64,000 nucleotides of DNA from Candidatus Woesearchaeota archaeon. Lineage in GTDB: Archaea; Nanobdellota; Nanobdellia; Woesearchaeales; WJIZ01. How positions within the stretch are numbered: position 1 is the first letter of the stretch; every line of letters starts with the position of its first letter. Where the stretch lies: the NCBI GenBank assembly GCA_014729995.1, contig WJIZ01000029.1, positions 12,779 to 76,778 of the forward strand, written 5' to 3'. Position numbers and translations under genes: made by a program. Shown in pieces: positions 1 to 64,000 of the stretch. Below the pieces are notes generated by a model, which saw nothing but the letters and a program-made list of their open reading frames with translations, was not told the origin of the DNA and did no database searches.

Positions 1-1940
1 CTGTTAAATTGGGAGCCTACACACTTGATGGTAAGCATAAAGCACACCACAGGATAGCAAACCACTATCCAAGCAGTAATGAGCCTAGTTTCCCATGGAC
101 TGATACTTCAGAGTGGTACGCTTACTCACTAACTGACGACGGCACACCAATCACAGTTGATGGCGCTTTGGGCGATTGGAGCGGAGCATCAAAATTATTT
201 ACTGAGTGCGACGCAACCCATCAGACCACAGGAGGCAATGTGCCAATAAACAGGTGCTTTGATATGTACGCAACAGTATATGGAGATACGCTTTACATTG
301 GCATTGATTATACAGATGATACAACCGACGATTCGCCAAATACGAACACAGATGGCGCAAAAGTGCTTTTTGCAGTCCCTTATTGGATGCAATATAGTTC
401 GCCATTTAGCATTGGTGAAGAGTCATGCCACAGGATAGAGTTTTACAGTGTGGACGATTTAGGCAATCCTGAGCCAGTTCAGCACCAATGTGTATTCGTA
501 GACAAGACAGGTCCAGGAATAATCAAAAATTACGAAGGGCCTTATTTCGCTGATACCATAAACAACATAAAAGTCGAATGGATAAACAGCAATACAAAAA
601 TCAAAATCAATATAATTGATGACGGAGTTCACAAGTCTGGAATAGCAGAGACAAAATACAGGGTAAAGCAAGTTAACGACGAATACTGTTGGGGAACCAT
701 GGATTGCACAGGAGCAGATGCAAGTGATGTGGGCTGGACAATATTTAATAACCCTCTTTACGGGGAATTCAATATAGGTCAGGAATCATGCCACTTAATC
801 GAAGTTTACAGCGAGGATAATGTAGGCAAGAGCGCTACGCACAAGCAATGTGTATTTGTGGACAACACCTATCCAACTCCGGAAAAGACAGTTGGCAAGC
901 CAAGAAGCAAGTTCATGTGGGATGACTTTGGAGAGTCATTCTATCCTGTCAAGGATAAATGCTGGAGTGCAGATATGTCAGCATGCAACGGAGACATTGA
1001 TTGTGAGATAACAGCATGCCGTGCAGATCCAAACTGTATTGAGTGCTGGAAAACTACTTTGATGACTCCAATCTCGCTCAACTGCATAGACCAGGGGCCT
1101 CACCCAGTCGATAACGAGCACGTATGCTTTCAGGTTGGCCTGGACGGAACAGATGTTACAGACATGTACTGTGGCGAAGAACACTATAATGGTATAATGA
1201 CAAACGACGGCTTCTGCTGTGTAGATCATGAGATAGATCCATTCTATTTTGGGGAAACAACCTACCACAATCTGGCTTATTACTGCGAAGACGCACTTGG
1301 AAACAGCAACAAAGCCATACTGGATGACGAGAAATTCAAGGTAGAGAAGACAGCCTTCAACATAACCATCAACAAAAAGTGGAACGTGATATCAACGCCG
1401 GTGAAGCTGCTTGACGACTCGATGGACCAGGTATTCGCAGATATAAAAGATGACGTAGTAAGTGTCTGGTCATACGATGCTATGGCAGATGAATGGGATT
1501 ACTATATCGCAGACGACAACCCTAAAAATGACTTCCTGACAACTATGGTTCCGGGAGACGGCTACTGGGTATTCGCACTAAACGATACTGTGCTTGTAAT
1601 CGGGGGCGAGCTTATGAGCCCTGCGATGGCACCGCCAAGCAAGCCTATTAAGGGAGATGCATGGAATTTGGTCGGCTATTATGGCGCAGATGATGAGCTG
1701 GGATACTTTGGGCCGGCTGGAAACGGAGACCCTGCAGAGTGTGTTTTCTTTTCACTCTCTGATTCAATGTTCGACATTGGATGGACAGGCCTTGAGACAT
1801 ACTGGGAGCCGCTTAATCCGTACATGTGGGTTTCCTACCAGAAAGCCGACAACCTTGATCCTGGCGCAGGATACTGGATTTTTGCAACAGAAGACGGTGT
1901 TTACGCACCTACCACAGACTGTACAGGTTTGTGGTCTTAA
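1..1940 (+). CDS. Secreted Cys-rich protein, 5' partial (frame open from the window start). Contains an internal duplication: ESCHRIEFYSVDDLGNPEPVQHQCVFVDKTGP and ESCHLIEVYSEDNVGKSATHKQCVFVDNTYP.
   Basis: Long ORF 9..1940 open to the window edge. High Cys content. Internally repeated module seen in the translation. No TM segment at the C-terminus. Confidence 0.6.
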   Translation, partial: VKLGAYTLDGKHKAHHRIANHYPSSNEPSFPWTDTSEWYAYSLTDDGTPITVDGALGDWSGASKLFTECDATHQTTGGNVPINRCFDMYATVYGDTLYIGIDYTDDTTDDSPNTNTDGAKVLFAVPYWMQYSSPFSIGEESCHRIEFYSVDDLGNPEPVQHQCVFVDKTGPGIIKNYEGPYFADTINNIKVEWINSNTKIKINIIDDGVHKSGIAETKYRVKQVNDEYCWGTMDCTGADASDVGWTIFNNPLYGEFNIGQESCHLIEVYSEDNVGKSATHKQCVFVDNTYPTPEKTVGKPRSKFMWDDFGESFYPVKDKCWSADMSACNGDIDCEITACRADPNCIECWKTTLMTPISLNCIDQGPHPVDNEHVCFQVGLDGTDVTDMYCGEEHYNGIMTNDGFCCVDHEIDPFYFGETTYHNLAYYCEDALGNSNKAILDDEKFKVEKTAFNITINKKWNVISTPVKLLDDSMDQVFADIKDDVVSVWSYDAMADEWDYYIADDNPKNDFLTTMVPGDGYWVFALNDTVLVIGGELMSPAMAPPSKPIKGDAWNLVGYYGADDELGYFGPAGNGDPAECVFFSLSDSMFDIGWTGLETYWEPLNPYMWVSYQKADNLDPGAGYWIFATEDGVYAPTTDCTGLWS

Positions 1941-1967
1941 TTTTTTTATGGGGTGAGGAGGTAATAA

Positions 1968-2828
1968 ATGAAACAAATTATGATAGGGATGCTGATAGCT
2001 CTTGTGGCCAGCGCCGCAGCAATTGCTCAGGGCGACTATCCAGGGCATGCATTCTGGGGCGAAGTGCTTGTTAACGGAAATTCAGCCCCCGACAACCTGT
2101 TGATTATAGCAATGATCGACGGCAATAACGTATCCTTCGGATACACCGATTCCGGAGTATACGGCCAAAAGCCAGCCGATAAGTTTTATGTTCCCAATCC
2201 CGGCAGCTCGGGAAAGACCATTGAGTTTTACGTGGGAGGAATCAAGGCTGCTGAACACCCGTTCATCGCAGCCAGCGGTACAGAATTAGACCTTTCAGTA
2301 GACGGTGATCTCTCTATCTGCGGCGACAATACCTGCAGTGCAGGAGAAACCTGCTCAACCTGCCCGGAAGACTGCGGCAGCTGCCCTAATCAGCAGTCGC
2401 CGCCCAGCGGAGGGGGAGGTAGCCCGTCAGGAGGAGGCGGAAGCAGCATCTCATTTACACAATCTGATGAATGCACTCCGGAATGGGAATGCACATCGTG
2501 GCTCGAATGCAATAACGGCGTCCAAAAAAGGGTCTGCACAGACAAGAACGAGTGTGGCGACGATACAGGAAAGCCTGCAGAGACAAGAGACTGCGAAATT
2601 CCGGATGAGATGAAGTCACAGCAGGAAACAGAAACAAAATCCTCGCCTGTGGCAGATGATATAGCTGGCCAGTTAAGGGACAGTGATAGGGAAAACAACG
2701 GCTTATCAGGAATTACCGGCCTTGCAATAGCAAACCTGGGCAAAGGCTCTACATGGATAGGGTTGCTGTTAATAGCAGCCATTGTCGTAGCAGGAATCTT
2801 TGCTTACAACAATTACTGGAAGAAGTGA
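1968..2828 (+). CDS. Cell-surface protein with an N-terminal signal peptide, a Cys-rich module, a Gly/Ser linker and a C-terminal TM anchor.
   Basis: Strong SD (GGTGAGGAGG) upstream of the ATG. MKQIMIGMLIALVASAAAIAQG signal-like N-terminus. SGGGGSPSGGGGSS linker. C-terminal WIGLLLIAAIVVAGIFAY followed by a basic tail. Confidence 0.7.
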   Translation: MKQIMIGMLIALVASAAAIAQGDYPGHAFWGEVLVNGNSAPDNLLIIAMIDGNNVSFGYTDSGVYGQKPADKFYVPNPGSSGKTIEFYVGGIKAAEHPFIAASGTELDLSVDGDLSICGDNTCSAGETCSTCPEDCGSCPNQQSPPSGGGGSPSGGGGSSISFTQSDECTPEWECTSWLECNNGVQKRVCTDKNECGDDTGKPAETRDCEIPDEMKSQQETETKSSPVADDIAGQLRDSDRENNGLSGITGLAIANLGKGSTWIGLLLIAAIVVAGIFAYNNYWKK

Positions 2829-2933
2829 TTATTTTTCTTATCTTTTTTGTTATTACCCTTGTAGCAACTATATTGTTGCATATGTAACAGAACTATATTC
2901 AAAGACCATCTGGCAAAAAGGTACTGCTTGATT

Positions 2934-4268
2934 TCAATTGGCACGTATCACAGAAAGAACCTCATCACGTTTCTCTTCCATCTTCTCCTTTGTCTTTGCT
3001 TCCAAATTTAATCTAAGCAAAGATTCAGTATTAGAAGGCCGAACATTAAACCACCAGTCATCAAAATCAACCCGAATACCGTCCAGCAAAGAGATTTCGC
3101 CTTCTTTATACTTCTCTTTTAGTTCCTCGATCTTCTTCTCCTTGTCTTCAACCTTGGAATTGATCTCCCCTGTAGCATAATATCTTTTCAGAGGCTTGAT
3201 CAGCTCAGACAGATTCTTCCCTTTAGCAGAAAGATAGTTAAGCACCCATATTGCAGCTATCACCCCGGAATCAGTGAAATAATTCTCCCGGAAATAGAAG
3301 TGTCCGCTTAATTCTCCAGCAAATATTCCATTCTCTTCACGCATCATCTGCTTGATAAAGCTATGCCCTACCCTGCTCATCTTGCAGTTTCCGCCGCTAT
3401 GCTCAATAACCTCAGGCACGATCCAGCTGCTCCTTAAGTCATAGAGTATGGCTTCTCCCTTATGCTCCTTTAAAATTTCCTCTGCTATAAGCGCTGTAAT
3501 AAAGTCAGACGCAACTAAATTGCCCCTGTCATCCACAAAAAAGACCCTGTCAGCATCACCGTCAAACGCTATTCCCAAGTCAGCTTTCTCTTTCAACACA
3601 GTCTCCTTCAGCTTATCCACTGCCCCCTCTTTCATAGGATTGGCATCATGGTTAGGAAACTTTCCATCAAGCTCAAAATAAAGCGGGATAACATCAACAC
3701 CAATCCCCCTCTTTATCAGGGAAAAATCCTGGCTGCCCATGCCATTAGCACAGTCAACAACAACTTTCAGCCCTTTTACATCCTTCACAAAGGAAAGAAG
3801 ATGCTTCTTATACGCTTCTTTCACATCTTTTTTCTCTATTTTCCCCTGCCCGGAAACATCCTTGAAATCACTATTGGCAACTTTCTCCTCTATCTCCTTA
3901 ATTCCCGTGTCACCCGAAACAGGAATTGCCTTCTCCCTTGTAAACTTCACACCATTGTACTCTTTGGGGTTATGCGAAGCAGTTATCATGGCGCAGCCGT
4001 CAGCATTGAGAAAATTGCATGCAAAATAGCTCATCGGCGTGCTTGTTAAGCCAAAATCAATTACATCTTTTCCCTGCGAGATAACCCCTTTTGCAAAAGC
4101 CTCAAAAAGCGACCTTGAAGACAGCCTCATATCATAGCCGACAGCAATCTTCTTCCCGGAAATGAAGTCAGCAAAAGCCTTACCTATCTTCTCCATCACT
4201 TTTTCATTTATCTCTTCAGGATACAATCCCCTTATATCATAAGCTTTGAATATGCCCATAATAATCAC
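2934..4268 (-). CDS. Phosphoglucomutase/phosphomannomutase (alpha-D-phosphohexomutase family).
   Basis: KAYDIRG N-terminus. ITASHNP phosphoserine-loop motif. Length of about 440 aa is typical for archaeal PGM/PMM. Confidence 0.85.
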   Translation of the reverse strand: MIIMGIFKAYDIRGLYPEEINEKVMEKIGKAFADFISGKKIAVGYDMRLSSRSLFEAFAKGVISQGKDVIDFGLTSTPMSYFACNFLNADGCAMITASHNPKEYNGVKFTREKAIPVSGDTGIKEIEEKVANSDFKDVSGQGKIEKKDVKEAYKKHLLSFVKDVKGLKVVVDCANGMGSQDFSLIKRGIGVDVIPLYFELDGKFPNHDANPMKEGAVDKLKETVLKEKADLGIAFDGDADRVFFVDDRGNLVASDFITALIAEEILKEHKGEAILYDLRSSWIVPEVIEHSGGNCKMSRVGHSFIKQMMREENGIFAGELSGHFYFRENYFTDSGVIAAIWVLNYLSAKGKNLSELIKPLKRYYATGEINSKVEDKEKKIEELKEKYKEGEISLLDGIRVDFDDWWFNVRPSNTESLLRLNLEAKTKEKMEEKRDEVLSVIRAN

Positions 4269-4270
4269 AG

Positions 4271-6241
4271 CTACTTCTGCAGCTTTTCAATTATTTCCCT
4301 TATGCCTTTGGTCTGCGGGTTATCTGTAATCTGGTTGGCCAGCTTTTTCAGCTTTGGGTGTGCATTGCTTAGCGCTATTTTAAAACCAGGATTTAAAAAC
4401 ATCTCAATATCATTCTCCCCGTCGCCCACAACAATTGTCTTCTCGAAATCAATATTCAGGTAAAGCATTGCAAGCCTTAAGCCCAGGCCCTTGTCCACTC
4501 CCTTTGGGAGCGTCATAAGCTCATCTACATTTTTTACCATACGCAGGTTCTGGGTCAGGCTTCCCAGCATTTTTTCAATGAACGGCCTGTCTGAGTAGCG
4601 GTTGCTGGTAATTATTTCACCTATTGTTGTTCCGGGCAGGTCCAGTTCCCTGATTATTTTTCTGGCCTTTTTCATGTAGCTTGTGTTTATCGAAATTGTC
4701 TTCTTGGTTCTGGGGAAATAAAGCACTGCCCCGTTTTCAGCCACAACACATCTCCATATCTTGAATTTCTTGCAGAGCCTTTTCACGTATTTCAAAATCC
4801 TTCCAGTCGACAGAAATAAGTCGATCTTTAATTTCTTCAGTTCCCTGAATAATTCAGCATCAAAGTCTTTCGGATCAAATTCCATTTTTGCCGGGCCGTC
4901 AGTTATAGTGCGGTCCATATCAGTTATGATTGCCTTAAAATACTCCAAATTCAGGTATTCAATCTTGTGGAATTCATCCTTGTCCTTGATTACGTCATTG
5001 TACAGCGCCTGGTGCTTTTCTATTCCAATTTCCATCCTGAATTTTTCGTTTACAATCTCTAAAGACTTAGAGGCCATTTTATTCCTTAATTGGCTGTTTT
5101 CAAGGATTTGAACTATTTTTTTAGCGGTTTCTTTGTAATCGCCCACATCCACCAAAAAACCGTTTGCCCCGTCCTTCACCTGCAGCGGAATGCCCCCTAC
5201 TTTTGTTCCGACAATTGGGTTATTGCAGGCCATACCCTCTGTAACCGAAAGCCCGAATCCCTCATTTTTCGAGCATAATGCCACTAAGTCAGCTGCATTA
5301 TAGACTTCCGGCAGGATATGGTATTCAATGTTTCCGGTGAAAATGACATTTTTTGACAGCCCGTAATCTGTTATCATCTTCTCGATATTTTCTGTCAAAA
5401 TCTGCCTGTCCTTGGATAATTTGCTGCTCATCGACTTGCCGCCCACAAAAACCAGCTTTGCATCAGGCACTTTCTTCAAAACCAGCGGCATTGCCTTTAC
5501 CAGCTGCTCATGGCCTGATTTAGGGTCGACTCTCTGTACGCACATGATAATCTTTGCCCTGACAGGCAGCTTGTATTTTTTTCTTACTGAGTCTTTATCT
5601 ATCTCCATTTTCCTGAAAAGGTTTGTGTTTGCGATAGGGTGGATTAATACAGCCTTTTTTCTTGGAAACCCTGCCTTAACTGCTGCGTCGATATATTCTT
5701 GTGATGAAAAAATTACCTTATCGTATTCTTTTAAATGCTTTACAAGAAACTCTGACAGGTATTTGGACATGTCTTCAATAAAGGGTATATGCCATGTAAA
5801 AACCAGGGCCATCCCTCTTGGGATGTATTTATAGGAAAACAGGAGCTGGAAATCATGTATGTGCACGATATCTGCAGGATTATTTTCAAGATGCTCCTTT
5901 ATTTCCTCGCCAAAATACTCATTTATCTGGTTGAACTGCTTGTATCCGGTCATGTGCTGTACAGGCCTTTTGAATTCCTTTTTATGATAATGGGATTCAG
6001 TATATACAGCTTCCTTGAATTTGCTATAGCCTGTCAGCACTTTCTTGTCTAAAGGCATCTTTGGGACTCTGTGGACTTTTATTCCCTCGATCTCATCCAC
6101 GCCTTCCTCGCCTGAAGGCCTCAGGTGTATTTCAACAACGTCATTTCCCCTCTTTACCATTTCCCTGGCAAGATTGAGAAGATAGGTCGAAACCCCCCCG
6201 ATATGCGGATAGAAAGACTGGCTCGCGTAATAGATTTTCAT
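4271..6241 (-). CDS. Bifunctional GT4 glycosyltransferase plus HAD-IIB (SPP/Cof-like) sugar-phosphate phosphatase. The architecture resembles sucrose-phosphate synthase/phosphatase.
   Basis: The N-terminal 400 aa carry the GT4 EGFGLSVTEGMA...VGGIP motif. The C-terminal 250 aa carry HAD motif I (ITDMDRTITDG) and motif IV (VVGDGENDIEMF). Confidence 0.75.
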   Translation of the reverse strand: MKIYYASQSFYPHIGGVSTYLLNLAREMVKRGNDVVEIHLRPSGEEGVDEIEGIKVHRVPKMPLDKKVLTGYSKFKEAVYTESHYHKKEFKRPVQHMTGYKQFNQINEYFGEEIKEHLENNPADIVHIHDFQLLFSYKYIPRGMALVFTWHIPFIEDMSKYLSEFLVKHLKEYDKVIFSSQEYIDAAVKAGFPRKKAVLIHPIANTNLFRKMEIDKDSVRKKYKLPVRAKIIMCVQRVDPKSGHEQLVKAMPLVLKKVPDAKLVFVGGKSMSSKLSKDRQILTENIEKMITDYGLSKNVIFTGNIEYHILPEVYNAADLVALCSKNEGFGLSVTEGMACNNPIVGTKVGGIPLQVKDGANGFLVDVGDYKETAKKIVQILENSQLRNKMASKSLEIVNEKFRMEIGIEKHQALYNDVIKDKDEFHKIEYLNLEYFKAIITDMDRTITDGPAKMEFDPKDFDAELFRELKKLKIDLFLSTGRILKYVKRLCKKFKIWRCVVAENGAVLYFPRTKKTISINTSYMKKARKIIRELDLPGTTIGEIITSNRYSDRPFIEKMLGSLTQNLRMVKNVDELMTLPKGVDKGLGLRLAMLYLNIDFEKTIVVGDGENDIEMFLNPGFKIALSNAHPKLKKLANQITDNPQTKGIREIIEKLQK

Positions 6242-6477
6242 TTTTTTGATTTAAAAGCAGCGGGCTTTTATATAGTTTATGTATGTAAACTCTGGACAGT
6301 CTGCTATGGTGCCGCAGGAATAATTGCCCTATCACTTTTTTAGGGCACACATAATACTTTACTTTGGTGAAGTATTATGTATAAACTCAATTCAAAGAAA
6401 AGAGCTTGGATCATTAAACAACATCTTAATTATTCTTGTAAAACTACAAAACCTAAACAAGGGGTGTTTCGCATTAA

Positions 6478-7952
6478 GTGACTCAGCACAACAAGTTTCG
6501 CAATAGTGAAAGGAAGCATATATTGATGATTACAAACCACGGCTGCCATTCTCCAGTCATTGAAGTAACTACCGATACAGGCGGCCAGAACTTCTATGTA
6601 AATGACCTCTCTGAGGCATTTGTAAGGCTCGGCTATAAAATTACAATTCTCAACAGGGGCGGCTATAAACATCCTGTAACAAAAAAACCCTAGAAAGGCA
6701 TAATCTATTATAATGAAGTATGGGGCAAGAAAGGGAACTATTGCAGATTAATATATCTTGAAGATAGAAAAAAGGAGTTTATCCCAAAAGAAAAGCTCAC
6801 TAAAAAAGAGCTCATCCAGGAAAAGGATTGCCTTTTCAAAAAAGCAAAGGAAATAGGCTGGGATATAAATGATATCTATCTTGTTAGCTCTCATTATTGG
6901 GATGCAGGAATTTTGGGTATACTGATCAGAGATCAATTAAATAAAAATCCTTCTCATATATGGACCACTTATTCTTTAGGAACATTTAAGAAAGACATGT
7001 TTAAGAACGCACCGAAAGATAAGATCAAAGCCCTTAATTTTCCAAAAAGAATAGCATTTGAAGAGGAAATAATAGAAAAATGCGACGGCATAGTAGCTAC
7101 CAGCAACAAGATGAGGGATTATTCTATGAAAAATATAACATAAATGGAAAAAAAGCAGGGAACAATCTGCAGATAGACCATAGTGCATCCCTGCTTCTTG
7201 CTTTAAGAAGCCATTATTCAAACAAAAAAATACCCAAAAAGCATCAGCAGCTAATAAAAGATACTGCAAACACTATCTGCAGAATCTGGAAAAAAGACCA
7301 TTTCAGTGAGGTAATCCAGGACTTGTGTGAAGAGCGATTCTCATTCTCAGACCTAAAAGAAAATTTTTCCTATTCCCTGGCAGCCTGCTGTAAAGGATTG
7401 CTGTCAGCAAATAAATTAATCCCAAACAGGAAATGGCTGGATACAGCAAACCAGATGAAAGCCACTTTGCTGGAAAATTCAAAAAATAATTTCATTCGCT
7501 CTTTCGGAAAATTAAAAGACGAGAATATGGATGCTTCATTAATCGCACTGGCCTGGCCTTTTGGCATAGTAAGGCCAAAAAACAGGATAATGGCAAACAC
7601 AGTAAAAAAGATGGAAAACTCCATAGCAAAAGACTATAAGGTACACAGATACGAAAAAGACATGTACGACGGATGGATGCATAAGAAATTGCACAGGAAA
7701 AAAGGCGCAGGCTACTGGCCTCTGCTGAATTTCTGGTTTGCGATATATTATTCAAAAGTCAACAGAAAAAAAGCACTAAGATATTTCAACCAGGTATTAA
7801 CAGATCTCAGCTCAAAATATATCCCAGAGCAGATCTTCGACAACAATATCCAGGTCTCTGTAAAGCCTTTGGCATGGAGCCACGCTATGTTTGTTATAGC
7901 TTCTGCAAAATTAGGATACATAGCTGCAGATTATCATAATCGAAAGACTTAA
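6478..7952 (+). pseudogene. Decayed fusion. The N-domain of an SPS-like GT4 (TDTGGQ) is interrupted by an in-frame TAG at 6691-6693 and ends at 7143. It is then frame-shifted onto the C-terminal ~290 aa of a GH15 glucoamylase/trehalase-like enzyme (ATG 7080..7952).
   Basis: Frame 1 reads straight through the TAG (..GYKHPVTKKP*KGIIYYNEVWG..SHYWDAGILG..HIWTTYSLG..). Other genes in the window terminate normally at TAG. The frame-3 segment ends with the GH15-like motif PLAWSHAMFV but lacks the N-terminal ~300 aa of a GH15 catalytic domain. Confidence 0.6.
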
Positions 7953-7981
7953 AAAATCCAGGCCCAAGATTAAAAAGTTAG

Positions 7982-9199
7982 ATGATTCCTAAATTAAGCA
8001 GCTACCAAAGGATAGTGGGCAAGGAAGTAATAAAAAGAATAAGGAAAAGTGCGGAAAATCTCCATGGAAAGCATGTTGTGCACATAAATTCTACTGCTAT
8101 GGGCGGCGGAGTAGCTGAAATCCTGAACACACTGGTCTTCTTAATGAACGACCTTAATATAGACACCGGATGGAGAATACTCTTAGGAAGCCAGTCATTC
8201 TTTAAGATAACAAAAGGCATCCATAATTCCCTGCAGGGCAAGGAATGGAAGATGAGCAACAACAAGAAAAAAATCTACCTTGATTACTGCCGCAGGAACG
8301 CTATAATAAACCACATCTCTGATCATGACATGATAATTATTCACGATCCTCAGCCGCTGGGCATGGTAGCTTCCTATGACAAGAAAACCAAATGGATATG
8401 GAGGTGCCATATAGATTTATCCCATCCACACCAGCCGACAATGGATTTTTTCAGGCCTTTTATCAGGAAATATGACGCTGTAGTTACTTCTTCCCCGAAA
8501 TACTATGTCAGGAAAGTCAAAAAGCCACAATTTATCATACACCCAAGCATAGACCCGCTGTCTGCAAAGAACACCCGCCTGAGTCATGAAAAGGCAAAGA
8601 AAATTCTTTCAAGTCATGGCATTGACTTAGACAAGCCTGTAGTATCGCAGATATCCAGATTTGACCCATGGAAAGACCCTTTCGGCGTAATAAGGATGTA
8701 CGAGAAAATAAAGAAAAAGGCAGACTGTAAGCTTATCCTGATGGGAAACATGGCCCATGACGATCCCCAGGGACCGAAAATCTACCAGAAAGTTGTCAAT
8801 ATGGCTGAAAAAGTAAAGGGTGTGCAGTTAATAACAGATGCAAGCGACATAGTTGTCAATGCGCTCCAGCAGGAAGCGCACCTTCTTTTCCAGAATTCCA
8901 TAAGGGAAGGCTTTGCTTTGACTGTTTCTGAAGCGCTTTGGAAGCGCACACCTGTAATAGGCAGGCCTGTAGGCGGAATCCCTTACCAGATTATCGACGG
9001 AAAAACAGGTTATCTGATAAGAAGCATCGATGCAGGCGCAAAAAAAGCAGCCAGGCTGCTGAAGAATGATGCTCTAAGGGCAAGGATGGGCGAGGCAGGC
9101 AGGGAGCATGTCAGGAAGAATTTCCTCATAACCAGGCACCTTGAAGATTACATTAATCTTTTTAACCGCTTCTATCCTCCGCCGAGGCTGGATGATTAG
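7982..9199 (+). CDS. treT: Trehalose glycosyltransferring synthase TreT (GT4).
   Basis: Close match to the Thermococcales TreT N-terminus (HVVHINSTAMGGGVAEILNTLV), plus ..HDPQP.., ..WRCHIDLS.., SQISRFDPWK, MAHDDPQG and EGFALTVSEALWK motifs. Confidence 0.85.
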   Translation: MIPKLSSYQRIVGKEVIKRIRKSAENLHGKHVVHINSTAMGGGVAEILNTLVFLMNDLNIDTGWRILLGSQSFFKITKGIHNSLQGKEWKMSNNKKKIYLDYCRRNAIINHISDHDMIIIHDPQPLGMVASYDKKTKWIWRCHIDLSHPHQPTMDFFRPFIRKYDAVVTSSPKYYVRKVKKPQFIIHPSIDPLSAKNTRLSHEKAKKILSSHGIDLDKPVVSQISRFDPWKDPFGVIRMYEKIKKKADCKLILMGNMAHDDPQGPKIYQKVVNMAEKVKGVQLITDASDIVVNALQQEAHLLFQNSIREGFALTVSEALWKRTPVIGRPVGGIPYQIIDGKTGYLIRSIDAGAKKAARLLKNDALRARMGEAGREHVRKNFLITRHLEDYINLFNRFYPPPRLDD

Positions 9200-9553
9200 T
9201 CTCGCCTAATCCACTTTCCAATTTGGCTTGATATGAATTAAATCCAGCTTCATGGGCTTAATGCTTTCATGGGGATACCATTCAATACCAGTATGTTCAA
9301 CAGGCTGCAGATTTTTTTCAAGTTCCTTTTTGCTCAGGCCTTGTTCATCTTTTTCAGATTTTTTCAGCAGTTTTTCAAGCTTTCGAACCGATTCATGATT
9401 CAAGGCTCTCTAAAGCTTTTGAGTTAGCTCCCTTCTCATAAAATTCAAGGGCCAGCCTTTTACTTTCCTCAGCACTTGGAAAATGATAAGCCTCATCCAT
9501 ACTGCAATAAGAATTAAAGCCCATTTAAAAAATTATCTTCGCAGCATGCAAAC

Positions 9554-10468
9554 TTATCTTTTCTTCTTCCTTCCGTATTTCTGCAGGCTGTTAGGTATAT
9601 CATCAATCTTCTCAGCGAATAATTCAGAAACATCAATCTTTGCAGCCTTATTTGGGATGGAATTGCATGTAAAAACTTTAGCGCCGGTTCTTTTTATTTT
9701 ATCCAAAGCATTCTCCACGAATATTCCGTGCACAGCAATGCATGTGATCTTTGCAGCCCCCAGCTTCTTAAGCTTCTTGATGGTCTTTATCAGTGTATTG
9801 CCTGTTGATATCATGTCGTCTATTAAAATAATGTTCCTGCCCTTTGCATTAACATTCTCCTGGAACTTAACATCCACATTCCTTGCAGTATGCCTATCTT
9901 TCAGCAATATGGTCGACTCACAGTCCGCTATCTCCGCTGTCTTTCGCGCCCATTTATACGATTCCCAGTCAGGCCCTACTATCAGCGGCTTTTTTACAGT
10001 TCTGATATATTCTGCAATAATGGGATTCGCGCTCAGCTTATGCGCAGGAACAGAGAATATGTGCCCCAATGTCTTCTCCCTGTGTAAATGGGGATCGAGT
10101 ATATAGATATTATCGATTATCTTCGAAAGAATCTCTCCCAGGACATGCACCGAAACAACTTCCCCATAATCAAACATCTTGTCCTGCCTCATGTAGGGAA
10201 AATAAGGCGCCATCAATGTTACAGAAGAAGCCCCCAGCTCCTTAGCTGTCCTTGCAGCGAACATAACCTCTATCAGGCAGGAATCTATATCATCATAAAA
10301 AGACTGTATTAAAACTACCCTCTTGTTCTTAACCAGATGCGCCTTAAACTTGATATGCAGCTCATTGTCAGGAAACCTCTCAACCAATAGTTCAGCATAT
10401 CTTCTCTTTGCTTTCTTTGCAATCTCTCCTGCAATATGCCTGCCGTGCGAGCAGCCGATTACTATCAT
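9554..10468 (-). CDS. prs: Ribose-phosphate pyrophosphokinase (PRPP synthetase).
   Basis: N-terminal MIVIGCSHGRHIAGEIAK and the PRPP-binding loop GRNIILIDDMISTGNT. Confidence 0.85.
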   Translation of the reverse strand: MIVIGCSHGRHIAGEIAKKAKRRYAELLVERFPDNELHIKFKAHLVKNKRVVLIQSFYDDIDSCLIEVMFAARTAKELGASSVTLMAPYFPYMRQDKMFDYGEVVSVHVLGEILSKIIDNIYILDPHLHREKTLGHIFSVPAHKLSANPIIAEYIRTVKKPLIVGPDWESYKWARKTAEIADCESTILLKDRHTARNVDVKFQENVNAKGRNIILIDDMISTGNTLIKTIKKLKKLGAAKITCIAVHGIFVENALDKIKRTGAKVFTCNSIPNKAAKIDVSELFAEKIDDIPNSLQKYGRKKKR

Positions 10469-10567
10469 GTGTTGATTTTAGAAAAGAGTTATTTAAATTT
10501 ATCTGTTAGAAAAACAGACTATGCTAAAAAAGAAACCTATTTAAATTAAAATAACCTACCAACAAGC

Positions 10568-11050
10568 ATGGATTATAAAAACATCTTCTCTTTTGATATA
10601 AAGTGGAGCTCTAAGACAGTCAGCTTATTCATCTTTCTATTAATCCTACCTAATTTCTTAGGCATGATCAATCTTTCGACAAAAACAGGCTTCAAGATTC
10701 ATTTCTTTCAGTACGCAGTTTTTCTAGCAGCAATCATATATGGACCAAAAGGCGGTCTGTTATCAGGATTCGTCGGCTCAACATACTCCGCTTTTATAAT
10801 GCACAATCCCTACATCGCTGTAGGCAACGCAATATTGGGCTTCTTCACAGGGCTTTTCATAAGATATGGCTCAAAAACAATCTTGGCAGTTCTTTTAGCA
10901 TATATTATACAGCTGCCTTGGCTTATACTAACAGATTATTTTTTAGTGCATCTTCCTATGTCTTTTATAATGCCCTTAATCATGGCATTATTTTTCTCAA
11001 ATATAGTCTGGGCAATCGCAGCTCATTATACAGCCAAGTTAGTAAAATGA
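10568..11050 (+). CDS. Small polytopic membrane protein resembling an ECF-transporter S-component.
   Basis: About 5 TM helices. HFFQYAVFLAAIIYGPKGGLLSG motif typical of ECF substrate-capture subunits. Its stop overlaps the next start as ATGA. Confidence 0.5.
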   Translation: MDYKNIFSFDIKWSSKTVSLFIFLLILPNFLGMINLSTKTGFKIHFFQYAVFLAAIIYGPKGGLLSGFVGSTYSAFIMHNPYIAVGNAILGFFTGLFIRYGSKTILAVLLAYIIQLPWLILTDYFLVHLPMSFIMPLIMALFFSNIVWAIAAHYTAKLVK

Positions 11051-11436
11051 AGCCTGATTTTGAAAAATATTCTTTAGCATTAATCAAAAACAATAAGGTA
11101 GTCTATTCTTCAGACAAACCGGGCTTAAGACCTCTTGTCAACTGTATAGCTAAAAATAAGGAAAAAAAGGATTGCGCTCTTCATGATAAGGTTATAGGAT
11201 TGGCAGCCGCTAAATTAGTCTTTAATTCAGGTATTGCTGAGAAAATTGTAACAAGTATTATTTCAAAGCCTGCTTTTGACTTTCTGAAAGATAAGCTTGT
11301 TGTTGAATATGATGAAATAGTCAAAAACATCCTCAACACAGAAAGAAAAGTTATCTGCCCTATGGAGAAGAAAGCACTGGAACTCGATGAAGCTTCTTTT
11401 TTGAGACATGTGAACAAGATATTTAATCAAGAATAA
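11047..11436 (+). CDS. Conserved hypothetical protein of about 129 aa.
   Basis: ATG at 11047 overlaps the upstream stop. The ORF-track entry 10918.. is a 5' extension inside the previous gene. No family assigned with confidence. Confidence 0.5.
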   Translation: MKPDFEKYSLALIKNNKVVYSSDKPGLRPLVNCIAKNKEKKDCALHDKVIGLAAAKLVFNSGIAEKIVTSIISKPAFDFLKDKLVVEYDEIVKNILNTERKVICPMEKKALELDEASFLRHVNKIFNQE

Positions 11437-11460
11437 ATTATTATTGTTTTATAGAAAAAC

Positions 11461-11556
11461 CAACAACATAGCTGGCTGACGGAGGTTGCCCCCTTCGGGG
11501 TGTCAGCGAGCATTTTTGCTAAGCAAAAATGCGACAGCCCATGTTGTTGTTGTTGG
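11461..11556 (+). ncRNA. Candidate structured RNA element with a three-way junction. An outer stem CAACAACAU/AUGUUGUUG encloses a CUGAC-stem hairpin capped by a cUUCGg tetraloop and a second hairpin GCAUUUUUGC-UAA-GCAAAAAUGC.
   Basis: Perfect and near-perfect complementarity read directly from the sequence. A T-rich tract follows at 11556-11575. Confidence 0.35.
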
Positions 11557-11639
11557 TTTTTCTTTTGAAATTATAATCTTATTATTTCCTCAAATCAAAA
11601 CCTATTTAAACAATCTGCATAATTTAAGCTTAAGCCAAG

Positions 11640-11746
11640 GAAAGTATCGTGAAATTCGGTCGCTGGCCCGCAGCCGTTAAAGCCGGAATACTTGCATATT
11701 ACAAGGGTCGAGGATTGTCCGCAGGATTTCTGCGAACATTTTTAAC
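11640..11746 (+). promoter_or_regulatory. Candidate cobalamin (B12) riboswitch-like leader. It resembles the compact AdoCbl-variant class.
   Basis: AGGAAAGUAUCGUGAAAUUCGGUC resembles the conserved GGGAAAG..CGUGAAAUUCG core of Cbl riboswitches. It is followed by GGCCCGCAGCCG, a degenerate B12 box (consensus CCCGCCACUG). A terminal hairpin CGCAG-GAUUU-CUGCG sits 12 nt before the ATG. The context is an ECF S-component plus DUF4430. Confidence 0.4.
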
Positions 11747-12505
11747 ATGTCTAAAAAGCAAAAGCTTAAGCTAAAAAAGAAGAAGAAAGAACAGAAAGAA
11801 AAGCAGAAGCTCTCAACCGAGCAGAGATTAGCAATAAAAGCTGTGCAAAAGCAGCTTCAATTATTGAAACTAAGGGAGCTTTTATTATTGATAGGCTTCA
11901 CAACAGGCGGAGCATTGTTAAGAATTCCGATGCAAGCTATCCCAAGTGCAGAGCCATTAACATTCTTCGCAATACTATCAGGCTGGCTTTTTGGTAGGAA
12001 AAAGGGAGCAGCTGTAGGAGCTTCTTCATTATATATCTCAAATTTCTTCATGTTCGGCGGACAAGGTCCCTGGAGCATTTTGCAGGCAATAGGCTTTGGC
12101 ATAGCGGGCTGGCTAGGGGGCTTGTTAAGAAAAAAAGCATCATACTTAGAAGTGATGATAATTACAATAATTGCTACATTGGTTTTTGAGGTAATTATGA
12201 ACGCTTTCACCCCACTTATGGTGGGCTCATCTATTTTCATGGCTTTTGCGCTTGCATTGCCTTTCACGCTGATACACCTTGCTTCCAACTTCATTTTCGC
12301 TTTAGTATTACCTTCAACAAAAAAATTTGTCGAAAAGACAGGAGGCTTCAATGAAAAGGATATTTGTGCTAGTATTCTTGATAAGTATAATATTAGCACT
12401 AAGCTTGATTGGATTAAGAAATTTAGAAGAAGACCGAAGCACGGGCAAGGCAACATTGATAATAAGGACGATAGGAAGCACAGCACAGGAACAGGTGGAG
12501 CTTGA
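11747..12505 (+). CDS. Membrane protein resembling an ECF-transporter S-component, with a Lys-rich N-terminal tail. The 3' end overlaps the next gene in another frame.
   Basis: Five to six TM helices (GFTTGGALLRIPMQAIP..., GFGIAGWLGGLL). No ecfA or ecfT in the window. Confidence 0.5.
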   Translation: MSKKQKLKLKKKKKEQKEKQKLSTEQRLAIKAVQKQLQLLKLRELLLLIGFTTGGALLRIPMQAIPSAEPLTFFAILSGWLFGRKKGAAVGASSLYISNFFMFGGQGPWSILQAIGFGIAGWLGGLLRKKASYLEVMIITIIATLVFEVIMNAFTPLMVGSSIFMAFALALPFTLIHLASNFIFALVLPSTKKFVEKTGGFNEKDICASILDKYNISTKLDWIKKFRRRPKHGQGNIDNKDDRKHSTGTGGA

Positions 12506-12710
12506 AGGAAAAAATGTGTTGGAATATCTTCAGGAAAAACACGATGTAAGGATATCCGGAAAGCAGCTTACATGCATAGATGATGTCTGCGCAAAAAAAG
12601 GCTTTTGGTGGAAATTTTTTGTAAACGATAAGCTTATTTTAAGCTCGGCTGATAGGTATTATCCAAAAAATGGGGATATAATCTTATTAGATTATGGTGA
12701 TGAAGAATGA
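12351..12710 (+). CDS. DUF4430 (transcobalamin beta-domain-like) secreted or anchored protein.
   Basis: GGAGG SD 8 nt upstream of ATG 12351. Signal/TM MKRIFVLVFLISIILALSLIG. DUF4430-like C-terminus WWKFFVNDKLILSSADRYYPKNGDIILLDYG. Confidence 0.55.
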   Translation: MKRIFVLVFLISIILALSLIGLRNLEEDRSTGKATLIIRTIGSTAQEQVELEGKNVLEYLQEKHDVRISGKQLTCIDDVCAKKGFWWKFFVNDKLILSSADRYYPKNGDIILLDYGDEE

Positions 12711-14086
12711 AGAAAATCGGACTTTTTTTACTGTTAATATTAATGCCCTTCGCCTACGCACTTAAAACAGGTGTAGTAATCGATGATGGAGCTAAAATCT
12801 ACAAAGGCTGTGTAGATATCAACAGCCAAGACTCTGCTTACGATGTATTGAAAGCTTTCGATAGCCAGAGAGACGAGCTAAAATTGACAATCGATGGCGG
12901 CACCTTAGGCACGCCAGCATTTCTAAGGGCAGTAAATGGTAAAGAAGGCGGCTGTGCAGATAATGATATAAACAACTGTCTAAAATGGAGAGGCTGGAAT
13001 TTTTGGATAGCAGATAATGATAACCACTTCACAGAGCCGCCTGAACTTTCTCCAGGATGGGGGATGGCTATCAGCGATTATAAGGTTGAAGCACAAGATG
13101 TGATAGGCATTAATTTTGCGATTACAGAATATAATGCAGACTTTTCAACAAAATCCAAGCCAGAAAAGCCAGATTACATAAAATATGATGGTCTATGCAA
13201 TAAACTAAAAATTAAGGAAATAGATATTGAAGTAGATGGCGACAATGAACATATAGACGAACAAGGCGGAGAAATAGAAGTAAAATCAGGTTCAGAGATT
13301 GAGATAGAAATTGAGCTTAAAAACTTATATGAAGATATTGAAATAGAAGATGTATATATCAAAGCAGAAATTGAAGATATTGATGCAGGGGAAGACTTAA
13401 CAAAAGATACAGGAGAAGAGTATATCCTTCCTCAAAGAGATGAGACTTTCAGGTTGGGTTTCAACCTGCCCCAGATTCTAGAAGACGATGAGTACGAGCT
13501 TCTTATAAATATATTTGGTGTGGATGAATACAATCTTGAATATTTTGAAGAGCTTAATTATGATATAGAAGTTGATAAAGAATCTCACGAGATAGTATTA
13601 GATGATATAGAATTTAAAAAAGATATCGGCTGCAGGCAAACTGCATTAATTACAATAACTATCGCAAACATTGGAGAGAATGATGAGGAAATCGATATTA
13701 CTGTTTCTGAGTCTGGAAAAATCTATGAAACAGACACTTTTTTTCTGGAAGAAAGCGATAAAACACAGAAATATTACACACTTGATATAAATGAGCCCGG
13801 AAATCATGTCATAAGAATAGAAGCAGAATACAGCGGAAAGGCGATATACGAAAGCATAATAATAGAGAAAGAAAAATGCGATAAAAAAGAACAGAATGCA
13901 GTCAGTTTAGAGCAGACCGATGAAAAGGACCATAAAGAAGAAATCCAATTGGAATTCACAGACACAAGGAACCGGAACACAGCCCAAACAAAAACACGGG
14001 GCAGTATTTTGCCTTATGTTTTATTAGTGCTCTTCTTAATAGGAATAGCCACGGCATTGTTAGTTATAATTACACTATCTCGATAA
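12707..14086 (+). CDS. Surface protein with a signal peptide, a DUF4430-like N-domain, acidic Glu/Ile/Asp repeats and a C-terminal TM anchor.
   Basis: MKKIGLFLLLILMPFAYA. ..WNFWIADNDNHF..GMAISDYKVEAQDVIGINF. EIEIEIELKNLYEDIEIEDVYIKAEIEDIDAGED. C-terminal ILPYVLLVLFLIGIATALLVII. Confidence 0.6.
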   Translation: MKKIGLFLLLILMPFAYALKTGVVIDDGAKIYKGCVDINSQDSAYDVLKAFDSQRDELKLTIDGGTLGTPAFLRAVNGKEGGCADNDINNCLKWRGWNFWIADNDNHFTEPPELSPGWGMAISDYKVEAQDVIGINFAITEYNADFSTKSKPEKPDYIKYDGLCNKLKIKEIDIEVDGDNEHIDEQGGEIEVKSGSEIEIEIELKNLYEDIEIEDVYIKAEIEDIDAGEDLTKDTGEEYILPQRDETFRLGFNLPQILEDDEYELLINIFGVDEYNLEYFEELNYDIEVDKESHEIVLDDIEFKKDIGCRQTALITITIANIGENDEEIDITVSESGKIYETDTFFLEESDKTQKYYTLDINEPGNHVIRIEAEYSGKAIYESIIIEKEKCDKKEQNAVSLEQTDEKDHKEEIQLEFTDTRNRNTAQTKTRGSILPYVLLVLFLIGIATALLVIITLSR

Positions 14087-14135
14087 CCATTCCATAATAA
14101 CAAATTTTATATAATATATCATCTGAAGGCTGGTT

Positions 14136-15122
14136 ATGAGGGTGGTTTTTGCATTAATGTTCTTAGTTCTTTCCAGTTTTTGCTGTGCCCAGAATTTGGA
14201 TATAAGCGTTTATGAGGAGACAGGCCAGGGAAGAAGATTCGGCAATATCAATGCAGAGCCTGGCCAGACAGTGGAATTCTTCATCCATGCGGAGAACCGC
14301 AACCAGGACAGGAGCGACGATTCACAGGACATAGAGGACATCGAGATAAAAGCCACTATAGAAGAAATTGATGAAGGCGAGGATATCGAAGAGGAATATG
14401 ATGATTTTGACCTCAATGCCAAACAGGATGAAAGCCTCTCTTTCAGGCTGAAAATCCCTTTAAGGGTAAGGGATGCCCTTTATGACATTAATATCGAGTA
14501 CGAGTATGAGGAAGATGGCAAAAAATTCTCAGGCAGCACAGATTATTTTCTGGATGTGGACAAGGAAAAGCAAAATCTTTATCTTAAAAAACTCGGATTC
14601 CGGCCGGCAAGCATAAAATGCAATGAAATTTCATACCTTGAGATAGGGCTCATGAACCTTGGCACTTCAGACGCGGGCATTGTAATAACAGCCAGCAATG
14701 ACGAGCTTGATTTCACCCTCAGAAGGGCATCCTTTCTTGAAGCTTACCCTGGGGATGATATATACGAAAACAGGTTCGCCATTAAAGTCCCAAAGCAGGC
14801 CGAAAGCAAGCCCTACAAATTTGAAATCACAGTTAACGACAATAATGGTAATCTTCTGAAAAGGGAAACAGCCGAGCTTGATGTTAGCTGCCTTTCCGAA
14901 AAAACCGAATCTTCAGGGCAGCAGCAACAGCAGCAGAAGCAACAGCAGCCAGAGGAAAAAGAAGAGGATATAATCCCATCAGAACAGCCTAAGCTACAGC
15001 AGCGAGAGGAAATAATAGTGGAAAGCAGCAGCAGCTTTCCGGTTTATTTAATCATCCTGTTTGTCTTAATAGCCATTGCAGCAGTATTGTTGATAATATT
15101 GCTAAATAAAAAGAAACCATAG
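14136..15122 (+). CDS. Paralogous surface protein: signal peptide, acidic repeat module, poly-Gln linker and C-terminal TM anchor.
   Basis: MRVVFALMFLVLSSFCCAQN. IEEIDEGEDIEEEYDDFDLNAKQDESLSFRLKIP parallels a module in the previous gene. QQQQQQKQQQPEEKEE. C-terminal FPVYLIILFVLIAIAAVLLIILL. Confidence 0.6.
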   Translation: MRVVFALMFLVLSSFCCAQNLDISVYEETGQGRRFGNINAEPGQTVEFFIHAENRNQDRSDDSQDIEDIEIKATIEEIDEGEDIEEEYDDFDLNAKQDESLSFRLKIPLRVRDALYDINIEYEYEEDGKKFSGSTDYFLDVDKEKQNLYLKKLGFRPASIKCNEISYLEIGLMNLGTSDAGIVITASNDELDFTLRRASFLEAYPGDDIYENRFAIKVPKQAESKPYKFEITVNDNNGNLLKRETAELDVSCLSEKTESSGQQQQQQKQQQPEEKEEDIIPSEQPKLQQREEIIVESSSSFPVYLIILFVLIAIAAVLLIILLNKKKP

Positions 15123-15149
15123 TAATCATCCGAAACTGCATCACCCAAG

Positions 15150-15270
15150 CTGAAGTATGAAGGTGCAATTTCTTTAACAGCTGATTTCTGGTACAATAAG
15201 AAATGCATAGGCATTTCTTGTGTGCCAGAAAATCTTTGATTTTCTGAGCATGCCAAAAAAGCAGAAGCAT
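15150..15270. repeat. Copy A of a ~120-bp non-coding interspersed repeat. It contains two 9-bp hairpins, AAGAAAUGC-AUAG-GCAUUUCUU and CAGAAAAUC-UUU-GAUUUUCUG.
   Basis: About 94% identical to 55515-55635 in the same orientation. Both copies are intergenic. Confidence 0.7.
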
Positions 15271-15358
15271 CAGGTTATGGATTTTTGTTTCTTGCACTCT
15301 CTTACAGCCTGTTTATGCACAAAGCTCAAAGACCTTTCTGCCTAAGCTAATATAATAT

Positions 15359-15372
15359 CTACTTTAAAGTAG
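15359..15372. promoter_or_regulatory. Perfect 14-bp palindrome CTACTTTAAAGTAG just upstream of the TATA-like box of the TrmB-family gene. Candidate operator.
   Basis: Read directly from the sequence. It has TACT-N4-AGTA geometry, similar to the TACT..AGTA TrmB site. TTTATAAA lies at 15388-15395 and the ATG at 15421. Confidence 0.4.
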
Positions 15373-15420
15373 TTACAAATAGAAAAATTTATAAAGCGCG
15401 ATTTATTTTTCTTTATATAT

Positions 15421-16140
15421 ATGAATATCGATATTATCAGGGAATCTCTGGATTTGAACGCATATGAAGCCAATATTTATGTAGCGCTTTTAGCAAGGTG
15501 TATAGCCTCAGCAGGCCAGCTGTCTGCTATTTCAAATGTCCCCCGGAGCAGGTGCTATGATGTTCTCGAGTCTCTGGAAAAGAAAGGCTTTGTTTTCAAG
15601 AAAATAGGCAGGCCTGTAAAATATATTGCCAGGCACCCCGAGGAAGTTCTTGAGACATTAAAAAAGCACGCAAGGCTTGAGGAAAACAGGCTTTTATCAC
15701 TGTATGATTCTGCCAGGGAAACGGAAATGTTCAGGGAGCTGCGGAATTTATATTCAGAAGGAATAAATTACATAGACAATGAGAAAATTGCACATTCGAT
15801 TTCAGGAAAGCAGAATATCAATCTTTTTTTAAAGGACATGTTTTCCAGGGCGTCAGGCAGGATTACAATACATACAACAAAAAAAGGCCTGAAAAGAAAG
15901 CTCAGGCTGCTTAAAAAATCAGGCCATAAGGCTAAAGCCGTAGTTCACGCGCCCTCCGAAAAGAGAATAGCCCAAAAGAACATAAAATTAAATAAGAAAA
16001 ATACAGGGCTGCGCCTAGTGCATGCAGGTGACGAGCTCATGTTCTTTACATCCCCCGAAGGTATTGCTTCCTCAGAAGAGTCTGCTGTATGGCTGAAAGG
16101 AAGCTTTGCAGCAGATGCGGTCAGGAATTTCATCCGTTAA
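15421..16140 (+). CDS. TrmB-family sugar-responsive transcriptional regulator.
   Basis: N-terminal wHTH LNAYEANIYVALLARCIASAGQLSAISNVPRSRCYDVLESLEKKGFV, typical of TrmB. Confidence 0.7.
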   Translation: MNIDIIRESLDLNAYEANIYVALLARCIASAGQLSAISNVPRSRCYDVLESLEKKGFVFKKIGRPVKYIARHPEEVLETLKKHARLEENRLLSLYDSARETEMFRELRNLYSEGINYIDNEKIAHSISGKQNINLFLKDMFSRASGRITIHTTKKGLKRKLRLLKKSGHKAKAVVHAPSEKRIAQKNIKLNKKNTGLRLVHAGDELMFFTSPEGIASSEESAVWLKGSFAADAVRNFIR

Positions 16141-16177
16141 GAGAAATATTTATATACATCCTTCCTTTAAGTTGCAC

Positions 16178-16421
16178 TATGAAGACGCAAAACATCGAAA
16201 AGACAATCCTTCTTGTTCCTCTCTTTATAGCATTTTTCTGGATGGCTTTTCTTGTCCTTGACACGCAGTCCGCAGATATAGCAATGAAGCTTGCCCCTTC
16301 AAGGCTGGATACCCTGGTAAATGTCCTGTTTTTATTCATTGTTTTATATGCCGTAGTTCTTATATTCCTGTTTATCAGGATGGGCATGCAGCTTAAAAAG
16401 CAGGAAAAGAAGAAAAAATAG
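16178..16421 (+). CDS. Small membrane protein with 2 TM helices and a Lys-rich tail.
   Basis: MKTQNIEKTILLVPLFIAFFWMAFLVL...LFLFIVLYAVVLIFLFI..KKQEKKKK. Confidence 0.4.
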
Positions 16422-16455
16422 GTTGTTTTTTAAATAATCCTTTATTTGTATTTCT

Positions 16456-17310
16456 ATGGTATTTGAAAGCAGGCAGGCATGGGAAGCCTGTATCAACAGC
16501 CTCAGGAATATTAAAAAGCCTGCTGGTAAGGAAGAAATAAGGGAATCTCTGGTAAATTCAATAAAAAGAAACATTCCCAAAGGCAAATTAGGCATCCTTT
16601 TCTCAGGGGGAATAGACTCCACTTTCATCGCATTGGTCTGCAAGCAGCTGGAAAAGGATTTCACATGCTATTGCGTAGGCATAGAGAACAGTGAAGACCT
16701 GGCAGAAGCGCAAAAGGTTGCAGAAAAGCTGAATCTCAAACTAAAAACAAGATTATTCAGCCTGGCAGAAGCAGGGGAAATTATTAAGCAGGCAGCAAAG
16801 ATTATCGGAAAGCCTGATGTTCTGAAAGTCGGAGTTGCATCAGTTGAATACGCAGCAATTGGGCTGGCTAAAAAAGACAATATTAAGTATTTCTTCTCCG
16901 GCCTTGGCTCAGAGGAGATATTTGCGGGCTACCAGCGCCATCTGCAGGCCAGGGATATTAACGAAGAATGCTGGAGAGGGCTCTTAAATATGTATGAGAG
17001 GGATATTGAAAGAGACCTTATGATAGCCGGGCATTTCGGGATAAAGCTTCTGCTGCCTTTCCTTGATAAGGAGGTCATAGCAAATGCTATGAGTCTTCCT
17101 TCAGACCAAAAGATAAGAAATAACCAGAACAAATACATCTTAAGGCACATAGCGCAGGATATGGGCTTAAATGAAGAATTTGCACAAAGAAAGAAAAGGG
17201 CAGCGCAGTACGGCTCTAAGTTTGACAGGGCTATCCTAAGATTAGCAAGAAAACATAAGTTGAAATACAAGAAGGATTATTTGAAGAGTTTGCTAAGGTG
17301 TATGGTGTAG
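16456..17310 (+). CDS. Asparagine-synthetase-type PP-loop ATP pyrophosphatase. It is the synthetase domain only, with no N-terminal glutaminase domain.
   Basis: LGILFSGGIDSTFIA PP-loop. SGLGSEEIFAGYQRH and ..KYILRHIAQDMGL.. resemble the AsnB C-terminal domain. Confidence 0.6.
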   Translation: MVFESRQAWEACINSLRNIKKPAGKEEIRESLVNSIKRNIPKGKLGILFSGGIDSTFIALVCKQLEKDFTCYCVGIENSEDLAEAQKVAEKLNLKLKTRLFSLAEAGEIIKQAAKIIGKPDVLKVGVASVEYAAIGLAKKDNIKYFFSGLGSEEIFAGYQRHLQARDINEECWRGLLNMYERDIERDLMIAGHFGIKLLLPFLDKEVIANAMSLPSDQKIRNNQNKYILRHIAQDMGLNEEFAQRKKRAAQYGSKFDRAILRLARKHKLKYKKDYLKSLLRCMV

Positions 17311-17329
17311 ATACAGCATCATTGATAAG

Positions 17330-18019
17330 ATGAAAATTGCAGCATTAGTCTCAGGAGGCAAAGATTCGCTCTTTGCCGCATACAAAGCAGGAAGAGAGCA
17401 TGAGTTAGTAAGTTTGCTGTCAGTTAAGTCAGAAAACCCCCATTCTTATATGTTCCACACACCCAATATCGATTTGGTCGAATTGCAGGCACATGCCATA
17501 GGAATCCCTTTGGTTGTACGGAAAACAAAGGGAGAAAAAGAAAAAGAGCTCAAAGACCTAAAACAAATAATACAAAAAGCAGGGCAGGAATATAAAATTC
17601 AAGGCATTGTTACAGGCGCATTATTCTCGCAATACCAAAAACAAAGGATAGATAACATCTGCAGGGAATTAAACCTGAAATCACTAGCTCCGCTGTGGCG
17701 CATGGACCCGGAGCAGGAAATGAAGGAACTAATAAAAAATAATTTTAAAATTATATTCTCCAGCATAGCAGCTTACGGATTTGATAGCTCATGGTTGGGA
17801 AGAACAATAACCGGCAAAGACATAGATAGGTTAGTCGAATTAAATAAAAAATACAGGATAAACATTGCCGGCGAAGGCGGAGAGTTTGAATCCCTTGTTC
17901 TTGATTGCCCCCTTTTCACGAAAAAGCTCGTAATAAGAGACTCAAAGATAATTGAAGAAGATAAGCATACTGCCAAAATAAGCATCAGGAAAGCGGAATT
18001 GAAAAAGAAAACCTTTTAA
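17330..18019 (+). CDS. dph6: Diphthine-ammonia ligase (Dph6, DUF71, MJ0570 family).
   Basis: MKIAALVSGGKDS. CRELNLKSLAPLWRMDPEQ. NIAGEGGEFESLVLDCPLFTKK closely parallels eukaryotic and archaeal DPH6. Confidence 0.8.
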   Translation: MKIAALVSGGKDSLFAAYKAGREHELVSLLSVKSENPHSYMFHTPNIDLVELQAHAIGIPLVVRKTKGEKEKELKDLKQIIQKAGQEYKIQGIVTGALFSQYQKQRIDNICRELNLKSLAPLWRMDPEQEMKELIKNNFKIIFSSIAAYGFDSSWLGRTITGKDIDRLVELNKKYRINIAGEGGEFESLVLDCPLFTKKLVIRDSKIIEEDKHTAKISIRKAELKKKTF

Positions 18020-18042
18020 TACTCCATTCTGAATCTTATGCT

Positions 18043-18795
18043 ATGACAGTCTGGTTCAACACTATATTCAGCGTATTGATAGTCAGCCTGATTTCTTTAA
18101 TAGGAATAATAACCTTTGCCCTGAAAGCAAAGAAGATGAACAATATTGCGCTTTTCCTGGTCAGCTTCGCAGCCGGCTCTTTGTTTGGCGGAGCATTCAT
18201 ACACCTACTTCCTGAATCAGCAGAGGAAATGGGATTCGGAATTGAAGTATCGTTATATGCCTTGCTGGGCATAGTAATATTTTTTCTGCTTGAGAATGTC
18301 ATTCACTGGCGCCACTGCCATATCCCTACTTCAGAAGAGCATCCGCATCCATTTGGCTTAATGAACCTTGTGGGCGACGGATTCCATAATCTCATAGACG
18401 GCATGGTTATTGCAGCATCCTACATGGCTTCTGTGCAGCTGGGAATAGCTACAACACTCGCAGTTATATTGCATGAGATACCCCAGGAAATAGGGGATTT
18501 CGGGGTGCTTATCCATGCAGGATATTCAAAAGTCAAGGCGCTTTTCTTTAATTTCTTGTCAGCTTTGACTGCCATTTTAGGAGCAATTATTGTTCTTTTC
18601 CTGGGCTCGGGTTTTGAGAGCTTCACTCTGGCTCTTCTTCCTTTTACAGCAGGAGGCTTCATCTACATAGCAGGCTCGGATCTTATACCCGAACTGAAGA
18701 AAGCCTGCTATCCTCTCTCCAGGGTGGCGCTGCAGTTTTTAGCGCTGATTTTAGGCATAGCTGTTATGCTGCTTCTGGCATTTTTAGAATTCTGA
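18043..18795 (+). CDS. ZIP-family divalent metal (zinc) transporter.
   Basis: Eight TM segments. HHxxP..E motif (FIHLLPESAEE). HEIPQEIGDFGVL metal-binding motif. Confidence 0.75.
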   Translation: MTVWFNTIFSVLIVSLISLIGIITFALKAKKMNNIALFLVSFAAGSLFGGAFIHLLPESAEEMGFGIEVSLYALLGIVIFFLLENVIHWRHCHIPTSEEHPHPFGLMNLVGDGFHNLIDGMVIAASYMASVQLGIATTLAVILHEIPQEIGDFGVLIHAGYSKVKALFFNFLSALTAILGAIIVLFLGSGFESFTLALLPFTAGGFIYIAGSDLIPELKKACYPLSRVALQFLALILGIAVMLLLAFLEF

Positions 18796-18796
18796 T

Positions 18797-19654
18797 TCAA
18801 ATAAAACTCTGCCTGATAATGGTTTTGTAAACTTCTACATTACCTAGGACATATGTCTCCACAGCAACAGCAATAAGCAGTATAATCAATGCAATAGCCA
18901 ATGATATCACTGTGTTTGTTGCAATATTATTGAATTTCTTGGATGCGAGTTTCTCTTTTATCATAGCATTTGAAACTACCCCTCCTGTTGTAGCAGCTAC
19001 AATATACGAAAAAGCCTCAAGAAGCATATGAGGTGAAACTATTCCTATGACTATAAGGAAATAAGTGAAAGGGTTCTGGTTTGCATTAAATGCTGCAGTC
19101 TTTGCCAGGTTTCCGAAAATAGTCCCCCATACAGATGCATTCCATGTTATCAGGAAAATTCCGCCGTCTCCCAAGAGCATTGCAGTGATGAAAATTACTA
19201 TCATTACTATCAAATTATTCTGGAGCAGGCTTCGGAAAAGGCCCCCTTCAAAAGCCACAGCATTGCCCGTCATTACATTTATCTGGTTCTGGAAAATATG
19301 GTTGGATGCCATCTTAGGCAGCAAAAGGGAAAAGTAAGAAAAAGTCAGGAGCATGCCTGAAAACATAAGCATATATATCATGAAAACATACCTATGGTCT
19401 TTCAGAAAAACCATAAAATTAAATTCCTTCTGCTCTGTCTCTATCGATTCTTCCTGTTTCATCAGCTTGTTGATAGTAGGGTAGAACATTATCGATATCA
19501 GGGCCACAGCAACCAATGCAGGGTCTTCAGGGAAGAGAAGGACTGCTAATCCAATGCCGATAACAGAATAGGCTATCCCGAGCAGCAATGCGTATAAGTT
19601 ATTTTTCTCAATCAGCTTAAGTGGATACAGCTGTTCAAGCATTTTCTGCCTCAC
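18797..19654 (-). CDS. Polytopic membrane protein, DUF95/SpoIIM-like.
   Basis: Six TM helices. Overall profile resembles archaeal DUF95 proteins. Confidence 0.4.
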   Translation of the reverse strand: MRQKMLEQLYPLKLIEKNNLYALLLGIAYSVIGIGLAVLLFPEDPALVAVALISIMFYPTINKLMKQEESIETEQKEFNFMVFLKDHRYVFMIYMLMFSGMLLTFSYFSLLLPKMASNHIFQNQINVMTGNAVAFEGGLFRSLLQNNLIVMIVIFITAMLLGDGGIFLITWNASVWGTIFGNLAKTAAFNANQNPFTYFLIVIGIVSPHMLLEAFSYIVAATTGGVVSNAMIKEKLASKKFNNIATNTVISLAIALIILLIAVAVETYVLGNVEVYKTIIRQSFI

Positions 19655-20375
19655 TCATGGCTTTGTTTATAAGCTCTTCACTGTAGCTGTTCTTTTCCAG
19701 CCAGGCCTTTATCTGCTGGTCATTATAGCCCTCTTTCTTACACCCGCTTATATAGCCTTTCAGGTCATTTATTTTTTTCCTGTAATTTAGCTTATCTATC
19801 GATGATTTCCTGTTTTTCTCAAGGATGATTATTAAGGCAACAGTAGCCAGAACCGAGATTAAAACTAGGGCCGCAAGCATATTATCCAACCCTATCTTCT
19901 TGGAGCTTAATTGAAGTTCATCCTTGTTTTTTTCAAATTCAGTGATTAATCCGCTGATTCTTGCTGCTTGCTTCTCATCGCCGGCAACCATTATGAGATT
20001 GTTTTTATTTAGCATAATCATAGCTGTGCCGCGCTTATACCTACCATCCATATGGTCACTCAGCATGAGGTTGGTGCCGGGGGTTCCAAAAAGCAAAATC
20101 CTTCTTGGTGAAACAATGTACTGCTCGGAATAGCTTTTGATGCCCAGGCTGGCAGCAATCTTTTCAGCATGCTTCTTTTCATAGGGTCTCGCATACTTGC
20201 CTGTAACAACCCTGTAAGCATCCGGCTGGTTTTTTACCAGCCTGAGATAATCATATATATTCCCGCCCTCTTTAACAGCATATCCTGTTATGCCCAAATT
20301 AGTATCAAGAAACAGTGCATAAACCATAGCAATAAGTATCATGGACAAAAACAGGATATTAAAGATTTTTCTCAT
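19635..20375 (-). CDS. Hypothetical membrane-anchored protein with two TM helices.
   Basis: N-terminal TM MRKIFNILFLSMILIAMVYALFL and a second TM ALVLISVLATVALIIILE. No family recognised. Confidence 0.4.
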   Translation of the reverse strand: MRKIFNILFLSMILIAMVYALFLDTNLGITGYAVKEGGNIYDYLRLVKNQPDAYRVVTGKYARPYEKKHAEKIAASLGIKSYSEQYIVSPRRILLFGTPGTNLMLSDHMDGRYKRGTAMIMLNKNNLIMVAGDEKQAARISGLITEFEKNKDELQLSSKKIGLDNMLAALVLISVLATVALIIILEKNRKSSIDKLNYRKKINDLKGYISGCKKEGYNDQQIKAWLEKNSYSEELINKAMSEAENA

Positions 20376-20522
20376 GCTGAAAATCCTGATTATATACTAT
20401 ATATAGTTTACGAAATTAACGCCAATTAATACTAAAATTTATAAAGGATTAGGAGATTTCACTTAAAAAAGAGGGGGCTATTTGAAGCATTCTGTATGTT
20501 TTCACCCTGGTTTGTGGTTAAG

Positions 20523-21596
20523 ATGATTATTGGATTGCCAAAAGAAACTAAGTTGGGCGAGTTTAGGGTAGCTCTTATTCCGGAGCATGCCGCTATTTTA
20601 GCCAGGGCAGGCCATACTGTATTAGTAGAGAAAAATGCAGGCAAGGGTTCAAAATTTTCTAACAGGGATTATCAAAGGGCAGGGGCGGAAATCGTAGAGA
20701 ATGTTTACGATTGTGAGATGATTGTAAGGGTAAAAGAGCCTCCTCTCGCTACCATAAAAAAAGGCCAGGTTATAATGGGCTATCTCCACATCGAGAAAGG
20801 CCAGAACATGGCCCTGCTGAAGAAACTTTTGGACCAAAATACATCTAGTTATGCCTATGAAGAAATAAGAAACGAAAAAAAAGAGCGGCTTGTTAACCTG
20901 GGCAAAGAAGCCGGAATTGTAGGCATGTACGAAGGCCTAAGGCTGTGCGGCAGGATAAGGGAAAAATTTGGCCTTGTTAACAGGTTCAGAAAGCTTAAGC
21001 CGATAAAGACATATTTCGATATTGATGAGGTATATGAAGTTTTAAGCAAAGCCGGCCTTCACAACGGCGTTAATATCTACATATTAGGCAAGGGAAGGGT
21101 TTCTTCCGGAGCGCAGGAAGTCCTGAAATATACAGATATAATCCCCAATGTGCTTTACAGGAATGAGACCCCTTACATAAGTAAGTATCTCCCCCATGCC
21201 GATATAATTGTGAATGCAGTTGACTGGTATCCCGATGAGCCGAGAATAATAACCAAGGACATGCTTAAGCTCATGAAGAGAACAGCAGCCATCATTGATA
21301 TCAGCTGTGATGAAAACGGCGCTGTCGAGAGCTGCATTCCCACAACATGGCAAAGGCCCACCTATGTATTCAACGGCATAACTCATTATTGTGTCGATAA
21401 CCTGCCAAGCGCAGTCCCCCGCAATTCTTCGATAAGGTTAAGCAACATGATTATCCGGCATGTTCTTAGAGTTGCAAATAACACCGGCTACTCAAACGGC
21501 CTAATGACAAGGAACGGCATATTTGAATACGCCAGGAACAAGGGCAGGCTGGAAGAGTTTGAGCAGCAGGCAACAGCCATGGAAGAGTTCGCTTAA
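20523..21596 (+). CDS. AlaDH/PNT-family NAD(P) dehydrogenase, alanine dehydrogenase-like.
   Basis: MIIGLPKETK..E.RVAL.P N-terminus. Rossmann motif ILGKGRVSSGAQEV. ATG 20523 is preferred over the track start 20496. Confidence 0.7.
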   Translation: MIIGLPKETKLGEFRVALIPEHAAILARAGHTVLVEKNAGKGSKFSNRDYQRAGAEIVENVYDCEMIVRVKEPPLATIKKGQVIMGYLHIEKGQNMALLKKLLDQNTSSYAYEEIRNEKKERLVNLGKEAGIVGMYEGLRLCGRIREKFGLVNRFRKLKPIKTYFDIDEVYEVLSKAGLHNGVNIYILGKGRVSSGAQEVLKYTDIIPNVLYRNETPYISKYLPHADIIVNAVDWYPDEPRIITKDMLKLMKRTAAIIDISCDENGAVESCIPTTWQRPTYVFNGITHYCVDNLPSAVPRNSSIRLSNMIIRHVLRVANNTGYSNGLMTRNGIFEYARNKGRLEEFEQQATAMEEFA

Positions 21597-21637
21597 TTCT
21601 AAGAAATTTTTTATATTAGTTCATCATAAGATGCCGT

Positions 21638-22339
21638 ATGGCCAAAAAAACTGCTAAGAATACAGAAGCAGCCATGCGTACATTAATTATTGATAATGGC
21701 AGCCAGTATCTGAAGAAGATAGAAGAACATGTTAATACTGCTGCTTCAGAAAAAAATATTGATAAGCATGAAGTAGTCAGGCTGAGCCCTTCTGAAGTTC
21801 AGGATATGTATAATAAAGATAAGCAATTCTTAAATCGATTTAATTATGTAATTTCATCTGGTTCATCAAAATACAGCAAAGCAGACACAGAATTCCATAA
21901 TGATCTGAAAGAAAAATTGTCAGATTCTGATTCCACTTTTTTGGGCGTATGCCATGGAGCCCAGCAATATGCTACATCCCATGGAGCAGAACTTAAGAAA
22001 GGAGAATACATGCACCAAGGAAAAAGAGAATCAAGAGTTGTGAAATATCATGATTCTTTGAAAGGCATTCATAATGAAGGAAAAATTAGCCAATATGGCC
22101 ATCATAAATGGTTTGTTCCCAATAACAATAAGGCAAGCAATCTCGAGATAATCGCAGAGGGCGAGACAAAATCAGGAGAAAAATTTGTCGAGATGTACAA
22201 AGTAAAGGGAAAAGAGCATTATGGGGTGCAGTTCCATCCTGAAAAGGGAGATGGAAAAGTGATCAAGAATCTGTTTGAGCAGGCCTATCGAAGAAATATG
22301 AAAGATAATTCAGTAAAAGAATACAAGAATGCTGCTTAA
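21638..22339 (+). CDS. Class-I glutamine amidotransferase, GMP-synthase subunit-A-like.
   Basis: LIIDNGSQY. Catalytic GVCHGAQ (Cys) and HYGVQFHPE (His/Glu) motifs. Confidence 0.6.
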   Translation: MAKKTAKNTEAAMRTLIIDNGSQYLKKIEEHVNTAASEKNIDKHEVVRLSPSEVQDMYNKDKQFLNRFNYVISSGSSKYSKADTEFHNDLKEKLSDSDSTFLGVCHGAQQYATSHGAELKKGEYMHQGKRESRVVKYHDSLKGIHNEGKISQYGHHKWFVPNNNKASNLEIIAEGETKSGEKFVEMYKVKGKEHYGVQFHPEKGDGKVIKNLFEQAYRRNMKDNSVKEYKNAA

Positions 22340-23001
22340 TTATCTCCGGAGTACTCTGAAGCAAGCCTGAAATAATTCTCAAAGAATTTCTGCGTACCGT
22401 CCTCTATGTTAAATTGGGCGCTGTATATAGGGGCTGCGGAATCTATCCCGCTTACCAAGACAGTATCCATGAATGCTAACAATTGGATTACCCTCTTTTG
22501 CCCTGGCCTCCTTTTTTGTTTTTTTTCAGGCAGTACTGCATAAGTATTAGACAGCTGAAAAGCCAGTTTGTCAATGCCTTCAAAAACAGGGTATGGTAAA
22601 CTGGAAACAGTTATCTCATGAGCAGATTGGTACTTTTCTTTTTCAGAATCAGGAACTCTGTCTATTGCCCAATTATATGCATTATTTATTGCCATATGGC
22701 CGGCGTTTATGCCTAAGATTGGTATGTTCTCATTAGCTGCATTCTGGATTAAGTTATATAGATTCAGAACATGGGGATCTATCTCAGCTCTGGTTTGAGG
22801 CAACCCCACTTTTGCTGTTCCAGGGGATAAAACCAAAGCATCATAATCCATAAGTTCTGCTGGATTGATATGTTTGTAATCGTGAACACCCTTAATCGAA
22901 TTCCATTCATCGGATAAGGTCTTGCCTAGTGAAGAGAGAAAGTTATTAAGGTATTCGCCATCTGGGGTTAGCCCAAGTGTTATTATGCCCAGCTTTTTCA
23001 T
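22336..23001 (-). CDS. GATase1-fold protein with degenerate catalytic residues. Probable pseudo-enzyme.
   Basis: ILGINAGHMAI replaces the G-x-C-x-G motif (Cys to Asn). AQFNIE replaces the FHPE motif (His to Asn). Convergent with the canonical GATase and overlaps it by 4 nt. Confidence 0.45.
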   Translation of the reverse strand: MKKLGIITLGLTPDGEYLNNFLSSLGKTLSDEWNSIKGVHDYKHINPAELMDYDALVLSPGTAKVGLPQTRAEIDPHVLNLYNLIQNAANENIPILGINAGHMAINNAYNWAIDRVPDSEKEKYQSAHEITVSSLPYPVFEGIDKLAFQLSNTYAVLPEKKQKRRPGQKRVIQLLAFMDTVLVSGIDSAAPIYSAQFNIEDGTQKFFENYFRLASEYSGDN

Positions 23002-23065
23002 AGCAGAACACCATGTACAATACTATTTAAATCTTTTGATTTTTAACTACTTATAAGAAACAACA

Positions 23066-23536
23066 CTATAGCTCTTTGCTCAACTTGACAGTATAATCCT
23101 TAAATCCAAACTTTCTATATAATTGCAGTGCTTTTTTATTATCCACGTGAATCTCCAAAGAAACATGCTTTGTCTTATTGTTCTTAAGCCAATCTAAAGC
23201 AGTTTCAATAAGCTTTCCACCCAGCCCTTTTTTTCTGTATTCTTTCAAAATATATAGATTGCTGATATACCCTTTCCTGCTATATTTTGATATAGGTAAT
23301 GGCTTAAAATATTGTGCAAGTATCATGCCGACTATCTTCTTGCCTTTGACAACTATAAATAATCCGCGGTTGATATACTTTATGTCTTTCTTAAGGTAAT
23401 TGAAATAATCTTCTTTATTGTCCTCAATAAGCCTGATCGCGCCACTGTACCGGAATTCCTCTTTTTTTGAAAGCAATTTAATTTTCTTCAGGCCTTCAAA
23501 ATCTTCCATAGCTGCCCTTCGAATTTTAATTTCCAT
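23066..23536 (-). CDS. GNAT-family N-acetyltransferase.
   Basis: ..GKGLGGKLIETALDWLK...LEIHVDNKKALQLYRKFGFKD acetyl-CoA-binding motifs. Confidence 0.75.
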   Translation of the reverse strand: MEIKIRRAAMEDFEGLKKIKLLSKKEEFRYSGAIRLIEDNKEDYFNYLKKDIKYINRGLFIVVKGKKIVGMILAQYFKPLPISKYSRKGYISNLYILKEYRKKGLGGKLIETALDWLKNNKTKHVSLEIHVDNKKALQLYRKFGFKDYTVKLSKEL

Positions 23537-24662
23537 ATTCTCTTATTATCTCTTTTATTAAAAATCTGCTGAGGTTGAACCTTCTCGCTCTTGGAAATCC
23601 GGGAAATGTATTGATCTCTATAAACATAGCGCTTTTCCTGTCTGCGCAAAGCATCATATCTACCCCCCCAAAGCCCAGCCCAAGCGATTTGATTGCCTTA
23701 ACCGCAGCTTTCTTAGCCGCTTCCAGCTGCCTTTTCGGAAGCAGCCTTATGAAGCTTGTCTTTTCGCCTTTTGCGCCCTGCGAAATATTGGTTGTCACAG
23801 CCTCTGCATCATTGCTCCTGCCATAGCTGTACAAGACACTATCCCTGAAAACATACATTCTCAGGTCAAATTTTCTCCCCCTGATAAGCAGCGGATTGAT
23901 TGCTTCCTCTATTATTATGTCTTTCCTGAGAAGCCGGCTGAGAAATTTTTTATTTGCGGTAATATCTATAAAAGACCAGCCGTAATCAGAATGCTTGTTC
24001 ACTATCCTGCCGTTCCTAAACCTGAAATTGGTCATCCACCTTCCTTTTTCCAGGTATGTTATGCCCTTGCCCATGCTTCCAAACCTCACTTTTATGAAAA
24101 GCTTGTATCCTTTGTCTAGGAGCCCTATTACGCCCCCAACTTTATTATTGTGGAATCTTTTCGGCACAAGAATTCCCGATCTGGAAACTATCTCTTTTGT
24201 CAGTTCCTTATCCCTGTCAGTGGCTAAGCTTTCAGGGGGATTTATATAAGAGATTTTCTTGTCTTTGTAGAAAGAATCCAGGGATTTTTTTACATCCTTC
24301 CAGAATGACCTGAATTTCTCATAAAATGCCTTATTGCCGTATATGCCCTTATATTGCTTAGGCTCTATATGCTTATCCCAGTATTCAAATGGAAAGAAAA
24401 GAAAGACTATCAACTCTTGGGTGTTTAATTTAGGCAAATCTCCCCCAAGCAATTTCCAATAATCGGTTTTCTTTAACGAAATTCCAGAATTATAAAAAAA
24501 TCTCCTGCTCTTGCAGAATTTCCTGAATGTGTCAAAGTCTTTCCAGTCCCCGACCGCAAGCAAAGTTTTTGTTTCCACCATTTTCTTTATCAGGGAATTC
24601 CTTATAAAAGTTTGGTTTAAAATGGGGTTTTCATAATCTTTATAAAGCTCTCTTAAAAACAT
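23526..24662 (-). CDS. ATP-grasp ligase, RimK/YheC-YheD-like. It overlaps the GNAT gene by 11 nt.
   Basis: KVRFGSMGKGI, FDLRMYVF and EINTFPGF ATP-grasp motifs. The ATG at 24662 is preferred, because the track start 24875 would overlap rnfC. Confidence 0.6.
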   Translation of the reverse strand: MFLRELYKDYENPILNQTFIRNSLIKKMVETKTLLAVGDWKDFDTFRKFCKSRRFFYNSGISLKKTDYWKLLGGDLPKLNTQELIVFLFFPFEYWDKHIEPKQYKGIYGNKAFYEKFRSFWKDVKKSLDSFYKDKKISYINPPESLATDRDKELTKEIVSRSGILVPKRFHNNKVGGVIGLLDKGYKLFIKVRFGSMGKGITYLEKGRWMTNFRFRNGRIVNKHSDYGWSFIDITANKKFLSRLLRKDIIIEEAINPLLIRGRKFDLRMYVFRDSVLYSYGRSNDAEAVTTNISQGAKGEKTSFIRLLPKRQLEAAKKAAVKAIKSLGLGFGGVDMMLCADRKSAMFIEINTFPGFPRARRFNLSRFLIKEIIREYGN

Positions 24663-24668
24663 AATTGT

Positions 24669-26210
24669 ATGGCTTTCAAAGGAGGCATTCACCCGAAATA
24701 CAATAAGATAACTGCAGGAAGCAAGATAGAAAAAGCAGGCCTTCCCGGGAAAATAGTCCTGCCGATGAGCCAGCATGTGGGAAAGCCCTGCGAGCCAATA
24801 GTGAATATAGGAGACTATGTCAGGACAGGCCAGAAAATTGCTGAAAGCGACGCATTCGTCTCCGCCCCTATACATTCTTCTGTTTCAGGCACAGTAAAGT
24901 CTGTCGAAGCCCTCCCCCATCCAATAACAGGAAATCCTGTAAAATCAGTAACTATAGAATCAGACGGCAAGGATGATAAGGTGGAGATGAGGGAAAGGCA
25001 GTACGAAAACCTTTCGAATGAAGAGCTGAAAGAAATAATCAGGGAAGCGGGAATTGTCGGTCTTGGCGGAGCAGCTTTTCCTGCGCACGTAAAGTTAAGC
25101 CCGCCTAAGGACAAGAATATAGACTGCCTGCTAATAAACGGGGCAGAATGTGAGCCCTTTCTGACTACAGACCACAGGCTGATGGTAGAAAGAGCAGACC
25201 AATTATTGGAAGGCATCAGGATTATAAGGAAAATACTCGAAACAAAAGATGTTTTCATAGGCATAGAGAAAAATAAGTCCGACGCTGTCAAATTGTTGTC
25301 CGAAAAATGCAAAGGCCAGAATATCAGGGTAAAGGCTTTGCATGCCAAGTATCCGCAGGGCAGCGAAAAAAAGCTTATTTATGCCGTAAACAGAAGAAAA
25401 GTCCCTGCAGGCGGTCTTCCCATGGATATTGGCTGCGTTGTCCAGAATGTTGGCACTTGTTTGGCTGTTTTTGAAGCTGTTGCGCTCTCCAAGTCGCTCT
25501 ATGAAAGGGTCATCACAGTAACAGGCAGGGTAAACAGGCCTAAAAATATTTTAGTTAGGATAGGCTCATCAGTAAAGGAAGCCATAGAAGAGGCTGATAA
25601 CTATAAAGGCCAGCCAAAAAAGATCATCATGGGCGGACCGATGATGGGATTTGCGCTTCCCACAGATGAGCTGCCGGTAATTAAGGGCACGTCAGGAATA
25701 ATTGTCTTCAATAAGGTTGATATGGATGAGAAAAGGCAGGAAATAGAATGCATAAGGTGCGGTAAATGCGTCCAGAAATGCCCCATGCATCTTCATCCCT
25801 CATTACTGGCGAGATACGCACAAAAAGGAAAATTCGGATTGGCAGAAAAGACATTCGCCATGGACTGTTACGAGTGCGGCTGCTGTGCTTTCATCTGTCC
25901 TTCCCATATCCCCTTAGTCCACTGGATAAGGTATGCTAAGTCAGAGATATTGAGGAAAAGAGTGGAAAGGAAGAAAAAAGAAAAAAAGTCAAAAGAGGCA
26001 AAAGGCAGTGAGCATGCAGAAAAAGGGAGAAAAACAGGGGAAAGTTCAGAAAAGAAAGAAAGTGAAGAAGAAAAGAAGGAAGAAAAACAAGCCAGCAACG
26101 TCCCTGAATCAGGAAAGGAGAAAATAGGTGCCGAAGAGAGCAATGAAAAGCCGCAAGCGGCTGAAGAATACAAAAAAGAAGATAATCCAGAAGAAGACAA
26201 AAAAGAATAA
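24669..26210 (+). CDS. rnfC: Rnf electron-transport complex subunit C, with a ~90-aa Lys/Glu-rich C-terminal tail.
   Basis: GGIHP N-terminus. GLGGAAFPAHVK. INGAECEPFLTTD. Two 4Fe-4S CxxCxxC motifs. Confidence 0.9.
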   Translation: MAFKGGIHPKYNKITAGSKIEKAGLPGKIVLPMSQHVGKPCEPIVNIGDYVRTGQKIAESDAFVSAPIHSSVSGTVKSVEALPHPITGNPVKSVTIESDGKDDKVEMRERQYENLSNEELKEIIREAGIVGLGGAAFPAHVKLSPPKDKNIDCLLINGAECEPFLTTDHRLMVERADQLLEGIRIIRKILETKDVFIGIEKNKSDAVKLLSEKCKGQNIRVKALHAKYPQGSEKKLIYAVNRRKVPAGGLPMDIGCVVQNVGTCLAVFEAVALSKSLYERVITVTGRVNRPKNILVRIGSSVKEAIEEADNYKGQPKKIIMGGPMMGFALPTDELPVIKGTSGIIVFNKVDMDEKRQEIECIRCGKCVQKCPMHLHPSLLARYAQKGKFGLAEKTFAMDCYECGCCAFICPSHIPLVHWIRYAKSEILRKRVERKKKEKKSKEAKGSEHAEKGRKTGESSEKKESEEEKKEEKQASNVPESGKEKIGAEESNEKPQAAEEYKKEDNPEEDKKE

Positions 26211-26211
26211 G

Positions 26212-27183
26212 ATGCCGGAAAAAAAATTTATTGTGGAAAGTTCGCCCCATATATTTTCTTCTAATTATAAATACAAAGTAATGTGGCTTGTTGTGCTGGC
26301 TTTGCTGCCTGCCGCAATTATGGGGGTCATTAACTTTGGTGCGCGTGCCCTCCTCGTTATCATAGTAGCCTTATCAGTCTCCATACTTACTGATGCACTT
26401 TTCGAAAAGCTGAAAGGAAAGCAGATGGTTGTTGAGCAGGGAGCCGCGGTTGTTACCGGCCTGCTGCTCGGAATGATTCTTCCCCCTGCAGTTCCGCTGT
26501 GGGTTCCTGCATTAGGCAGCTTTACCGCGATAGCGCTGGCAAAGCACGCTTTTGGCGGTGCGGGCATGACCATCTTCAATCCTGCGTTGGTAGGAAGGGC
26601 ATTCCTTGTTGCGAGCTTCCCTGCAATAATGACGAGATACACATGGCCAGACGGCATCACATCAGCATCCCCATTGGGCATGCTGAAGGCTGAAGGCTAC
26701 ACACATGCTCTTTCCTTTTTCGGGAGCAGGTTAGCAGCTTACAAGGCAATGTTTTTCGGGAACATAGCAGGCAGCATAGGTGAAACTTCTGCTTTGGCTC
26801 TGCTTATCGGAGGCTTGTTTCTTGTACTGGTGAAAGTTATTGACTGGAAGATTCCAGCTGTCTATATTGGCACTGTATTTGTCCTGACATGGCTGTTTGG
26901 CCAAGATCCCATTTATCATATTTTAGGAGGCGGCCTTTTCATCGGGGCATTCTTCATGGCAACAGCTTATGAAGGCATGCCCATAACCCCTAACGGAAGA
27001 GTCTATTTTGCCTTGGGCCTGGGCATATTGACAGTCGTGATAAGGTTATGGGGCGGCTATCCCGAGGGCGTAAATTACTCCATACTGCTGATGAATGCAG
27101 CCTCTCCCCTGATTGAAAGATTGACAATAAGAAAGCCTTTTGGCTATACGAAAAAGAAAAAAAATGCTGAATCAAATGCTTAA
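26212..27183 (+). CDS. rnfD: Rnf subunit D.
   Basis: VESSPH near the N-terminus. Polytopic membrane protein. ATG at 26212 lies directly after the rnfC stop. Confidence 0.85.
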   Translation: MPEKKFIVESSPHIFSSNYKYKVMWLVVLALLPAAIMGVINFGARALLVIIVALSVSILTDALFEKLKGKQMVVEQGAAVVTGLLLGMILPPAVPLWVPALGSFTAIALAKHAFGGAGMTIFNPALVGRAFLVASFPAIMTRYTWPDGITSASPLGMLKAEGYTHALSFFGSRLAAYKAMFFGNIAGSIGETSALALLIGGLFLVLVKVIDWKIPAVYIGTVFVLTWLFGQDPIYHILGGGLFIGAFFMATAYEGMPITPNGRVYFALGLGILTVVIRLWGGYPEGVNYSILLMNAASPLIERLTIRKPFGYTKKKKNAESNA

Positions 27184-27760
27184 ATCAACACTTGTATTGT
27201 CTTTAGTGTGCTTAATAGCCGCGGCTTTGCTCGGCACAGCCTATATTTTTACAGAGCCTGGAATAGAAGAGCAGAAAGAAGCCGCGCTAAAGGAAAGCCT
27301 GGGCCAGGTTCATACAACAGCAGATGATTTTGAAGCAAAAGACGGCTATTTTGTAGCATTAAAAAACAGCAAAATAATAGGTTATGCGGCTGTTGCAGAG
27401 GCACAGGGCTACGGCGGCACTATAAAAATTCTTGCAGGCATAGACACGGAAAAGAAGCTGACAGGAATAAGGATAATGGAGCATGAGGAAACACCCGGCA
27501 TGGGGGCAAGTGCCCTAAAACCCGAATTTTATTCCCAGTTTAGCGGTCTGCCAGCAGATAAAATAGCCTTAAGAAGAAATGGCGGAAAGATCGATGCAAT
27601 TACTGGCGCCACTATAACAAGCTCTGCTGTTATAGATGCAGTAAAGCAGGCTCTCGAGTCAGAGCTAAGCAGCTTAAAATTCAATAATTCTATTGAAGAA
27701 GCTGATTCTGTAACTTACGCTGTTCCGGGCAATAAATCAGGAGAGATAAAAAATGGCTGA
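27164..27760 (+). CDS. rnfG: Rnf subunit G (FMN-binding).
   Basis: N-terminal TM. GYGGTIKILAGID...ETPGMGA. ITGATITSSAV FMN-attachment motif. Confidence 0.85.
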   Translation: MLNQMLKSTLVLSLVCLIAAALLGTAYIFTEPGIEEQKEAALKESLGQVHTTADDFEAKDGYFVALKNSKIIGYAAVAEAQGYGGTIKILAGIDTEKKLTGIRIMEHEETPGMGASALKPEFYSQFSGLPADKIALRRNGGKIDAITGATITSSAVIDAVKQALESELSSLKFNNSIEEADSVTYAVPGNKSGEIKNG

Positions 27761-28550
27761 AGATGATGAAGAAGAGGTAGAAGAAGAGCCTGAGCTGCTT
27801 CCGAAAGCATTCAAGCAGAAAGTTAAGGCTGTTTGGGCTGTTTTTATGAGTTACTTCAATGAATTCAGCAAGGGAATAACTAAGATAAACCCTATCTTTG
27901 TCATGGCTCTCGGCTTATGCCCGACATTGGCTGTCACTACCAGCCTGGACAATGCTGTCGGCATGGGATTTGCCACCACATTTGTCCTGCTCAGCTCAGC
28001 TGTATTTGTTTCCTCTATAAGAAAAACAGTCCCTTCCAATGTAAGGATTCCTGTTTTCATTGTTATAATTGCTACATTCGTAACCATAGCACAGCTTTTC
28101 ATCAGGGCATTTTCAGCCGAACTGAACAGGGCATTGGGAATATTCCTTCCTTTGATAGTTGTCAACTGTGTAATCCTTGGAAGGGCAGAAAGCTTTTCAT
28201 CAAGAAACAGCATATTAAGGAGCATGCTTGATGCTCTTGGTATAGGAGCAGGCTTTTCGCTGGCTTTATTATTGATAAGCAGCATAAGGGAGCTGCTTGG
28301 CACAGGGGAGCTTTATCTTTTCGGGAACAATCTTCTGAATTTAAGCTGGCTTTTTAATCCGATGCTCGCATTCATATTAGCTCCCGGTGCTTTGCTTACA
28401 ATGGGATTATTGCTCGCTTTCTTCAACTGGCTTGGCAACATTGATTTTAAGAAGCAGTCAGCGCATGTTGAAGAGCACAATGGCGATAATGCAGCCGAAA
28501 AGGCAGAAGGGGAAAGCGAAGAAGAAAAAAAGGAGGAAAAGAAAGGATAA
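27753..28550 (+). CDS. rnfE: Rnf subunit E, with acidic N-terminal and C-terminal tails.
   Basis: ALGLCPTLAVTTSLDNAVGMG and LPLIVVNCVILGRAE, typical of RnfE/NqrD. Confidence 0.85.
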   Translation: MAEDDEEEVEEEPELLPKAFKQKVKAVWAVFMSYFNEFSKGITKINPIFVMALGLCPTLAVTTSLDNAVGMGFATTFVLLSSAVFVSSIRKTVPSNVRIPVFIVIIATFVTIAQLFIRAFSAELNRALGIFLPLIVVNCVILGRAESFSSRNSILRSMLDALGIGAGFSLALLLISSIRELLGTGELYLFGNNLLNLSWLFNPMLAFILAPGALLTMGLLLAFFNWLGNIDFKKQSAHVEEHNGDNAAEKAEGESEEEKKEEKKG

Positions 28551-28563
28551 TTAAATATTCAAA

Positions 28564-29142
28564 ATGGAAAACCTGATAGCAATCCTGATAAGCATGATTT
28601 TCGTAAATAATTTCATACTCACCAAATTCCTCGGCTTATGCCCTTTTTTCGGTGTATCAAAAAAGACCGGAAATGCTGTCGGCATGGGATTTGCAGTAAT
28701 CTTTGTGATGGGAATAGCTTCCGCAACAAGCTGGCTTCTTTATACCTTTGTGCTCGCTCCCCTAAGCCTTGAGTTTCTCCAGATAATAACTTTCATACTT
28801 ATAATAGCTTTCCTTGTACAGCTTGTTGAAATATTCATAAAAAAGTATTCGGATTCCCTGCATAAGGCTTTGGGAATATACCTTCCCCTGATCACCACCA
28901 ATTGTGCTGTATTGGGTGTGGCTTTCCTTAATATACAGGAAGGATATTCATTTTTAGGCAGCCTAGCCGGCGGATTAGGCGCAGGCATAGGCTTTATGCT
29001 GGCTCTGCTGCTGATGTCTGGCATAAGGGAAAGGGTTGAGCTGACGGATGTCCCAAATCCTTTCAGGGGATTGCCGATTGCATTTATAATCGCTTCCCTC
29101 ATGTCGCTGGCATTTTTGGGATTTTCAGGTATGTTACAATGA
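28564..29142 (+). CDS. rnfA: Rnf subunit A.
   Basis: FLGLCPFFGVSKKTGNAVGMG and LPLITTNCAVLG, typical of RnfA/NqrE. Confidence 0.85.
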   Translation: MENLIAILISMIFVNNFILTKFLGLCPFFGVSKKTGNAVGMGFAVIFVMGIASATSWLLYTFVLAPLSLEFLQIITFILIIAFLVQLVEIFIKKYSDSLHKALGIYLPLITTNCAVLGVAFLNIQEGYSFLGSLAGGLGAGIGFMLALLLMSGIRERVELTDVPNPFRGLPIAFIIASLMSLAFLGFSGMLQ

Positions 29143-29993
29143 TGGTATTGCTGTATTCAATAATTGTACTCGGGCTGATGGGGACTGCTGCAGGCCTTAT
29201 CTTAGCTTATGCTTCAAAGAGGTTTGCAGCCTGGCAGGATCCAAATGTAAATCAGATAGAGGAAGTTCTTCCAGGCGTTAACTGCGGGGCATGCGGCTAT
29301 GCCGGCTGCCACGCTTATGCACAGGCTGTTGCATCAGGAAAAGCGCCCATAGACCTGTGCAGGCCCGGCGCGAATAAAGTGGCTGCGCAAATCGGGGAAA
29401 TAATGGGCCAGGAAGCAGGAGAAAAAGAGCCAAAGGTAGCAAAGAGGAAATGTAACGGAGGAAATAAAGAAGCGAAAAAGAAGTTTGATTATGGCAGCAT
29501 ACAGACCTGCAAGGCAGCCTCTTTGGTAAATAACGGCTACAAGCAGTGCTCCTACTCCTGCCTGGGCTTTGGAGATTGCGCTTTAGTCTGCCCTGTGGGT
29601 GCAATAAACATGGATGAAAACAACCTCCCACAGATTGACATGGAAAAATGCATAGCATGTGAAAAATGCGTGATTGAATGCCCTCGCAGCATATTAGAGA
29701 TGGTTCCTAAAAAGGCGCGCGTTCATGTCAGGTGCAGGTCAAAAGATTCAGCAAAAAATGTCGTAAAAGCATGCTCAGTGGGCTGCATTGCCTGCAGGAA
29801 ATGCGAAAAAGAATGCCCTTTTGATGCCATACATGTTATTGATAATTTAGCTGTGATTGATTATTCTAAATGCACCAGCTGCGGCAAGTGCGTTAAAGTA
29901 TGCCCCCACAGCATAATTGAGCAGGAGCCTTTGCCTAAAAAGCCCGGAAAAAAGAAGAAAGAAGGCGAAGAAAAGAACGAAGAAGCAGACTGA
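29139..29993 (+). CDS. rnfB: Rnf subunit B (ferredoxin-like).
   Basis: N-terminal TM. LPGVNCGACGYAGCHAYAQAV. Several CxxCxxCxxxCP 4Fe-4S motifs. Confidence 0.85.
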   Translation: MMVLLYSIIVLGLMGTAAGLILAYASKRFAAWQDPNVNQIEEVLPGVNCGACGYAGCHAYAQAVASGKAPIDLCRPGANKVAAQIGEIMGQEAGEKEPKVAKRKCNGGNKEAKKKFDYGSIQTCKAASLVNNGYKQCSYSCLGFGDCALVCPVGAINMDENNLPQIDMEKCIACEKCVIECPRSILEMVPKKARVHVRCRSKDSAKNVVKACSVGCIACRKCEKECPFDAIHVIDNLAVIDYSKCTSCGKCVKVCPHSIIEQEPLPKKPGKKKKEGEEKNEEAD

Positions 29994-30109
29994 TTCTTAT
30001 GTAACTACCGTAAAGTAATATATATAAAAAATCGAAATATTTATATATAATTAATTTCAAAAATATACTCAATCCTATAATAATGTGGATTTATATATTT
30101 TATTTGCAA

Positions 30110-33100
30110 ATGAAAAAGAAGGTGGGCCTTATGAATTCTAGAATAATTTTTTTAGTAGTTTCAATGCTGTTTGCCGCAGGGATTGTTTCAGCTGTCAACT
30201 GCTGGCAGTATGATGATTCGCAGTCAGACTGTGAAGCTGCAGAAGACTGCCAATGGGAGCAGGATGACTGGGGAGGCTGGTGCCAGGAAAAAGGTTGCTG
30301 GCAATTATGGGATCAAACAGACTGTACTAATTCTACTGATGATCTAAATTGTTTATGGAGATCTTCAACTTCTTCTTCTGGTTGGTGTGAACAAACTTCT
30401 TGTTATTCATGGGAAGGAACCAATGCCGCAACATGTGTTAATAATTCTGCAAATAAAAATTGTCAATGGCAAAATCAATGTTTTGGATACAATCAAAATG
30501 TAAACTGTCCTTCTCTTGGAATTGATGAATGTAGTAACGTAACTGGTTGTACTTGGGGTATGTGTGAAGAAGTAGGCTGTTGGAAATATGATTATACCGA
30601 TCAAGACACATGTCAAGCACAAACAGGTTCTATGGGTAATTCTTGTCGATGGGATAATAATGGAGAATATTGTTATGAACTAGGTTGTTGGGATTATGAT
30701 AATACTAATTATACTGCTTGTGTAAACAATGCTAATGGTTTAGCTTGTCAATGGAATGCTGCTTATCAAAGATGTGAAGAAATTCAATGTTGGAAGTTTG
30801 ATTATACTAATTCATCTGTATGTACAACAGATGCTCTAAATAATTATAACCTAACCTGTACTTGGGATGGACAATATTGTATGAATTCTCAATGTTCTAA
30901 TTTGAATACTCAATCTAATTGTGATACTACACAAGGATGTTCTTGGAAAACACAAACTGGAGGAGGATGGTGTGAAGAAGCACAATGTTGGATCTTCGAC
31001 CAATGGAACGGTGGAACAGAACAACAATGTAATGGTACAAATATAGAACCAGGTAATGATGCATATTCTTTTAATCTAAGTTGTGAATGGGATAATGGTG
31101 CTTGCTACCCTAATGTAGATGAAAACTGTTCTACATTCACAACAGAATCTGGATGTATGGATACATATTATTGTTGGTGGCAATGTTCTGACTGGGACAA
31201 TCAATCAACTTGTACATGTAATGATCCTAAAGATTTAGGAGAAACATATGATGATAACTTCTTCCAAAAATGGAATCCTGGATGTTATATATTCGATATA
31301 AATTATGATTTATGTAATGCTACTTATGCAGGAACAAATGCAAGCTACTGCGAGAATGACACTTCTCTTAATATTCCCTATGACTGCTCATGGCAAAATG
31401 GCACAGGCCAGGAAGAATGCCTTGCTGTTTCGGCATGCCACGATGTTATTGGCTGCCAATTTTCGGCACAGCTTGGCACAGGTCTTTGCGATCCCGAGCC
31501 TGGACATGCATTTCAAAGCCATATAGAGAATGAGGGGCTCAACTGCACAATGATAAACAACACGCAGTTATGCAATAATATACCTGCATTATCTACCTGC
31601 TGTGAATGGAAAGAAGGAACATGCAAGGAAAAGCTTGGCAAAGAATGCTGGGAAAACATGGATAAAAAGATGGAAGATGATTTTGATGGAATTAAATCAT
31701 GTGCAGATGCAAGTATCTTTGCAAACCCAGAAAAAAAATGTAATGAGATGGGAGGTTATCCTTTATTTATGCCTTGTAAATGGAATTCTTCTATAAGTAA
31801 ATGTGAATTTAAATCAACTCAGATATTTGGAGATGCAAGCCAGACTTTATCCCTTATAGAAAATCAGAAAAATTGTGAAGCTGCTGGTGGAAAATGGGTT
31901 CAGGAATGGTACTGCGAGGGAAACAGAAGTGTTCCAGCAGGAAGATGTGAACAGAAAGCAGACGAAGAAAATAATTGTGACGTTGCATGTTTCGCTTGTG
32001 AATTCAAATTCGATGGTACAAACTTTACTAATATAACTAATGCAAAAGCTACATGTTATGGATCAGATTTAGGTTATTGTGAATTTACTGCAGATTCAAC
32101 AGCAAAAAACGGACTAGGAACTTGCAGAGCAAAAGAAGAATTCAAGGCAGGTATTGCTTCTGATTGTACTTCTGATTGTGGAAGTTGTACTTATATGGGT
32201 AATCCTAACGCTGCTTCAAACTTTGATGGTAACAAACAATATTCAAATTGTAATTCTCCAAGTTGTTATTGTGGACAAGCATATGAATTTGGAGATGTAA
32301 AATGTAAATGGGTAAATGATAATACTAGTAATCAAGGAGGATATTGTGTAGATTCAACAACAAAAACCTGCCAGGATAGCTGTGACAGGTGTTATTCAAA
32401 ATCTGACTGTAATAATGATGGAAGAATGGCTTTCAATGCAATAGGAAGTTGTGAATGGGTAACAGAATCTGGAGAAATATCTACCAGTGCTACAGAAGGT
32501 ATCTGCAGAAAGAAAGGAAGCGGAGAAATCTGTTGGGATGGAATTGATAATGATGCAGACGACCTAATTGATTGTGCTGATAATAATTGTTATTCAGATA
32601 GTTTCTGTGGTTTTGTTTCAGGAGACTGTCCTAGTATTACAACCGCAGCAGTATGTAATGCAACTCAATTAGATAATGGATTAAATTGTACTTGGAAATC
32701 TGATGCATGGGGTAGCTTCTGTGACTTCCCAGGATCAGATTGTTATGAAAGAGATGGAACAAACCAAACCTATTGTGAAGCAGCAAGCGGATGTCAATGG
32801 GGTTCTGACTCTATGGGAGGTTCAGGATGGTGTGAACAAGATTGGGATTCCGCAAACGATTGTTGGAGCATGATAACTGAAGCTACTTGTACTGGTGGTT
32901 GTGTATGGACTAATGATACTTGGTGTACTCAAAATCCTACAGATCAATGGTGTCAAGACTTTGGAGGATGGTGTGATCCTGCAGCATTCGCTCCTAAGAA
33001 CTGCTGGAACAGAGATGATACTAATCAATCATGGTGTGAAAATTTAACTGGTTGTTTCTACACAAACTCAACAGGAATGTGTATGGAACAGGGATGTTGG

Positions 33101-36100
33101 AATTATGATTCTAACGTAACTGCATGTAATCAACAAGATAATTGTCAATGGAAACAGGACGATTGGCAACAATGTGAAGTAGACTGGAGTGTAAATTGCT
33201 GGTTATATGACGATAATGAAACACAATGTGATACTGCACCAGAATGTACTTGGTTTGATCAAGGCAGCAATTGGGCATATTGTGGCAACAAATTTGATGT
33301 TTGCTGGAATTACGGTAGTGATTCTAGTTCATGTGATTCTGATTCTAATTGTTACTGGACTGATTGGAATAGTTGTGAAGCTATATGTAGAGATGAAAAT
33401 ACTTATGGTACTGAATCAAGCTGTAACGCTGTAGATGGATGTCATTGGAAATCAGGATGGTGTGAAGATACTAGCATGGGTGGAAGCAGTAGTGGAGTAG
33501 ATTGTGGAAGTAAAGATGAAAGCACTTGTATTGCTGCAACCGAGTGTAAATGGAAAAATCCTGGATGGTGTGATCCTATAGGTTTCTCTGGAGGATCAGC
33601 AGCAAATTCAGCAGGAAGTGGTAATAATGTAGGTTCTGAATGTTGGAAATATGATGGAGAAGAAGCATTATGTACTGACGCTTCTACTATAAACATTAGT
33701 TGTTCATGGATGGACGAACCTTGGCCACATTGTGAACCTGACTGGGGTTCTTCTAATTGCTGGGATCGTAATGAAACTACTTGTAATGAAAGTTGCTGGT
33801 GGAGTGAAGAAGGATGGTGTACTAATGCTAATGAACAATGTAAAATGAATTCTTCTTTATCAGAAAATTCAACTTTATGTGATGCCAATAGTGCTTGTAA
33901 TTGGGCTACATTTAATGAGGGATGTAGAGAAGATTGGAACTCATTAGATAGTTGTTATCAAATTTGGGATCAAGATGATTGTACAAATGCAACAAATAAT
34001 CAGACATGTAAATGGGAAACTTATTATGATCAATTTGATGGTCAAGAAAGAACGGGATGTAGACCTAAATTCGAAGCTTGTCGTGATTTCAGTTTAAGTT
34101 CTTCAGAATGTAATGCTTTAGACGGTTGTTTCTGGAATGAATTTATGGGTATGTGTGACGCTGTTTGTTTCAATATGTCTTTAACAGAACAACAATGTGG
34201 TGCAATCGCTGGTTGTACTTTTGGAGGAGGAAGCTGTGAACCTTCACTATTTACAAAGCAAACTGCAGGAGAATGTACTGGTGCTGGAGGTAAATGGTTA
34301 AACGGATGGTGTAATCCTCCTGGACAAGGAAAAATGTTTGCAGGTATGGATATGGGTCCACCAGTACCAATAGTTACAGAAAATTGTAATTCTAATGGAG
34401 AAGTGGCTTATGCAGATATTTGTGGTGTTGGAATTAAAGATACAGGTAATAGTTTTATTTTTGGTTCACAAACTGCCGATTTTAGTAATGTAGGAGTATG
34501 TAATGGTCAGAATGTTATAACCTTTGGATCAAGTAACTTTGGTATGGGAAGTGCAAACCAAGGTCAGGGAACAAGCCCTGTAAAATACTATGTATATCTT
34601 GATACAGATGGATCAACAACAGGAGGATGTTCGCCAGTAAATAATAAATCAATGAAAGGTTATGAATTCTTCCTTAAGCTTGAATCAACATATAACAGTA
34701 CTCTAGAAAAATCAACAGAAACATTTACTGCAAAGAGATGCAGTTTATCTGGATCTACTTGGAAGATTGCAGATATCAGCCTAAGTACATGGAAACAACA
34801 AATGTGTTCCATGGCAGGAGGGCCTTTAATAGCTGTAACAAAAACAGATCTAGAAAAATTCCCTGAATTATATGATTCAGAAAAAGACGTAAGAGTTTAT
34901 GTGGCAATGGCTGACAGCAGTCGTAATGCAACAGTACCTTATGATGAAGCAGGACCTGGTTGGTATACACCAGGAGCTGTTGATTTCAGTTTAGAAAGTC
35001 TATTCGGAATGGGATCTGATACAGCTAAGAATGAAGATATCATGAAGAAAGGTTATGTTGAACATGAAGACTGTTATTTAACAGGTGATGAAGATAAGGA
35101 TGGAAATGCAGATTGTGATGATTGGGACTGTCAGTATGCTTCTGGTTGTGAAAGTTCAGGAGTTAATGCAGACAACTATACAGATACTTCAATGCCAAAA
35201 ATTACAGGAATTAAGATTGAAGAATACACAGATTCTGCACTAATCATGTACTCAACAAATAAACCAACAAATGGAACACTAGCATTCTATCATAACGATT
35301 CAACATGCGCAACAACTAACGCAACAATCTATGATAAAGGAGTAACCACAACTTCCATGAGAAATCATAAACTATGGCATGATGGACACATCTACAACGA
35401 TGGTGGAGTTAGTAGTTTAGATTATGCTTTAAACAGTAGTACAGATTACTATTACAAATTGAAAGTTTGTGATTCAGGAGGAAAATGTTCTGTAAGTAAA
35501 TGTTCAAGTTTCAAAACAGCTGGAACAAGATGTGCTTATTGTAACTTCGTTACATTGATTAACTCTCCATCAGGATGGACTGTTTGGTATGATCTTAATG
35601 CAAATGGAATATACGAACACGAACAAGGTAATGTTTGTGGTCCAAAAGCTGGAATGAAAACAAACTATACTGAAGGAAGAAAGGCTAACATTAAGATGAC
35701 AGAAGATGATAGTGTTGTTGTTATGGAATTCCTGAATGTAACTTTAACAAAAACAGGACTTACATCTAAAACAAGAAAAATCTCAGAATCTGGATCATTG
35801 ATCCATGATACAACTGAAGATTATGTTGGTATGCCTTCCGCAACAAGGGATAAGATTATCAATAACCTGCATCCTGAACTCTGCAGGATAACCATTCCGA
35901 CAACAGGAGGAGATTGCTCTAAGCTTTATCATTGTGATGACAATGGCGACAATTGCGTGGACAGGACAAGCGAGGAAGGGGCTGATTTGGTTTCTTCTAC
36001 CTCAACAAGCTGTACGTGGACTATACCGTATTGTGAGTTCTCAACATGGGATGCAGATGGAAATCCGTCAGGAGGCACAACAACAACTACTTCATCTTCA

Positions 36101-36685
36101 GGCGGAGGCTCCGGAGGCGGAGGAGGGGCAGGCGTAAGCGTATCAACAGAGAAATTTGAGCATGGCAAGATATACCTGAAAGGCGAAGAAGGAAAAAAGG
36201 TAAGATACATGCTTTATGGGAATTCGCATACAGTAACTATACAGGGCATAAGAGCAGAAGAAGTTGATGTTCTTGTAAAGTCAGTCCTGATACAGGACAC
36301 CATAAAGCTTGGAGAGACAAAATATTATGATGTCACAGAAGACGGCAAGAGCGATATAGGAATCAGAGTGCACAGCATAGCCCTTAATGCAAGCTATGCT
36401 GAGCTGATTATTTCCCTGCTCAGCTATGAGCCGGAGCCGCAGCCAGAAGAGCAGCCAGAGCCGCAGCCCCAACAGCCTATTGAAGAGGAGCCGCCCGTAA
36501 CAGGCCATGTAGCAGAAGAGCCCGAAGAAGGGGAAGAAGAGCCTCAAGGGGGCACCTGGCTCGTAATATCCTTGATTGCAGCAATCGTGGTTATAGCGGC
36601 TGTAGCTGTAATAGCTGTTAAGAGGAAATCCATCCAGGCTCAACAGCATCATGAAAAGCAGCCAAGTCAAGAGAAACAGCATTAA
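30110..36685 (+). CDS. Giant surface protein of about 2190 aa. It has a signal peptide, more than 40 tandem ~33-aa Cys-rich CW-x-(Y/W/F)D modules, many N-x-S/T sequons, a Gly/Ser linker, a Pro/Glu-rich stalk and a C-terminal TM anchor.
   Basis: MKKKVGLMNSRIIFLVVSMLFAAGIVSA. Alternative starts at 30083 and 30131, the latter with a GGTGGG SD. Repeats such as GCWKYDYTDQDTCQAQTGSMGNSCRWDNNGEYCYELGCW. C-terminal WLVISLIAAIVVIAAVAVIAVKRK. Confidence 0.75.
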   Translation: MKKKVGLMNSRIIFLVVSMLFAAGIVSAVNCWQYDDSQSDCEAAEDCQWEQDDWGGWCQEKGCWQLWDQTDCTNSTDDLNCLWRSSTSSSGWCEQTSCYSWEGTNAATCVNNSANKNCQWQNQCFGYNQNVNCPSLGIDECSNVTGCTWGMCEEVGCWKYDYTDQDTCQAQTGSMGNSCRWDNNGEYCYELGCWDYDNTNYTACVNNANGLACQWNAAYQRCEEIQCWKFDYTNSSVCTTDALNNYNLTCTWDGQYCMNSQCSNLNTQSNCDTTQGCSWKTQTGGGWCEEAQCWIFDQWNGGTEQQCNGTNIEPGNDAYSFNLSCEWDNGACYPNVDENCSTFTTESGCMDTYYCWWQCSDWDNQSTCTCNDPKDLGETYDDNFFQKWNPGCYIFDINYDLCNATYAGTNASYCENDTSLNIPYDCSWQNGTGQEECLAVSACHDVIGCQFSAQLGTGLCDPEPGHAFQSHIENEGLNCTMINNTQLCNNIPALSTCCEWKEGTCKEKLGKECWENMDKKMEDDFDGIKSCADASIFANPEKKCNEMGGYPLFMPCKWNSSISKCEFKSTQIFGDASQTLSLIENQKNCEAAGGKWVQEWYCEGNRSVPAGRCEQKADEENNCDVACFACEFKFDGTNFTNITNAKATCYGSDLGYCEFTADSTAKNGLGTCRAKEEFKAGIASDCTSDCGSCTYMGNPNAASNFDGNKQYSNCNSPSCYCGQAYEFGDVKCKWVNDNTSNQGGYCVDSTTKTCQDSCDRCYSKSDCNNDGRMAFNAIGSCEWVTESGEISTSATEGICRKKGSGEICWDGIDNDADDLIDCADNNCYSDSFCGFVSGDCPSITTAAVCNATQLDNGLNCTWKSDAWGSFCDFPGSDCYERDGTNQTYCEAASGCQWGSDSMGGSGWCEQDWDSANDCWSMITEATCTGGCVWTNDTWCTQNPTDQWCQDFGGWCDPAAFAPKNCWNRDDTNQSWCENLTGCFYTNSTGMCMEQGCWNYDSNVTACNQQDNCQWKQDDWQQCEVDWSVNCWLYDDNETQCDTAPECTWFDQGSNWAYCGNKFDVCWNYGSDSSSCDSDSNCYWTDWNSCEAICRDENTYGTESSCNAVDGCHWKSGWCEDTSMGGSSSGVDCGSKDESTCIAATECKWKNPGWCDPIGFSGGSAANSAGSGNNVGSECWKYDGEEALCTDASTINISCSWMDEPWPHCEPDWGSSNCWDRNETTCNESCWWSEEGWCTNANEQCKMNSSLSENSTLCDANSACNWATFNEGCREDWNSLDSCYQIWDQDDCTNATNNQTCKWETYYDQFDGQERTGCRPKFEACRDFSLSSSECNALDGCFWNEFMGMCDAVCFNMSLTEQQCGAIAGCTFGGGSCEPSLFTKQTAGECTGAGGKWLNGWCNPPGQGKMFAGMDMGPPVPIVTENCNSNGEVAYADICGVGIKDTGNSFIFGSQTADFSNVGVCNGQNVITFGSSNFGMGSANQGQGTSPVKYYVYLDTDGSTTGGCSPVNNKSMKGYEFFLKLESTYNSTLEKSTETFTAKRCSLSGSTWKIADISLSTWKQQMCSMAGGPLIAVTKTDLEKFPELYDSEKDVRVYVAMADSSRNATVPYDEAGPGWYTPGAVDFSLESLFGMGSDTAKNEDIMKKGYVEHEDCYLTGDEDKDGNADCDDWDCQYASGCESSGVNADNYTDTSMPKITGIKIEEYTDSALIMYSTNKPTNGTLAFYHNDSTCATTNATIYDKGVTTTSMRNHKLWHDGHIYNDGGVSSLDYALNSSTDYYYKLKVCDSGGKCSVSKCSSFKTAGTRCAYCNFVTLINSPSGWTVWYDLNANGIYEHEQGNVCGPKAGMKTNYTEGRKANIKMTEDDSVVVMEFLNVTLTKTGLTSKTRKISESGSLIHDTTEDYVGMPSATRDKIINNLHPELCRITIPTTGGDCSKLYHCDDNGDNCVDRTSEEGADLVSSTSTSCTWTIPYCEFSTWDADGNPSGGTTTTTSSSGGGSGGGGGAGVSVSTEKFEHGKIYLKGEEGKKVRYMLYGNSHTVTIQGIRAEEVDVLVKSVLIQDTIKLGETKYYDVTEDGKSDIGIRVHSIALNASYAELIISLLSYEPEPQPEEQPEPQPQQPIEEEPPVTGHVAEEPEEGEEEPQGGTWLVISLIAAIVVIAAVAVIAVKRKSIQAQQHHEKQPSQEKQH

Positions 36686-37025
36686 TTTTTATTTGTTGTA
36701 ACTTTATTTTTTTGTAAATTTGGGTTTTTATTTTTTTAAATAATATTCTTTTTTTCTTGTCAAATCTTTCTATCGCATACCTTAACATTGTTCTAGGCAT
36801 TCTCTTATAGTGTTTTTTCAGGAATTCTTCTTCCAGGCTATTGCATTTTTTCCGACTTCCCTTAGCATCCAACCCCCCCTTATGTATAAGGTCATGCTCA
36901 TCATTTACCAGCATTTTGGAGATTTTTAAAGTTTCTTTTGCTTCGCCATTCCTTATGAATGCATATGTTGCCAGTATTGCTATTCTTCTTTCCCACATAT
37001 TTCCGGATTTGCCTGCTTTTCTCAT
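36618..37025 (-). pseudogene. C-terminal fragment of an AlkD-like (HEAT-repeat) DNA-alkylation repair enzyme. Likely a gene remnant. Its 3' end overlaps the end of the giant gene by 68 nt.
   Basis: WERRIAILATYAFIRNGE...LIHKGGLDAKG resembles the C-terminal third of DNA alkylation repair proteins. At 135 aa it is well short of the ~230 aa expected. Confidence 0.35.
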
Positions 37026-38372
37026 TCAAACCAGCCAGCTGATTAATAAGCTTGCAATCCCCAAAAAAGAGAAAAACCCCACTATATCTATTGATGCTGT
37101 AATAAAAACGCTTGATGCAACCGCGGGGTCTATCTTCAATACTTTCAGCAGCACAGGCACGGATGTGGCAATAAACCCCGCTAATGTCAGGCTGATTGTC
37201 ATGGCTGTAAATATAACAAAGCCCAGCACAGCATTGCCCTGCCAGAGATAAGCCACTATTCCCATTATCGCTCCCAAAATCATCCCGTTAACAATTCCTA
37301 TGGAAATCTCCTTAAACAGTATCTTCCTGTAATTATCAGTGCTTAGCTGGTTTAGTGCAAAGCCCCTCACTATTAGTGTAAGCGTCTGTGTTCCGGAATT
37401 GCCGCCTAATCCTGCAATAATCGGCATAAAAGCAGCAAGTATAACAACAGCCTGCAATGTATCCGTAAAAGACGAAACAACAAGTGCAGCCAGGAAAGCA
37501 GTGCCAAGATTCAGCATAAGCCACGGCAGCCTCCTTTTAACTGATTTTGTAAAAGGGTCAAATATGTTTTCATCAGGATGCACTCCCGCTATCTTATACA
37601 TGTCTTCTGTAGCTTCTTCTTCCATGACATCGAGAACATCATCGATGGTTACCCTTCCCAGGAGTTTATTCCTGCTGTCCACCACAGGCAGTGCAAGTAT
37701 GTCCTCATTCTTGAATATCTCAGCTACTTTTTCCTTATCCATCTGTGGCCTTAATTTCACCAGATCCCTATTCATTATCTGGCTGAGCTTTTTCCTTTGG
37801 TTAAATGAGATAAGGTCTCTTATTGTTACCACTCCCTTCAGCCTGTCCTGGCTGTCAACAACATAGATATAGTTGGCTGCTTCAATGTATTTTACTTTCT
37901 TCTTTGCAGTATCCAAAGCTTCCTTTACTGTAATGCCGCTTTTCAATGCAATAAGCTCGGACTGCATGAGCCCGCCTGCAGTATCTTCGCCATACCTTAT
38001 CAGAGGCTCTAATGCATCTTTTTTCTTTCTGGGAAGGTGCTCCATTATCCTCTTTGCTTTTTGCTCAGGCACCTCTCCCAGGATATCCGCAGAATCATCA
38101 GACTCCGCTTTCTCGATCAAAGATACTATATACTTGTCTTTCAGGCTTTTCAGTATATATTTCCTGGAATGTTGGCTCACTTCCAATAAGACATCAGAGC
38201 TTATCTTTGTGGGAAGCAGCAAGTAGAATTTGAGTTTTTGCGCCTCATCAAGCTGGTCAATTATTATCGCCAGCATAGGAATATCGTATTTGCTGATGTG
38301 CTTCCTCAGTTTATTCCTTTCGGTATCTTCCCCCAGCAAATCCCTTATCTTGTCTATATCCGCCCTTTGCAT
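37026..38372 (-). CDS. mgtE: MgtE magnesium transporter.
   Basis: MgtE N-domain, tandem CBS domains (IYVVDSQDRLKGVVTIRDL, ALPVVDSRNKLLGRVTIDDV) and the C-terminal TM domain. Confidence 0.85.
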   Translation of the reverse strand: MQRADIDKIRDLLGEDTERNKLRKHISKYDIPMLAIIIDQLDEAQKLKFYLLLPTKISSDVLLEVSQHSRKYILKSLKDKYIVSLIEKAESDDSADILGEVPEQKAKRIMEHLPRKKKDALEPLIRYGEDTAGGLMQSELIALKSGITVKEALDTAKKKVKYIEAANYIYVVDSQDRLKGVVTIRDLISFNQRKKLSQIMNRDLVKLRPQMDKEKVAEIFKNEDILALPVVDSRNKLLGRVTIDDVLDVMEEEATEDMYKIAGVHPDENIFDPFTKSVKRRLPWLMLNLGTAFLAALVVSSFTDTLQAVVILAAFMPIIAGLGGNSGTQTLTLIVRGFALNQLSTDNYRKILFKEISIGIVNGMILGAIMGIVAYLWQGNAVLGFVIFTAMTISLTLAGFIATSVPVLLKVLKIDPAVASSVFITASIDIVGFFSFLGIASLLISWLV

Positions 38373-38474
38373 AAATCTGGCCTTCCTTGGATATTAATAA
38401 ATGTTGCTTTTTTGTGCGCATTGAGAGCAAGTTTTTCATTAATTATTTAAAGAGCTGGGAAAATAATCCATTTT

Positions 38475-39785
38475 ATGAAAATAGTAATTGCAGGATTGGG
38501 AACAGCAGCTTTTGCAGCTTTACTGGCAGTCAAAAAAAATTCAAGCAATGCGGAAATAACAATAATAGACAAGAAAAAATTCGACCTGCAGCACAGCTGC
38601 GGCCTGCCTTATGCCCTGGAAAAAAAAGTAGGCTTGGAAAGGCTGGAGCACTCAATTAATTCAGAAGGCATGAATGTGAAAATCCTTCATGAATGTGAAG
38701 CTCTTAATATAAACAAAAAAGATAAAAAACTGGAATATAGGTCCCTTAAAGACGGTTCGAAATCATCAGCCGAATATGATAAGCTGCTGCTGGCCGCAGG
38801 CTCTGAGCCCTTCTTCCCGGCAGTCCCGGGATTAATGGAAAACAGCACAGCTATAAGCACAACAGGCGACATAAGGGCGCTAGAAGAATGCCTGGCTAAG
38901 GCCCGGAAGGCAGTCATCATAGGAGCAGGCGCTGTCGGTCTGGAAACAGCTTATGCATTGAAAAAGCGCGGCTTAAGTGTCGCGATAGTTGAAGCGCTTT
39001 CATGCTTGTTCCCGAGAGCCATCGATTCAGATATATCATCCCAGCTTGAGGAATACATTAAAGCACAAGGAATAGGTGTTTTTTTGAATTCTAAAGTAGA
39101 TAAAGTAGAAAAAGGAAAGGTGCTGCTGCAGAAAGGTCAGATCAACACAGACATCATAATAGCAGCTGCAGGAGTAAGGCCCGGCATTAAGCTTGTCCAG
39201 GATGCAGGGTTAAAGCTCTCTAAATTCGGCATTGCAGTTGATAAGCACATGAGGACATCAGCAAAAGATATCTATGCAGCAGGCGATTGCACCGAAGCGA
39301 CAAACATAATCACAAAAAAGAAATTCGAGTCGCAGTTAGCTACAACCGCATACAGGCAGGGCACAATCGCCGGTGAAAACATAACAGGAAAGAGATCCGA
39401 ATACGATGGCAGCATATCCTGCTTCGCTTCCGTTATCGGTGAAAAAGAAATAGCTTCTGTTGGTTTGAATTCGCATTATGCGGAAGAAGCGGGATTTAAG
39501 CTTGTCACAGGCAAGAGCATCGCAGCAGACAGGCCCGAATGGTTCGGAAAGCAGGAAAAAGTGATGGTCAAGATTCTTGCAGACAAGAAAACAAGAAAGA
39601 TAATCGGTTGCCAGGCTATTGGAAAGAACGCTTCTAAAAGAATCGACATTGTTTCTACATCAATAAGGGCAGGTATGACACTGCAGCAATTAGGAAATGT
39701 AGAATTCAGCTACTGCCCAGCTGTTTCACAGCCTTACGATGTTTTGCACCAGGCTGTTGATTTTGCCTTGAGGAAAATTAAGTAA
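38475..39785 (+). CDS. Class-I pyridine-nucleotide-disulfide oxidoreductase, NADH oxidase/CoA-disulfide reductase family.
   Basis: MKIVIAGLGTAAFAA FAD motif. Redox-active Cys in HSCGLPY. Second Rossmann motif VIIGAGAVGLE. Confidence 0.75.
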   Translation: MKIVIAGLGTAAFAALLAVKKNSSNAEITIIDKKKFDLQHSCGLPYALEKKVGLERLEHSINSEGMNVKILHECEALNINKKDKKLEYRSLKDGSKSSAEYDKLLLAAGSEPFFPAVPGLMENSTAISTTGDIRALEECLAKARKAVIIGAGAVGLETAYALKKRGLSVAIVEALSCLFPRAIDSDISSQLEEYIKAQGIGVFLNSKVDKVEKGKVLLQKGQINTDIIIAAAGVRPGIKLVQDAGLKLSKFGIAVDKHMRTSAKDIYAAGDCTEATNIITKKKFESQLATTAYRQGTIAGENITGKRSEYDGSISCFASVIGEKEIASVGLNSHYAEEAGFKLVTGKSIAADRPEWFGKQEKVMVKILADKKTRKIIGCQAIGKNASKRIDIVSTSIRAGMTLQQLGNVEFSYCPAVSQPYDVLHQAVDFALRKIK

Positions 39786-39818
39786 ACCTTATAACCTGTC
39801 CCTTTTTCCCTCCTTATT

Positions 39819-40661
39819 ATGCAAATCACAGGAAAGCCGCCATGGCTCAAAGTGCCGATTCCATCAGGCGAAAACTATAGCAGCCTGATCAGGCTTATTC
39901 GGGAAAACAATATCCATACTATCTGCCAGGAAGCCCGCTGTCCGAATATAGCAGAATGCTTCTCTAAAAAAACAGCTACTTTCCTGATATTAGGCGATAC
40001 ATGTACGAGAAGCTGCCGTTACTGCAATGTTAAAACAGGAAAGCCGGGAAAATTAGATGGAAAAGAGCCCAAAAAAGTGGCTAATGCAGTAAAGATGCTC
40101 GGATTGAAGTATATTGTATTGACTTCTCCCGCAAGAGATGATTTAAAAGACGGCGGCGCAAGAACTTTTATAGAAACAATGAAGCAGATAAAGAAAATGG
40201 ATACTAAAATCAAGATAGAATTATTAACTCCTGGTTTTAGGGAGCAAATAAGGAACATCCTTAAATATGGGCCCGATGTATTCGGCCATAACATAGAGAC
40301 AGTGAAAAGGTTGTTCCCTGAAATGAGGCCGCAGGCTGATTATCTAAAGTCGATCCTTTTTCTGAAGCAAATCAAGGAATTCAACCCGTCTCAAACAACT
40401 AAATCAGGCCTGATGGTCGGCTTAGGAGAAACAGAAGAAGAAGTTATCGAAACCTTAAAAGACCTGAAAAAAGCAAAAGTTGATATTGTAACTATAGGTC
40501 AATACCTGCAGCCAAGAAAGGATTTGGCAGGAGTAAAAAAATATTACACTCCGGAAGATTTCAAAAGATTTGAAGAGATTGGGGAAAGGCTCGGGTTTAA
40601 GGGAGTATTTTCCGCTCCTTTAGTAAGAAGCAGCTACCATGCTGAAGAATTGATAAAATGA
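39819..40661 (+). CDS. lipA: Lipoyl synthase.
   Basis: CQEARCPNIAECF auxiliary cluster. Radical-SAM CTRSCRYC. Confidence 0.85.
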   Translation: MQITGKPPWLKVPIPSGENYSSLIRLIRENNIHTICQEARCPNIAECFSKKTATFLILGDTCTRSCRYCNVKTGKPGKLDGKEPKKVANAVKMLGLKYIVLTSPARDDLKDGGARTFIETMKQIKKMDTKIKIELLTPGFREQIRNILKYGPDVFGHNIETVKRLFPEMRPQADYLKSILFLKQIKEFNPSQTTKSGLMVGLGETEEEVIETLKDLKKAKVDIVTIGQYLQPRKDLAGVKKYYTPEDFKRFEEIGERLGFKGVFSAPLVRSSYHAEELIK

Positions 40662-41512
40662 AATTCCGCTTAATCGACACGGGTTTTAATGATGCCTTCC
40701 AGAATATGGCAGTAGATGAAGCGCTCCTAAGCTCAGAACTTCCTGTCCTGAGATTCTACAGGTGGAAGCCCGCAGCTCTTTCCATAGGCTATTTCCAGCA
40801 CATAGGACAGATTAACAAACAATTCTGCAGGAATAACAGCATAGACATTGTCCGCCGCATAACAGGGGGGAATGCTGTACTGCATAATAATGAGCTGACC
40901 TATTCATTTATAATAGACGAAAAAGAAATGCCAAAGGGGGTCACCGAGAGCTATAAGAAAATAGCCCAGGGGCTTCTCAACGGGTTAAGAAATCTAGGCC
41001 TGGATGCAGCGATGAACAAGGATATTGCCCATGGAGAAAAAAGCATGTTATGCTTCAGCGAACCAAGCTGGTATGAGATAGTGGTCAATAAGAAGAAGAT
41101 AATAGGCAGCGCGCAAAAAAGAATAAAGGGCAAGTTACTGCAGCACGGTGCCATTCTGGTTGATATAGATATTAAGAAATATGCAAATTGCTTTAATAAT
41201 TGCAGCGGGGAAATAATAAAAAAACTCCATGGCAGGATGGCCTGTATTAGGCAAGAATTAGAAAAATTTGGGTTGGCAAGTCTCAGCAGGGATTGCCGCC
41301 CCCAGGGTGCCGGGCAGGGATTAAGAAGTAATCCATCCAAGCCGATGCATGCAAAATTTTTTTATGAATCCTTAAAAAAATTCTTAGTGGGGGGATTCGA
41401 AAAGACAGGAATTGAGTTTGAAAGAAGTGAACTGAGTGAAACTGAACAGGAATTAGCGCAAAGGTTAAATAATGAAAAATATTCATCTGGCAAATGGAAC
41501 TTTATGAGGTAA
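40658..41512 (+). CDS. Lipoate-protein ligase or octanoyltransferase (LplA/LipM family).
   Basis: RRITGGNAVLHNNELTYSFI. GSAQKRIKGKLLQHGAIL. The start overlaps the lipA stop. Confidence 0.7.
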   Translation: MKFRLIDTGFNDAFQNMAVDEALLSSELPVLRFYRWKPAALSIGYFQHIGQINKQFCRNNSIDIVRRITGGNAVLHNNELTYSFIIDEKEMPKGVTESYKKIAQGLLNGLRNLGLDAAMNKDIAHGEKSMLCFSEPSWYEIVVNKKKIIGSAQKRIKGKLLQHGAILVDIDIKKYANCFNNCSGEIIKKLHGRMACIRQELEKFGLASLSRDCRPQGAGQGLRSNPSKPMHAKFFYESLKKFLVGGFEKTGIEFERSELSETEQELAQRLNNEKYSSGKWNFMR

Positions 41513-41513
41513 A

Positions 41514-41912
41514 ATGACTAAAGTAATGGCATTCGGCTCCTTCGACCATCTCCATCCCGGACATTTTTATTTCCTGCTGGAGGCAAAAAAATATGGAGAC
41601 AGGCTGATAGTTGTTTTGGGAAGGAAAGAAACAATAAAAGAGCTAAAAGGAAAAGAGCCGAAATACACAGAAAAAGAGCGAAAGCAGCATTTGGAGATAA
41701 CCGGAATTCCTGATAAAATTCTATTGGGAAATAAAAATGATAAATATAAAATAATAGAAAAAATAAGGCCAGACATCATCTGCCTTGGTTATGATCAGAA
41801 TTCCTTCACAAAAGGCCTGGAAAGGGAGCTGAAAAAAAGAAAATTAAAACCAAAAATAATAAGGCTGAAGCCCTACAAAGAGCACATATTCAAAAGCTCT
41901 AAGCTGAAATAG
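41514..41912 (+). CDS. ribL: Archaeal FAD synthase RibL (CTP:FMN nucleotidyltransferase).
   Basis: GSFDHLHPGH (H-x-G-H). VVLGRKETIKELKGKEP. PDIICLGYDQ. Close to M. jannaschii RibL. Confidence 0.7.
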   Translation: MTKVMAFGSFDHLHPGHFYFLLEAKKYGDRLIVVLGRKETIKELKGKEPKYTEKERKQHLEITGIPDKILLGNKNDKYKIIEKIRPDIICLGYDQNSFTKGLERELKKRKLKPKIIRLKPYKEHIFKSSKLK

Positions 41913-41941
41913 GCGTTTCTCTGCATAACCCTTTTAAATAC

Positions 41942-42382
41942 ATGCATCTTATTAATGCCATGGCAGAAGAATGGTTTTTAGCAGTCCCGGCATTGGTTTT
42001 ATTTGTTATAGCTTTCATAATAGCATTATTTGTTTTATGGTTATGGGCTTTGGTAGACTGCATAGCATCTAAATTAAGGCCCGAAGAAAAGCTTTTATGG
42101 ATAATAGTAATCATATTTTTCAATGTCTTAGGCGCTGTCTTATACCTAATTTTAGCAAAAAGGGTGCATAATAACATGGCAGAATCAAAACAATTCAAGG
42201 GCAAAAAACTTTACAGGAGCAGGAAGAACAGGATGATCGCTGGTGTATGCGGCGGATTAGGGGAATACGCGGATATTGACCCTACTTTAGTAAGGCTTCT
42301 TTGGGTCATAGCGACAATCTTCACCGGGGGAGCAGGCATATTGGCTTATATCATCGCCTGGATAATCATTCCTGAGAAATAG
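41942..42382 (+). CDS. PspC-domain membrane protein with a PLDc_N-like N-terminal TM hairpin.
   Basis: KLYRSRKNRMIAGVCGGLGEYADIDPTLVRLLWVIATIF is a PspC signature. Confidence 0.7.
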   Translation: MHLINAMAEEWFLAVPALVLFVIAFIIALFVLWLWALVDCIASKLRPEEKLLWIIVIIFFNVLGAVLYLILAKRVHNNMAESKQFKGKKLYRSRKNRMIAGVCGGLGEYADIDPTLVRLLWVIATIFTGGAGILAYIIAWIIIPEK

Positions 42383-42678
42383 TTGTATAAAATGAAAAAA
42401 AGAGACGCAGGCTGGTTCGGCTTATTCGGCCTTTTGGGGTTGATGGGAATCTTTACAGATAATCCCGGATTATTCGGCTTTTTCGGATTCTTTGTGTTCT
42501 TTGCTTTTTTCGGGCTAAAGGATTGATACTAATACAATATAATGAAATGTATTGCTAACCTTTATACTTAGGCCTCTCCCTCTTCAGCATCCAGTCAGTC
42601 AATACTCTTGTTTCATATTCATTTGGGGTATGTATCGCTTCATGAACATCGACCATCAAAGCTGTATCGCCAAACAAG

Positions 42679-43362
42679 TCAACCGCGGCGCGCCATTTTT
42701 CCGCTCCCAAGATAAGTAAAGCCCAAAACACCGCCCATAAGCGATTTAGGCAGAATCTCAAGCGCTTTATCAAGCCGGTTAGTGAAGTCCTGCCTGGCAA
42801 GCTCTAACTTATCTTTATATGCAGTATCATACCTTACTTTATAGCCCTTCCGGGACTTATCATATAAGAACAGGATGGAATAATTTTCTTTATCCTCCAA
42901 TGGCTTCTCCAATTTTAAACCAGCTTCTTCTCCACCTCTCCTCATGCCTATTTCCACAGATTCACTATCCCTCTTTGAATACCTTATCTCAATAGCATCA
43001 TATTTCCCTAATCCTGAAACAGGCATGAACAATTCATAGCTCGCTTCTGGGGTTTCCGGTTCCTCAAGGCTCGCCCTTTTCTCGATGCTTTCAAGAGGCA
43101 CGGCCCTCTTTCTGCTATGCAAGCGCCCCTTCTTCCCTGCAATAAGCTTAGAAGTGATTCTTTCAAGCTCAGACTTTTCTCTTAATTCTTTTTCACCATT
43201 ATTATTCCTTCTCTCAATAAAGACATATGGAATAATCTTATCTGCAGAAGTTTCTAACAGCAATTCCAGCCTTTTCATGGGCATAGATAATCTCCCATAA
43301 TATATAAAATCACCCTTTAAAAAGCTATCCCGCAACCTTTTTAAAGCTATTTGTAATTCCAT
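42679..43362 (-). CDS. Hypothetical protein of 227 aa, rich in charged residues.
   Basis: ORF only. No recognisable motif. Confidence 0.35.
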   Translation of the reverse strand: MELQIALKRLRDSFLKGDFIYYGRLSMPMKRLELLLETSADKIIPYVFIERRNNNGEKELREKSELERITSKLIAGKKGRLHSRKRAVPLESIEKRASLEEPETPEASYELFMPVSGLGKYDAIEIRYSKRDSESVEIGMRRGGEEAGLKLEKPLEDKENYSILFLYDKSRKGYKVRYDTAYKDKLELARQDFTNRLDKALEILPKSLMGGVLGFTYLGSGKMARRG

Positions 43363-43368
43363 TCATGT

Positions 43369-44103
43369 ATGAAAAAGCTCTATTATCAGTTTTTAGAGGA
43401 GATAAAAAATTTCTTCAGGCGCAATCACAAGACTAAGGCAGTAGTCGGCCTCTCAGGGGGCATAGATTCAGCATTGTGCCTGAAGCTTTGCTGCGACGCC
43501 TTAAACAGCAAGAATGTTACAGCCCTGATAATGCCTGAAAAGGGCCTTACAAAAGACAAAAATACAGAAGATGCAAAAAAGCTCGCAAAAAAGCTCAAAG
43601 TGAAGAATTTCGTTATAGAAATTAACCCTTTTCTGGATGTCTTCAACCAGCTTCCCTGGAAACAGAGCAAGGTAGCTCTGATGAACACAAAAGCAAGGAT
43701 AAGGGCAATCATTCTTTATAATTATTCCAACAGCAATAATTCTCTGGTTGTGGGCACGTCCAATAAATCAGAGCTTCTGCTCGGCTATGGGACAAAATAC
43801 GGCGATTTGGCAGCAGATGTTTTCTTAATAGGGGATTTGCTTAAGTCAGATGTGCTTTCATTATCCCGCTATCTGAAATTGCCGGAAAAAATAATCAGGA
43901 AAAAGCCTTCTGCTGAGCTGACCGTGGGACAGACTGATGAAGCCGATTTGGGTGCAACCTACCATAAGCTTGATTCTATACTGAAAAAATACATCAAGGA
44001 CGAAAAGCTTAATAAGAAAAACAATTTAGTTAAGAAAACCCTGCAAAGGGTTGACAAGAACAGGCACAAGCGCGATGTCCCGCCTGTAATAGAAATAAAA
44101 TGA
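43369..44103 (+). CDS. nadE: NH3-dependent NAD+ synthetase.
   Basis: AVVGLSGGIDSALC PP-loop. Overall NadE layout. Confidence 0.85.
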   Translation: MKKLYYQFLEEIKNFFRRNHKTKAVVGLSGGIDSALCLKLCCDALNSKNVTALIMPEKGLTKDKNTEDAKKLAKKLKVKNFVIEINPFLDVFNQLPWKQSKVALMNTKARIRAIILYNYSNSNNSLVVGTSNKSELLLGYGTKYGDLAADVFLIGDLLKSDVLSLSRYLKLPEKIIRKKPSAELTVGQTDEADLGATYHKLDSILKKYIKDEKLNKKNNLVKKTLQRVDKNRHKRDVPPVIEIK

Positions 44104-44600
44104 TTTCATTGTTCATCGGAAGGTTCCAGCCTTTTCATAAAGGCCACCTTCATGATATAAAAGAGGCATTAAAATTCTCAGATAATGTCATAATAGCAGT
44201 GGGCAGCTCCCAGGAATCTGGCACTAATGAAAACCCCTTCTCTTATGATGAAAGAAAAGAGATGATCGAAAAGGTTATCAAAAAAGAAAGAATTCCAAAT
44301 ACAGAGGTCTATCCTGTTCCCGACATAAACGACGATGCCATGTGGGCAGATCATGTGATATCCATTACAGGAGACGCAGATATTATCTACACAGGCAACA
44401 AATGGGTTAAAAAGCTTTTTAGGCAAAAAGGCTTTGAAGTAAGGGATGTCTCATTTCTCCCAGAAGTGAATGCCACAGAGATCAGGAAGAGGATGCATCA
44501 TGGCAAAGACTGGGAATCATTAGTTCCCGCTGAAGTCGCAGATATCATACATAAGGTTGGGGGAGTTAACAGGGTAAAGAGGATTAATGGGAAGTTATAG
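44100..44600 (+). CDS. nadM: Archaeal nicotinamide-nucleotide adenylyltransferase (NadM-type).
   Basis: FIGRFQPFHKGH. ATG-TGA overlap with nadE. Confidence 0.85.
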   Translation: MISLFIGRFQPFHKGHLHDIKEALKFSDNVIIAVGSSQESGTNENPFSYDERKEMIEKVIKKERIPNTEVYPVPDINDDAMWADHVISITGDADIIYTGNKWVKKLFRQKGFEVRDVSFLPEVNATEIRKRMHHGKDWESLVPAEVADIIHKVGGVNRVKRINGKL

Positions 44601-44619
44601 CTGGCTTCAATAACTTAAA

Positions 44620-45024
44620 ATGAAAAAACGCATCATAAAACTGTTGTATTCTTTAATTGCTGTATTTATCCTTTTATTTGCCTATTTTTTAATCCCTTTG
44701 GAGGATATTTTTAAAAGTAATCTTTTTGCGCTGCTTGCGGTTCTGGGGCTATTATTCCTTCTATTAGGAATATTGCTGATTATATTTAGCAGAAAAGAAA
44801 AGGGAAAACCAAGGACATTCCTCATCCTGACTGGAATCTCAGCCATATCTCCGTTTATCTTTTCAATTCTGCATAATTTTTTCTATGCCTTAGCAGAGAT
44901 TTTTGGAAATCTCGCTTTTCTCTTCGAGGCGCTGCATGTGCTCTCTTTTCTAATATCGCTGATAGTGGCCCCTATTTTATTTATCATTGGGGCAATAGGA
45001 AGCATAATCTTACTGAAAAAATAG
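44620..45024 (+). CDS. Small membrane protein with four TM helices.
   Basis: Hydrophobic ORF. No recognisable family. Confidence 0.4.
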   Translation: MKKRIIKLLYSLIAVFILLFAYFLIPLEDIFKSNLFALLAVLGLLFLLLGILLIIFSRKEKGKPRTFLILTGISAISPFIFSILHNFFYALAEIFGNLAFLFEALHVLSFLISLIVAPILFIIGAIGSIILLKK

Positions 45025-45030
45025 GTTTCG

Positions 45031-45530
45031 ATGAAAACAAGCATATTAAAGGAGATATAACGAGGGTAAAAGCAGACGCGATTGTTAATGCAGCCAACTC
45101 TTCTTTAATGGGTGGCGGCGGGGTGGATGGTGCCATCCACAGGGCAGCCGACCCCCGATTATTAGAGGGGTGCAAAAAGCTAAGAAAAAATCTGCCAGAT
45201 GGTTTGCCCGCAGGAGAAGCGGTGATAACAAAGGCATATTCTCTGCCTGCAAAATATGTTATCCACACCGTAGGCCCGGTCTACAACAAAGATGATATCT
45301 CTTTCTTAAAAAAATGCTACTTGAACAGCCTGGAACTTGCTGAAAAAAATAACTGCGAATCAATCAGCTTTCCTGCAATAAGCACAGGCATTTACGGGGT
45401 CCCGGTTGGGATATCAGCAGGAATTGCAAAAGAAGTTATTGGAAAATTTGGCTCACTAGCAATCAAGGAAGTTACACTGGTATTGTTTAAACAATCCGAT
45501 TATCAGATTTATAAAAAAGCTTTCACTTGA
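45031..45530 (+). CDS. Macro-domain (ADP-ribose-binding/processing) protein. There is an apparent 1-nt deletion in an A-run directly after the ATG.
   Basis: Frame 3 encodes [36 protein letters not shown] with no in-frame start before the M inside this motif. The ATG at 45031 is in frame 1. Adding one A to AAAA at 45034-45037 gives [11 protein letters not shown]... Confidence 0.6.
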
Positions 45531-46638
45531 AGAATCTTTTCTTCTTTCCGGATTTCTCGAATTCCTTCAAAAGGTCTTTCTGCTTCTTATTTAGTTTATC
45601 AGGAACTTTGATTGTTATCTCGACCATCTCGTCTCCCTGGCCGTAGCCGTGCAGGAAAGGAATTCCCCTTCCTTTCATCCTGAATATTGTTCCGGGCTGT
45701 GTGCCTGCAGGAATCCGCAGTTTGGCTTTTCCATCCAGCGTAGGCACCTCTACTTCGCCTCCCAATGCAGCAGTGGCAAAAGGAACCCTTAAATTAACAT
45801 GCAGGTTATCCCCATCCCTGTCGAAAACCGGATGATCTTTGACATGGACAATAAGATAAAGGTCTCCTGTGCCTGCCCCTGCTTCGCCTGCTTCCCCCTC
45901 TCCTGTTATTCGCAAGTTTGTGCCCTCTTCAGCTCCTGCGGGTATCTTAACCTCAATCTTTCTGGTGTTCTTTACAAGGCCCGTGCCGTCGCATTTGCCG
46001 CATTCTTTCTCAATAATTTTTCCGCTGCCCCTGCATCTCCTGCATGCAGATGTTGTTGCAAACATTCCAAAGGGAGTTCTCTGCGTTTTCCTGCTTGCTC
46101 CCGTACCATGGCATTCAGGGCATTCTTTGATATCAGAATCTGATTCAGCCCCAGTACCATGGCATTCAGGGCATTTCTCTATCCTTGGTATATTCAGGGC
46201 CCTTTTTGTTCCTGATGCAGCTTCTTCCAAAGTAATTTCTATATCTGCCCTTATATCCGCCCCTCTCCTTCTGCTGCCTCTGCCTCTTCTTGAAGAAAAC
46301 CCGCCGCCGGAAAAAAATTGGTCAAAAATATCCCCGAAATCAAAGCTTGCAAAATCTCCGAAACCAAAGCTGCCGAAATCAAATCCTTCGAAGCCAGCAC
46401 CGCCGCCAGCTTTCTTAAATGACTCCGCATCCCCGAACTGGTCGTATTGGCTTCTTTTTTGGTCGTCTCCAAGTACAGCTGCAGCCTCGTTTATTTCCTT
46501 GAACTTTTGCTCAGCCTCGGGATTATCTTTGTTAATGTCAGGATGGTATTTTTTAGCCAGCTTTTTATACGCTTTCCTTATATCCTCCTTTGTAGCGCTC
46601 TTGTCCACACCTAATATATCATAATAGTCTCTCGCCAT
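45523..46638 (-). CDS. dnaJ: Chaperone DnaJ.
   Basis: J-domain [14 protein letters not shown]. Gly/Phe region. Four CxxCxGxG zinc-finger repeats. Confidence 0.9.
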
Positions 46639-46639
46639 G

Positions 46640-47227
46640 CTACATCAATCCTATCCTGTCTTTTATCCCCTTTACCGCATTAATCGACAATTCAAAAAAT
46701 TCACCCAGTTCCATGCCCGTATTTTCAATCTCTTTTATCAGCTCCCTGTTGCAGTTTGCAGCAAAAGCCCTGTCCTTGAATTTCTTTTTAAGGCCCTTTA
46801 CTTTCATATCGCTGATTTTTCTTCCTCTCATCAGCGCATAGGCATAAATCAATCCGGTTAATGTTTCTGCTGCGATTAAAGCATGCTCAGTTTTCTTTGT
46901 TCTTTTCCTGTCCTTTAAGGCAGGAATCTCCTCATAGCCATATCCGTGGCTCTGGACAGTTTCAATAAATTCATTGTCAAAGCCCTTTTCTTTTAGAATA
47001 TCAGCCGCCTTTGTACAATGCTCCTTCCAGTTATCCCTGGTTAATGCCCAGTCAACATCATGCAGCAGGCCCAGCATACCCCAATATTCGGCATCTTCAC
47101 CAAATCTTTCAGCCAAATCTTTCATGATAGCTTCTGTTTCAAGATAATGGTTCATGTCAGACTCTTTCTGGTCCATGCTTTTCAATAGGTCAAGTGCCTC
47201 TTCCCTGCTTATTGGTAATTCAGCCAT
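46640..47227 (-). CDS. HD-domain phosphohydrolase.
   Basis: H...HD motif (LLHDVDW) and additional His residues typical of the HD superfamily. Confidence 0.6.
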
Positions 47228-47903
47228 TCATTATCACATCCATTAATTTTCCCGTATCTTTCAGGTCATGAAGCAAAAAATCCGGTTTTTTCTTTTTCAG
47301 TTCACCATAGCCGCATACGCCTGTAGCAACAGCAATTACCCTAACGCCGGCATCCTTGGCTGCTTCAATGTCATGTACAGTATCCCCTATGATAAACACG
47401 TCTCTTTTATTAATCTTTCCCAGCTTATTTTCAGCCTGCTTTACAGCAGATTCCACCAGTTCAGACCTTATGTCAGAAGAATGCCCAAACCCCCCAAGAA
47501 TAAAGTATTGCCTTATCTTGAGGTGCTTAAGCTTTGTATATGCAATAGCTTCTATATTGCCTGTTACCAGCCCAAGAATAACATTATCCTTATTATCCAG
47601 CTTTTCAAGTGTCTCTTTTACGCCATCAAGCAGGAATGAATGCTCAAGATTCTCTTTCTGAAACTCTTTTATCATGATCTGAATTATCTCAGCTACTTTC
47701 TTTGGGTCTTTCTCGAGATTGTTTTTCTCAATCAGTTCATTTATGATCTGCAAGTCTGTATAGCCGTTAAATGCCCATTCAGAATAATCTACTTCAATGT
47801 TATATGTTTTTTTGAAAGCCTTTGCGAATGCTTTCTTGTGCGAATCTCCCACATCCATCAAAGTGTGGTCCACATCGAAAAGTACTAATTTTTTACTTGA
47901 CAT
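47220..47903 (-). CDS. HAD-superfamily hydrolase, phosphoglycolate-phosphatase-like.
   Basis: Motif I LVLFDVDHTLMD. Motif IV IGDTVHDIEAAKDAG. Confidence 0.7.
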   Translation of the reverse strand: MSSKKLVLFDVDHTLMDVGDSHKKAFAKAFKKTYNIEVDYSEWAFNGYTDLQIINELIEKNNLEKDPKKVAEIIQIMIKEFQKENLEHSFLLDGVKETLEKLDNKDNVILGLVTGNIEAIAYTKLKHLKIRQYFILGGFGHSSDIRSELVESAVKQAENKLGKINKRDVFIIGDTVHDIEAAKDAGVRVIAVATGVCGYGELKKKKPDFLLHDLKDTGKLMDVIMNG

Positions 47904-48123
47904 CTTCTATTTCTTTATGTTAATATCTCTTTGCATGCTCATTCATTTTCTTTTATCTGGTAATACTATTCCCTTTTAAAGACAGGAAATCCTGTATCTC
48001 TTTTTTTTGGATTTTGTGAATTTTTTCAAATTCAGGTAAATTTCTGTTATTACAGGTATTTCACATATTCAAACCTAAAATAAATGAGATTAATAAGAAA
48101 AAAAGAAAGAATCTTTTCATTCT

Positions 48124-50055
48124 TTATTTCTTTTTCTCCTCATCATCCACTTTGTAGTCAGCGTCAACAACCTTGTCGCCTTTCTTTTTCTTGCCGTCTC
48201 CTGCTCCCTGTTGGGGGCCTGCACCAGCTCCTGATTTTCCGGCCTGCGCCTGCTGCTGCTTGGCCTGCTCTTCCGCAACTTTCCTGTAAATTTCTTCGCT
48301 CACTTTCTGGAATTTTTTCGTAAGGGAGTCCTTTGCCTTCTTTATAGCTTCATAGTTCTTGTCTTTGTCTTTAAGCAGCTCTTTTAGCCCTTCTATGTCT
48401 TTCTGTATGGGCTCTATCTGCTTCTTGTCAACTTTATCGCCCATCTCCTTCAGTGTTTTCTCATACTGGAATACAAGGCTTTCAGCCTCATTTAATGTCT
48501 CTACCTTTTCTTTTCTTTTCTTGTCTTCTTCTGCATGCGCTTCTGCATCCTTTTTCATCTTCTCAATCTCTTCCTCTGAAAGCTTTTGCGTAGCAGTAAT
48601 TCTTATGCTCTGCTCTTTTCCCGTTCCTAAATCCTTGGCAGAAACATGCACTATGCCGTTTGCGTCAATGTCAAAAGTAACCTCTATCTGTGGCACTCCT
48701 CTCGGAGCAGGGGGTATGCCCACTAAGTCAAACCTCCCTAATGACTTGTTGTCAGCAGCCATTGGGCGCTCGCCTTGAAGCACGTGAATTGTAACAGCCG
48801 GCTGGTTGTCCGAGGCAGTCGAAAAAATCTGGCTCTTCTTTGTGGGAATTGTCGTATTCTTGTCGATCAGCTTAGTCATCACTCCCCCCAGTGTTTCAAT
48901 TCCCAGTGTCAATGGTGTTACATCCAGCAATAAGATATCTTTAACTTCCCCTGCCAACACTCCGGCCTGTATTGCTGCGCCTTGTGCAACGCATTCCATG
49001 GGGTCTACACCCCTCTCGGCCTTCTTTCCTATAAAGTCCTCAACAAACTTCCTTACTACAGGCATCCTGGTCGGGCCGCCAACTAAGATTATCTTGTCTA
49101 TGCCGTCCTTGGATAATTTAGCGTCGCTTATGGCCTGCTCCATGGGCTTCTTTGTCTTCTCTATTATGGGCAGCACCAATTCCTCCAGCTTTGCCCTTGT
49201 TATCTTCATAGTAAGATGCTTGGGCCCGTCGCTGCCTGAAGTGATAAAAGGAAGGTTGATATCAGTCTCAACAGTTGTGCTCAGTTCTATCTTTGCCTTT
49301 TCAGCGCCTTCTTTTAAACGCTGCATTGCTGTGGCGTCCTTGCTTAAGTCAATCCCTTCCTTGGCCTTGAAGTCCTTTGTTATGTAGTCAGTCAATGCTT
49401 CATCCATGTCTGTTCCGCCGAGCTGCGTATCTCCTGAAGTAGACTTGACTTCAAAAACACCCTCGCCGAACTCCATTATAGTTACATCCAGCGTTCCGCC
49501 CCCAAAATCATATACAAGGATTTTGTGCTCTTTCTCTGACTTGTCAATGCCGTAAGCCATTGAGGCCGCAGTAGGCTCATTGACAATCCTCACGACATCC
49601 AGGCCTGCGATTGTTCCTGCATCCTTGGTTGCCTGCCTCTGGTTGTCGTCAAAATAAGCTGGAACAGTAATGACAGCCTTTCTTACTTCCTCCCCGATAA
49701 ATTCCTCTGTGTCCCTTTTAATCTTCTGCAGTATAAAAGCAGAGATCTGCTGCGGCGTATATTCCTTTCCGTTAATGTTGTACTTGTGGTCGGTGCCCAT
49801 CTTTCTCTTGGCAGCAGTGATTGTCCTTTCGGGGTTGTTTACTGCCTGCCTTCTTGCAGGCTCGCCTACAAGCATCTGGCCGTCTTTTGTAAAAGCCACG
49901 ATGCTCGGAAAAGCCTTGCCGTATAATGTAGTGCCCTCAGCAGACGGCACTATAGTGGGCTTTCCTGCCTGCAGTACAGCTGCAGCGCTGTTGCTTGTTC
50001 CCAAATCTATTCCAATGATCTTCTCTTTTTTTGTTTGTTTTTTTCCTTCGGTCAT
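48124..50055 (-). CDS. dnaK: Chaperone DnaK (Hsp70), with a Lys/Gly-rich C-terminal tail.
   Basis: [19 protein letters not shown]. Full Hsp70 layout. ATG 50055 (MTEGKK) is preferred over 50082. Confidence 0.9.
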
Positions 50056-50085
50056 CCTATCATCACCTTTTGGTTTTATCAAGTA

Positions 50086-50439
50086 TCAGCCAAAATAGCT
50101 TGGCGCTGTTTTTGTAACATTGCTCCTCTTTTCTTTCTCTTTTTGTTTCTTTTTCTCTATCTTTTTCATAGCGTTGGTTTTCTCTATCTTTCCAAACTCT
50201 TTTTCATATTTCTCTATCATCTCAGACAGCAGTTCATGCACCCTTTTTGCATGGTAAGGCTCTATCATCACAACATTGTGGGCCATATGCAGGGTAGGCG
50301 CTTCGTTGCTCCTAGGGTCGATTCTCGGTGTCACGCACCTAAAATCCATTATAAATTGTGTTGGGCTGAAATTTATACTTGCCTCATGGGCAAAAAAACC
50401 CTGCCCTTCATTTATGCTTAAATTGATTTTCTTCTCCAT
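50086..50439 (-). CDS. Conserved hypothetical protein of 117 aa, with a Lys-rich tail.
   Basis: ORF with the SD-like GGAGGATGAAAG upstream. Its translation-initiation region is duplicated upstream. Confidence 0.45.
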   Translation of the reverse strand: MEKKINLSINEGQGFFAHEASINFSPTQFIMDFRCVTPRIDPRSNEAPTLHMAHNVVMIEPYHAKRVHELLSEMIEKYEKEFGKIEKTNAMKKIEKKKQKEKEKRSNVTKTAPSYFG

Positions 50440-50464
50440 CTTTCATCCTCCGACTCGGGAGACT

Positions 50465-50524
50465 TCATGTCTCCCCATACCCTTTCCCGAGGCTTTCGAA
50501 AAGGCTCTTGATTTTCTTCTCCAT
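50465..50524 (-). other. A 19-codon upstream ORF (MEKKIKSLFESLGKGYGET). It was created by a 28-bp duplication of the downstream gene's initiation region. Its stop lies in the loop of a 7-bp hairpin GGGAGAC-UUCAU-GUCUCCC.
   Basis: Direct repeat 50423-50450 versus 50508-50535. Palindrome at 50457-50475. Confidence 0.4.
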
Positions 50525-50527
50525 CTT

Positions 50528-50857
50528 TCATCCTCTTTTGGCCTTTCTTCTCAATTCTTCCGCTCTTTCTTCCTTCAGAACAGGCTTTGGCTTTTGTTTT
50601 ACGTTCTCGTAAGAAACAACTTTGACAGTCTCAAAGAATTTTGCCAGCTTGTTCAGTCTGAAATTGTCCCCGTTCCTGACAGAGCCTATTGCCTCGTGAA
50701 GATTGAAATCAGTAGTTATAAGCTCTACTTCGGAAGAATGGCACATTATCAAAGTATCCAGCTTTTCATCATCCTTAATCATGTACTTAAGGATGGTCTC
50801 TGAATTAAGGAACATCCTCTGCTTTTGCTTGTTTCCATTTGTTATTTTTATCTTCAT
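50528..50857 (-). CDS. Hypothetical protein of 109 aa.
   Basis: ORF only. Confidence 0.4.
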   Translation of the reverse strand: MKIKITNGNKQKQRMFLNSETILKYMIKDDEKLDTLIMCHSSEVELITTDFNLHEAIGSVRNGDNFRLNKLAKFFETVKVVSYENVKQKPKPVLKEERAEELRRKAKRG

Positions 50858-50866
50858 CTTAACCTC

Positions 50867-51379
50867 TTAATGCAGTATTTCATAGCCCAGTATCTTTTTC
50901 AGCTTCTTCTTGTCCGGAACAATGTCCTCTAATTTTCCTCCCGGTATTATCTTTCCTCCCGATTTTATGTAAGATGCATACTGCCTTATGCTTTCAGCAT
51001 CATCCTTATCCAGTATATAATTGAGCAAAAACCACGCGCTCAGCTCCTCCCCGTTATCAGAGCAGTTGCCGACCCTGCACTGCAATGGCTTCACTTTGTT
51101 TATCCTGCAACCTTCCCCGTCGAAAAAGATGCATTCTCCGTAATTTTTGCCCGACTTGAGCCTCGGCCTGAGCAGTTTCCTGTTAAATTGCTCTTTTTCT
51201 TCAAGATATTCCTTTTCCAGCCTTTCTCCGCTTATATGCAAAAAATCCGCTATTTTTTCCTTATCATCTCCTGCTAAAAAGCCTGAGCCGTATCTGCAGC
51301 AGTTGTTTTTCCTGCTGCATTTTTTGCCCAGCTCAAGTATTTTTCTGCGAGGTGTAGCTGCAGTAATTCTTTCTTTCAT
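50867..51379 (-). CDS. YkgJ/UPF0153-type Cys-rich (CxxCxxCC) putative Fe-S or zinc-binding protein.
   Basis: CSRKNNCCRYG...CIFFDGEGCRINKVKPLQC. Confidence 0.55.
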   Translation of the reverse strand: MKERITAATPRRKILELGKKCSRKNNCCRYGSGFLAGDDKEKIADFLHISGERLEKEYLEEKEQFNRKLLRPRLKSGKNYGECIFFDGEGCRINKVKPLQCRVGNCSDNGEELSAWFLLNYILDKDDAESIRQYASYIKSGGKIIPGGKLEDIVPDKKKLKKILGYEILH

Positions 51380-51921
51380 TATGCCTTTTTCAAAACCTTG
51401 ACTTTTGCATATCTCAGCACTTTATCCTTGAACATATAGCCTCTCTGAAGCTCTTCCTTGATCATCTCATCTTCTTCTTCCTTGTCTGTTTTTTCAGTCA
51501 TTAATATTTCATGCTTATAGGGGTCGAATTTCTCGCCTTCAGTTTTGATAGGCCGCATCCCTTCTTTCTCAAGTATATCATATATCTGGCTGTAAATCAT
51601 CTCCATTCCCTTGACGAATTGCTTATAGTCTTGGGTGTTCCTCAGGGCCAGCATGAAATTATCCAATATTGGAAGCATATTTTCGACTACCTTTGCAGAA
51701 GCATAATTCCTGAATTCTTGGTTTTCCCTTTCGCACCTCTTCCTGTAATTGTCAACTTCTGCCTGCAGCCTTTGCAGCGTATCCGTGAGCTCTTCAACTT
51801 TCCTGTTCAGCTCCCTTATCTTCTTGTTCTTCTCTGAAATTATCTGCTCTTCTTTTTTTTGCCTTTTTTTTGCCTTGTCAGCACCATCCTTGGAATTTTC
51901 CGTTCTTTTTTTCTCTGCCAT
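51379..51921 (-). CDS. grpE: Nucleotide exchange factor GrpE.
   Basis: Coiled-coil N-terminus. YRKR..RE. NMLPILDNF. Typical GrpE C-terminus. Confidence 0.85.
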   Translation of the reverse strand: MAEKKRTENSKDGADKAKKRQKKEEQIISEKNKKIRELNRKVEELTDTLQRLQAEVDNYRKRCERENQEFRNYASAKVVENMLPILDNFMLALRNTQDYKQFVKGMEMIYSQIYDILEKEGMRPIKTEGEKFDPYKHEILMTEKTDKEEEDEMIKEELQRGYMFKDKVLRYAKVKVLKKA

Positions 51922-51948
51922 TTTTTCACCTTAAAAAAAAATAAAAAA

Positions 51949-52428
51949 TTAATCAATATCTACTCTCTTCTTTTTGTGCTCAATCTCCTTTCTTTTTGGA
52001 ACTTCTATCTTCAGCACACCGTTCCTGTAGCTTGCCCTGGCATTCTCTGCATCCACTTCCGCAGGCAACGGTATTCTCCTGTAGAATCTGCTCATTCTGC
52101 TAGAATAGGTGTATGTTCCTTTCTTCTCTTCTTTCTTTTCGTCCTTTTTCTCAACCTTTATTTCAATGCTGTCGTCTGTCACATTAAGGTCAATGTCATC
52201 TTTATTTGCCCCGGGCAGTTCTATATTCGCTATCACGTTCTTCTCTGTCTCTTTTACATCTGCCATCGGAGCCCTGAATCCCTTGTTCCACTTTGTCAAT
52301 CCTTTTTCTTCATTTCCATATCCAAGCAGATTGCTGCTTCCTTTAAACATCCTGTTAAACAGGCTGTCCATCTCTTCATGCATTCTTGCTATTTCATCGA
52401 AAGGGTCCCACATTTGAACCACCTCCAT
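51949..52428 (-). CDS. Small heat-shock protein (Hsp20/alpha-crystallin).
   Basis: Alpha-crystallin domain (..DVKETEKNVIANIELPG...GVLKIEVPKRK). Confidence 0.85.
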   Translation of the reverse strand: MEVVQMWDPFDEIARMHEEMDSLFNRMFKGSSNLLGYGNEEKGLTKWNKGFRAPMADVKETEKNVIANIELPGANKDDIDLNVTDDSIEIKVEKKDEKKEEKKGTYTYSSRMSRFYRRIPLPAEVDAENARASYRNGVLKIEVPKRKEIEHKKKRVDID

Positions 52429-52472
52429 GGTTTTCTTTGGGTATATTTTCTTATTTATAAATTTTTCCCTTT

Positions 52473-52493
52473 TTGTTGATTTTAAATCAACAA
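52473..52493. promoter_or_regulatory. Perfect 10-bp-arm palindrome TTGTTGATTT-t-AAATCAACAA in the hsp20 divergent promoter region. Candidate operator.
   Basis: Read from the sequence. It lies between the divergent hsp20 and the wHTH regulator gene. Confidence 0.4.
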
Positions 52494-52580
52494 TATTATA
52501 TTATAATGAACAATTACTATTTAAATCTTTCTCGAAAAATTTAAATAGAAGCAGTGTTTAGTTAAAATTATATTTTTGGT

Positions 52581-52994
52581 GTGATTATGAGATTTATAAG
52601 CCAGAAGATAACTATAATAAAGGTAAGAAAGCCTGTAGAAAGAACAATTAACCAGCAGCTGCAGTGGCTGGGCAGCTCTCTCGGGTTATTCAATTTGAGG
52701 GATAAGAATAAATCATGCTTCAGGATATTTATTGAATTATTAAGGGCAACAAAAGCAGGCAGGCAGCTAACCTCAGACCAGATAGCAGCAAACCTTTCTC
52801 TTAGCAGGGGGACAGTTATACATCATATCAACACATTGACAAACGCAGGCCTTATAATCCACGAGGGCAACAAGTATATTTTAAGGGTCAACGATCTTTC
52901 TGAGCTGATAGGTGAGCTTGAAAAAGACATAGACAGGACGCTTTCTGACTTAAAAGAAGCCGCCCAGAATATAGACTCAAGGCTTAATAAGTGA
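52581..52994 (+). CDS. Winged-helix transcriptional regulator, a candidate heat-shock regulator (Phr-like).
   Basis: HTH-like segment LTSDQIAANLSLSRGTVIHHINTLTNAGLI. Divergent from the hsp20-grpE-dnaK cluster. Confidence 0.5.
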   Translation: MIMRFISQKITIIKVRKPVERTINQQLQWLGSSLGLFNLRDKNKSCFRIFIELLRATKAGRQLTSDQIAANLSLSRGTVIHHINTLTNAGLIIHEGNKYILRVNDLSELIGELEKDIDRTLSDLKEAAQNIDSRLNK

Positions 52995-53125
52995 TCTGGA
53001 TGCGGACAATAAATATCTATAAAAAAAGAATTCAGCCTGTATAGCGGGACAACAAATTATAGCATGCTTTTTTTGCTGCCTAATCAATAAAAAACTATAA
53101 ATACTAGCAGGTTAATATCTAATTC

Positions 53126-54496
53126 ATGAAGAGAGAAGCATTGCTATTGGCTTTTTTGATGCTCGTGCCATTTTCATTTTCTGAGATAAATATACTGGGA
53201 ATAAAACAGGCATATAATATAGGTGAAGATATCCTGCCCAGGGTAAATATCTCTTTGGAAGAGGAAACAGAGGGATTCCGTACTGCAAAAATAGAATGCA
53301 GCTCTTTTTCAAGGTCATATTATGTAGAGCAGGGAATTCTTTCAGAAAGCTTTTTACCCTCCTTAAAGACATTCTCAGAAATGCTTGGCAGATGCACGCT
53401 TATCGTTCAGCTGGAAAAGCAGGACAGCTCTATTCTAGGGGAAAAGCGTTCCGATGCATTTGAGGTAACCGAAAAGCTTATTCCTGGCCTGGACATTGGA
53501 GTAAAAGCATTAAACCCATCAGATACACTAAACATCGAAGGAAGCTTATATAATGCAAGGCAAGAGCCTGTCAAGGGCATGCTCAGCGCAAGGCTGTCCG
53601 ATAATGATTACAATTATGTGATCGATGACGAAAAATTCAGCTTCGGCCTTGAGATTCCTTCAGATATAGAATCAGGGGAAAATAAGCTCCTGCTCACCTT
53701 TGAAGACAATAAAGGTAATTACGCAGATGAGCTTGTTTTGCTCGAAATAATGCCAAAGCCCACTTCCATGGAGGCAGCTCTTGATGATGATCTTTACCTT
53801 CCTTATGAGGAAATCAATGCACAAATTTTCCTTCTGGATCAGGCAGGAGCTTCCCTGGATAGGGAAATAGCGATATCGATAACAAAGGATAAGGAAAGTA
53901 TTTATTCAGCAAACCATTCTGTAGGCATTTTTAAGTATCCTCTGGACAATATACTCGAGCCGGGGGAATATGCTTTCTCAGTGTCGTATGGAGGCATAAG
54001 CGCAGAAGAAAAATTCAGCATAGCTGCTTTGCAGCAGATAGACAACAGGCTCGAAGACCAAAAAGCAGTCATCACCAATACAGGAAATGTTGATTATGAG
54101 AACAGGACTTCCATAATAATTGTCAGGAAAGACGGTGAAATAGTGGTTGAGAAGAAAGTTTCCCTTAAGCCGGATGAATCCTACAAGATAGACCTCTCCA
54201 AAGAGATGCCTGAGGGCAATTACTCTGTTGTGCTTCCTAAAGGCGAAAAGATAGACAATGTGCATGTAGAAGATAACAGAAATATATTCAAGAAAGCATC
54301 TTCTGGATTAAGCTCTATAGCGGGCAATTTCGTCAGGGTAACAAAAAAAAGCAATGCAGGGCTTAGCATCCTGATTTTTTTCCTTGTGGTCATAGTAGGT
54401 CTCGCTGTCCTGCAGTATTACGGTCTTCCTGTTCTCCCGGCTGTCAAAGACGGCGCCATGTCAATATATAAGAAAATCAAAATCAGGAAACAATAA
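53126..54496 (+). CDS. Secreted surface protein with a signal peptide and a C-terminal TM anchor.
   Basis: MKREALLLAFLMLVPFSFSE. C-terminal GLSILIFFLVVIVGLAVLQYYGL. Confidence 0.6.
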   Translation: MKREALLLAFLMLVPFSFSEINILGIKQAYNIGEDILPRVNISLEEETEGFRTAKIECSSFSRSYYVEQGILSESFLPSLKTFSEMLGRCTLIVQLEKQDSSILGEKRSDAFEVTEKLIPGLDIGVKALNPSDTLNIEGSLYNARQEPVKGMLSARLSDNDYNYVIDDEKFSFGLEIPSDIESGENKLLLTFEDNKGNYADELVLLEIMPKPTSMEAALDDDLYLPYEEINAQIFLLDQAGASLDREIAISITKDKESIYSANHSVGIFKYPLDNILEPGEYAFSVSYGGISAEEKFSIAALQQIDNRLEDQKAVITNTGNVDYENRTSIIIVRKDGEIVVEKKVSLKPDESYKIDLSKEMPEGNYSVVLPKGEKIDNVHVEDNRNIFKKASSGLSSIAGNFVRVTKKSNAGLSILIFFLVVIVGLAVLQYYGLPVLPAVKDGAMSIYKKIKIRKQ

Positions 54497-54499
54497 GAA

Positions 54500-54649
54500 T
54501 CAGTCTTTGCGCTCTTTCTCTACCTGCTCAAGTATGTCCTGTGCAGAGCTTGCTTTTCCCATGGTGTTCTCCCCCCCGCAATAGGGGCATCTCCCGGGAA
54601 CTTTCTCTTTTTCCATTGCATAATGGCATTTTTTGCACTCGAACTTCAT
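54500..54649 (-). CDS. Small zinc-ribbon protein (CxxC...CxxC), rubredoxin-like.
   Basis: MKFECKKCHYAMEKEKVPGRCPYCGG. The internal ATG is preferred over the track start. Confidence 0.45.
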   Translation of the reverse strand: MKFECKKCHYAMEKEKVPGRCPYCGGENTMGKASSAQDILEQVEKERKD

Positions 54650-54747
54650 TATTATATGTTTATAGTGTAACTTGTATATAAAATTTATTGTATTAAGCCG
54701 GCGCAATATTCCCTGTTGATTCTGCAAATTCAAACTTAAAAATTGGC

Positions 54748-55506
54748 TTATCTTGCACTCTTCTGGTAGGAATTAATAGCATCCATCAGCTCGGATTTGT
54801 CAAAGTCAAGCCACGGCTTATTAGAGAAATAAATCGCCGAATTCAGCGAATCCCACAAAAGCAGGCCTGTCTTAAGTTTTTTTCTTCCGTTCACGATGAT
54901 TATTTCGGGCGGGATAAAATAAGATGAGTATGTGTTGCTCTTGATCATGTCTTTGTCTATTGTTTCGGGCCCTATTTTTTCTGTCTTGACTTTTCTTGCT
55001 ATAAGCCTGCACGCATCAACTATCTCATCCTGCCCGTTGTAATTTATGCAAAGATTGGCATAAAAGCCGTCATTGTCCTTTGTAGCTGCTATCAGCTCTT
55101 TAATGGGCTCGACAACCTTATGCGGGAGGTTATACCATTTGCCTAATACGCTTATTTTTATCTTTTCCCTTATTATGCTTTCCGCAGCCAAGCCGCGTAT
55201 GAATTTCGCAATCTCTTCCAGGTAATCTTCATCCCTGTTCCTGTCATCAAGCAGGTAAAAAGTGGTTATGGGTATATTAAGCTTCAGCTGGTGCTTTATT
55301 GCATCCAGTATCTTTAAAAGACCATTTTCATAGCTGTTCTCGCTCTTTCTTTTTTCATCTATCCCCCCTAAAGTGATTGCTATGTGTTTTGGTATTTTTA
55401 TCTTTATCTCATAGCTTTTCTCTTTCCCGAATCTCAGCTTGTCCAGCATTGTAAGTTGCCTATTGCTTAAATCATAGAAATCAGCAGAAATCGCATCACT
55501 CCACAT
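54748..55506 (-). CDS. cis-Prenyltransferase (undecaprenyl-diphosphate synthase family), with a divergent N-terminus.
   Basis: C-terminal LLWDSLNSAIYFSNKPWLDFDKSELMDAINSYQKSAR and NYNGQDEI match UppS motifs. Confidence 0.6.
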   Translation of the reverse strand: MWSDAISADFYDLSNRQLTMLDKLRFGKEKSYEIKIKIPKHIAITLGGIDEKRKSENSYENGLLKILDAIKHQLKLNIPITTFYLLDDRNRDEDYLEEIAKFIRGLAAESIIREKIKISVLGKWYNLPHKVVEPIKELIAATKDNDGFYANLCINYNGQDEIVDACRLIARKVKTEKIGPETIDKDMIKSNTYSSYFIPPEIIIVNGRKKLKTGLLLWDSLNSAIYFSNKPWLDFDKSELMDAINSYQKSAR

Positions 55507-55514
55507 TAAAATGT

Positions 55515-55635
55515 GGAGTATGAAGATGCAATTTCTTTAACAGGCTGATTTCTGGGACAATAAGAAATGCTTAGGCATTTCTTGTGTGCCAGAAAATCTT
55601 TGATTTCCTGAGCATGCCAAAAAAGCAAAAGCACT
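55515..55635. repeat. Copy B of the ~120-bp interspersed repeat. It abuts the uppS start, which sits in a CCACAT-TAAA-ATGTGG hairpin.
   Basis: About 94% identical to 15150-15270. Hairpin 1 is conserved. Hairpin 2 carries one disruptive substitution. Confidence 0.7.
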
Positions 55636-55776
55636 CATCCGACAACTAAACTTCAGGCTGTGCCCGAAGGCTTACAAATTTACAATTTGAGAGAGTTGTG
55701 GGTATTCTGCTTTTTTGAGTATAACACCTGTATTAATATGGCAATATTTATAAATATTCGCTAGTAATGCCATATA

Positions 55777-56643
55777 ATGATTGCATTAACTATAAAGCAT
55801 TCTATTGCTTTCTTCTACCTGCTGGCAGGTTCTGTATCTGATATAAAGACAAGGGAGGTAGCGGACTGGGCGAACTATGGCCTAATCTCTCTCGCAATAG
55901 CAGCCAACCTTATTTTTTCAATTTATTTCAGGGACTGGGATTATATCCTGAACAGCTTGTTAGGATTCGGTATTTTTTTCGTCCTGGCTGTAATGTTCTT
56001 CTATTCAGGGCAGTGGGGAGGCGGGGATTCAAAGATGCTCATGGGCATAGGCGCCCTGTACGGCTTCGGATTGAAATGGCAGGATAATGAGTTTATGGTT
56101 TCTTTTTTGTTAAACACGCTTATTGCAGGCGCAGGCTATGGAATCATATGGAGCATTGCAGCAGCTTTCAGGAATAAGAAGAAATTTATCAGGGAATTTA
56201 AGAAGATAGTAAAAAATGATAAGGTAAGAAAAATCAGGATACTCGGCGTTGTATTCCTGGCATTAACTGCTTTGTTGTTATTTGCTTTCATGTCGTTCCT
56301 CAGCTTAGCGCTGTTTTCTCTGGCTGTGATGGGCTTTCTTTCAATATACTTATGGCTGCTGATAAAGGCAGTCGAGAACAGCAGCATGTATAAGCTCGTG
56401 AAGCCGGCAGAGCTTACCGAGGGCGACTGGATTGCCAAAGAAGTGAAATATAATGGAAAAGTCATAACAGGCCCCCAAGACCTTGGCATAGATAAGAAAA
56501 AGATAGGCAGGCTAAAAAGGCTCTATAGACAGAAAAAGATTAAAAAAATACTGATAAAGGAAGGCATTCCTTTTGTGCCCAGCTTTCTTGTTGGCTGGGT
56601 GATGACTTTGCTTATTGGTAATATAATAGGGATTATAATATAA
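55777..56643 (+). CDS. A24-family prepilin/preflagellin peptidase (PibD/FlaK-like).
   Basis: Catalytic Asp motifs SDIKTREV..D and GGGDSKMLMGIGA. Polytopic membrane protein. Confidence 0.75.
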   Translation: MIALTIKHSIAFFYLLAGSVSDIKTREVADWANYGLISLAIAANLIFSIYFRDWDYILNSLLGFGIFFVLAVMFFYSGQWGGGDSKMLMGIGALYGFGLKWQDNEFMVSFLLNTLIAGAGYGIIWSIAAAFRNKKKFIREFKKIVKNDKVRKIRILGVVFLALTALLLFAFMSFLSLALFSLAVMGFLSIYLWLLIKAVENSSMYKLVKPAELTEGDWIAKEVKYNGKVITGPQDLGIDKKKIGRLKRLYRQKKIKKILIKEGIPFVPSFLVGWVMTLLIGNIIGIII

Positions 56644-56726
56644 ACATACCTGTTAAAGGCATATAATTTTTTTTAGTTTTTAGCCGATTTAAAGAAGCAT
56701 ATTGCTACATTTTCTTCAGGCATTAT

Positions 56727-57257
56727 CTAAGCTATCCTCCTGTTCACGCTTCTCCAAAGGTAATTATCCCCGTCTCCGGAGACTTTTTCTCTTTTCTCTT
56801 CCCTCTTTTCATCCTTCTTTTCTGCATTTGCACTGATGCCCAGATGTTCGGTCTGCTCCTTTATCCTCAGTTCAACAGTCGACATCTCCTCTTCTGAAAG
56901 CTGCTTTGGCTTCCACTGCATGCTGATGTTATCTCCTTCTTTCCTGGGGATGACATTTATTATGAAATGCGGAACACCTTGCCCAGCGCTAACGCCATTA
57001 GTCACAAACACATTAGTTCCCTGTACATTAAGACTTTCGAACAAGGCAGTGGATATCTTGTTAGAAATGGAAAATAATTTGCCTGCTAAGCTGTCTGGCA
57101 CCTGCTCAAATATTGGAAAATGTTTTTTCGGGACAACAAAAGTATGGCCGGCAGCCGCGCCGTTATAGTCAAGGAAAGCAAGCACATCGTCGTCTTCATA
57201 AACCTTCTTGCTCGGCACTTTTTCGTCTATTATATCGCAGATTAAGCAATCAGCCAT
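56727..57257 (-). CDS. HIT-like protein with a degenerate histidine triad and a Lys/Glu-rich tail.
   Basis: N-terminal CLICDII. Triad region GQGVPHFIINVIPR, where only the first His is retained. Confidence 0.6.
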   Translation of the reverse strand: MADCLICDIIDEKVPSKKVYEDDDVLAFLDYNGAAAGHTFVVPKKHFPIFEQVPDSLAGKLFSISNKISTALFESLNVQGTNVFVTNGVSAGQGVPHFIINVIPRKEGDNISMQWKPKQLSEEEMSTVELRIKEQTEHLGISANAEKKDEKREEKREKVSGDGDNYLWRSVNRRIA

Positions 57258-58014
57258 TTAAAACCCTCGATATCGCGTCTAAATCTATATCGCTTCCAGA
57301 ATCCTCATTTTCCTTTTTTTCCTCCTCAGGCTCTCTACCCCCTTTGGATTCGCTTTCTTGCTCCTCTTCCTTGCCTTCTTGCTCCTCTTCACTTTTCTTT
57401 GGCTCTTCTGCTTCCTCTTTGGACTCCTTCTCCTCAGCATCTACAACTTTCCTGGCTTTGCTCTGCTTGATTATCTCTTCCGCTCTCTGCTCTTCTTCCT
57501 TTATTCCCATCAGCTGGTTAAGCCTTTTCCTTACAGCCTGGTTTACCTTGTCAAGGTCATCCTCATTATGCTGTGTCGAGGGCAGCTTAAAATTTACCCC
57601 GTCTCCCTCCTTTCTTGGTATGATATGTATCATGAAATGCTGTGCTTTCTGCCCTGCAGCAGGCCCGTTAGCTACGATAATATTCGTGCCCCTGGCATCG
57701 AGCGATTTCAGTAATGCGTTGCTCAGCTGCTTGGCAATGATGAAGATATGCTTTAGCTCATTCTCAGGAAGCTGGGGCATTATTGTGTAATGCTCTTTAG
57801 GCATAAGAAGCACATGCCCAGGGTTGCCCGGGTTGATGTCAAGCACAGCTATCACTCTGTCATCCTCATAAACTTTCCTCGACTGAACTTTCCCTGACAC
57901 GATATGGCAGAATATGCACTGTTTTTTCTGGAATTCCCTCAGCTCCTCAGGGGACATGTTCTCCAGCTTTTTCCTTAACTCTTCCTGCTGCTCGGGTGTT
58001 AGCTGCTGCGGCAT
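57250..58014 (-). CDS. HIT-like protein paralog (triad H-x-M-x-H) with a long acidic/Lys tail.
   Basis: CIFCHIV. GQKAQHFMIHIIPR, with the central nucleophile His replaced by Met. Overlaps the previous gene by 8 nt. Confidence 0.6.
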   Translation of the reverse strand: MPQQLTPEQQEELRKKLENMSPEELREFQKKQCIFCHIVSGKVQSRKVYEDDRVIAVLDINPGNPGHVLLMPKEHYTIMPQLPENELKHIFIIAKQLSNALLKSLDARGTNIIVANGPAAGQKAQHFMIHIIPRKEGDGVNFKLPSTQHNEDDLDKVNQAVRKRLNQLMGIKEEEQRAEEIIKQSKARKVVDAEEKESKEEAEEPKKSEEEQEGKEEEQESESKGGREPEEEKKENEDSGSDIDLDAISRVLNG

Positions 58015-58221
58015 ATATTAACGCTCAGCCGGCGATTTATTTAAAGGTTTTCAAAAGAAAGACCTGTCCGCCTTAGCAAATACAGGAAAAACTTCTCAGG
58101 TATTCTGCAAACAGATTCAGTTAAAAGGCCCGGTGCCGCCTCGCTTCTATATATGCAACAAAGGGCTGTTAAGTGTCGCGCCGGCTGCTGCCAAAACCTT
58201 TATATACATTCCAGTTAAAGA

Positions 58222-58491
58222 ATGATTATGCAACGCTCAACTAAGGTCTACTTGGAAATAGAAAAATCAAAGATAAAGCGCGAAAAGGCCCGCCTTGTTC
58301 TTGAAAAAAGCATCTTTTTGTATTTCCTCTTCATGCTTATTGCTGTCCTGGGATTTATTTACAATTACATAGGCTCCTTCACCCTGAACGCCCTGATATT
58401 ATTGGGCATAATAATTCTGATCATAGGAACTATCCCTTACCTTGTAATTGTGCACAAGGAAGAAAAAAAGATAGAGGGTTTTATGAAATGA
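58222..58491 (+). CDS. Small membrane protein with two TM helices.
   Basis: Hydrophobic ORF downstream of the peptidase. Confidence 0.35.
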   Translation: MIMQRSTKVYLEIEKSKIKREKARLVLEKSIFLYFLFMLIAVLGFIYNYIGSFTLNALILLGIIILIIGTIPYLVIVHKEEKKIEGFMK

Positions 58492-58919
58492 GAACCAAAG
58501 CCATGGCACCGCTGATAAGCACATTGTTGTTATTGGTATTTGCTGTAGCACTCGGGGCTTTTGTGATGTCATGGGGCCATTCACAAAGAAACACCCATAT
58601 TTGTGATTCAGCTTCTTTCTCGGTCACTGAGCTGGATTCAAGCATGAAAATATGTTTTGACAGGGGCAGCATCAATATGGTAGTCGAGAACAACGGCTAT
58701 TCTGAGATAAGCGAAATCGAGGCTGTCTTTCTCATTGCGGGAGATATTGTAACCAAAAAATCCGGGTATTCCATCTCTCCTGGAGAATACAGCCACATCA
58801 CTCTTGATTCGGGGATAAGTGATAATTCAAAAATTTTAAAAATAAGGCTCATACCATTTATTGAGGGAGAGAAATGCATTGATAAGCGTGTGGAAATAGA
58901 GCATATCGGTGAATGTTGA
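58488..58919 (+). CDS. Archaeal type-IV-pilin-like protein (class III signal peptide, Pilin_N type).
   Basis: MRTKAMAPLISTLLLLVFAVALGAFVM resembles the K-A/G-(V/M)-S/A-P-(V/L)-I pilin N-terminus. ATGA overlap with the upstream gene. Confidence 0.5.
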   Translation: MRTKAMAPLISTLLLLVFAVALGAFVMSWGHSQRNTHICDSASFSVTELDSSMKICFDRGSINMVVENNGYSEISEIEAVFLIAGDIVTKKSGYSISPGEYSHITLDSGISDNSKILKIRLIPFIEGEKCIDKRVEIEHIGEC

Positions 58920-59180
58920 ATGGCAGAAAAAGAAAAAAAAGGCTACTGGAAGCTTCTGCTGTTAATTCCCTTAATAATAAGCATATCCTTCCTGTTCTAT
59001 CTTAAATACTCCTGGCAGATTGAGGTTGCGCCGGGAATTAAGCTCTCTCCCATAGAAAACAAGCCTTTATTCGTGGGCATCATAATCTTTACAATAGGCT
59101 ACTTATTTTTTTTGGGCATGCTCTTCTCTGATGATATAATTAACTTCTTCAACAGCAGGTGGCGCATAAATAAGAGGTAA
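58920..59180 (+). CDS. Small membrane protein.
   Basis: Two TM helices. ORF only. Confidence 0.35.
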   Translation: MAEKEKKGYWKLLLLIPLIISISFLFYLKYSWQIEVAPGIKLSPIENKPLFVGIIIFTIGYLFFLGMLFSDDIINFFNSRWRINKR

Positions 59181-59181
59181 C

Positions 59182-59478
59182 CTATTTTCTTCTCCTTAAG
59201 TCTCTCCTGAGGAGCCTTATCTCAGTATGGTGCTCTTGTATCAGAATCTTGAGCTCCTCCTTGGCGTTCTCGCCTACAGCCGTCAGTATTATAACTATCA
59301 GTATCAGTATCCATAACAGCAGTGAAACAGTCGATTGGTACGAGAACGGCCCGTATTCAAGTATCACCGAATGCACAAAATAATAGCCCACGCCCGCAGC
59401 CACAATTCCCAGAAAAAGAAGTATGTTCTCAAAAAGGTTCGGCCTCCTGCTGTTCACTTTATCAAATATCATAACCAT
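59182..59478 (-). CDS. Small membrane protein.
   Basis: Two TM helices and a basic C-terminus. ORF only. Confidence 0.35.
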   Translation of the reverse strand: MVMIFDKVNSRRPNLFENILLFLGIVAAGVGYYFVHSVILEYGPFSYQSTVSLLLWILILIVIILTAVGENAKEELKILIQEHHTEIRLLRRDLRRRK

Positions 59479-59559
59479 AGCTTTGCCATGGATTATATAT
59501 AAATGTTTGTTATGACTAAAAAAGAGAAAATTTATAAAAAGCCCCTATTTTTGTCTGTT

Positions 59560-62500
59560 ATGGGGGGCAGAAAGTTAATTTTTTTATTATTGGTAATGGC
59601 TCTTGTTTCTAATGTTATCTCTGAAGACTCAAATATAACCAATCTCGGGCAAAATAGTGCTCTCGAGTCAACGAAATCAATTCAGTCGATTCCTTGTCCC
59701 ATAACAAATATTGCTCTATTGGTGAGTTCAGTAGCTTGTAATAATCAGAAAATAGATATAAAATTAATAGTTTATTATGATGTTCCACAGGATTTTGATG
59801 CAATAGTAGAATATGAGATATGGGAAGATGACATACGTTTAGATGATTTTATAGATTCATTTAAAACATGGGAGAGTTTCAAGGACGGAGGTACAGAAAT
59901 TTTTCATATTTTCAAAGACATTGATGTAAGTTCTTATGAAAATGGTGACCCAGAAATTTATGCCAATATTATAATAACAGACCCCTTTATTGGCATGGAA
60001 ATCTGTACTTATACTACTAATACAAAGAATATAGATGTGGAAAACTGTGATTGCTGGTCTGGTCTGTGTTGCGATACTGCAAATTTTCCTTATTCTTATT
60101 ATGAATCTAATGATTATCATATTTGTAGTGATCCCTCCGATATAGAATACAGGTGTGAAAGTTCCAATCCAGGAGACGATGTAGAATATCGCACACAGAA
60201 ACAATATTGTGGAGGAGGCACTGCACAGTGTAATGGCCCTACTTCTTGGAGGATATGGAAAACCTACCAAGATTGTACTATTCACGAATACTGCTCAAAC
60301 AACCAATGCGTAGATTGCGGATACCACACTAACTACCATTGTTTAGGAGACGATGTTTATTGGTATGATGATTGCAGTTACAGAGAAGATCTTAAGGAAG
60401 ATTGCGGTTCAGATGCATGTACTTCTTGGAGTCCATACTGTTATAATAATGATGCATGGAAAAAAAGAACATGTTATGATAGGTATTGCAGAGAAGGAGC
60501 TTCTTTAGGCAGCTGCCAGGAAGATTCTTCAATAGAAACTGCAAAAGTCAAAGACTGTGGCAATAACGAAGAGTGCATGGGGGGAGTTTGTAAGATAATA
60601 AGTTGTTATTCTGATGCAGATTGCGGAAATGATGGTTATATAGGCTCTAAGTATTGTTTGTACGGGGATGTACACCAAGATTATCGAACATATACTTGTT
60701 CAAATCCCGGCCATGGGGATTCATCCTGTTATCATTTTAATCAACCTTATGAAATTGAAGTGTGTACTTATGGCTGCCAAAACGGAGCATGTATTTATCC
60801 ATCCTGCAATTCAGATGCAGACTGCAATCCAGATGGCTGCTACAGCTATGAGCATAGAGATTATTACTGTTATCATCCAGGGCAGGTAGATTCAGCATGC
60901 AGGTATCTCTCAGACGGTACAGATAGAGATAATGATAATTATGACAGCGAATGTGGCGATTGTAATGACTTGAATCAGAATATAAATCCGGGCGCAAGTG
61001 AATTATGCAATGATTTAGATGATGATTGTAATGGAGCAACCGATGAGGGCTTTAATAATGAAAACTGTAGGTACATATGCCGGGCAAACGGGTATCATTG
61101 GTCCAATAACGGCGCTAACCTGAATTGCTGCGGAAATAACCCTAATGAAGCCTCACCTTATGAGGCTGCAGAATCAAGCTGCAGCGATAACCATGATAAT
61201 GACTGTGACGGCAAAACTGACATGCAGGATTCCGATTGTTTTGCCTGTAATGACGGAGATAAGAAGCCTTGCCCTATGCAGCAGGGAGTATGCCAGGGGT
61301 CTTATCAAACATGCACGAATAACATGTGGCCGGGCTGCACATTCCTTAATTACGGCCAGTATTATGAATCTACAGAAATCAGCTGCGATGCACGGGATAA
61401 TGACTGTGACGCCAATATAGATGAGTTCTGCCAATGTGTTGTTCCTTACGGAGGGATGCAGATTTTAAGTGATATTAAATTTTGTACTGGGAATTATAAG
61501 ATGGATGGCCCTATATTTATTAATAAAAGCAGCCTAAACATTGACTGCAGAGACACAAATTTAATAAGGAATTATACCCAGAGTCATAAGGCAACCGATA
61601 GCGGCATTTATCTTTACAAGCAGGATAATATCTTTATAGGAAACTGCAATCTTTATGATTATAGATGGCCCTTTCATGCCTATGATGCAGACAACATCAA
61701 GATAATAAACAACTCTTTCTATGGAAGCAGTAAAAAAAAGGGAGTATTTATAAAAGGAAACAATATCAGGGTGAAAAATAATTATTTTTCTTCGGGCTAC
61801 CCTTCCTTGGAATTTAGGGTCGTAGATTATTCATCAATAGAAGACAATAGCTTTGAAAATACTGGCTTGGCTGTTGCTTTTACTGTGGTGCATCATATTA
61901 ATCAATCTGGAAATATTATTACTAATGCCACCATGGGCATCATAATGTCATACACATACGACTTGACAGCCAGCCAAAATGTAATAACAAATTCCACCAG
62001 TGCCGTAATTGCACTTAATCCGTTATTTAATCTGAGATTTCTGAATAACACTATCAGCCAAAGTAACAATGCAATTTATCTGAATCCTAACCCATCAAAT
62101 GAACTGGAGTTTAAATATAACAATCTACATAATAATTCTGTTGGTGTTTTGTTTAAAAGGGGTAATAACCTATCTTTTAAGTATAATAATCTAAAAAATT
62201 ATATAAATTTTGAAAACAGAAAAAATAAGGAGATAAACCTAAGCCACAATTACTGGGGCTCAGGTGATGAATCTTCAATAGCGCAGAATATAATTGACAA
62301 AGATGACAATGCTTCGTATGGAAAGGCACATTTCAGGCCCTATTACTGCAAGCCATATCCAACAGCCGCAATTTCTCCATGCCCCTCATACCTGAATATA
62401 ACCTTATATCCCGGCTGGAACCTATTTTGCCTGCAAAACAAATCTAACTTAAGCTATTCAAGCCTATTCTCTTTTGATAACTCGAAGAAAGAATACATCT

Positions 62501-64000
62501 CTGAGCCCTTATTCGAAGCCAAAAAAGCCTATTGGCTTGAATCAAAAAGCAGCCAGGCATTGAAGATGAAAAAAACAGGAGGCGGCATTCTTGAATTTAA
62601 TTTAACACAAGGATGGAATCTTTTGCCGTATTTAGCAGGCCAAGAAATGGCTATTTCGGGCTCACTCGGTAATGTCCAGGGCCAATATAGGACAATTTTT
62701 AACTATAACGCATCTGCCCGGAATTGGGAAACATACACTAATGCCAGCCCATTCAATACATTCAGATCCTTTAGGCCTGGAAAAAGCTATTGGATTTACC
62801 TCCCCTACAACCAGACATGGCTCTTTAATTCGTCTTCCGGAATATTCACAAATCCTGATCCATTCATTCCAAAGTGCCAGCCCCGGGAAAGAAGAGACTG
62901 CGGGACAGATATGGGGGAATGCCGCTATGGAACACAGTCATGCATGAATGGAAAATGGGGCCCTTGCTTGAATCGAATAATGCCTGTAGCGGAAATATGT
63001 GACGGGCTGGACAACGACTGCGACGGAATTTCTGACAATAACCTTCACCCTCCCAGTGCGGATAAGCAGCAGGGCGTTTGTTCGGGAAGCAAAAAAGAAT
63101 GCAGCGGCATAAACGGATGGATAGAGCCTGATTATTCTAAAATCAGCAGCTATGAGCATTCTGAATCAAGCTGCGATGGCAGAGACAACGACTGCGACGC
63201 ACTGACAGACGAATCACTCTCTGCTCCGGCCTGCAGTAAGCAGGCAGGCATATGCTATGGAAGCAAAAAGACATGCGGCGGAAGTTCCGGCTGGATAGAC
63301 TGCACTGCAGCTGGCTATGGTACAGATTATCAGTCTGCTGAAACCAAATGCGACCAATTGGACAACGACTGCGACACTATAACAGACGAGAACTGCAATT
63401 GCTATAACGGAGAGACAAGGAATTGCGGCACTGATATTGGTGAATGCCGATATGGCACAGAAACATGCGACATAAACGGAAATTGGGGGAGTTGTATAGG
63501 CGCTAAAGGCCCTGCACCAGATGCCTGCCCTCATGATGGATTTGATAACAATTGCAATGGCGTGGTAGATGAAAAATACTGCAGTGATAATTATTGCTAT
63601 GACTGGAGTTATGCGCCCCCCGATCCTTATGGGGAATTTATCGATACGATTGATTATGGACCATACTGCGCCGATAAAAGACAATGGCGGATTAAGGATG
63701 TTGATAATGATGGATACACCGAGTATTATATGCTGAAAGGAGAAACTCTGAGAATATGGGGATATTGCATCGCAAATACTCTTATAGATCCTACAAGAAA
63801 GGTGGCAGCTTTCAGTGATTTTGCAGCAACACAGAACATAGAATGTTACGATGGGTATTGCGATAGCAGTAAAGAATATTTTTTATGGGAAGATCATCAA
63901 ACCGCCGCCAAAAACTCAATCAGTTTTCCAGGATATCTTTGCGAAGTATGTGATAACTATGGTAATTGTATGAGTTTTGGATGGAAAGCACATCATTTGT
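59560..64000 (+). CDS. Giant secreted protein, 3' partial (at least 1480 aa, no stop before the window end). It has a signal peptide, an N-terminal Cys-rich region, seven or more MopE-like C-D-G-x-D-N-D-C-D-x-x-x-D-E repeats, a central right-handed parallel beta-helix (PbH1/NosD-like) region and a second block of MopE-like repeats.
   Basis: Frame 1 was translated by hand from 59560 (MGGRKLIFLLLVMALVSNVIS/EDS) to 64000 with no stop codon. Alternative ATG at 59503. A TTATATATAA TATA-like box lies at 59491-59500. The supplied ORF track does not list this ORF because it has no stop codon. Confidence 0.8.
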   Translation, partial: MGGRKLIFLLLVMALVSNVISEDSNITNLGQNSALESTKSIQSIPCPITNIALLVSSVACNNQKIDIKLIVYYDVPQDFDAIVEYEIWEDDIRLDDFIDSFKTWESFKDGGTEIFHIFKDIDVSSYENGDPEIYANIIITDPFIGMEICTYTTNTKNIDVENCDCWSGLCCDTANFPYSYYESNDYHICSDPSDIEYRCESSNPGDDVEYRTQKQYCGGGTAQCNGPTSWRIWKTYQDCTIHEYCSNNQCVDCGYHTNYHCLGDDVYWYDDCSYREDLKEDCGSDACTSWSPYCYNNDAWKKRTCYDRYCREGASLGSCQEDSSIETAKVKDCGNNEECMGGVCKIISCYSDADCGNDGYIGSKYCLYGDVHQDYRTYTCSNPGHGDSSCYHFNQPYEIEVCTYGCQNGACIYPSCNSDADCNPDGCYSYEHRDYYCYHPGQVDSACRYLSDGTDRDNDNYDSECGDCNDLNQNINPGASELCNDLDDDCNGATDEGFNNENCRYICRANGYHWSNNGANLNCCGNNPNEASPYEAAESSCSDNHDNDCDGKTDMQDSDCFACNDGDKKPCPMQQGVCQGSYQTCTNNMWPGCTFLNYGQYYESTEISCDARDNDCDANIDEFCQCVVPYGGMQILSDIKFCTGNYKMDGPIFINKSSLNIDCRDTNLIRNYTQSHKATDSGIYLYKQDNIFIGNCNLYDYRWPFHAYDADNIKIINNSFYGSSKKKGVFIKGNNIRVKNNYFSSGYPSLEFRVVDYSSIEDNSFENTGLAVAFTVVHHINQSGNIITNATMGIIMSYTYDLTASQNVITNSTSAVIALNPLFNLRFLNNTISQSNNAIYLNPNPSNELEFKYNNLHNNSVGVLFKRGNNLSFKYNNLKNYINFENRKNKEINLSHNYWGSGDESSIAQNIIDKDDNASYGKAHFRPYYCKPYPTAAISPCPSYLNITLYPGWNLFCLQNKSNLSYSSLFSFDNSKKEYISEPLFEAKKAYWLESKSSQALKMKKTGGGILEFNLTQGWNLLPYLAGQEMAISGSLGNVQGQYRTIFNYNASARNWETYTNASPFNTFRSFRPGKSYWIYLPYNQTWLFNSSSGIFTNPDPFIPKCQPRERRDCGTDMGECRYGTQSCMNGKWGPCLNRIMPVAEICDGLDNDCDGISDNNLHPPSADKQQGVCSGSKKECSGINGWIEPDYSKISSYEHSESSCDGRDNDCDALTDESLSAPACSKQAGICYGSKKTCGGSSGWIDCTAAGYGTDYQSAETKCDQLDNDCDTITDENCNCYNGETRNCGTDIGECRYGTETCDINGNWGSCIGAKGPAPDACPHDGFDNNCNGVVDEKYCSDNYCYDWSYAPPDPYGEFIDTIDYGPYCADKRQWRIKDVDNDGYTEYYMLKGETLRIWGYCIANTLIDPTRKVAAFSDFAATQNIECYDGYCDSSKEYFLWEDHQTAAKNSISFPGYLCEVCDNYGNCMSFGWKAHHL

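Follow-up and report, generated by a model that had tools for sequence, protein, structure and literature searches.

A riboswitch-linked four-gene unit of a DPANN archaeon is a probable operon for corrinoid capture and uptake

The analyzed 64-kb stretch of DNA (the window) comes from Candidatus Woesearchaeota archaeon, a tiny DPANN archaeon of the symbiotic type, and carries a four-gene unit that, judging by protein family, fold and position, is probably an operon for the capture and uptake of corrinoids (vitamin B12). On the forward strand, a cobalamin riboswitch is followed by four genes, coding for a DUF6580 membrane protein, a small DUF4430 protein, a surface protein of 459 aa and the 328-aa paralog of the latter; the genes adjoin or overlap one another, in keeping with a single transcript behind the riboswitch. 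The operon is widespread among these archaea (DPANN/Woesearchaeota). The core idea of the first-pass annotation, a B12-linked module for surface capture and uptake, is supported: the link to B12 and the surface anchors were borne out, whereas several details of the composition were wrong.

The link to vitamin B12 is supported by a covariation-backed riboswitch directly 5' of the operon, both in the window and in no fewer than 25 related loci of archaea. What had been described as a riboswitch-like leader is a genuine match to the AdoCbl-II aptamer (Rfam RF01689; 11620..11701, forward strand; 42.3 bits with the cut-off of 36.5, E 9.4e-7 for the whole window), 46 nt upstream of the four-gene unit. 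The Rfam cut-off is also exceeded by 13 further copies, distributed over 12 DPANN loci. A custom covariance model assigned 82.3 bits to the window riboswitch (11623-11701) and identified 17 copies with E ≤ 2e-11 in the window and 15 of the 65 other loci searched. The covariation score of these 17 archaeal copies was 0.233 vs 0.068 in shuffles (0.233 was reached by none of 500), the maximum in slid-register controls was 0.111, and compensatory changes occurred at eight pairs, which was matched by one of 500 shuffles; the predicted structure is therefore supported. The next long ORF lies on the same strand in all 17 copies, and local HMM matches locate DUF6580 downstream of every copy, at a further distance of 45-550 nt; nine further metagenome copies were found directly 5' of DUF6580. 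At the species level, the custom model detected the riboswitch in 13 of 61 DPANN loci and not in the other 48, while 22 other loci harbor a gene for a DUF4443 regulator, never found together with the riboswitch among these 61.

The aptamer is preceded by an archaeal BRE/TATA-like promoter box, aaaacCTATTTAAAc (11598..11612, forward strand). In 25 DPANN riboswitch instances, an A-rich stretch and a TTTATATA-type box are located approximately 29-36 nt 5' of the AAGGAAAG core, the box having fixed spacing relative to the riboswitch. Judging by the box position, transcription would start almost directly at the aptamer, and the outermost helix of the Rfam AdoCbl-II model is probably not transcribed in the archaeal copies. 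The aptamer is followed by a conserved expression platform, GGGTCGAGGATTGTCC...GGATTTCTGCG, with a T5 run and the ATG (11702..11746, forward strand); its motif GGAUCGWGGAG-nn-GUCC...GAYUUCUC is kept in nearly all archaeal copies. The platform shows no obvious Shine-Dalgarno sequestration and no canonical terminator. A kissing loop was also considered for this region and received no support from covariation.

The first gene of the unit (11747..12505, forward strand) encodes an S-component-like membrane protein of 252 aa (PF20221, 34.3 bits with the cut-off of 27) with a Lys-rich N-terminal helix, six predicted transmembrane helices and a conserved C-terminal tail, GGFNEK.IC. It has 194 homologs with at least 50% identity, and all those with a source organism name are labelled Woesearchaeota, Nanoarchaeota or DPANN archaeon; their alignment contains invariant H177 and C207 along with conserved motifs. 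This six-helix protein is likely the translocator. The small DUF4430 gene (12351..12710, forward strand; 119 aa from the ATG) overlaps the end of the DUF6580 gene by 155 nt, and the overlap is real, because homologs conserve the part of the DUF6580 tail that is encoded there. The assignment of this gene to DUF4430 in the first-pass annotation holds (PF14478, 26.4 bits with the cut-off of 23.8), but the protein, described there as secreted, has an N-terminal hydrophobic anchor, a helix that appears to stay uncleaved, which would make this a membrane-tethered protein and not a freely secreted one.

The 459-aa surface protein (12707..14086, forward strand) consists of a signal peptide, a DUF4430-like head (nt 12758-13201), two beta-sandwich domains (nt 13205-13870) followed by a disordered linker, and a C-terminal transmembrane anchor (nt 14009-14080). 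The head in the window has no Pfam DUF4430 match and was assigned by fold and profile evidence. Its AF2 model (pLDDT 80.7) has the beta-domain of transcobalamin with cyanocobalamin as the best PDB match (5NP4; E 1.1e-4, TM 0.66), and the top 18 matches are all beta-domains of transcobalamin, intrinsic factor or haptocorrin or the DUF4430 structure 3U7Z, whereas the next, unrelated match has E 0.13. Three of five ortholog heads and eight of 35 related heads match PF14478 singly, no other family recurring, and hhalign of the head family with the small DUF4430 proteins yields 94.8% probability (E 5e-8). The modelled head is thus supported as a transcobalamin beta-domain fold homologous to the small DUF4430 proteins. 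The stalk, which resembles tandem beta-sandwich proteins, is formed by Ig/FnIII-like beta-sandwiches; the regions earlier read as acidic Glu/Ile/Asp repeats are two folded domains of this type.

The 328-aa protein (14136..15122, forward strand) is indeed a paralog, aligning to residues 188-455 of the 459-aa protein (BLASTP 3e-15), but only the latter has the DUF4430-like N-domain that had been ascribed to both: here, the N-region is 18 aa, and the signal peptide leads directly into the first of two beta-sandwich domains, followed by a Q/E-rich linker and a C-terminal transmembrane anchor. Comparable stalk-only second genes were found in five other loci. The head-less paralog could, as a guess, serve in the envelope as a scaffold or structural partner. 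Both stalk proteins carry the membrane anchors noted earlier, which would fit surface display, and all peptides quoted in the first-pass annotation (WWKFFVNDK..GDIILLDYG, WNFWIADND, IEEIDEGEDIEEEYDD and IEDIDAGEDLTKD) are present.

The two stalk proteins could instead be ordinary envelope or S-layer proteins that stand beside a B12 transporter due to conserved synteny and have no part in capture. This explanation, which we consider unlikely, is consistent with a weak match of the 328-aa protein to the putative S-layer protein model NF033506 (31 bits with the cut-off of 110), with the synteny that many relatives share across the region, between PRPP synthetase on the upstream side and TrmB on the downstream side, and with the occurrence of the stalk module with other heads or none. 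Against it, the 459-aa head has the fold of a cobalamin-carrier beta-domain and is homologous to the small DUF4430 protein encoded next to it, the genes abut or overlap behind the riboswitch, and head-bearing stalk genes adjoin DUF6580 whether upstream or downstream. Indeed, among 61 species-level DPANN loci, DUF6580 adjoins the DUF4430 and/or the stalk gene in 54, the small DUF4430 gene in 38 and the stalk gene in 43, the latter being upstream of DUF6580 in seven loci and downstream in 36. Since the stalk gene is found on either side, its link to DUF6580 survives rearrangement. The capture reading is also favored by one relative in which this stalk is fused to a BtuF/FhuD-type binding domain. 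In one locus, the DUF4430 protein is adjoined by a prenyltransferase/squalene-cyclase-type protein, of the fold class that we take to be that of the transcobalamin alpha-domain.

The commonest role of cobalamin riboswitches is the control of genes for B12 uptake or synthesis, and the operon combines such a riboswitch with two independent domains of the DUF4430/transcobalamin-beta type. Both observations argue against a different ligand (a tetrapyrrole of another kind, a corrinoid precursor alone or some unrelated cofactor) with the riboswitch merely coupling expression to the B12 status, as does the structure of the isolated human transcobalamin beta-domain, solved with cyanocobalamin (5NP4). 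We regard such a ligand as quite improbable, even given that the substrate is not readable from the S-component sequence, that DUF4430 formally still counts as a domain without a known function and that CbrT also transports cobinamide (PMC5997447).

Upstream of the riboswitch, a 160-aa S-component-like membrane protein, S-comp160 (10568..11050, forward strand; PF07155 ECF-ribofla_trS, 30.4 bits with the cut-off of 26.7), is encoded together with a 129-aa TM1506/DUF1893 protein (11047..11436, forward strand; PF08973, 81.3 bits, E 6e-23), which was missing from the first-pass list; the start of the latter overlaps the stop of the former (ATGA), and the two are translationally coupled. S-comp160 is found upstream of the riboswitch in four other loci, in one of them with DUF1893. 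Rfam and custom covariance model scans found no riboswitch in front of S-comp160, and the pair is a neighboring, separately transcribed unit with a substrate that is not assignable. Hence, of two S-components proposed earlier, both pass the Pfam cut-offs for S-component-type families, but only DUF6580 belongs to the riboswitch-controlled unit. All five ORFs described at first, S-comp160 and the four genes of the unit, are confirmed on the forward strand at the coordinates given here. The absence of ecfA and ecfT nearby was also confirmed, as none of approximately 48 window ORFs scanned encodes an ABC ATPase or EcfT; the 64 kb of the window yielded neither an ECF module nor an enzyme dependent on B12. 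A role of DUF6580 as a sensor or receptor with the S-component fold, or as an exporter, is very improbable: such folds also occur in receptors (PMC11109136), the conserved cytoplasmic extensions (the Lys-rich N-helix and the C-tail with an invariant Cys) are unusual and no ECF module is nearby, but the protein has no output domain in the Pfam scan, and its gene comes first after a cobalamin riboswitch and has genes for extracellular domains of the B12-binding type as partners, which is the logic of uptake.

The corrinoid uptake operon could operate as follows. Transcription would be initiated at the BRE/TATA promoter, and at plentiful intracellular cobalamin the aptamer and the conserved platform would shut the operon off; both the direction and the mechanism of the switch are our inference. 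The two beta-sandwich domains, the flexible linker and the C-terminal anchor would hold the B12-binding-type distal head away from the membrane, while the small DUF4430 protein would be kept close to it by its N-terminal helix. A corrinoid captured by the head may then be relayed to the membrane-proximal DUF4430 and further to DUF6580, which would act on its own in the manner of BtuM or, like CbrT, rely on an ECF module whose genes lie at another site. In a DPANN archaeon, it is plausible that the corrinoid would be scavenged from a host.

Among known systems, the riboswitch shares the aptamer core and hairpins with AdoCbl-II (RF01689), the window copy and 13 related ones being above the family cut-off. 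In its original description (Weinberg et al. 2010, PMC2864571), this "AdoCbl-variant" family comprised only sequences from marine metagenomes, the cobalamin class was not listed for archaea in a 2017 census (PMC5473149), and the literature within reach of our search contained no archaeal B12 riboswitch. Unlike the original representatives, the archaeal copies lie in transcripts behind BRE/TATA promoters and have their own conserved downstream platform.

DUF6580 resembles CbrT of ECF-CbrT, the ECF transporter for vitamin B12 from Lactobacillus delbrueckii (PDB 6FNP; PMC5997447), in being a small six-helix S-component with a B12 context. With the DPANN DUF6580 profile, CbrT ranks first among PDB relatives, but marginally (hhalign 87.9%, E 3e-6, 122 columns, vs 81%, E 1e-5, 49 columns for an unrelated S-component fragment), and the likeness is weak; the aligned motifs are PSAEPlT and PNVQPVT, SNFF.FGGqGPWt..Q and SNIFLGFGIWTLPQ, and LPFtLiHL.SN and LTFDLYHAAGN, respectively. 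A CbrT fragment matches PF12822 and PF07155 and not PF20221, CbrT requires its ECF module (PMC5997447), whereas none is seen in the DPANN window, and only DUF6580 adds the conserved Lys-rich N-terminal helix and Cys-containing C-tail. BtuM of Thiobacillus denitrificans, a solitary S-component-like B12 transporter, ligates cobalt via Cys80 in loop 3, and its homologs come predominantly from Gram-negative species, mostly alpha-, beta- and gamma-proteobacteria (PMC6072759). Its S-component fold, proposed to act without an ECF module in organisms lacking one, could serve as a model for the situation in a reduced DPANN genome. BtuM was absent from the results of the PDB sequence searches, and the homolog alignment shows no counterpart of the cysteine ligand in the transmembrane core of DUF6580, only the invariant Cys of the cytoplasmic tail.

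The 459-aa head shares its fold with the beta-domains of transcobalamin, intrinsic factor and haptocorrin and with bacterial DUF4430 (5NP4, 2PMV, 4KKI, 3U7Z), and the small protein is a member of the Pfam family of the latter. In contrast to the transcobalamin group, the archaeal domain stands alone, without the alpha-domain, and is membrane-anchored in two formats, by an N-terminal tether or, as a distal head, on top of a stalk of beta-sandwiches. Large insertions are present in the head (approximately 150 aa vs approximately 100 aa), and sequence identity is 12-18%. A parallel in working logic, BtuH and BtuG of Bacteroides, is not homologous to the archaeal proteins: BtuG is a beta-propeller, and the binding domain of BtuH2 has no known structural homologs. 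BtuH and BtuG are surface-exposed B12-binding lipoproteins (PMC8941943, PMC10404256, PMC13616437) and, unlike the archaeal proteins, have lipid anchors on the outer membrane of a bacterium and deliver to a TonB-dependent transporter. In both cases, B12-binding-type globular domains are carried on Ig-like domains at the cell surface, an extracellular relay to the transporter is proposed and the genes are located in B12 uptake loci, this role being predicted here for the archaeal operon.

The operon studied here consists of four genes on the plus strand, which code for a DUF6580 membrane protein of 252 aa (11747-12505), a small DUF4430 protein (12351-12710; PF14478, 26.4 bits with a gathering score of 23.8, in agreement with the first-pass annotation) and two proteins without Pfam matches, of 459 aa (12707-14086) and 328 aa (14136-15122). 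The 252-aa and 459-aa proteins are identical to the NCBI entries GF323_03630 and GF323_03640, respectively, of Candidatus Woesearchaeota archaeon. On the same strand, the DUF6580 gene is preceded by a 310-nt spacer, a TM1506/DUF1893 gene (11047-11436; 81 bits), which had been overlooked in the first-pass gene list, and a gene for a 160-aa S-component-like protein (10568-11050), whose stop overlaps the TM1506/DUF1893 start. As S-components we considered small proteins of about six helices that score above the cut-off of a family model. The 160-aa protein (PF07155, 30.4 bits, cut-off 26.7) and the 252-aa protein (PF20221, 34.3 bits, cut-off 27) both do, and the two ECF-like S-components proposed initially are retained. 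The archaeal character of the window agrees with its neighboring genes (a diphthamide synthase, a TrmB regulator and an archaeal-type prepilin peptidase) and with those of homologous loci, which hold proteasome, exosome and Rpb6 genes. The window also contains a complete Rnf-type operon of a Woesearchaeote (24669-29993; RnfC, D, G, E, A and B by Pfam) and an ORF of 2200 aa (30083-36685).

The spacer contains an AdoCbl-II aptamer (RF01689) at 11620-11701, with 42.3 bits against a curated gathering score of 36.5 and E 9.4e-7 for the whole window. It is the sole Rfam match in the 64 kb and gives an identity to what had been described as a riboswitch-like leader. Thirteen further copies in 12 related loci exceed the Rfam cut-off (36.9-47.0 bits), the closer relatives L075 and L076 hold the same core, and a sequence profile locates the core immediately before DUF6580 in many loci at the species level. 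A covariance model built on 14 copies found 17 copies with E 2e-11 or better in the window and 15 loci, and none in the remaining 50 loci. Confinement of the riboswitch to the window, as implied by six independent related loci without an Rfam match, was overturned by these closer relatives and by the 61 species loci described below.

A DNA-pattern scan of metagenomes matched 15 loci and added 11 archaeal-type copies, nine of them directly in front of DUF6580; one precedes a small acidic protein, which also precedes DUF6580 in the related locus L044, and one lies too near a contig end for the downstream gene to be named. The four other loci (L077, L081, L083 and L085) are bacterial look-alikes. 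Their near-identical AdoCbl-II cores follow a promoter of the bacterial sigma-70 type, TTGATA-17-TATAAT, and the gene downstream of the core codes for a 503-aa protein, which raises the question whether this aptamer subtype has been transferred between bacteria and DPANN archaea. Acidic proteins of 155-175 aa without transmembrane segments are inserted between riboswitch and DUF6580 in L052 (2469-2936), L053 (2396-2866) and L044 (2220-2747). They share the motif ..KFDYSTNLIDKQ.DYSELFSYL..ERFDWFKIF..; the L044 protein has the same sequence as that of L078 and is preceded by its own, second riboswitch copy.

The secondary structure of the aptamer is supported by covariation. Over the 17 archaeal copies, aligned by fitting to the model, a procedure that favors the structure somewhat, 82% of paired cells are complementary as compared to 72.6% in shuffled alignments (reached by 0 of 500), the covariation score is 0.233 as compared to 0.068 (0 of 500; at most 0.111 in slid-register controls), and compensatory double changes occur at eight pairs (1 of 500 shuffles). 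In the hairpin formed by alignment columns 24-28 and 45-49 all five pairs show double changes. Twenty-five archaeal copies have in common, at -36 to -29 relative to the invariant AAGGAAAG, a BRE-like stretch rich in A and a TTTATATA-type box. From this fixed position and the usual archaeal spacing, transcripts are predicted to start about 5 nt before AAGGAAAG; such a start would probably leave the archaeal RNAs without the outermost helix of the Rfam model. This helix, P1, can be formed in the window with one mismatch (UAAUUU/AUAUUA) and is not conserved in the relatives.

Downstream of the aptamer, GGAUCGWGGAG-nn-GUCC...GAYUUCUC is kept in nearly all copies, followed by a start codon without a Shine-Dalgarno sequence. 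Pairing of the aptamer hairpin loop (AAAUC) with the downstream GAYUU as a kissing loop looks compensatory in L040 and fails in three other related loci (L084, L088 and L091), and we dropped it. A local GUC/GAY hairpin accounts better for the variation. The operon would be repressed at high B12. Archaeal transcription and translation are unlike bacterial, so the conserved platform could reveal how regulation by a riboswitch works in archaea. Another structured element (11453-11563), located after the DUF1893 stop and before the promoter of the riboswitch, has a perfect 16-nt outer stem (AGAAAAACCAACAACA / TGTTGTTGGTTTTTCT) around two hairpins. It is a single copy, with no Rfam match and no second copy in the window or 91 loci, and is missing from L075 despite the same gene order.

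No riboswitch precedes the upstream gene pair, which is not counted within the B12 unit. The S-component-like gene has a TATA-like box 20-28 nt ahead of its ATG, which suggests a leaderless transcript. Four other loci with the riboswitch have this gene upstream of it, and only one of them, L075, has DUF1893 as well. The protein is weakly related to DUF6580, with no NCBIfam match that would name a substrate. In Firmicutes and Bacteroidetes, TM1506 genes have been tied to a membrane protein of five helices, with proposed binding of NAD or ADP-ribose, and the family was considered bacterial (Iyer et al. 2011; PMC3239186). In the window (10568-11436) and in L075 (543-1435), a gene for an S-component-like protein is translationally coupled to TM1506/DUF1893 in an archaeon.

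At identities of at least 50%, we found 194 homologs of the DUF6580 protein, and all those with an organism name were assigned to Woesearchaeota, Nanoarchaeota or a DPANN archaeon. In an alignment of 26 homologs the conserved features are a Lys-rich N-terminal helix (..QKQLQ..), the motifs PSAEP, SNFF.FGGQGPW..Q and PF..IH..SN, and a C-terminal GGFNEK.IC tail, with H177 and C207 invariant. The tail motif with C207 lies in the predicted cytoplasmic tail of the DPANN proteins; neither it nor the Lys-rich helix was seen in CbrT (residues 9-158 of 182), 4HZU_S, FolT or the 160-aa protein. A frameshift or fusion as the cause of the 155-nt overlap between the DUF6580 and DUF4430 genes was rejected: the overlapped tail is conserved in the 26 homologs, so that the overlap is real, and other loci have shorter overlaps.

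The small DUF4430 protein begins with a 19-residue hydrophobic segment lacking an obvious cleavage site, so that it would be held by an N-terminal tether and not freely secreted. The following gene codes for a multidomain protein. In its full-length AF2 model (pLDDT 66), a signal peptide is followed by an alpha/beta head, a stalk of two all-beta domains (residues 167-290 and 296-388), a disordered linker and a C-terminal helix. The stalk resembles tandem beta-sandwich proteins, for instance RbmA and transglutaminase C-terminal domains (E about 1e-9). Because the full-length fold search returned stalk matches only, the head was modeled separately from seven orthologs (pLDDT 80.7, pTM 0.77). The top 18 Foldseek matches of this model in PDB are all beta-domains of transcobalamin, intrinsic factor or haptocorrin, or the bacterial DUF4430 protein 3U7Z. 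The best one is the human transcobalamin beta-domain with bound cyanocobalamin (5NP4, E 1.1e-4), and the first unrelated match has E 0.13.

The first-pass annotation assigned DUF4430-like N-domains to both downstream proteins, which stands for the 459-aa protein and fails for its 328-aa paralog. The window's own head gives no match to PF14478; this family is weakly matched by three of five ortholog heads (best E 0.0036) and by eight of 35 related heads (best E 7.9e-5), among which no other family recurs. Comparison of the head profile (35 sequences) with that of the small DUF4430 proteins (42 sequences) by hhalign gave 94.8% probability and E 5e-8 over 87 columns. The head is predicted to have the fold of the solved DUF4430 members and is homologous to the small DUF4430 proteins at the profile level. 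The 328-aa protein aligns to the stalk, linker and anchor only (residues 188-455 of the 459-aa protein, E 3e-15) and has about 18 residues before its first stalk domain; hence there is no second DUF4430-like N-domain. In a related 614-aa protein on a 2.2-kb Logan contig, the two-domain stalk is fused to a solute-binding domain of the Peripla_BP_2 (BtuF/FhuD) type, which suggests that the stalk serves more generally to display binding domains. A family or predicted fold could be assigned to three of the four operon proteins.

Scanning a single genome for each GTDB species with the DUF6580 profile yielded 61 loci (L014-L074). Sixty are labeled as DPANN or generic archaeal MAGs and one, L073, as Candidatus Peribacteria bacterium; many bear the name 'uncultured Methanosarcinales', which we took as a placeholder. 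Neighbors were counted with local HMMs. DUF6580 is accompanied by a small DUF4430 gene in 38 loci, by a stalk protein in 43 (upstream in seven and downstream in 36), by both in 27 and by at least one of them in 54; among the seven loci with neither, three or four are truncated. A head region of 130-185 aa is found in most stalk proteins, and stalk-only second copies such as the 328-aa protein occur in five other loci. The gene linkage is therefore strong and tolerates rearrangement across DPANN species. In another related locus (L012, 937-4941), an 801-aa prenyltransferase/squalene-cyclase-repeat protein and a 341-aa DUF4430 protein are encoded just upstream of DUF6580, a pair that recalls the two halves of transcobalamin. 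This locus and the 614-aa stalk fusion point the same way as the module reading.

In 22 of the 61 loci a divergent gene for a PH0730-like/DUF4443 winged-helix protein lies beside the operon, and 13 loci have the riboswitch. The two never occur together, and both are missing within 3 kb in the remaining 26 loci; a simple hypergeometric estimate of this exclusivity, which ignores the kinship of the loci, is about 0.001. The gene also adjoins the DUF6580 operon in L001, L003, L006, L008 and L012, again only in loci without the riboswitch, and a homolog is absent from the window. This suggests, as a lead, that DUF4443 and the riboswitch are alternative regulators of the same operon. If so, the PH0730-like/DUF4443 protein would represent a new archaeal transcription factor responsive to B12, and the exclusivity leads toward a protein-based B12 sensor.

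As a possible mechanism, the distal transcobalamin-beta-like head on its beta-sandwich stalk would capture a corrinoid and pass it to the membrane-proximal DUF4430 protein, which would deliver it to the DUF6580 S-component, with the 328-aa paralog serving as a putative scaffold. Neither EcfA, EcfA' nor EcfT was found among the about 48 ORFs of the window, in line with the first-pass annotation, which saw no ecfA or ecfT nearby, and no B12-dependent enzyme was found in the window. Given these negative results, transport may be solitary and not ECF-coupled. A lineage-specific, three-tier B12 relay of DPANN archaea with a solitary, CbrT/BtuM-like S-component working free of an ECF module, and controlled, depending on the lineage, by DUF4443 or by a riboswitch that stands at the very 5' end of BRE/TATA-driven transcripts and has a new type of expression platform, is a tentative proposal, possible and on balance not probable.

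The genomes of DPANN archaea are reduced, and for cofactors these archaea are believed to rely on hosts or neighbors. The literature searched held no account of how they acquire vitamin B12, and the operon is a candidate uptake system kept across dozens of Woesearchaeota and Nanoarchaeota species. It would represent the use of a transcobalamin beta-domain as a surface-displayed capture head in a prokaryote, and its leader adds a family of cobalamin riboswitches in Archaea. In a 2017 census, archaeal riboswitches were TPP and fluoride, with FMN, Mg(II)-I and guanidine-II only rare (PMC5473149), and RF01689 was originally described from marine metagenomes only (PMC2864571). In the literature searched, we found no report of a cobalamin riboswitch class in Archaea, no paper with both 'riboswitch' and 'Woesearchaeota' and none mentioning DUF6580. 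We could not find an earlier description of DUF4430, this S-component family and RF01689 in one arrangement.

The best PDB match to the DUF6580 profile is CbrT, the S-component of the B12 transporter ECF-CbrT, with the conserved motifs aligned (E 0.16, as compared to 0.17 for 4HZU_S; hhalign probability 87.9% over 122 columns, as compared to 81% over 49 columns for a fragment of an unrelated S-component). CbrT is barely ahead of the control, so that sequence alone does not fix the DUF6580 substrate. No significant match came from PDB sequence searches, whether the query was the DUF6580 protein, the 160-aa protein, the small DUF4430 protein or the profile of the head, and BtuM was not among the DUF6580 matches. 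BtuM has a cobalt-ligating cysteine in loop 3 (Cys80; PMC6072759), whereas the DPANN DUF6580 proteins have no cysteine in the membrane core and their single invariant one, C207, lies in the C-terminal tail. BtuH was rejected as a DUF4430 protein, its published binding domain having no known structural homologs. In its working logic, the proposed DPANN system would be similar both to the BtuG/BtuH surface relay of Bacteroides and to the mammalian carrier chain.

Follow-up and report, generated by a model that had tools for sequence, protein, structure and literature searches.

A nested palindromic, possibly MITE-like element between an ECF-S/DUF1893 gene pair and a cobalamin riboswitch in a Woesearchaeota archaeon

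Introduction

REP and BIME palindromes of bacteria lie outside genes, just past a stop codon and between co-oriented genes, and their proposed action is to protect mRNA 3′ ends and to insulate transcription units from each other. REPs are built of 20–40-nt units, occur in tens to hundreds of copies and are linked to RAYT transposases. MITEs, exemplified by the Correia elements of Neisseria and the ERIC elements of enterobacteria, are non-coding intergenic sequences of about 100–110 bp with inverted repeats and a long stem that carries internal hairpins. Elements of the Correia/ERIC type are frequently transcribed together with the gene that precedes them and can serve as sites of termination or processing. 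Bidirectional Rho-independent terminators, which follow stop codons and operate on either strand, consist of a 5′ A-tract, a stem and a 3′ T-tract; in bacterial intrinsic terminators the stem is G+C-rich and 5–14 bp long, the loop has 3–8 nt, and the U-run follows at once. A P1 helix with two hairpins is the topology of three-way-junction aptamers and ribozymes such as the purine riboswitch and the hammerhead. In archaea, transcription is terminated at U-tracts of 4–7 U, and a hairpin is not required (PMC8716108). The median length of archaeal MITEs is 104 bp, and most of them lie between genes; a Woesearchaea genome with 105 MITEs per Mb is among the most MITE-dense archaea (PMC11602168).

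Here, we describe a nested palindrome of ~111 bp found in a 64-kb stretch of DNA from a Woesearchaeota archaeon, which was analysed as a whole and is called the window below. The element resembles MITEs, including the archaeal cMITEs (PMC11602168), in its size, its non-coding and intergenic nature, its 16–17-bp inverted repeats, its long stem with internal hairpins and, judged from three distant loci, its absence from the orthologous site of relatives. It differs from them in that no target-site duplication, second copy, cognate transposase or shared inverted repeat was found in the data searched. With REPs it shares the position just past a stop codon between co-oriented genes, but it is a single composite element of an archaeon, and no RAYT was seen. 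The order of A-tract, stem and T-tract after a stop codon, which can be read on either strand, is that of a bidirectional terminator, whereas the host is an archaeon, the 16-bp stem is A/U-rich and encloses a branched insert of 79 nt instead of a short loop, and such structures are not used by other genes in the window. The topology is like that of the purine riboswitch and the hammerhead; both were rejected as identities of the element, which has junction strands of 0, 2 and 2 nt, no conserved core, neither of the CUGANGA/GAAA motifs, no Rfam match and no homologues among the sequences searched.

Results

Location and Fold of the Element

The element occupies positions 11453–11563 of the window, between two genes of the + strand (Table 1). 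It starts 16 nt past the TAA stop codon (11434–11436) of the DUF1893 gene, within a gap of 310 nt (11437–11746). The first-pass annotation had noticed nested inverted repeats after this stop codon, beginning at 11461, i.e., 25 nt from it, in a gap of the same length, and they are indeed present. The outer stem is part both of an explicitly evaluated three-way junction and of the minimum free energy (MFE) fold. The sole open reading frame touching the element is a mechanical 64-aa TTG ORF that continues through the riboswitch. The GC content of the element is 47.7%; the flanking spacer has 18.1% and the window as a whole 40.8%.

The stability of the fold was assessed on both strands. The segment 11455–11565 (111 nt) gave −49.3 kcal/mol on the + strand (z −6.19; none of 200 shuffles was as good) and −45.1 kcal/mol on the − strand (z −5.74). 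When the full feet were included (11452–11568), the values were −54.2 and −50.2 kcal/mol, respectively. Both strands fold almost equally well. In a GC-corrected ranking of all 110-nt windows of the 64 kb, the element was second, and the first and third ranks were taken by two copies of an unrelated repeat. The structure of the element is far beyond chance.

Table 1. Features of the element and of its surroundings (coordinates of the window unless a locus is named)
Feature	Position	Strand	Sequence, basis or remark
ECF-type S component (ECF-S) gene	10568–11050	+	First of the ECF-S/DUF1893 pair
DUF1893/TM1506 gene, 129 aa	11047–11436	+	Pfam PF08973, 1.4e-22; last gene upstream of the element
Outer stem 5′ arm / left terminal inverted repeat	11453–11468	+	AGAAAAACCAACAACA; pairs without mismatch with 11548–11563 in both the MFE fold and the explicit structure
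Junction helix, 5′ strand	11471–11474	+	GCUG; pairs with CAGC 11535–11538; explicit structure, −51.3 kcal/mol
Hairpin 1	11475–11507	+	Lower stem GCUGAC/GUCAGC, one-sided 7-nt internal loop GGAGGUU, cap GCCCC-CUUC-GGGGU; −15.0 kcal/mol alone
Hairpin 2	11510–11532	+	Perfect 10-bp stem GCAUUUUUGC/GCAAAAAUGC, UAA loop
T5 run, first after the upstream stop codon	11513–11517	+	Within the 5′ arm of hairpin 2
Junction helix, 3′ strand	11535–11538	+	CAGC; explicit structure
Unpaired or slipped segment	11539–11547	+	CCAUGUUGU; part of ATG(TTG)4; sequence and energies of two registers
Outer stem 3′ arm / right terminal inverted repeat	11548–11563	+	UGUUGUUGGUUUUUCU; MFE, explicit structure, inverted-repeat search
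T5CT4 tract	11557–11566	+	At the 3′ foot; proposed to be the U-tract signal, of archaeal type, that ends transcription of the upstream operon
TATA box of the riboswitch-controlled gene	11603–11610	+	TATTTAAA; four-locus alignment; kept in L001, L074 and L077; outside the element
AdoCbl-II riboswitch aptamer	11620–11701	+	Rfam RF01689, 42.3 bits (gathering score 36.5)
DUF6580/ECF-S-like membrane protein gene	11747–12505	+	Pfam PF20221; downstream of the riboswitch
Riboswitch in relatives	L001 1447–1527; L074 1211–1294; L077 ~1440–1500		

The anatomy of the element departs in several details from the one first proposed for it. The outer stem, given as 9 bp within 11461–11556, is actually 16 bp long, and the element overruns both of these coordinates. 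The proximal 9-bp register yielded −42.5 kcal/mol, compared to −51.3 kcal/mol when this junction is given the 16-bp distal stem and −54.2 kcal/mol for the MFE. The inner helix cannot form as GCUGG/CC.AGC; on the + strand it is a helix of 4 bp, GCUG/CAGC. Hairpin 2, GCAUUUUUGC-UAA-GCAAAAAUGC, is exactly as first described. In the case of hairpin 1, the cUUCGg tetraloop turned out to be a register error: the 5 C residues face 4 G residues, and the UUCG register has 3 pairs and −9.5 kcal/mol, compared to 5 pairs and −15.0 kcal/mol for the CUUC loop of the MFE. The tetraloop had been a hint of a function at the RNA level on the + strand, and this hint is gone together with the register. A K-turn and an H/ACA motif were also considered for hairpin 1 and rejected, as its internal loop is one-sided and contains no G-A pairs.

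Of the 111 nt of the element, 82 lie within perfect helices. None of the 41 proposed pairs is disrupted, the helices containing a single G-U and no mismatch, and only 0, 2 and 2 nt are left for the junction strands. In the outer stem, which is A/U-rich, 5 of the 16 pairs are G-C. The T at 11469 stretches the left inverted repeat to 17 nt; this 17-mer is found only here and, with one mismatch at its 17th position, on the opposite strand at 11547–11563. The right arm, ATG(TTG)4G, has two TTG units beyond what the left arm needs, which gives the outer stem two registers.

The three-way junction proposed earlier can form on the + strand but is not uniquely defined there: 115 suboptimal folds lie within 3 kcal/mol, and the MFE is a four-way variant. 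The − strand ensemble is dominated by one three-way-junction fold. In its MFE the junction helix is GGCUG/CAGCU, i.e., 5 bp including one G-U pair, which takes the place of an A-C mismatch in the + strand helix, and the internal loop exposes CAACCUCC.

Comparison with Related Loci

For comparison, three syntenic loci (L001, L074 and L077), the nearest relatives among the data, were aligned with the window. Their relationship to it is distant, the flanking proteins sharing 57–60% and 79% amino-acid identity. The order in L001 is ECF-S, TM1506, the riboswitch and a DUF6580 protein 79% identical to that of the window; L074 has the same arrangement, and L077 contains an extra PCC gene. In all three, the spacer of ~160 nt consists of the stop codon, a TATA box and the riboswitch, and the element is absent. 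Their TATA boxes read ATTTAAAC, ATTTAAAG or ATATAAAT and share ATTTAAA, with the aptamer core following ~30 nt later. In the four-way alignment, ~165 nt more separate the stop codon from the TATA box in the window than in the other loci. The element is absent from all three syntenic loci, which are too distant for a clean empty-site alignment. The comparison indicates that the element is lineage-specific, either inserted in this lineage or lost in others. At such distances, an insertion here looks the same as a loss elsewhere or as local growth by duplication and slippage.

The riboswitch downstream of the element belongs to the AdoCbl-II family (RF01689). In this Woesearchaeota (DPANN) archaeon it has its own TATA box and precedes the gene of a DUF6580/ECF-S-like transporter, an arrangement conserved in at least three other metagenomic loci. 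In L001 (47 bits) and L074 (40.5 bits) it scored above the Rfam gathering score, and in L077 it was recognized by alignment. In the window, the hairpin CGCAGGATTTCTGCG followed by AACATTTTTAAC (11720–11746, +) lies directly before the ATG at 11747 and is the predicted terminator-like expression platform of the riboswitch; an equivalent block, GGATCGTGGAG..TCTACGA, is kept in L001, L074 and L077. To our knowledge, riboswitches have rarely been reported from archaea. A full-text literature search found no paper containing both ‘Woesearchaeota’ and ‘riboswitch’, and ‘cobalamin riboswitch’ was not found in the DPANN papers listed.

The element ends ~40 bp ahead of the conserved TATA box, and ~57 nt separate it from the Rfam match. 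A start site ~26 nt after the TATA centre would fall at ~11633, on the first base of the conserved closing helix. Since the element is absent from the relatives and the TATA box separates it from the aptamer, we infer that it is not part of the riboswitch and would lie outside the riboswitch transcript.

Searches for Copies and Homologues

The first-pass annotation had pointed to Rfam and to further copies in the genome as sources of evidence. No Rfam family matched the element, either at the gathering score or at E ≤ 10. A search of the whole window against Rfam 15 at the gathering score returned the riboswitch as the sole match; at E ≤ 10, the region 11300–11900 gave only chance-level overlaps with the element (e.g., Qrr with 14.5 bits, where the gathering score is 50). 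A second copy was found neither in the 64-kb window nor in 22 related Woesearchaeota loci (~124 kb). The window was searched with a 37-mer and with the 17-mer inverted repeat, allowing 3 mismatches in each case, with blastn at word size 7 and with a single-sequence covariance model, the last of which was also applied to the related loci.

Larger collections were searched with sequence patterns. In the GTDB genomes, a set that does not include the source MAG, the pattern CTGACGGAGGTTGN{4,6}TTCGN{4,6}GTCAG gave no related match; its sole match, in an AAA-ATPase-like coding region of an Oscillospiraceae MAG, was judged to be due to chance. In the JGI metagenomes, GCTGACGGAGGN{14,22}GTCAGCGAGC gave 66 matches, all of them in high-GC sequence that reads as coding and none related to the element. 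Most of these 66 contigs (L008–L073; soil and other metagenomes) share a near-identical 38-nt block, GCTGACGGAGGCGGCCGAGGCCGCCGGAGTCAGCGAGC, preceded by GGTGGTC, which we read as a widespread transposase helix-turn-helix coding region of high-GC bacteria. In IMG/VR, patterns drawn from both hairpins, from the junctions and from the terminal inverted repeats had 0 matches. BLAST against phages returned one chance-level match of 31 nt (E 0.4), and BLAST against plasmids returned none.

Mobile-Element Features

The element was compared with the features that define MITEs. Terminal inverted repeats of 16–17 bp are present (11453–11469 and 11547–11563), and the element is small (111 bp, where MITEs are below ~500 bp), non-coding and, like most MITEs, intergenic, being contained in the 310-nt spacer. 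No target-site duplication abuts the inverted repeats: the left flank ends in ...GTTTTAT and the right flank begins with TTTGAAATT. The strings TTATTATT/AAATTAT recur 7–17 nt away on both sides, which is uninformative in a spacer of 18% GC. The copy number in the 64-kb window is one. No cognate IS was recognized, as the inverted repeat occurs nowhere else in the window and no transposase was found among the 27 ORFs scanned. The anatomy of the element is best read as that of palindromic selfish DNA (MITE, REP or ERIC-like) and not as that of an aptamer or ribozyme. This reading is suggested by the inverted repeats, the near-total pairing into helices, the 0/2/2-nt junction strands and the folding of both strands.

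Termination Signals

The distribution of T-runs was examined between the stop codon (11436) and the TATA box (11603). Runs of at least five T occur only inside the element, and a T4 run alone lies before it. The T5 run and the T5CT4 tract have the form expected of an archaeal U-tract terminator, i.e., ≥4–7 T on the coding strand shortly past the stop codon. The other gene ends in the window typically have T-runs with weak structure (MFE −4 to −25 kcal/mol, compared to −44 kcal/mol here), which matches the archaeal rule of hairpin-free U-tracts (PMC8716108). As archaeal termination does not need a hairpin, termination alone does not explain so elaborate a structure. A simple terminator scan showed stem-plus-T sites at the feet of the element on both strands; its matches at 11531–11553 have weak stems of 8 pairs, 3 of them G-C. 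A bacterial-type intrinsic terminator was rejected on account of the A/U-rich stem before the U-run (5 of 16 pairs G-C) and the 79-nt branched insert in place of a short loop.

Other Features of the Window

Genes for diphthamide synthase, TrmB and TreT-type proteins in the window are consistent with an archaeon. An intergenic repeat of ~155 nt is present in two copies on the + strand (~15115–15270 and ~55485–55636), which are 96% identical over a 90-nt core and contain a long hairpin, UUUCUGG..AAGAAAUGC-loop-GCAUUUCUU..CCAGAAA. These copies hold the first and third ranks in the 110-nt structure ranking given above. The repeat has no Rfam match, no obvious terminal inverted repeat and no blastn similarity to the element; its copies could be paralogous small RNAs or members of a dispersed repeat family. 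The occurrence of another structured intergenic element in two copies suggests that the genome carries dispersed intergenic repeats.

Two protein-coding regions also stood out. At 62997–63400 (+), tandem repeats ~174–177 nt long (families D5 and D13) code for motifs rich in Cys and Asp, ‘C-D-x-x-D-N-D-C-D’, and the product looks like a repetitive secreted or surface protein. At 30083–36685 (+), a single ORF of 2,200 aa with a strong positive GC skew is followed by an extremely T-rich spacer; its product is probably one of the giant surface proteins that are typical of DPANN genomes.

Discussion

Judged from sequence and predicted folds, the element is probably unremarkable in kind, a palindromic insertion between genes which serves as, or at least sits at, the 3′ end of an operon. 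We hold with moderate confidence that this insertion is specific to the lineage and that, once transcribed, it gives the ECF-S/DUF1893 operon a structured 3′ end with U-tracts. As the genes on both sides are encoded on the + strand and there is no T5 run between the stop codon and the element, it would most likely be transcribed on this strand as the 3′ end of the ECF-S/DUF1893 mRNA. By origin it would be mobile or selfish DNA, a MITE- or REP-like palindrome that came to lie in the spacer separating the DUF1893 stop codon from the promoter of the transporter gene under riboswitch control. Its T5 runs (11513–11517 and within T5CT4, 11557–11566) may act as archaeal U-tract terminators, and its stable stem system may cap the mRNA 3′ end against 3′-exonucleases. 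The element could also prevent transcription of the upstream genes from running into the riboswitch promoter, which lies 40 bp further on. An intrinsic-terminator-like element and a MITE had both been among the first suggestions for this sequence, and both fit the evidence, with the reservation that there is neither a second copy nor a target-site duplication in the data searched.

The main alternative, though an unlikely one, is that the element is selfish or neutral palindromic DNA with no selected role, either a solo MITE copy or a local palindrome with (TTG)n slippage. Such an origin would agree with the absence of the element from all three syntenic relatives, the lack of conservation in every search, the terminal inverted repeats, the foreign-looking GC content and the TTG/CAA repeat number, which differs between the arms. 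It would also agree with the fact that MITEs are common in some Woesearchaeota (PMC11602168). What speaks against neutral DNA is the state of the helices, as 41 of 41 intact pairs point either to a very recent origin or to selection on the structure, two explanations that the pairing itself does not separate. A mobile origin is further weakened by the missing target-site duplication and by the single copy among the data searched. Moreover, the only T5 tracts past the operon are those of the element, and hence some effect on 3′-end formation is hard to avoid even for a neutral insertion.

It is doubtful that the element is an independent, lineage-specific small RNA gene of ~100–130 nt on either strand. 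The first-pass annotation had named a small RNA as well; the data are compatible with one, but neither conservation nor Rfam nor the anatomy of the junction adds anything to it. The best case is provided by the − strand, in which the ensemble is dominated by a well-defined three-way junction whose helix gains a G-U pair. TATA-like strings (TTATAAT/TTTAAATA) lie 20–55 nt upstream on this strand in an A/T-rich, promoter-like context, and a T5 run follows the stem on both strands (TTTTTCTATAAAA on the − strand). However, TATA-like strings are expected by chance in a spacer of 18% GC, and the one on the + strand, TTTTATAG (11447–11454), would put the start inside the left arm. No homologue was found in the relatives, whereas the adjacent riboswitch is clearly conserved there; there is no Rfam family even at E ≤ 10, and almost no junction nucleotides are unpaired. 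Mimicry of a Shine-Dalgarno or anti-Shine-Dalgarno sequence by the GGAGGU/CCUCC loop was rejected, since a Shine-Dalgarno sequence precedes only 5 of 50 crude gene starts and its use thus looks rare in this genome.

More ambitious roles, in which the element is a functional, lineage-specific structured RNA, can be imagined, and we consider them doubtful too. The element could belong to a new MITE family of DPANN archaea that was domesticated to serve as a hairpin terminator and insulator in the bacterial style, or it could be a stand-alone three-way-junction small RNA, possibly of the − strand, with an exposed loop of 7–8 nt (GGAGGUU/CAACCUCC) acting in trans.

It is very improbable that the element arose in the MAG contig as an artefact of assembly or amplification. 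The sequence comes from a single MAG and no independent contig with the same sequence was found, but the genes on either side are collinear with those of three independent assemblies, and artefactual chimeras are simple large inverted duplications, not three nested palindromes of different sequence with A/T-tract feet. Finally, the earlier suggestion that the element is the 5′ part of an extended AdoCbl-II riboswitch, i.e., a tandem or accessory domain acting with the aptamer at ~11640, can practically be dismissed: it draws on proximity (~57 nt) and on the strand shared with the regulated gene only, the TATA box at 11603–11610 stands between the two, and L001, L074 and L077 all keep the aptamer, the expression-platform block and the TATA box while having no element.

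These results bear on the biology of the host in several ways. The comparison with the relatives shows that the neighbouring cobalamin riboswitch is self-contained and carries a conserved promoter of its own. If the full genome has further copies, the element would define a MITE family of Woesearchaeota; such a family, if real, could be a strain marker and would offer a natural test of the effect of a hairpin on archaeal termination. A streamlined DPANN genome tolerates a highly structured palindromic insertion, and it may use this insertion to form the 3′ end of an operon.

Follow-up and report, generated by a model that had tools for sequence, protein, structure and literature searches.

Does an archaeon control genes with a cobalamin riboswitch, and if it does, how is the aptamer read out? 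The question is raised by a leader on the plus strand of a 64-kb stretch of Woesearchaeota DNA (64,000 nucleotides; the whole stretch is called the window here). Archaeal riboswitches are rare, and little is known about how ligand binding becomes gene control in archaea, because termination and translation initiation differ there from the bacterial processes that riboswitches usually exploit. Surveys from 2017-2021 list TPP, fluoride, FMN, Mg2+-I and guanidine-II riboswitches in archaea, with lysine and c-di-AMP as candidates, and fluoride is the sole archaeal riboswitch validated in that literature. The original prediction held that cobalamin riboswitches are not established in Archaea. This agrees with the literature that we searched, non-exhaustively, and the same search found no report of the AdoCbl-II riboswitch class in Archaea. 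Our answer, which we hold at a probability of about 0.75, is that a class-II cobalamin riboswitch at the 5' end of the mRNA controls a three-gene corrinoid-scavenging operon through a switch in its expression platform, probably by repression.

To identify the element, we screened the 64-kb window with cmscan against 4,227 Rfam families. A single match exceeded its gathering score: RF01689 (AdoCbl-II, "AdoCbl-variant") at 11620-11701 on the plus strand, with 42.3 bits against a gathering score of 36.5 and an E value of 9.4e-7 over the whole window (5.9e-9 over 11400-11800). The alignment spans the full-length model, positions 1-81. The margin over the threshold is 6 bits only. The covariance-model support that the original prediction called for is thus there, above the curated Rfam threshold, and both of the AdoCbl-variant-like strings it had pointed to are present, AGGAAAGUAUCGUGAAAUUCGGUC at 11638-11661 and GGCCCGCAGCCG at 11665-11676. 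The second had been taken for the equivalent of the B12 box, which it is not: it covers L5, the 3' strand of P5 and the 5' strand of P6. The homologue of the B12 box, made up of the 3' strand of P6, J6/3 and the 3' strand of P3, is CGGAAUACUUGC at 11684-11695. The element had been placed at 11640-11746, which is right as to its presence but too narrow, since the TATA box lies at 11603-11610, the core at 11634-11695 and the platform at 11696-11746.

The aptamer core is a four-way junction (11634-11695, plus strand; 83 bits with our own family model, R1). P3 (11634-11639/11691-11695) leads through J3/4 (11640-11643) into P4 (11644, 11646-11649/11657-11661), which is capped by the T-loop L4, UGAAAUU (11650-11656). 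P5 (11664-11665/11671-11672) carries L5, GCCCG (11666-11670), and P6 (11674-11676/11684-11686) carries L6, UUAAAGC (11677-11683); J6/3, AAUA (11687-11690), returns to P3. The GUGAAAUUC-type motif of the L4 T-loop, its partner in L6 and the GGAAAG junction are all present in the window copy. The P6 extension and peripheral domain are absent: in 27 of the 28 distinct copies that we compared, P6 is 3 bp with a loop of 6-7 nt, the exception being a 17-nt hairpin insert at P6 in locus L040. On these grounds the core belongs to the class-II (AdoCbl-II, RF01689-type) cobalamin riboswitches.

We then asked how far the element extends beyond this one locus. Another 26 non-redundant DPANN loci have the aptamer ahead of the homologous operon, in each case on the gene strand. 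R1 gave 32 matches in 150 loci plus the window, on the gene strand throughout and with E values of at most 4e-11, and 23 of the 28 distinct copies (the window and 22 others) pass the Rfam threshold for RF01689. The operon relatives were drawn from 70 GTDB DPANN species genomes that carry the operon; 15 of these have the aptamer, so it is not a single stray match. The distance from the end of the aptamer to the first ATG of the DUF6580 gene is 22-62 nt in 21 loci and 120 nt in L046, and in 4 loci the aptamer precedes an additional large first gene of the operon. We also scanned viral contigs for the DPANN-type L5-P6 string; two matches appeared, were unconfirmed by the aptamer model and are put down to chance, one of them (L151) sitting in GC-rich phage coding sequence.

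Within this set, AAGGAAAG and CCG-UAAAG-CGGAA hardly vary among 26 of 28 copies, and the L4 motif is missing from two (L025 and L055). Across the P3-P4-P5-P6 junction, 94% of cells are paired and 36 cells are changed on both sides. None of 500 shuffles reached the observed values, slid controls were 25-42% paired, and a MAFFT alignment, which is not fitted to the structure, gave similar covariation values. Double changes occur at all five P4 pairs, in P5 (GC to CG) and in P3 (UA/CG/UG). P6 is invariant and therefore carries no covariation signal. Folding programs used alone recover little of this: RNAalifold found only P4 and P6, and single-sequence folding of the leader did not reproduce the aptamer and gave an unremarkable stability (z +1.5). 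The stems are thus conserved and covarying in homologous leaders of related genomes, as the original prediction needed them to be, and the core is conserved over about 27 DPANN loci at a fixed position and strand relative to the operon.

All sequences compared come from metagenome-assembled genomes (MAGs), and the host assignment rests on several kinds of evidence. The protein encoded at 11747-12505 is 100% identical to NCBI GF323_03630 from a Candidatus Woesearchaeota archaeon MAG. The window encodes diphthamide synthase and TrmB, has BRE/TATA-type promoters with TATA boxes about 30 nt upstream of many ATGs, and many of its genes look leaderless; in L031 and L039, proteasome subunits adjoin the operon. 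The host genome is archaeal, as first proposed, and the riboswitch is native to a Woesearchaeota (DPANN) archaeon.

An archaeal promoter lies directly 5' of the aptamer. The TATA box of the riboswitch transcript, TATTTAAA (11603-11610, plus strand), is shared by nearly all copies: a TTTTTATATA/TTTAAATA-type box is found about 24-35 nt 5' of the AAGGAAAG core in nearly all 28. The usual archaeal spacing from TATA box to start predicts transcription from about 11632-11636, the base of P3. Because the box is so close, the RNA probably starts at P3, and P1 and the J1/3 T-loop are probably absent. The outer helix that the RF01689 model draws at 11620-11625/11696-11701 includes one mismatch and probably lies partly 5' of the start site, and a search across the copies for a conserved outer helix found none. 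In several copies P3 runs without a break for up to 12 bp, and the spacing from TATA box to core against P3 length gave at most a suggestive correlation (rho 0.38, p 0.054). We infer that the RNA has a continuous closing helix in place of the P1/J1-3 module of bacterial class-II members. In the members that have been studied this module buttresses the binding pocket, and J1/3-J6/3 is a key determinant of selectivity (PMC6158498). Its apparent loss could alter or weaken binding. Relatives of the operon that have no riboswitch carry a palindromic operator, TTGGATAT-N-ATATCCAA, between TATA box and ATG, which is a repressor-type position.

What does the leader control? The first gene (11747-12505, plus strand) encodes a DUF6580/ECF-S-component-like membrane protein with a Lys-rich N-terminus (Pfam DUF6580, 34.3 bits, gathering 27); ECF-ribofla_trS falls just under its cutoff (23.9 bits, cutoff 26.7). 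Against the PDB, the top match of the DUF6580 profile is 6FNP chain A, which we take to be CbrT, at a non-significant E of 0.11. The second gene (12351-12710, plus strand) encodes a 119-aa DUF4430 protein with an N-terminal signal or anchor (Pfam PF14478, 26.6 bits, gathering 23.8) and has a Shine-Dalgarno (SD) sequence, AGGAGG, at 12340-12345. Its reading frame overlaps the last 155 nt of the DUF6580 frame, in another frame, and its stop overlaps the ATG at 12707; the overlapping DUF6580-DUF4430 arrangement recurs in 98 of 150 related loci. The third gene (12707-14086, plus strand) encodes an acidic repeat protein of 459 aa that is secreted and anchored at its C-terminus. The N-terminal domain of this protein (about 12764-13240) models, at moderate confidence, as a transcobalamin-beta-like fold; homologue searches for this domain gave 2-4 proteins, hence a 5-row alignment and the moderate confidence.

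The gene context first proposed was an ECF-S-like protein followed by DUF4430 proteins, and it holds in part. DUF4430 is found at 12351-12710. The frames at 12707-14086 and 14136-15122 gave no DUF4430 match in Pfam or NCBIfam even at E up to 10; for the former the proposal survives as the modelled transcobalamin beta-domain fold, and the latter has its own promoter. PDB sequence searches with the N-terminal-domain profile and with the DUF4430 frame gave nothing useful, and among the 38 window ORFs scanned we found no ECF energising module (EcfA/EcfT) and no B12-dependent enzyme. The association of the aptamer with DUF6580, DUF4430 and transcobalamin-beta-like genes, a cobalamin-gene context, is repeated in the 26 further loci.

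Downstream of the core is a second conserved element. An A-rich single-stranded linker (11696-11704, plus strand; the equivalent of J1/13) joins P3 to P13 and varies in sequence among copies; the env8 linker is 7 nt (PMC6158498). P13 (11705-11720, plus strand) pairs GGGU (11705-11708) with GUCC (11717-11720) around the loop L13, CGAGGAUU (11709-11716). P13 is paired in 98.9-100% of cells, its closing pair being GC, GU, AU or UA, with three compensatory cells. L13 contains CG[N]GG, complementary to CCCG of L5 with N bulged; in the window, C11709, G11710, G11712 and G11713 could kiss C11667-G11670 with A11711 bulged. These pairs are invariant in the main type and so give no covariation signal there, and L039 and L040 carry a compensatory variant in which L5 is UGCCG and L13 is CG[A]GCA. 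The sequences thus predict an L5-L13 kissing loop with L13 held in a stem-loop and one nucleotide unpaired. The kissing loops of cobalamin riboswitches are characterized by a bulged nucleotide in L13 and by a stem-loop that presents L13 (PMC5028336).

The same nucleotides can pair in another way. MFE folding of the isolated platform predicts an alternative, ligand-free hairpin at 11710-11743 (plus strand) that excludes P13; its outer helix pairs GAGGAU with AUUUUU, and its inner hairpin is CGCAG-GAUUU-CUGCG (11720-11734). It is predicted to bury the pyrimidine tract UUUCU and the T5 run at 11739-11743. The same MFE structure is predicted for nearly all homologues, despite variable inserts, and forcing P13 costs about 6.7 kcal/mol relative to it. 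The helix at its base, GGAG:CUCU, can pair in 94% of cells, shows no sequence variation and so has no covariation support. The inner hairpin had been described as terminal. Its position, 12 nt before the ATG at 11747, is as described, and it turns out to be part of a larger bistable platform.

Several simple read-outs do not fit this arrangement. The start codon is 26 nt past P13 in the window, and at a similar or greater distance in most relatives. L13 contains GGAG/GAGGA, and an SD near the start codon is missing in most copies. Spacing rules out the GGAG of L13 as the SD of the first gene. For a ribosome-binding site in L13/P13 blocked by docking, the start is too far, most copies have no SD and accessibility is nearly unchanged. 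Occlusion of the start codon is a weak read-out in constrained folding, where the accessibility of the start region (-15 to +10) in the two states was 0.54 versus 0.57 (p about 0.1, inconsistent). The alternative hairpin reaches 11743 in the window, 3 nt before the ATG, and ends 9-17 nt upstream in most copies. A leader peptide or upstream start at GGAUCGUGGAG... is rejected as well, since the frame contains stops and is broken by copies that differ in length by a single nucleotide. T/C-rich tracts follow operon ends in the window.

We propose the following mechanism. The riboswitch would sit at the extreme 5' end of the mRNA of the three-gene corrinoid-scavenging operon. A bound corrinoid would stabilize the kiss between L5 (CCCG) and the loop of the weak 4-bp P13 (CG[N]GG, N bulged); analogy with the family makes a form whose upper ligand is small, for example hydroxo- or methylcobalamin, the probable ligand. 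In the ligand-free RNA, the more stable downstream hairpin would capture GGAG of L13 together with the 3' strand of P13 and would also bury a conserved pyrimidine tract, (GGAY)UUCUCU (UUUCU...UUUUU in the window). Ligand binding would then flip the platform and expose this tract just 5' of the start codon. The net effect would most likely be repression of the uptake operon when B12 is sufficient, through a read-out different from the bacterial type of Shine-Dalgarno occlusion. Where transcription starts, which ligand binds and in which direction regulation works are our deductions. Once exposed, the U/C-rich tract would, in the guess that we favor, signal archaeal termination or cleavage. The full version of this idea is an archaea-specific device, in which a minimal aptamer lacking P1/J1-3 begins at the transcription start and the exposed tract triggers termination or cleavage, for example FttA/aCPSF1-dependent; we put it forward tentatively, as a possibility with the odds against it.

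Could the element be something other than an archaeal riboswitch? A covariance-model match that arose by chance or is decaying, and that regulates nothing, would agree with the modest score, with the two copies that have no L4 T-loop (L025 and L055) and with the five below the Rfam threshold. It does not explain the whole-window E of 9.4e-7, the conserved position, strand and promoter, the compensatory changes in P4, P5, P3, P13 and the kissing loop, or the second conserved element downstream of the aptamer, and we consider it strongly disfavored, to the point of being barely credible. Mis-binning or mis-assembly of bacterial DNA (e.g., CPR/Patescibacteria) into archaeal MAGs, which would make the riboswitch non-archaeal, is a very improbable explanation too. 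It draws on the fact that the data are MAGs throughout, on a distant DUF6580 homologue (L064) labelled Candidatus Peribacteria and on the definition of RF01689 from marine metagenomes of unknown taxa. But L064 has no aptamer, and the riboswitch lies well inside a 64-kb window of even composition that holds diphthamide synthase, TrmB and many ATGs preceded by TATA boxes at about 30 nt. In nearly all copies, moreover, a BRE/TATA promoter with no -35/-10 boxes precedes the element, which was found in 15 independently assembled GTDB DPANN species genomes.

The remaining alternatives keep the riboswitch and change its ligand or its output. The aptamer may bind another corrinoid or tetrapyrrole (a cobamide with a different lower ligand, or cobinamide), or may have lost tight binding, since J1/3 appears to be missing: J1/3-J6/3 is key to class-II selectivity (PMC6158498), the place of the promoter, together with P3 helices that run on for up to 12 bp, speaks against the presence of J1/3, and J6/3 is AAUA-like rather than the AGCG of the Rfam consensus. 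Against this, J3/4 GGAAAG, the L4 T-loop, L6, the 3' strand of P6 and J6/3 are nearly invariant and family-like, and the operon encodes DUF4430 and transcobalamin-like domains. We regard this alternative as unlikely, and it would change the detail of the ligand only, leaving the same kind of element. The second alternative retains the aptamer and the kissing switch and places the read-out in translation, through the hairpin 3-17 nt before the start, in its simplest form as an ON switch in which B12 opens the hairpin. The end of the window hairpin 3 nt before the ATG speaks for it, as do the copies, a majority, with no SD near the start, in which local structure could dominate initiation, and the studied class-II members, which act on translation (PMC5028336). 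The modelled accessibility of -15 to +10 nevertheless shifts little and inconsistently between the two states, and the hairpin of most copies stops 9-17 nt short of the ATG. Scavenging induced by B12 would also reverse the logic of the known transporter-associated cobalamin riboswitches, and relatives of the operon carry a repressor-type operator. We therefore think a translational read-out conceivable but rather doubtful, and keep repression of the operon by B12 as the preferred reading.

As judged from its sequence, the element is a known riboswitch type, seen in marine bacteria and metagenomes, whose read-out half appears to differ from the bacterial version. The second most common bacterial riboswitch class would thereby be extended to the archaeal domain. 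If the termination or cleavage device is real, it would be the first riboswitch read-out of its kind; within the same clade, relatives of the operon rely on a protein operator instead. The element is about 115 nt long, its aptamer is well understood, its platform is clearly bistable and it has natural variants, which make it a compact test system for archaeal expression platforms. The three-gene corrinoid-scavenging operon that it marks belongs to archaea with reduced genomes that depend on hosts, and this bears on B12 dependence and cross-feeding in DPANN. The probable loss of J1/3 is a natural experiment on what a class-II aptamer needs for binding and selectivity.

Among known systems, the closest is the env8 HyCbl/class-IIa riboswitch (RF01689; 4FRN/4FRG). 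The two share the Rfam family, the P3-P6 four-way junction and the GUGAAAUUC-type L4 T-loop with its L6 partner. In both, P6 is short and has no class-I extension, an unpaired linker leads into P13, the loop of P13 can pair with L5 in a kissing contact that leaves a nucleotide bulged, L13 holds a purine-rich GGAG, and the gene context is B12 transport. Unlike env8, the element has an archaeal host and a BRE/TATA promoter, and P1 and the J1/3 T-loop are probably absent; relative to the RF01689 consensus, L5 is CCCG rather than ACCU and J6/3 AAUA-like rather than AGCG. The ribosome-binding site of env8 lies in L13 next to the start, whereas here the start is 26 nt past P13, mostly with no SD, and the conserved alternative hairpin and UUCUCU tract have no counterpart in the description of env8 (PMC6158498, PMC5028336). 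Class-I AdoCbl riboswitches (RF00174, e.g., E. coli btuB) share the clan (CL00101), the core junction, the L5-L13 logic and the control of corrinoid uptake, but their P6 extension and peripheral domains accommodate adenosyl, and P6 here is a 3-bp hairpin with a 6-7-nt loop; within the clan the best Rfam match is RF01689, not RF00174. ECF-CbrT (6FNP) and bacterial riboswitch-controlled DUF4430/S-component loci likewise place an S-component-like protein beside DUF4430 and a cobalamin riboswitch. The present locus differs from them in that no EcfA/EcfT is seen near it and its likeness to 6FNP is non-significant (E 0.11), and in having an additional large surface protein, with acidic repeats and a transcobalamin-beta-like domain, and an out-of-frame gene overlap. 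The fluoride (crcB) riboswitch of Thermococcus kodakarensis and the TPP riboswitches of Thermoplasmatales also represent classes found in both Bacteria and Archaea that precede transporter genes; although their ligands and folds differ from those of the element described here, they too raise the issue of how expression platforms operate in archaea.

Scanned against 4227 Rfam families at curated thresholds, the whole 64-kb window contains one match, to the cobalamin riboswitch family RF01689 (AdoCbl-II, previously named "AdoCbl-variant"). The covariance model aligns over its full length at 11620-11701 on the forward strand, with 42.3 bits against a gathering score of 36.5 and an E value of 9.4e-7. 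A permissive Rfam scan of 11400-11800 added nothing notable. The original prediction had proposed a cobalamin riboswitch-like leader here, and the strings on which it relied are all present: AGGAAAGUAUCGUGAAAUUCGGUC at 11638-11661, GGCCCGCAGCCG at 11665-11676, and a CGCAG-GAUUU-CUGCG hairpin at 11720-11734 that ends 12 nt before the ATG at 11747. It misplaced the B12 box on GGCCCGCAGCCG, which is made up of L5, the 3′ strand of P5, and the 5′ strand of P6; the B12-box equivalent is CGGAAUACUUGC at 11684-11695 (+). Considering all the data that follow, we put at about 0.9 the probability that the leader is a genuine riboswitch of the cobalamin class and native to DPANN archaea.

Starting from an alignment of 36 proteins homologous to the DUF6580 protein downstream, we collected 150 loci, 70 of them in GTDB species genomes and 80 in metagenomes. 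Of the first 20 loci scanned, 13 had RF01689 matches above threshold (14 matches, 38-50 bits), as did 8 of 13 further ones. R1, our own family-specific covariance model, produced 32 matches with 56-90 bits in the 150 loci plus the window, every one on the gene strand. Removal of duplicates between the two collections left 28 distinct aptamers from 27 sources; 23 of the 28 pass Rfam's own threshold, and the aptamer is present in 15 of the 70 GTDB species genomes. Standard pairs account for 94% of cells when the 28 sequences are aligned. P4 has both-sided changes at all five of its pairs and is 98.5% paired, P5 goes from GC to CG in two sequences, and one pair of P3 is seen as UA, CG, and UG. 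P6 is invariant and therefore uninformative for covariation. None of 500 shuffles matched the real alignment in pairing, in the number of double changes, or in covariation score, and pairing fell to 25-42% when the 3′ partners were slid by 1-3 columns. Values were similar on a MAFFT alignment that was never fitted to the structure. RNAalifold alone finds only P4 and P6, and folding of a single sequence gave no information on the aptamer, which is usual for junction RNAs held by tertiary contacts. The expectation of conserved, covarying stems in related genomes is thus borne out by 28 distinct copies. Variants exist: locus L040 (3245-3338) carries a 17-nt hairpin inserted in L6, and L025 (274-349) and L055 (2002-2074), the lowest-scoring aptamers and both under the Rfam threshold, have a plain hairpin in place of the GUGAAAU T-loop in L4.

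We then considered whether the host is an archaeon. The DUF6580 protein of the window is 100% identical to an NCBI protein from a 77-kb contig of Candidatus Woesearchaeota, and records of its relatives are almost only Woesearchaeota, Nanoarchaeota, Pacearchaeota, or "Nanobdellati", with some bulk third-party assemblies titled "uncultured Methanosarcinales archaeon". Among the window's genes are those for a diphthamide synthase and a TrmB regulator, base composition is even throughout, and in related loci proteasome subunits and TrmB adjoin the operon. Many first genes in the window have a TATA-like box about 25-30 nt 5′ of the ATG, which suggests leaderless mRNAs for many of them; operon-internal genes carry Shine-Dalgarno (SD) sequences, GGTGA or AGGAGG. 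We consider the archaeal (DPANN) assignment sound, although all sequences come from metagenome-assembled genomes.

The genes behind the aptamer agree with the context proposed originally, an ECF S component plus DUF4430 proteins. The DUF6580 gene (11747-12505, +) scores 34.3 bits, above threshold, and also matches the ECF S component below threshold; JGI annotates relatives of this protein as "ECF substrate-specific component". In a PDB profile search, its top match was chain A of 6FNP, the ECF-CbrT B12 transporter, at a nonsignificant E value of 0.11. The next gene (12351-12710, +) encodes a 119-aa protein with a signal/anchor sequence and a Pfam match of 26.6 bits (threshold, 23.8) to DUF4430, InterPro's transcobalamin-like C-terminal domain. 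It has its own AGGAGG at 12340-12345, is out of frame with the DUF6580 ORF, whose final 155 nt it overlaps, and shares the ATGA at 12707-12710 between its stop and the next ATG. The GGFNEK motif "conserved" near the C terminus of DUF6580 proteins coincides with the SD sequence and start codon of this gene, and an ORF of this type with the same place and overlap occurs in 98 of the 150 loci. We did not count 14136-15122 in the operon since it has its own TATA box and no DUF4430 signal. The operon resembles a system for the capture and import of corrinoids.

A canonical archaeal TATA box lies 5′ of nearly every aptamer copy (TTTTTATATA in most; TATTTAAA at 11603-11610 in the window), preceded by a BRE-like purine-rich stretch, and its end is about 24-35 nt from the AAGGAAAG core. 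From the usual archaeal TATA spacing, transcription is predicted to start at the 5′ strand of P3 or a few nucleotides before it. Bacterial class II aptamers include P1 and the internal loop J1/3, whose T-loop touches J6/3 and is a key determinant of selectivity (PMC6158498). No conserved outer helix was found among the aptamer copies, and in several of them P3 is lengthened to an unbroken helix of 6-12 bp. The DPANN RNAs, with the start site predicted as it is, appear to lack the P1/J1/3 module, and the outer Rfam pairing 11620-11625/11696-11701, which contains one mismatch, is for this reason probably not a real helix.

Directly 5′ of this promoter, at 10568-11436 (+), a second ECF-S-like gene (ECF-ribofla_trS, 30.4 bits) and a DUF1893 (TM1506) gene overlap. 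They appear to form a vitamin-transport unit of their own, whose ATG has a TATA box about 30 nt 5′ of it. Between this unit and the promoter, at 11448-11570 (+), is a very stable multihairpin element (MFE, -54.7 kcal/mol; z, -6.7) with a 16-bp outer stem, AAAAACCAACAACA/UGUUGUUGUUGUUGGUUUUU, and inner hairpins that include a CCCC-UUCG-GGGG tetraloop stem, followed by T5CT4. No Rfam family matches it, and the related loci contain no copy. It could serve the ECF-S/DUF1893 pair as a terminator, or it could be an unknown RNA.

In 21 loci, the distance from the aptamer's 3′ end to the first DUF6580 ATG is 22-62 nt, save for one of them with 120 nt, and seven matches lie farther upstream of the DUF6580 gene. 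In four loci (L025:739-3336, L036:233-3148, L099:765-3902, and L101:272-3908), the aptamer precedes an extra gene of 865-1045 aa, ahead of the same operon, whose product begins with MLA(T/A)LP. These large proteins have no Pfam match; two of them end in a DUF4430-looking sequence, ...LNGIIVLINGEEP...W.Y.L..GD.IEIVYKND, which Pfam does not score. In L039 and L040, the aptamer is about 400-540 nt 5′ of the DUF6580 gene, with a 129-aa ORF in between in L040. Locus L031 has two aptamers 780 nt apart (3116-3194 and 3896-3974 [= L117]). Both have a TATA box of their own; the first precedes a gene for a 175-aa acidic protein, and the second lies directly before the DUF6580 gene.

The aptamer is followed by a second conserved element. 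An A-rich linker leads into GGAUC-G[U/A/G]GGAG-(U)UGUCC, a short variable loop, and GGAY-UUCUCU, which 8-20 A/U-rich nt separate from the start codon. P13 consists of 4 bp, GGAU with GUCC, and pairing holds in 99-100% of cells; the closing pair is GC (16), GU (3), AU (2), or UA (1). With N left unpaired, CG[N]GG in L13 is complementary to L5's invariant CCCG. In the divergent loci L039 and L040, L5 is UGCCG, P13 is CCU/AGG, and the loop is CG[A]GCA, so that all kissing pairs are restored, one is added, and a nucleotide is again bulged. For cobalamin riboswitches, experiments have established two hallmarks of the kissing loop: L13 is presented in a stem-loop, and the kissing helix contains one or more unpaired nucleotides (PMC5028336).

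Folded in isolation, the platform is predicted to adopt another structure in nearly all copies: GGAG pairs with CUCU and GUCC with the downstream GGAY. Relative to this alternative fold, the state with P13 forced is less stable by 6.7 kcal/mol on average, and P13 should therefore prevail only through docking stabilized by ligand. GGAG and CUCU can pair in 94% of cells but never vary, so covariation speaks neither for nor against their helix; the inner hairpin varies freely, with long inserts in L009, L017, and L120. In the window, the alternative fold takes the form of an outer GAGGAU:AUUUUU helix around CGCAG-GAUUU-CUGCG. In two loci, L051 and L055, a closer GAG is the partner of the tract's CUC instead. 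The pyrimidine tract is thus kept as a sequence and its partner is not. The two L031 copies are without the usual P13 stem, and their GGAG pairs directly with UUUCUCU. We consider it likely that the platform is a kissing-loop/alternative-hairpin switch, with repression as the predicted outcome.

For the way in which the switch is read out, we have low confidence in any particular mechanism. In env8, a class II riboswitch of the same family, the ribosome-binding site is inside L13, and docking stops initiation. In the DPANN RNAs, P13 is 26 nt from the start codon in the window and about 23-45 nt in relatives, and most copies have no SD sequence near the start codon. A translational effect would here depend on a hairpin opening or closing 3-17 nt before an SD-less start, possibly with the opposite sign. 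Constrained folding gave similar accessibilities of -15 to +10 in the two states (0.54 versus 0.57; n = 22; p about 0.1), and we regard this explanation as the less likely one. Exposure of (GGAY)UUCUCU, in contrast, is predicted to differ between the states. T/C-rich tracts are the type of signal used in archaeal termination, and such tracts, e.g., TTTTTCTTATCTTTTTT and TTCTTTCTTTTTTTCTT, occur 3′ of operon ends in the window. Our preferred, unproven reading is that bound corrinoid would lock P13 and the kissing loop and free the (GGAY)UUCUCU tract, which would then promote termination or cleavage ahead of the coding region and turn the uptake operon off.

Relatives that do not have the riboswitch fit negative control. 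At least 31 such loci have a 17-bp palindrome, TTGGATAT-N-ATATCCAA, beside the operon (L005:3906, L083:3902, L077:3906, L003:5654, and at least 27 others), often at a repressor position between the TATA box and the DUF6580 ATG or before the operon's upstream gene. None of the riboswitch loci, the window included, contains it. The palindrome looks like a repressor operator standing in for the RNA sensor, and because the two never occur together, RNA sensor and presumed protein operator seem to replace each other.

The definition of RF01689 rests on marine metagenomic sequences without known taxonomy (PMC2864571). For Archaea, McCown et al. (2017) list TPP, fluoride, FMN, Mg2+-I, and guanidine-II riboswitches, and a 2021 paper names the fluoride riboswitch as the only natural archaeal one determined experimentally. 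In the literature we searched, mostly outside subscription journals, we found no report of a riboswitch in Woesearchaeota, DPANN, or Nanoarchaeota and none for DUF6580, RF01689, or "cobalamin riboswitch" together with an archaeon. Automatic Rfam annotations of archaeal MAGs may already hold such matches, uncommented. We rate the fold and ligand class as known (env8 prefers hydroxo- or methylcobalamin) and the host domain, truncated architecture, and read-out platform as new. Bacterial class II RNAs have P1 and J1/3, whereas the DPANN RNAs apparently have neither; and where env8 holds its ribosome-binding site in L13, the DPANN platform places a mostly SD-less start codon well past P13, at 26 nt in the window.

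What the first reader, a model, noticed from the sequence alone, without database searches (positions are those of the whole stretch)
15150..15270. A ~120-bp non-coding repeat present twice (15150-15270 and 55515-55635) with paired 9-bp hairpins
The two intergenic copies are ~94% identical over ~120 nt in the same orientation. Each contains AAGAAAUGC-(A/U)UAG-GCAUUUCUU, whose only change lies in the loop, and CAGAAAAUC-UUU-GAUUUUCUG. Copy A lies downstream of a surface-protein gene and upstream of trmB. Copy B lies between uppS and the prepilin-peptidase gene. It could be a small RNA gene family, a MITE or a regulatory module. It is not a CRISPR array, because there are only two dispersed copies with no spacers.
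Basis: seen in the sequence. Interest (0 to 1): 0.5.

Follow-up and report, generated by a model that had tools for sequence, protein, structure and literature searches.

The report
Two-copy hairpin-rich intergenic insertion repeat
A roughly 160-base non-coding, hairpin-rich sequence sits in two gene spacers of an uncultured Woesearchaeota archaeon that are only about 50 bases long in its relatives, so it is most likely a small mobile-type repeat, and a modest curiosity rather than a discovery.

Summary
The repeat is real. Copy A is 15114-15269 and copy B is 55469-55633, both on the + strand (blastn E = 2e-50). The core is 94.8% identical, the left flank about 76%, and similarity stops abruptly at the right edge.

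Its 3' arm overlaps the second hairpin, which has one mismatch in copy B. Copy B also keeps an ~80-nt left palindrome that has decayed in copy A.

The window comes from a Candidatus Woesearchaeota MAG (locus tags GF323_03650 and GF323_03865). In four and three related lineages the same two spacers are 46-66 nt and 51-53 nt. Here they are 298 and 327 nt, so both copies lie inside lineage-specific insertions.

The 40 kb between the copies is housekeeping DNA, so they are not att sites. I found:
- no Rfam family and no tRNA
- no conserved ORF and no protein match in any frame
- no transposase in the window
- no third copy
- no relative in the genome, metagenome, viral, phage or plasmid collections

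Best reading: a palindrome-rich dispersed repeat of the MITE/BIME/ERIC kind. Its terminal repeats and target duplications are unproven. A pair of paralogous small-RNA genes is the main rival. Interest is low to moderate.

The parts
15114..15269 (+). Repeat copy A (156 nt). It begins at the last codons and stop codon of the surface-protein gene and ends 152 nt before the TrmB-family gene.
   Evidence: blastn 15114-15269 vs 55469-55633, E = 2e-50. Alignments. Covariance-model score 195.6 bits.
55469..55633 (+). Repeat copy B (165 nt), between the divergent uppS gene (true start 55449, - strand) and the peptidase A24 gene (55777, + strand).
   Evidence: 212.6 bits. The UppS start is fixed by homologues that begin MLEKLRF.
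15183..15234 (+). Long hairpin H2 of copy A: 23-24 bp, loop AUAG, two G.U pairs and one bulge.
   Evidence: Fold -28.6 kcal/mol, z = -9.3 on the + strand, against -20.4 kcal/mol and z = -5.8 on the - strand.
55547..55598 (+). Long hairpin H2 of copy B (loop UUAG). The U-to-G change at 55556 opens one pair.
   Evidence: Fold -27.2 kcal/mol, z = -7.4. List of differences.
15226..15246 (+). Hairpin H3 of copy A (CAGAAAAUC-UUU-GAUUUUCUG). Its 5' arm overlaps the 3' arm of H2.
   Evidence: Read directly from the sequence. Coordinates derived from the fold.
55590..55610 (+). Hairpin H3 of copy B (CAGAAAAUC-UUU-GAUUUCCUG), with one A.C mismatch.
   Evidence: Sequence. The difference lies at 15243/55607.
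55475..55554 (.). Left palindrome H1 of copy B. It has three nested arm pairs: AGAAATCAGC/GCTGATTTCT, AGAAATCGCATC/GATGCAATTTCT and ACTCCACATT/AATGTGGAGT. In copy A (15120-15190) it has decayed through an 8-nt deletion and substitutions.
   Evidence: Self-inverted blastn hit 55476-55553. Whole-element fold is -61.1 kcal/mol for B against -41.6 for A.
15270..15350 (.). Extra spacer sequence to the right of copy A. It is absent from relatives and unrelated to its counterpart beside copy B. It contains a T5 run at 15282-15286.
   Evidence: Spacer comparison. No similarity to 55634-55742. T runs. No significant fold.
55634..55738 (.). Extra spacer sequence to the right of copy B, absent from relatives. 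It contains a GC-rich hairpin at 55651-55669 and a T6 run at 55711-55716.
15388..15395 (.). Palindromic TATA box TTTATAAA of the TrmB-family gene, conserved in relatives, 118 nt to the right of copy A.
55747..55754 (.). Palindromic TATA box TTTATAAA. In relatives it is shared by uppS and the peptidase gene. Here it lies 113 nt to the right of copy B and is cut off from uppS by the insertion.

Best explanation
The two copies belong to a lineage-specific, non-coding, palindrome-rich dispersed repeat. This is the same kind of object as bacterial MITE, BIME or ERIC elements and archaeal MITEs.

How it got there (shown and inferred): the repeat was copied into the few dispensable bases of two otherwise very compact promoter spacers. 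That it lies within insertions is shown. How it was copied, by transposition or by recombination, is inferred.

What the DNA looks like (shown): it is a mosaic of inverted copies of CAGAAA(A)TC. Either strand can therefore fold into a 23-24-bp central hairpin flanked by competing hairpins.

What it may do (inferred):
- The 115-nt core is kept much more alike than the left flank, which points to selection on the core or to recent gene conversion.
- Copy A would be transcribed as the 3' UTR of the surface-protein mRNA and ends 13 nt before a T5 run.
- On the opposite strand both copies carry a T6 run, 122-127 nt from a palindromic TATA box.
- The most likely effect is therefore transcript-end formation, stabilisation or insulation between neighbouring transcription units, not a trans-acting function.
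For: Evidence that both copies lie in insertions:
- The surface-protein/TrmB spacer is 46, 63, 66 and 63 nt in four related lineages and 298 nt here.
- The uppS/peptidase spacer is 51, 52 and 53 nt in three lineages and 327 nt here.
- The conserved promoter blocks are intact on the far side of the extra DNA in both cases.

Evidence from the pattern of similarity:
- The core is 94.8% identical.
- Similarity stops abruptly at the right edge: 0 of 6 matches just beyond it.
- The rest of the extra DNA is unrelated between the two sites.
- The core is more conserved than the left flank: 5 substitutions in 115 aligned positions against 10 in 41, Fisher p = 6.5e-4.

Evidence that it is non-coding:
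- Stop codons and frameshifts differ between the copies.
- No protein among 5.8 billion clusters matches any frame at E <= 10.

Evidence on structure:
- The hairpins are strong.
- The whole element folds about equally well on both strands, as DNA palindromes do: B gives -61.1 and -66.3 kcal/mol, A gives -41.6 and -42.3.

Evidence against an independent RNA gene:
- No TTTATAAA-like box with two or fewer mismatches lies at a shared position in or at the repeat.
- No Rfam family matches.
Against: Only two copies are known.

No terminal inverted repeats lie at the limits of homology. The inverted repeats are internal.

Target-site duplications are ambiguous. There is a possible TAAT at A, and an imperfect TATTGC/TATGGC at B. 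Both depend on including the unrelated right-hand DNA in the insert.

No transposase or integrase occurs anywhere in the 64 kb.

No related sequence exists in any searchable collection, so mobility is not demonstrated.

The unrelated 80-105 nt beside each copy is unexplained.

The central hairpin is 7-8 kcal/mol more stable on the + strand because of G.U pairs. That hints at an RNA-level role.

The nearest relatives are only 57-64% identical in protein, so the insertions could be old.
Confidence: 0.45

Rival explanations
1. The two copies are paralogous genes for a structured small RNA of about 150 nt on the + strand. The RNA has a closing stem, two hairpins and a competing third hairpin, and acts in trans or as a switch.
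For: The central hairpin is markedly more stable on the + strand: -28.6 against -20.4 kcal/mol, because of two G.U pairs.

RNAalifold gives a closed multi-branch consensus of 44 pairs. One U-G/U-A change keeps its pair.

Folding copy A alone, the differences from copy B fall preferentially at weakly paired positions (p = 0.03).

The core is more conserved than the flank.

A T5 run follows copy A by 13 nt.
Against: No TATA-like box lies at a shared position upstream.

In copy B the first + strand T run is 77 nt beyond the repeat.

The same substitution test fails when copy B is the folded copy (p = 0.40). For copy A it gives an equally low or lower value on the - strand (p = 0.008), so it shows no strand specificity.

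The element is absent from the syntenic sites of all relatives examined. A covariance model does not find it in their loci.

No Rfam match.

Covariation cannot be assessed with only two sequences.
Confidence: 0.25
2. The repeat is a cis-regulatory DNA module: a cluster of binding sites (CAGAAA(A)TC in alternating orientation) for one DNA-binding protein that co-regulates the flanking genes.
For: The 8-9-nt motif recurs four or five times in alternating orientation inside each copy.

Both copies lie at a similar distance, 113-118 nt, upstream of a TATA box in the same orientation relative to the downstream + strand gene.

The core is conserved.
Against: CAGAAATCAG, allowing up to one mismatch, is not enriched in the window as a whole: 10 matches against 8.2 expected.

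The flanking genes (TrmB regulator, surface protein, UppS, prepilin peptidase) have no evident common regulation.

Relatives manage the same genes with 50-nt spacers that lack any such module.

Archaeal operators normally overlap or adjoin the TATA box or start site. They are not usually more than 100 nt away. This point rests on established knowledge and was not tested here.
Confidence: 0.12
3. The copies are the attL and attR ends of an integrated 40-kb element, or relics of a segmental duplication or gene fragment.
For: The repeats are direct and lie 40,364 nt apart. The right end of the repeat reads ATGCCAAAAAAGCARAAGCA, which resembles the start of a lysine-rich gene such as the one at 11747.
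Against: The interval encodes housekeeping genes: Rnf complex, DnaK/DnaJ/GrpE, NAD synthase, lipoyl synthase and diphthamide synthase. Synteny with relatives runs across both repeats, and there is no integrase.

Homology does not extend beyond about 160 nt.

No frame matches any protein. The open reading frames differ between the copies.
Confidence: 0.03

Closest known systems
ERIC/IRU and related enterobacterial small mobile sequences (RU-1 127 bp, RU-2 168 bp; PMC2759123, listed)
   Same: Size of 100-170 nt. Non-coding. Dominated by long imperfect palindromes. Found in intergenic spacers, next to or within transcription units. Presence or absence varies between related genomes. No transposase of its own.
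   Different: No sequence similarity. Archaeal rather than enterobacterial host. Only two copies seen. The element is a mosaic of several hairpins rather than one whole-length palindrome.
MITEs (bacterial Correia/NEMIS, RUP; archaeal Sulfolobus SM elements). This comparison is from my own knowledge.
   Same: A short non-autonomous insertion in intergenic DNA, with empty sites in relatives, strong secondary structure and possible effects on neighbouring transcription.
   Different: Terminal inverted repeats and clear target-site duplications were not found. No partner insertion sequence is known. The copy number is unknown.
REP/BIME elements (PMC3733652, listed)
   Same: A mosaic of short palindromic units in alternating orientation in extragenic DNA. 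Proposed roles in transcript-end stabilisation and termination.
   Different: No GTAG or CGTC tag. AT-rich rather than GC-rich. Much longer stems. No RAYT transposase in the window. REPs are high-copy elements.
IS200/IS605-derived palindrome-associated elements (PATEs; cyanobacterial Nezha). This comparison is from my own knowledge.
   Same: Lacks terminal inverted repeats and clear target duplications. Carries subterminal hairpins. This family is common in archaea.
   Different: The two left flanks share no conserved target tetranucleotide. The right ends of the two inserts are unrelated. No tnpA or tnpB is nearby.

Membership tests
MITE | Terminal inverted repeats at the element ends | tested here: not met
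   The ends of homology (AAAYCATAGWAATCA ... AAAAAAGCARAAGCA) are not inverted copies of each other. The inverted repeats are internal. For the whole inserts, only TTAA...TTAA is found, at B.
MITE | Target-site duplication flanking the insert | tested here: inconclusive
   Compared with the empty sites of relatives, TAAT flanks a 219-nt insert at A and the imperfect pair TATTGC/TATGGC flanks the insert at B. Neither flanks the shared 160 nt alone.
MITE | Empty sites in related genomes (insertion polymorphism) | tested here: met
   Spacers are 46-66 nt and 51-53 nt in seven related loci, against 298 and 327 nt here. The relatives are distant, at 57-64% protein identity.
MITE | Multiple copies per genome and an autonomous partner sharing the ends | not testable with these tools
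   Only 64 kb of the MAG can be read. It holds two copies and no transposase. The MAG is not in the DNA collections.
REP/BIME | GC-rich palindromes of 20-40 nt with a GTAG or CGTC tag, in high copy number, with a RAYT gene | tested here: not met
   The stems are AT-rich and 9-24 bp long. There is no GTAG tag at the hairpin feet. No Y1 transposase domain occurs in the window.
Independent archaeal small-RNA gene | Own promoter (TATA box about 25 nt before the start site) and an oligo-T terminator at equivalent positions in both copies | tested here: not met
   No TTTATAAA-like box with two or fewer mismatches lies at a shared position. The + strand T runs lie 13 nt (A) and 77 nt (B) beyond the repeat. 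This was a consensus scan only, so a weak promoter is not excluded.
Independent archaeal small-RNA gene | Structure supported by covariation | not testable with these tools
   There are only two sequences. No pair shows changes on both sides. Single-sequence tests conflict with each other.
Independent archaeal small-RNA gene | Transcription as a discrete RNA | not testable with these tools
   No expression data are available.
Any Rfam family, or tRNA | Covariance-model score at or near the family threshold | tested here: not met
   No match at gathering scores. The best sub-threshold hits are microRNA models at 14-18 bits, E > 1. ARAGORN finds nothing.
CRISPR array | Short repeats regularly interspaced by spacers | tested here: not met
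   Two copies lie 40 kb apart and there is no array.
att sites of an integrated element | Direct repeats bounding mobile-element genes, including an integrase | tested here: not met
   The interval holds housekeeping genes that are syntenic with relatives.

The most novel reading that the evidence does not exclude
The 115-nt core is kept by selection and represents an undescribed structured element of DPANN archaea. It would be either a domesticated mobile palindrome that acts as a two-way transcription insulator or terminator between tightly packed genes, or a new switch-like RNA with three mutually exclusive hairpins. It has no counterpart in Rfam or among described archaeal repeats.
Probability: 0.15. 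Interest if true: 0.5.

Novelty: new member of a known kind. Interest (0 to 1): 0.3.

Why it matters
DPANN archaea such as Woesearchaeota have small, tightly packed genomes, and almost nothing is known about their repeats, mobile elements or non-coding RNAs.

A palindromic element that can sit between a gene end and a promoter only about 50 nt away would matter in two ways. It would show that these reduced genomes still carry mobile or duplicating DNA. It could also mark a simple way of separating neighbouring transcription units; for example, it has cut uppS off from the TATA box it shares with its neighbour in relatives.

With only two copies and no expression data, the present value is mainly as a lead for whoever holds the full MAG and its metatranscriptome.

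Tried and rejected
- **att sites of a 40-kb island.** Rejected. The interval holds housekeeping genes, is syntenic with relatives and has no integrase.
- **Known RNA families and tRNA.** None found.
- **C/D-box, H/ACA and bulge-helix-bulge motifs.** I inspected the sequence by eye only. The box spacing does not fit, and there is no pseudouridylation pocket and no 3-nt bulges.
- **Origin-recognition boxes.** The motif does not match what I recall of the ORB consensus (from memory, not tested). No orc1/cdc6 gene is nearby.
- **Coding sequence or gene fragment.** The frames are not conserved. A concatenated six-frame query found nothing among 5.8 billion protein clusters.
- **Homology between the right-hand extra sequences.** None on either strand.
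- **Further copies in the window.** None by blastn at word size 7 or by covariance model.
- **Copies elsewhere.**
  - An exact 24-mer gave no hits in the genome, metagenome and viral collections.
  - A gapped stem motif and a 20-mer gave only chance hits, in bacterial genomes and in two unidentified metagenome contigs, with no extended similarity.
  - Viral motif hits were chance.
  - Phage and plasmid blastn found nothing.
- **Fetching the rest of the MAG.** Its proteins are not in the gene-position index.
- **Enrichment of the CAGAAATC motif across the window.** Tested with CAGAAATCAG, allowing up to one mismatch. None found.

Full report
**Observation**

The two regions were read and aligned. 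A direct repeat is present.
- The repeat finder reports 15180-15269 vs 55544-55633 at 96% and 15151-15180 vs 55514-55543 at 93%, separated by a 1-nt indel.
- blastn at word size 7 extends the homology to 15114-15269 vs 55469-55633, with E = 2e-50. No other significant match exists in the 64 kb.
- The core (alignment columns 50-165) is 94.8% identical.
- The left 41 aligned positions are 75.6% identical and carry an 8-nt indel.
- The six positions beyond the right edge share nothing.
- The difference between core and flank is significant (Fisher p = 6.5e-4).

**Anatomy**

Its energy is -28.6 and -27.2 kcal/mol, and no shuffle out of 200 folds as well (z = -9.3 and -7.4).
- On the opposite strand this hairpin is 7-8 kcal/mol weaker, because two G.U pairs become A.C mismatches.
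- The second hairpin (15226-15246 and 55590-55610) uses the base of the long hairpin's 3' arm, so the two are mutually exclusive. It has one mismatch in copy B.
- Copy B also keeps an ~80-nt left palindrome (55475-55554) made of three nested arm pairs. Copy A has lost its tip. As a result the whole of B folds at -61 kcal/mol on the + strand and -66 on the - strand, whereas A folds at -42 on both strands.
- The unit CAGAAA(A)TC or its complement recurs four or five times in alternating orientation. CAGAAATCAG, allowing up to one mismatch, is not enriched in the window as a whole.
- With only two sequences there is no covariation. One change keeps a pair as U-G/U-A, and two open a pair.
- I tested whether the differences avoid paired positions. 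The results conflict: p = 0.03 when A is folded and 0.40 when B is folded. The same test gives p = 0.008 for A on the minus strand. I treat this as inconclusive.

**Non-coding**

Stop codons and frames differ between the copies. A query made of all six frames of both copies found no protein at E <= 10 among 5.8 billion clusters. No Rfam family reaches threshold, and the sub-threshold hits are chance microRNA models. No tRNA was found.

**Source and context**

The flanking proteins are identical to GF323_03650 and GF323_03865 of a Candidatus Woesearchaeota MAG, on a contig of 77,078 nt. The next best homologues are only 57-64% identical.

Pfam confirms the neighbouring genes:
- a TrmB-family regulator downstream of copy A
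- an undecaprenyl-diphosphate synthase on one side of copy B
- an archaeal A24 peptidase on the other side of copy B

The UppS start annotated at 55506 is probably too long. Homologues start MLEKLRF, which corresponds to 55449.

The 40 kb between the copies encodes Rnf subunits, DnaK/DnaJ/GrpE, NAD synthase, lipoyl synthase, diphthamide synthase and similar genes. There is no integrase or transposase. The copies are therefore not the ends of an integrated element.

**Comparison with relatives**

This is the most informative result. Gene order is conserved around both sites.

Site A:
- The spacer between the surface-protein gene and the TrmB gene is 46, 63, 66 and 63 nt in four lineages.
- It consists of a conserved block, TACTNNAAAGTAGTTACAAAAYAGAAAGATTTATAAA.
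- In the window the same block is present at 15360-15395, but the spacer is 298 nt.

Site B:
- The divergent uppS/peptidase spacer is 51-53 nt in three lineages, with a single palindromic TTTATAAA.
- In the window it is 327 nt. The TATA box remains next to the peptidase gene and is now about 290 nt from uppS.

Both copies therefore lie inside lineage-specific insertions of roughly 220-270 nt. Only the left 156-165 nt of each insertion is shared, and the right-hand 80-105 nt are unrelated on either strand.

Candidate target duplications exist: TAAT at A and the imperfect pair TATTGC/TATGGC at B. They flank the whole inserts rather than the shared part, and they are too short to be convincing.

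**Search for relatives**

- An exact 24-mer from the core gave no hit in the genome, metagenome or viral collections.
- A gapped stem motif and a 20-mer gave only chance hits with no extended similarity, in bacterial genomes and in two unidentified metagenome contigs.
- Viral motif hits were likewise chance.
- Phage and plasmid collections gave nothing.
- A covariance model built from the two copies finds only those two copies in the window, and nothing in eleven loci from relatives.
- The rest of the MAG could not be fetched.

**Promoters and terminators**

TTTATAAA lies 22-25 nt before the ATG of several genes in the window. From this I infer that leaderless mRNAs are the norm here.

No box with two or fewer mismatches lies at a shared position in or beside the repeat, which argues against an independent gene. 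On the + strand, a T5 run follows copy A by 13 nt, but in copy B the first T run is 77 nt away. On the - strand, both copies carry a T6 run near their right edge, 122-127 nt from the palindromic TATA boxes.

**Interpretation**

The evidence best fits a palindrome-rich dispersed repeat of the MITE/BIME/ERIC kind, present in two spacers that are otherwise minimal. The main points in favour are:
- insertion relative to relatives
- a sharp right boundary
- strand-symmetric palindromes
- no promoter, no coding capacity and no homologue in relatives

I infer that its effect, if any, is on transcript ends. Copy A would be the 3' UTR of the surface-protein mRNA. Both copies would stop divergent transcripts coming from the palindromic TATA boxes.

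The higher conservation of the core suggests selection or gene conversion. The stronger central hairpin on the + strand keeps an RNA-level role open. The main rival is a pair of paralogous small-RNA genes. A protein-binding module is less likely, and att sites or a gene fragment are essentially excluded.

Membership of the MITE family is not established. Terminal inverted repeats were not found, target duplications are ambiguous, and neither copy number nor an autonomous partner can be tested.

**Verdict**

This is a real and well-delimited feature of modest interest. It is probably a new example of a known kind of element in a poorly studied archaeal lineage.

Noticed in passing
window 11620-11701 (+): Full-length match to the AdoCbl-II cobalamin riboswitch aptamer (RF01689): 42.3 bits against a threshold of 36.5. 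It lies 45 nt upstream of a DUF6580 membrane-protein gene (11747-12505). As far as I recall, this class has been reported mainly from bacteria, so a copy in a Woesearchaeota genome deserves its own look.
   Followed up: partly
window 15360-15395; L001, L003, L042, L043 upstream of the TrmB gene: The palindrome TACTTTAAAGTA followed by GTTACAAA lies directly upstream of the TATA box of the TrmB-family regulator gene. It is conserved in four lineages that share only 53-62% protein identity. It is probably the regulator's own operator.
   Followed up: partly
window 55449-55506 (-): The deposited UppS protein (GF323_03865, 252 aa) starts at 55506, inside repeat copy B. Homologues of 229-237 aa start MLEKLRF, which corresponds to 55449. 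The annotated start is therefore probably 19 codons too early.
   Followed up: yes
window 15388, 24639, 52454, 55747: TTTATAAA lies 22-25 nt before start codons, which implies mostly leaderless mRNAs. The box is a palindrome, and relatives use a single box for the divergent uppS and peptidase genes.
   Followed up: partly
window 15269-15388 and 55633-55747: The two repeats end at nearly the same distance (118 and 113 nt) from the next TATA box, although the sequence in between is unrelated. This may be coincidence or a spacing constraint.
   Followed up: no
window 23537-24668 and 61421-62671: There are two stretches of over 1.1 kb without an ATG-initiated ORF of 70 aa or more, in an otherwise tightly packed window. 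I did not examine them.
   Followed up: no
L044 1610-1802: In one relative, the spacer after uppS is 193 nt, against 42 nt in L006. This looks like another lineage-specific intergenic expansion. It is not similar to the repeat studied here.
   Followed up: no
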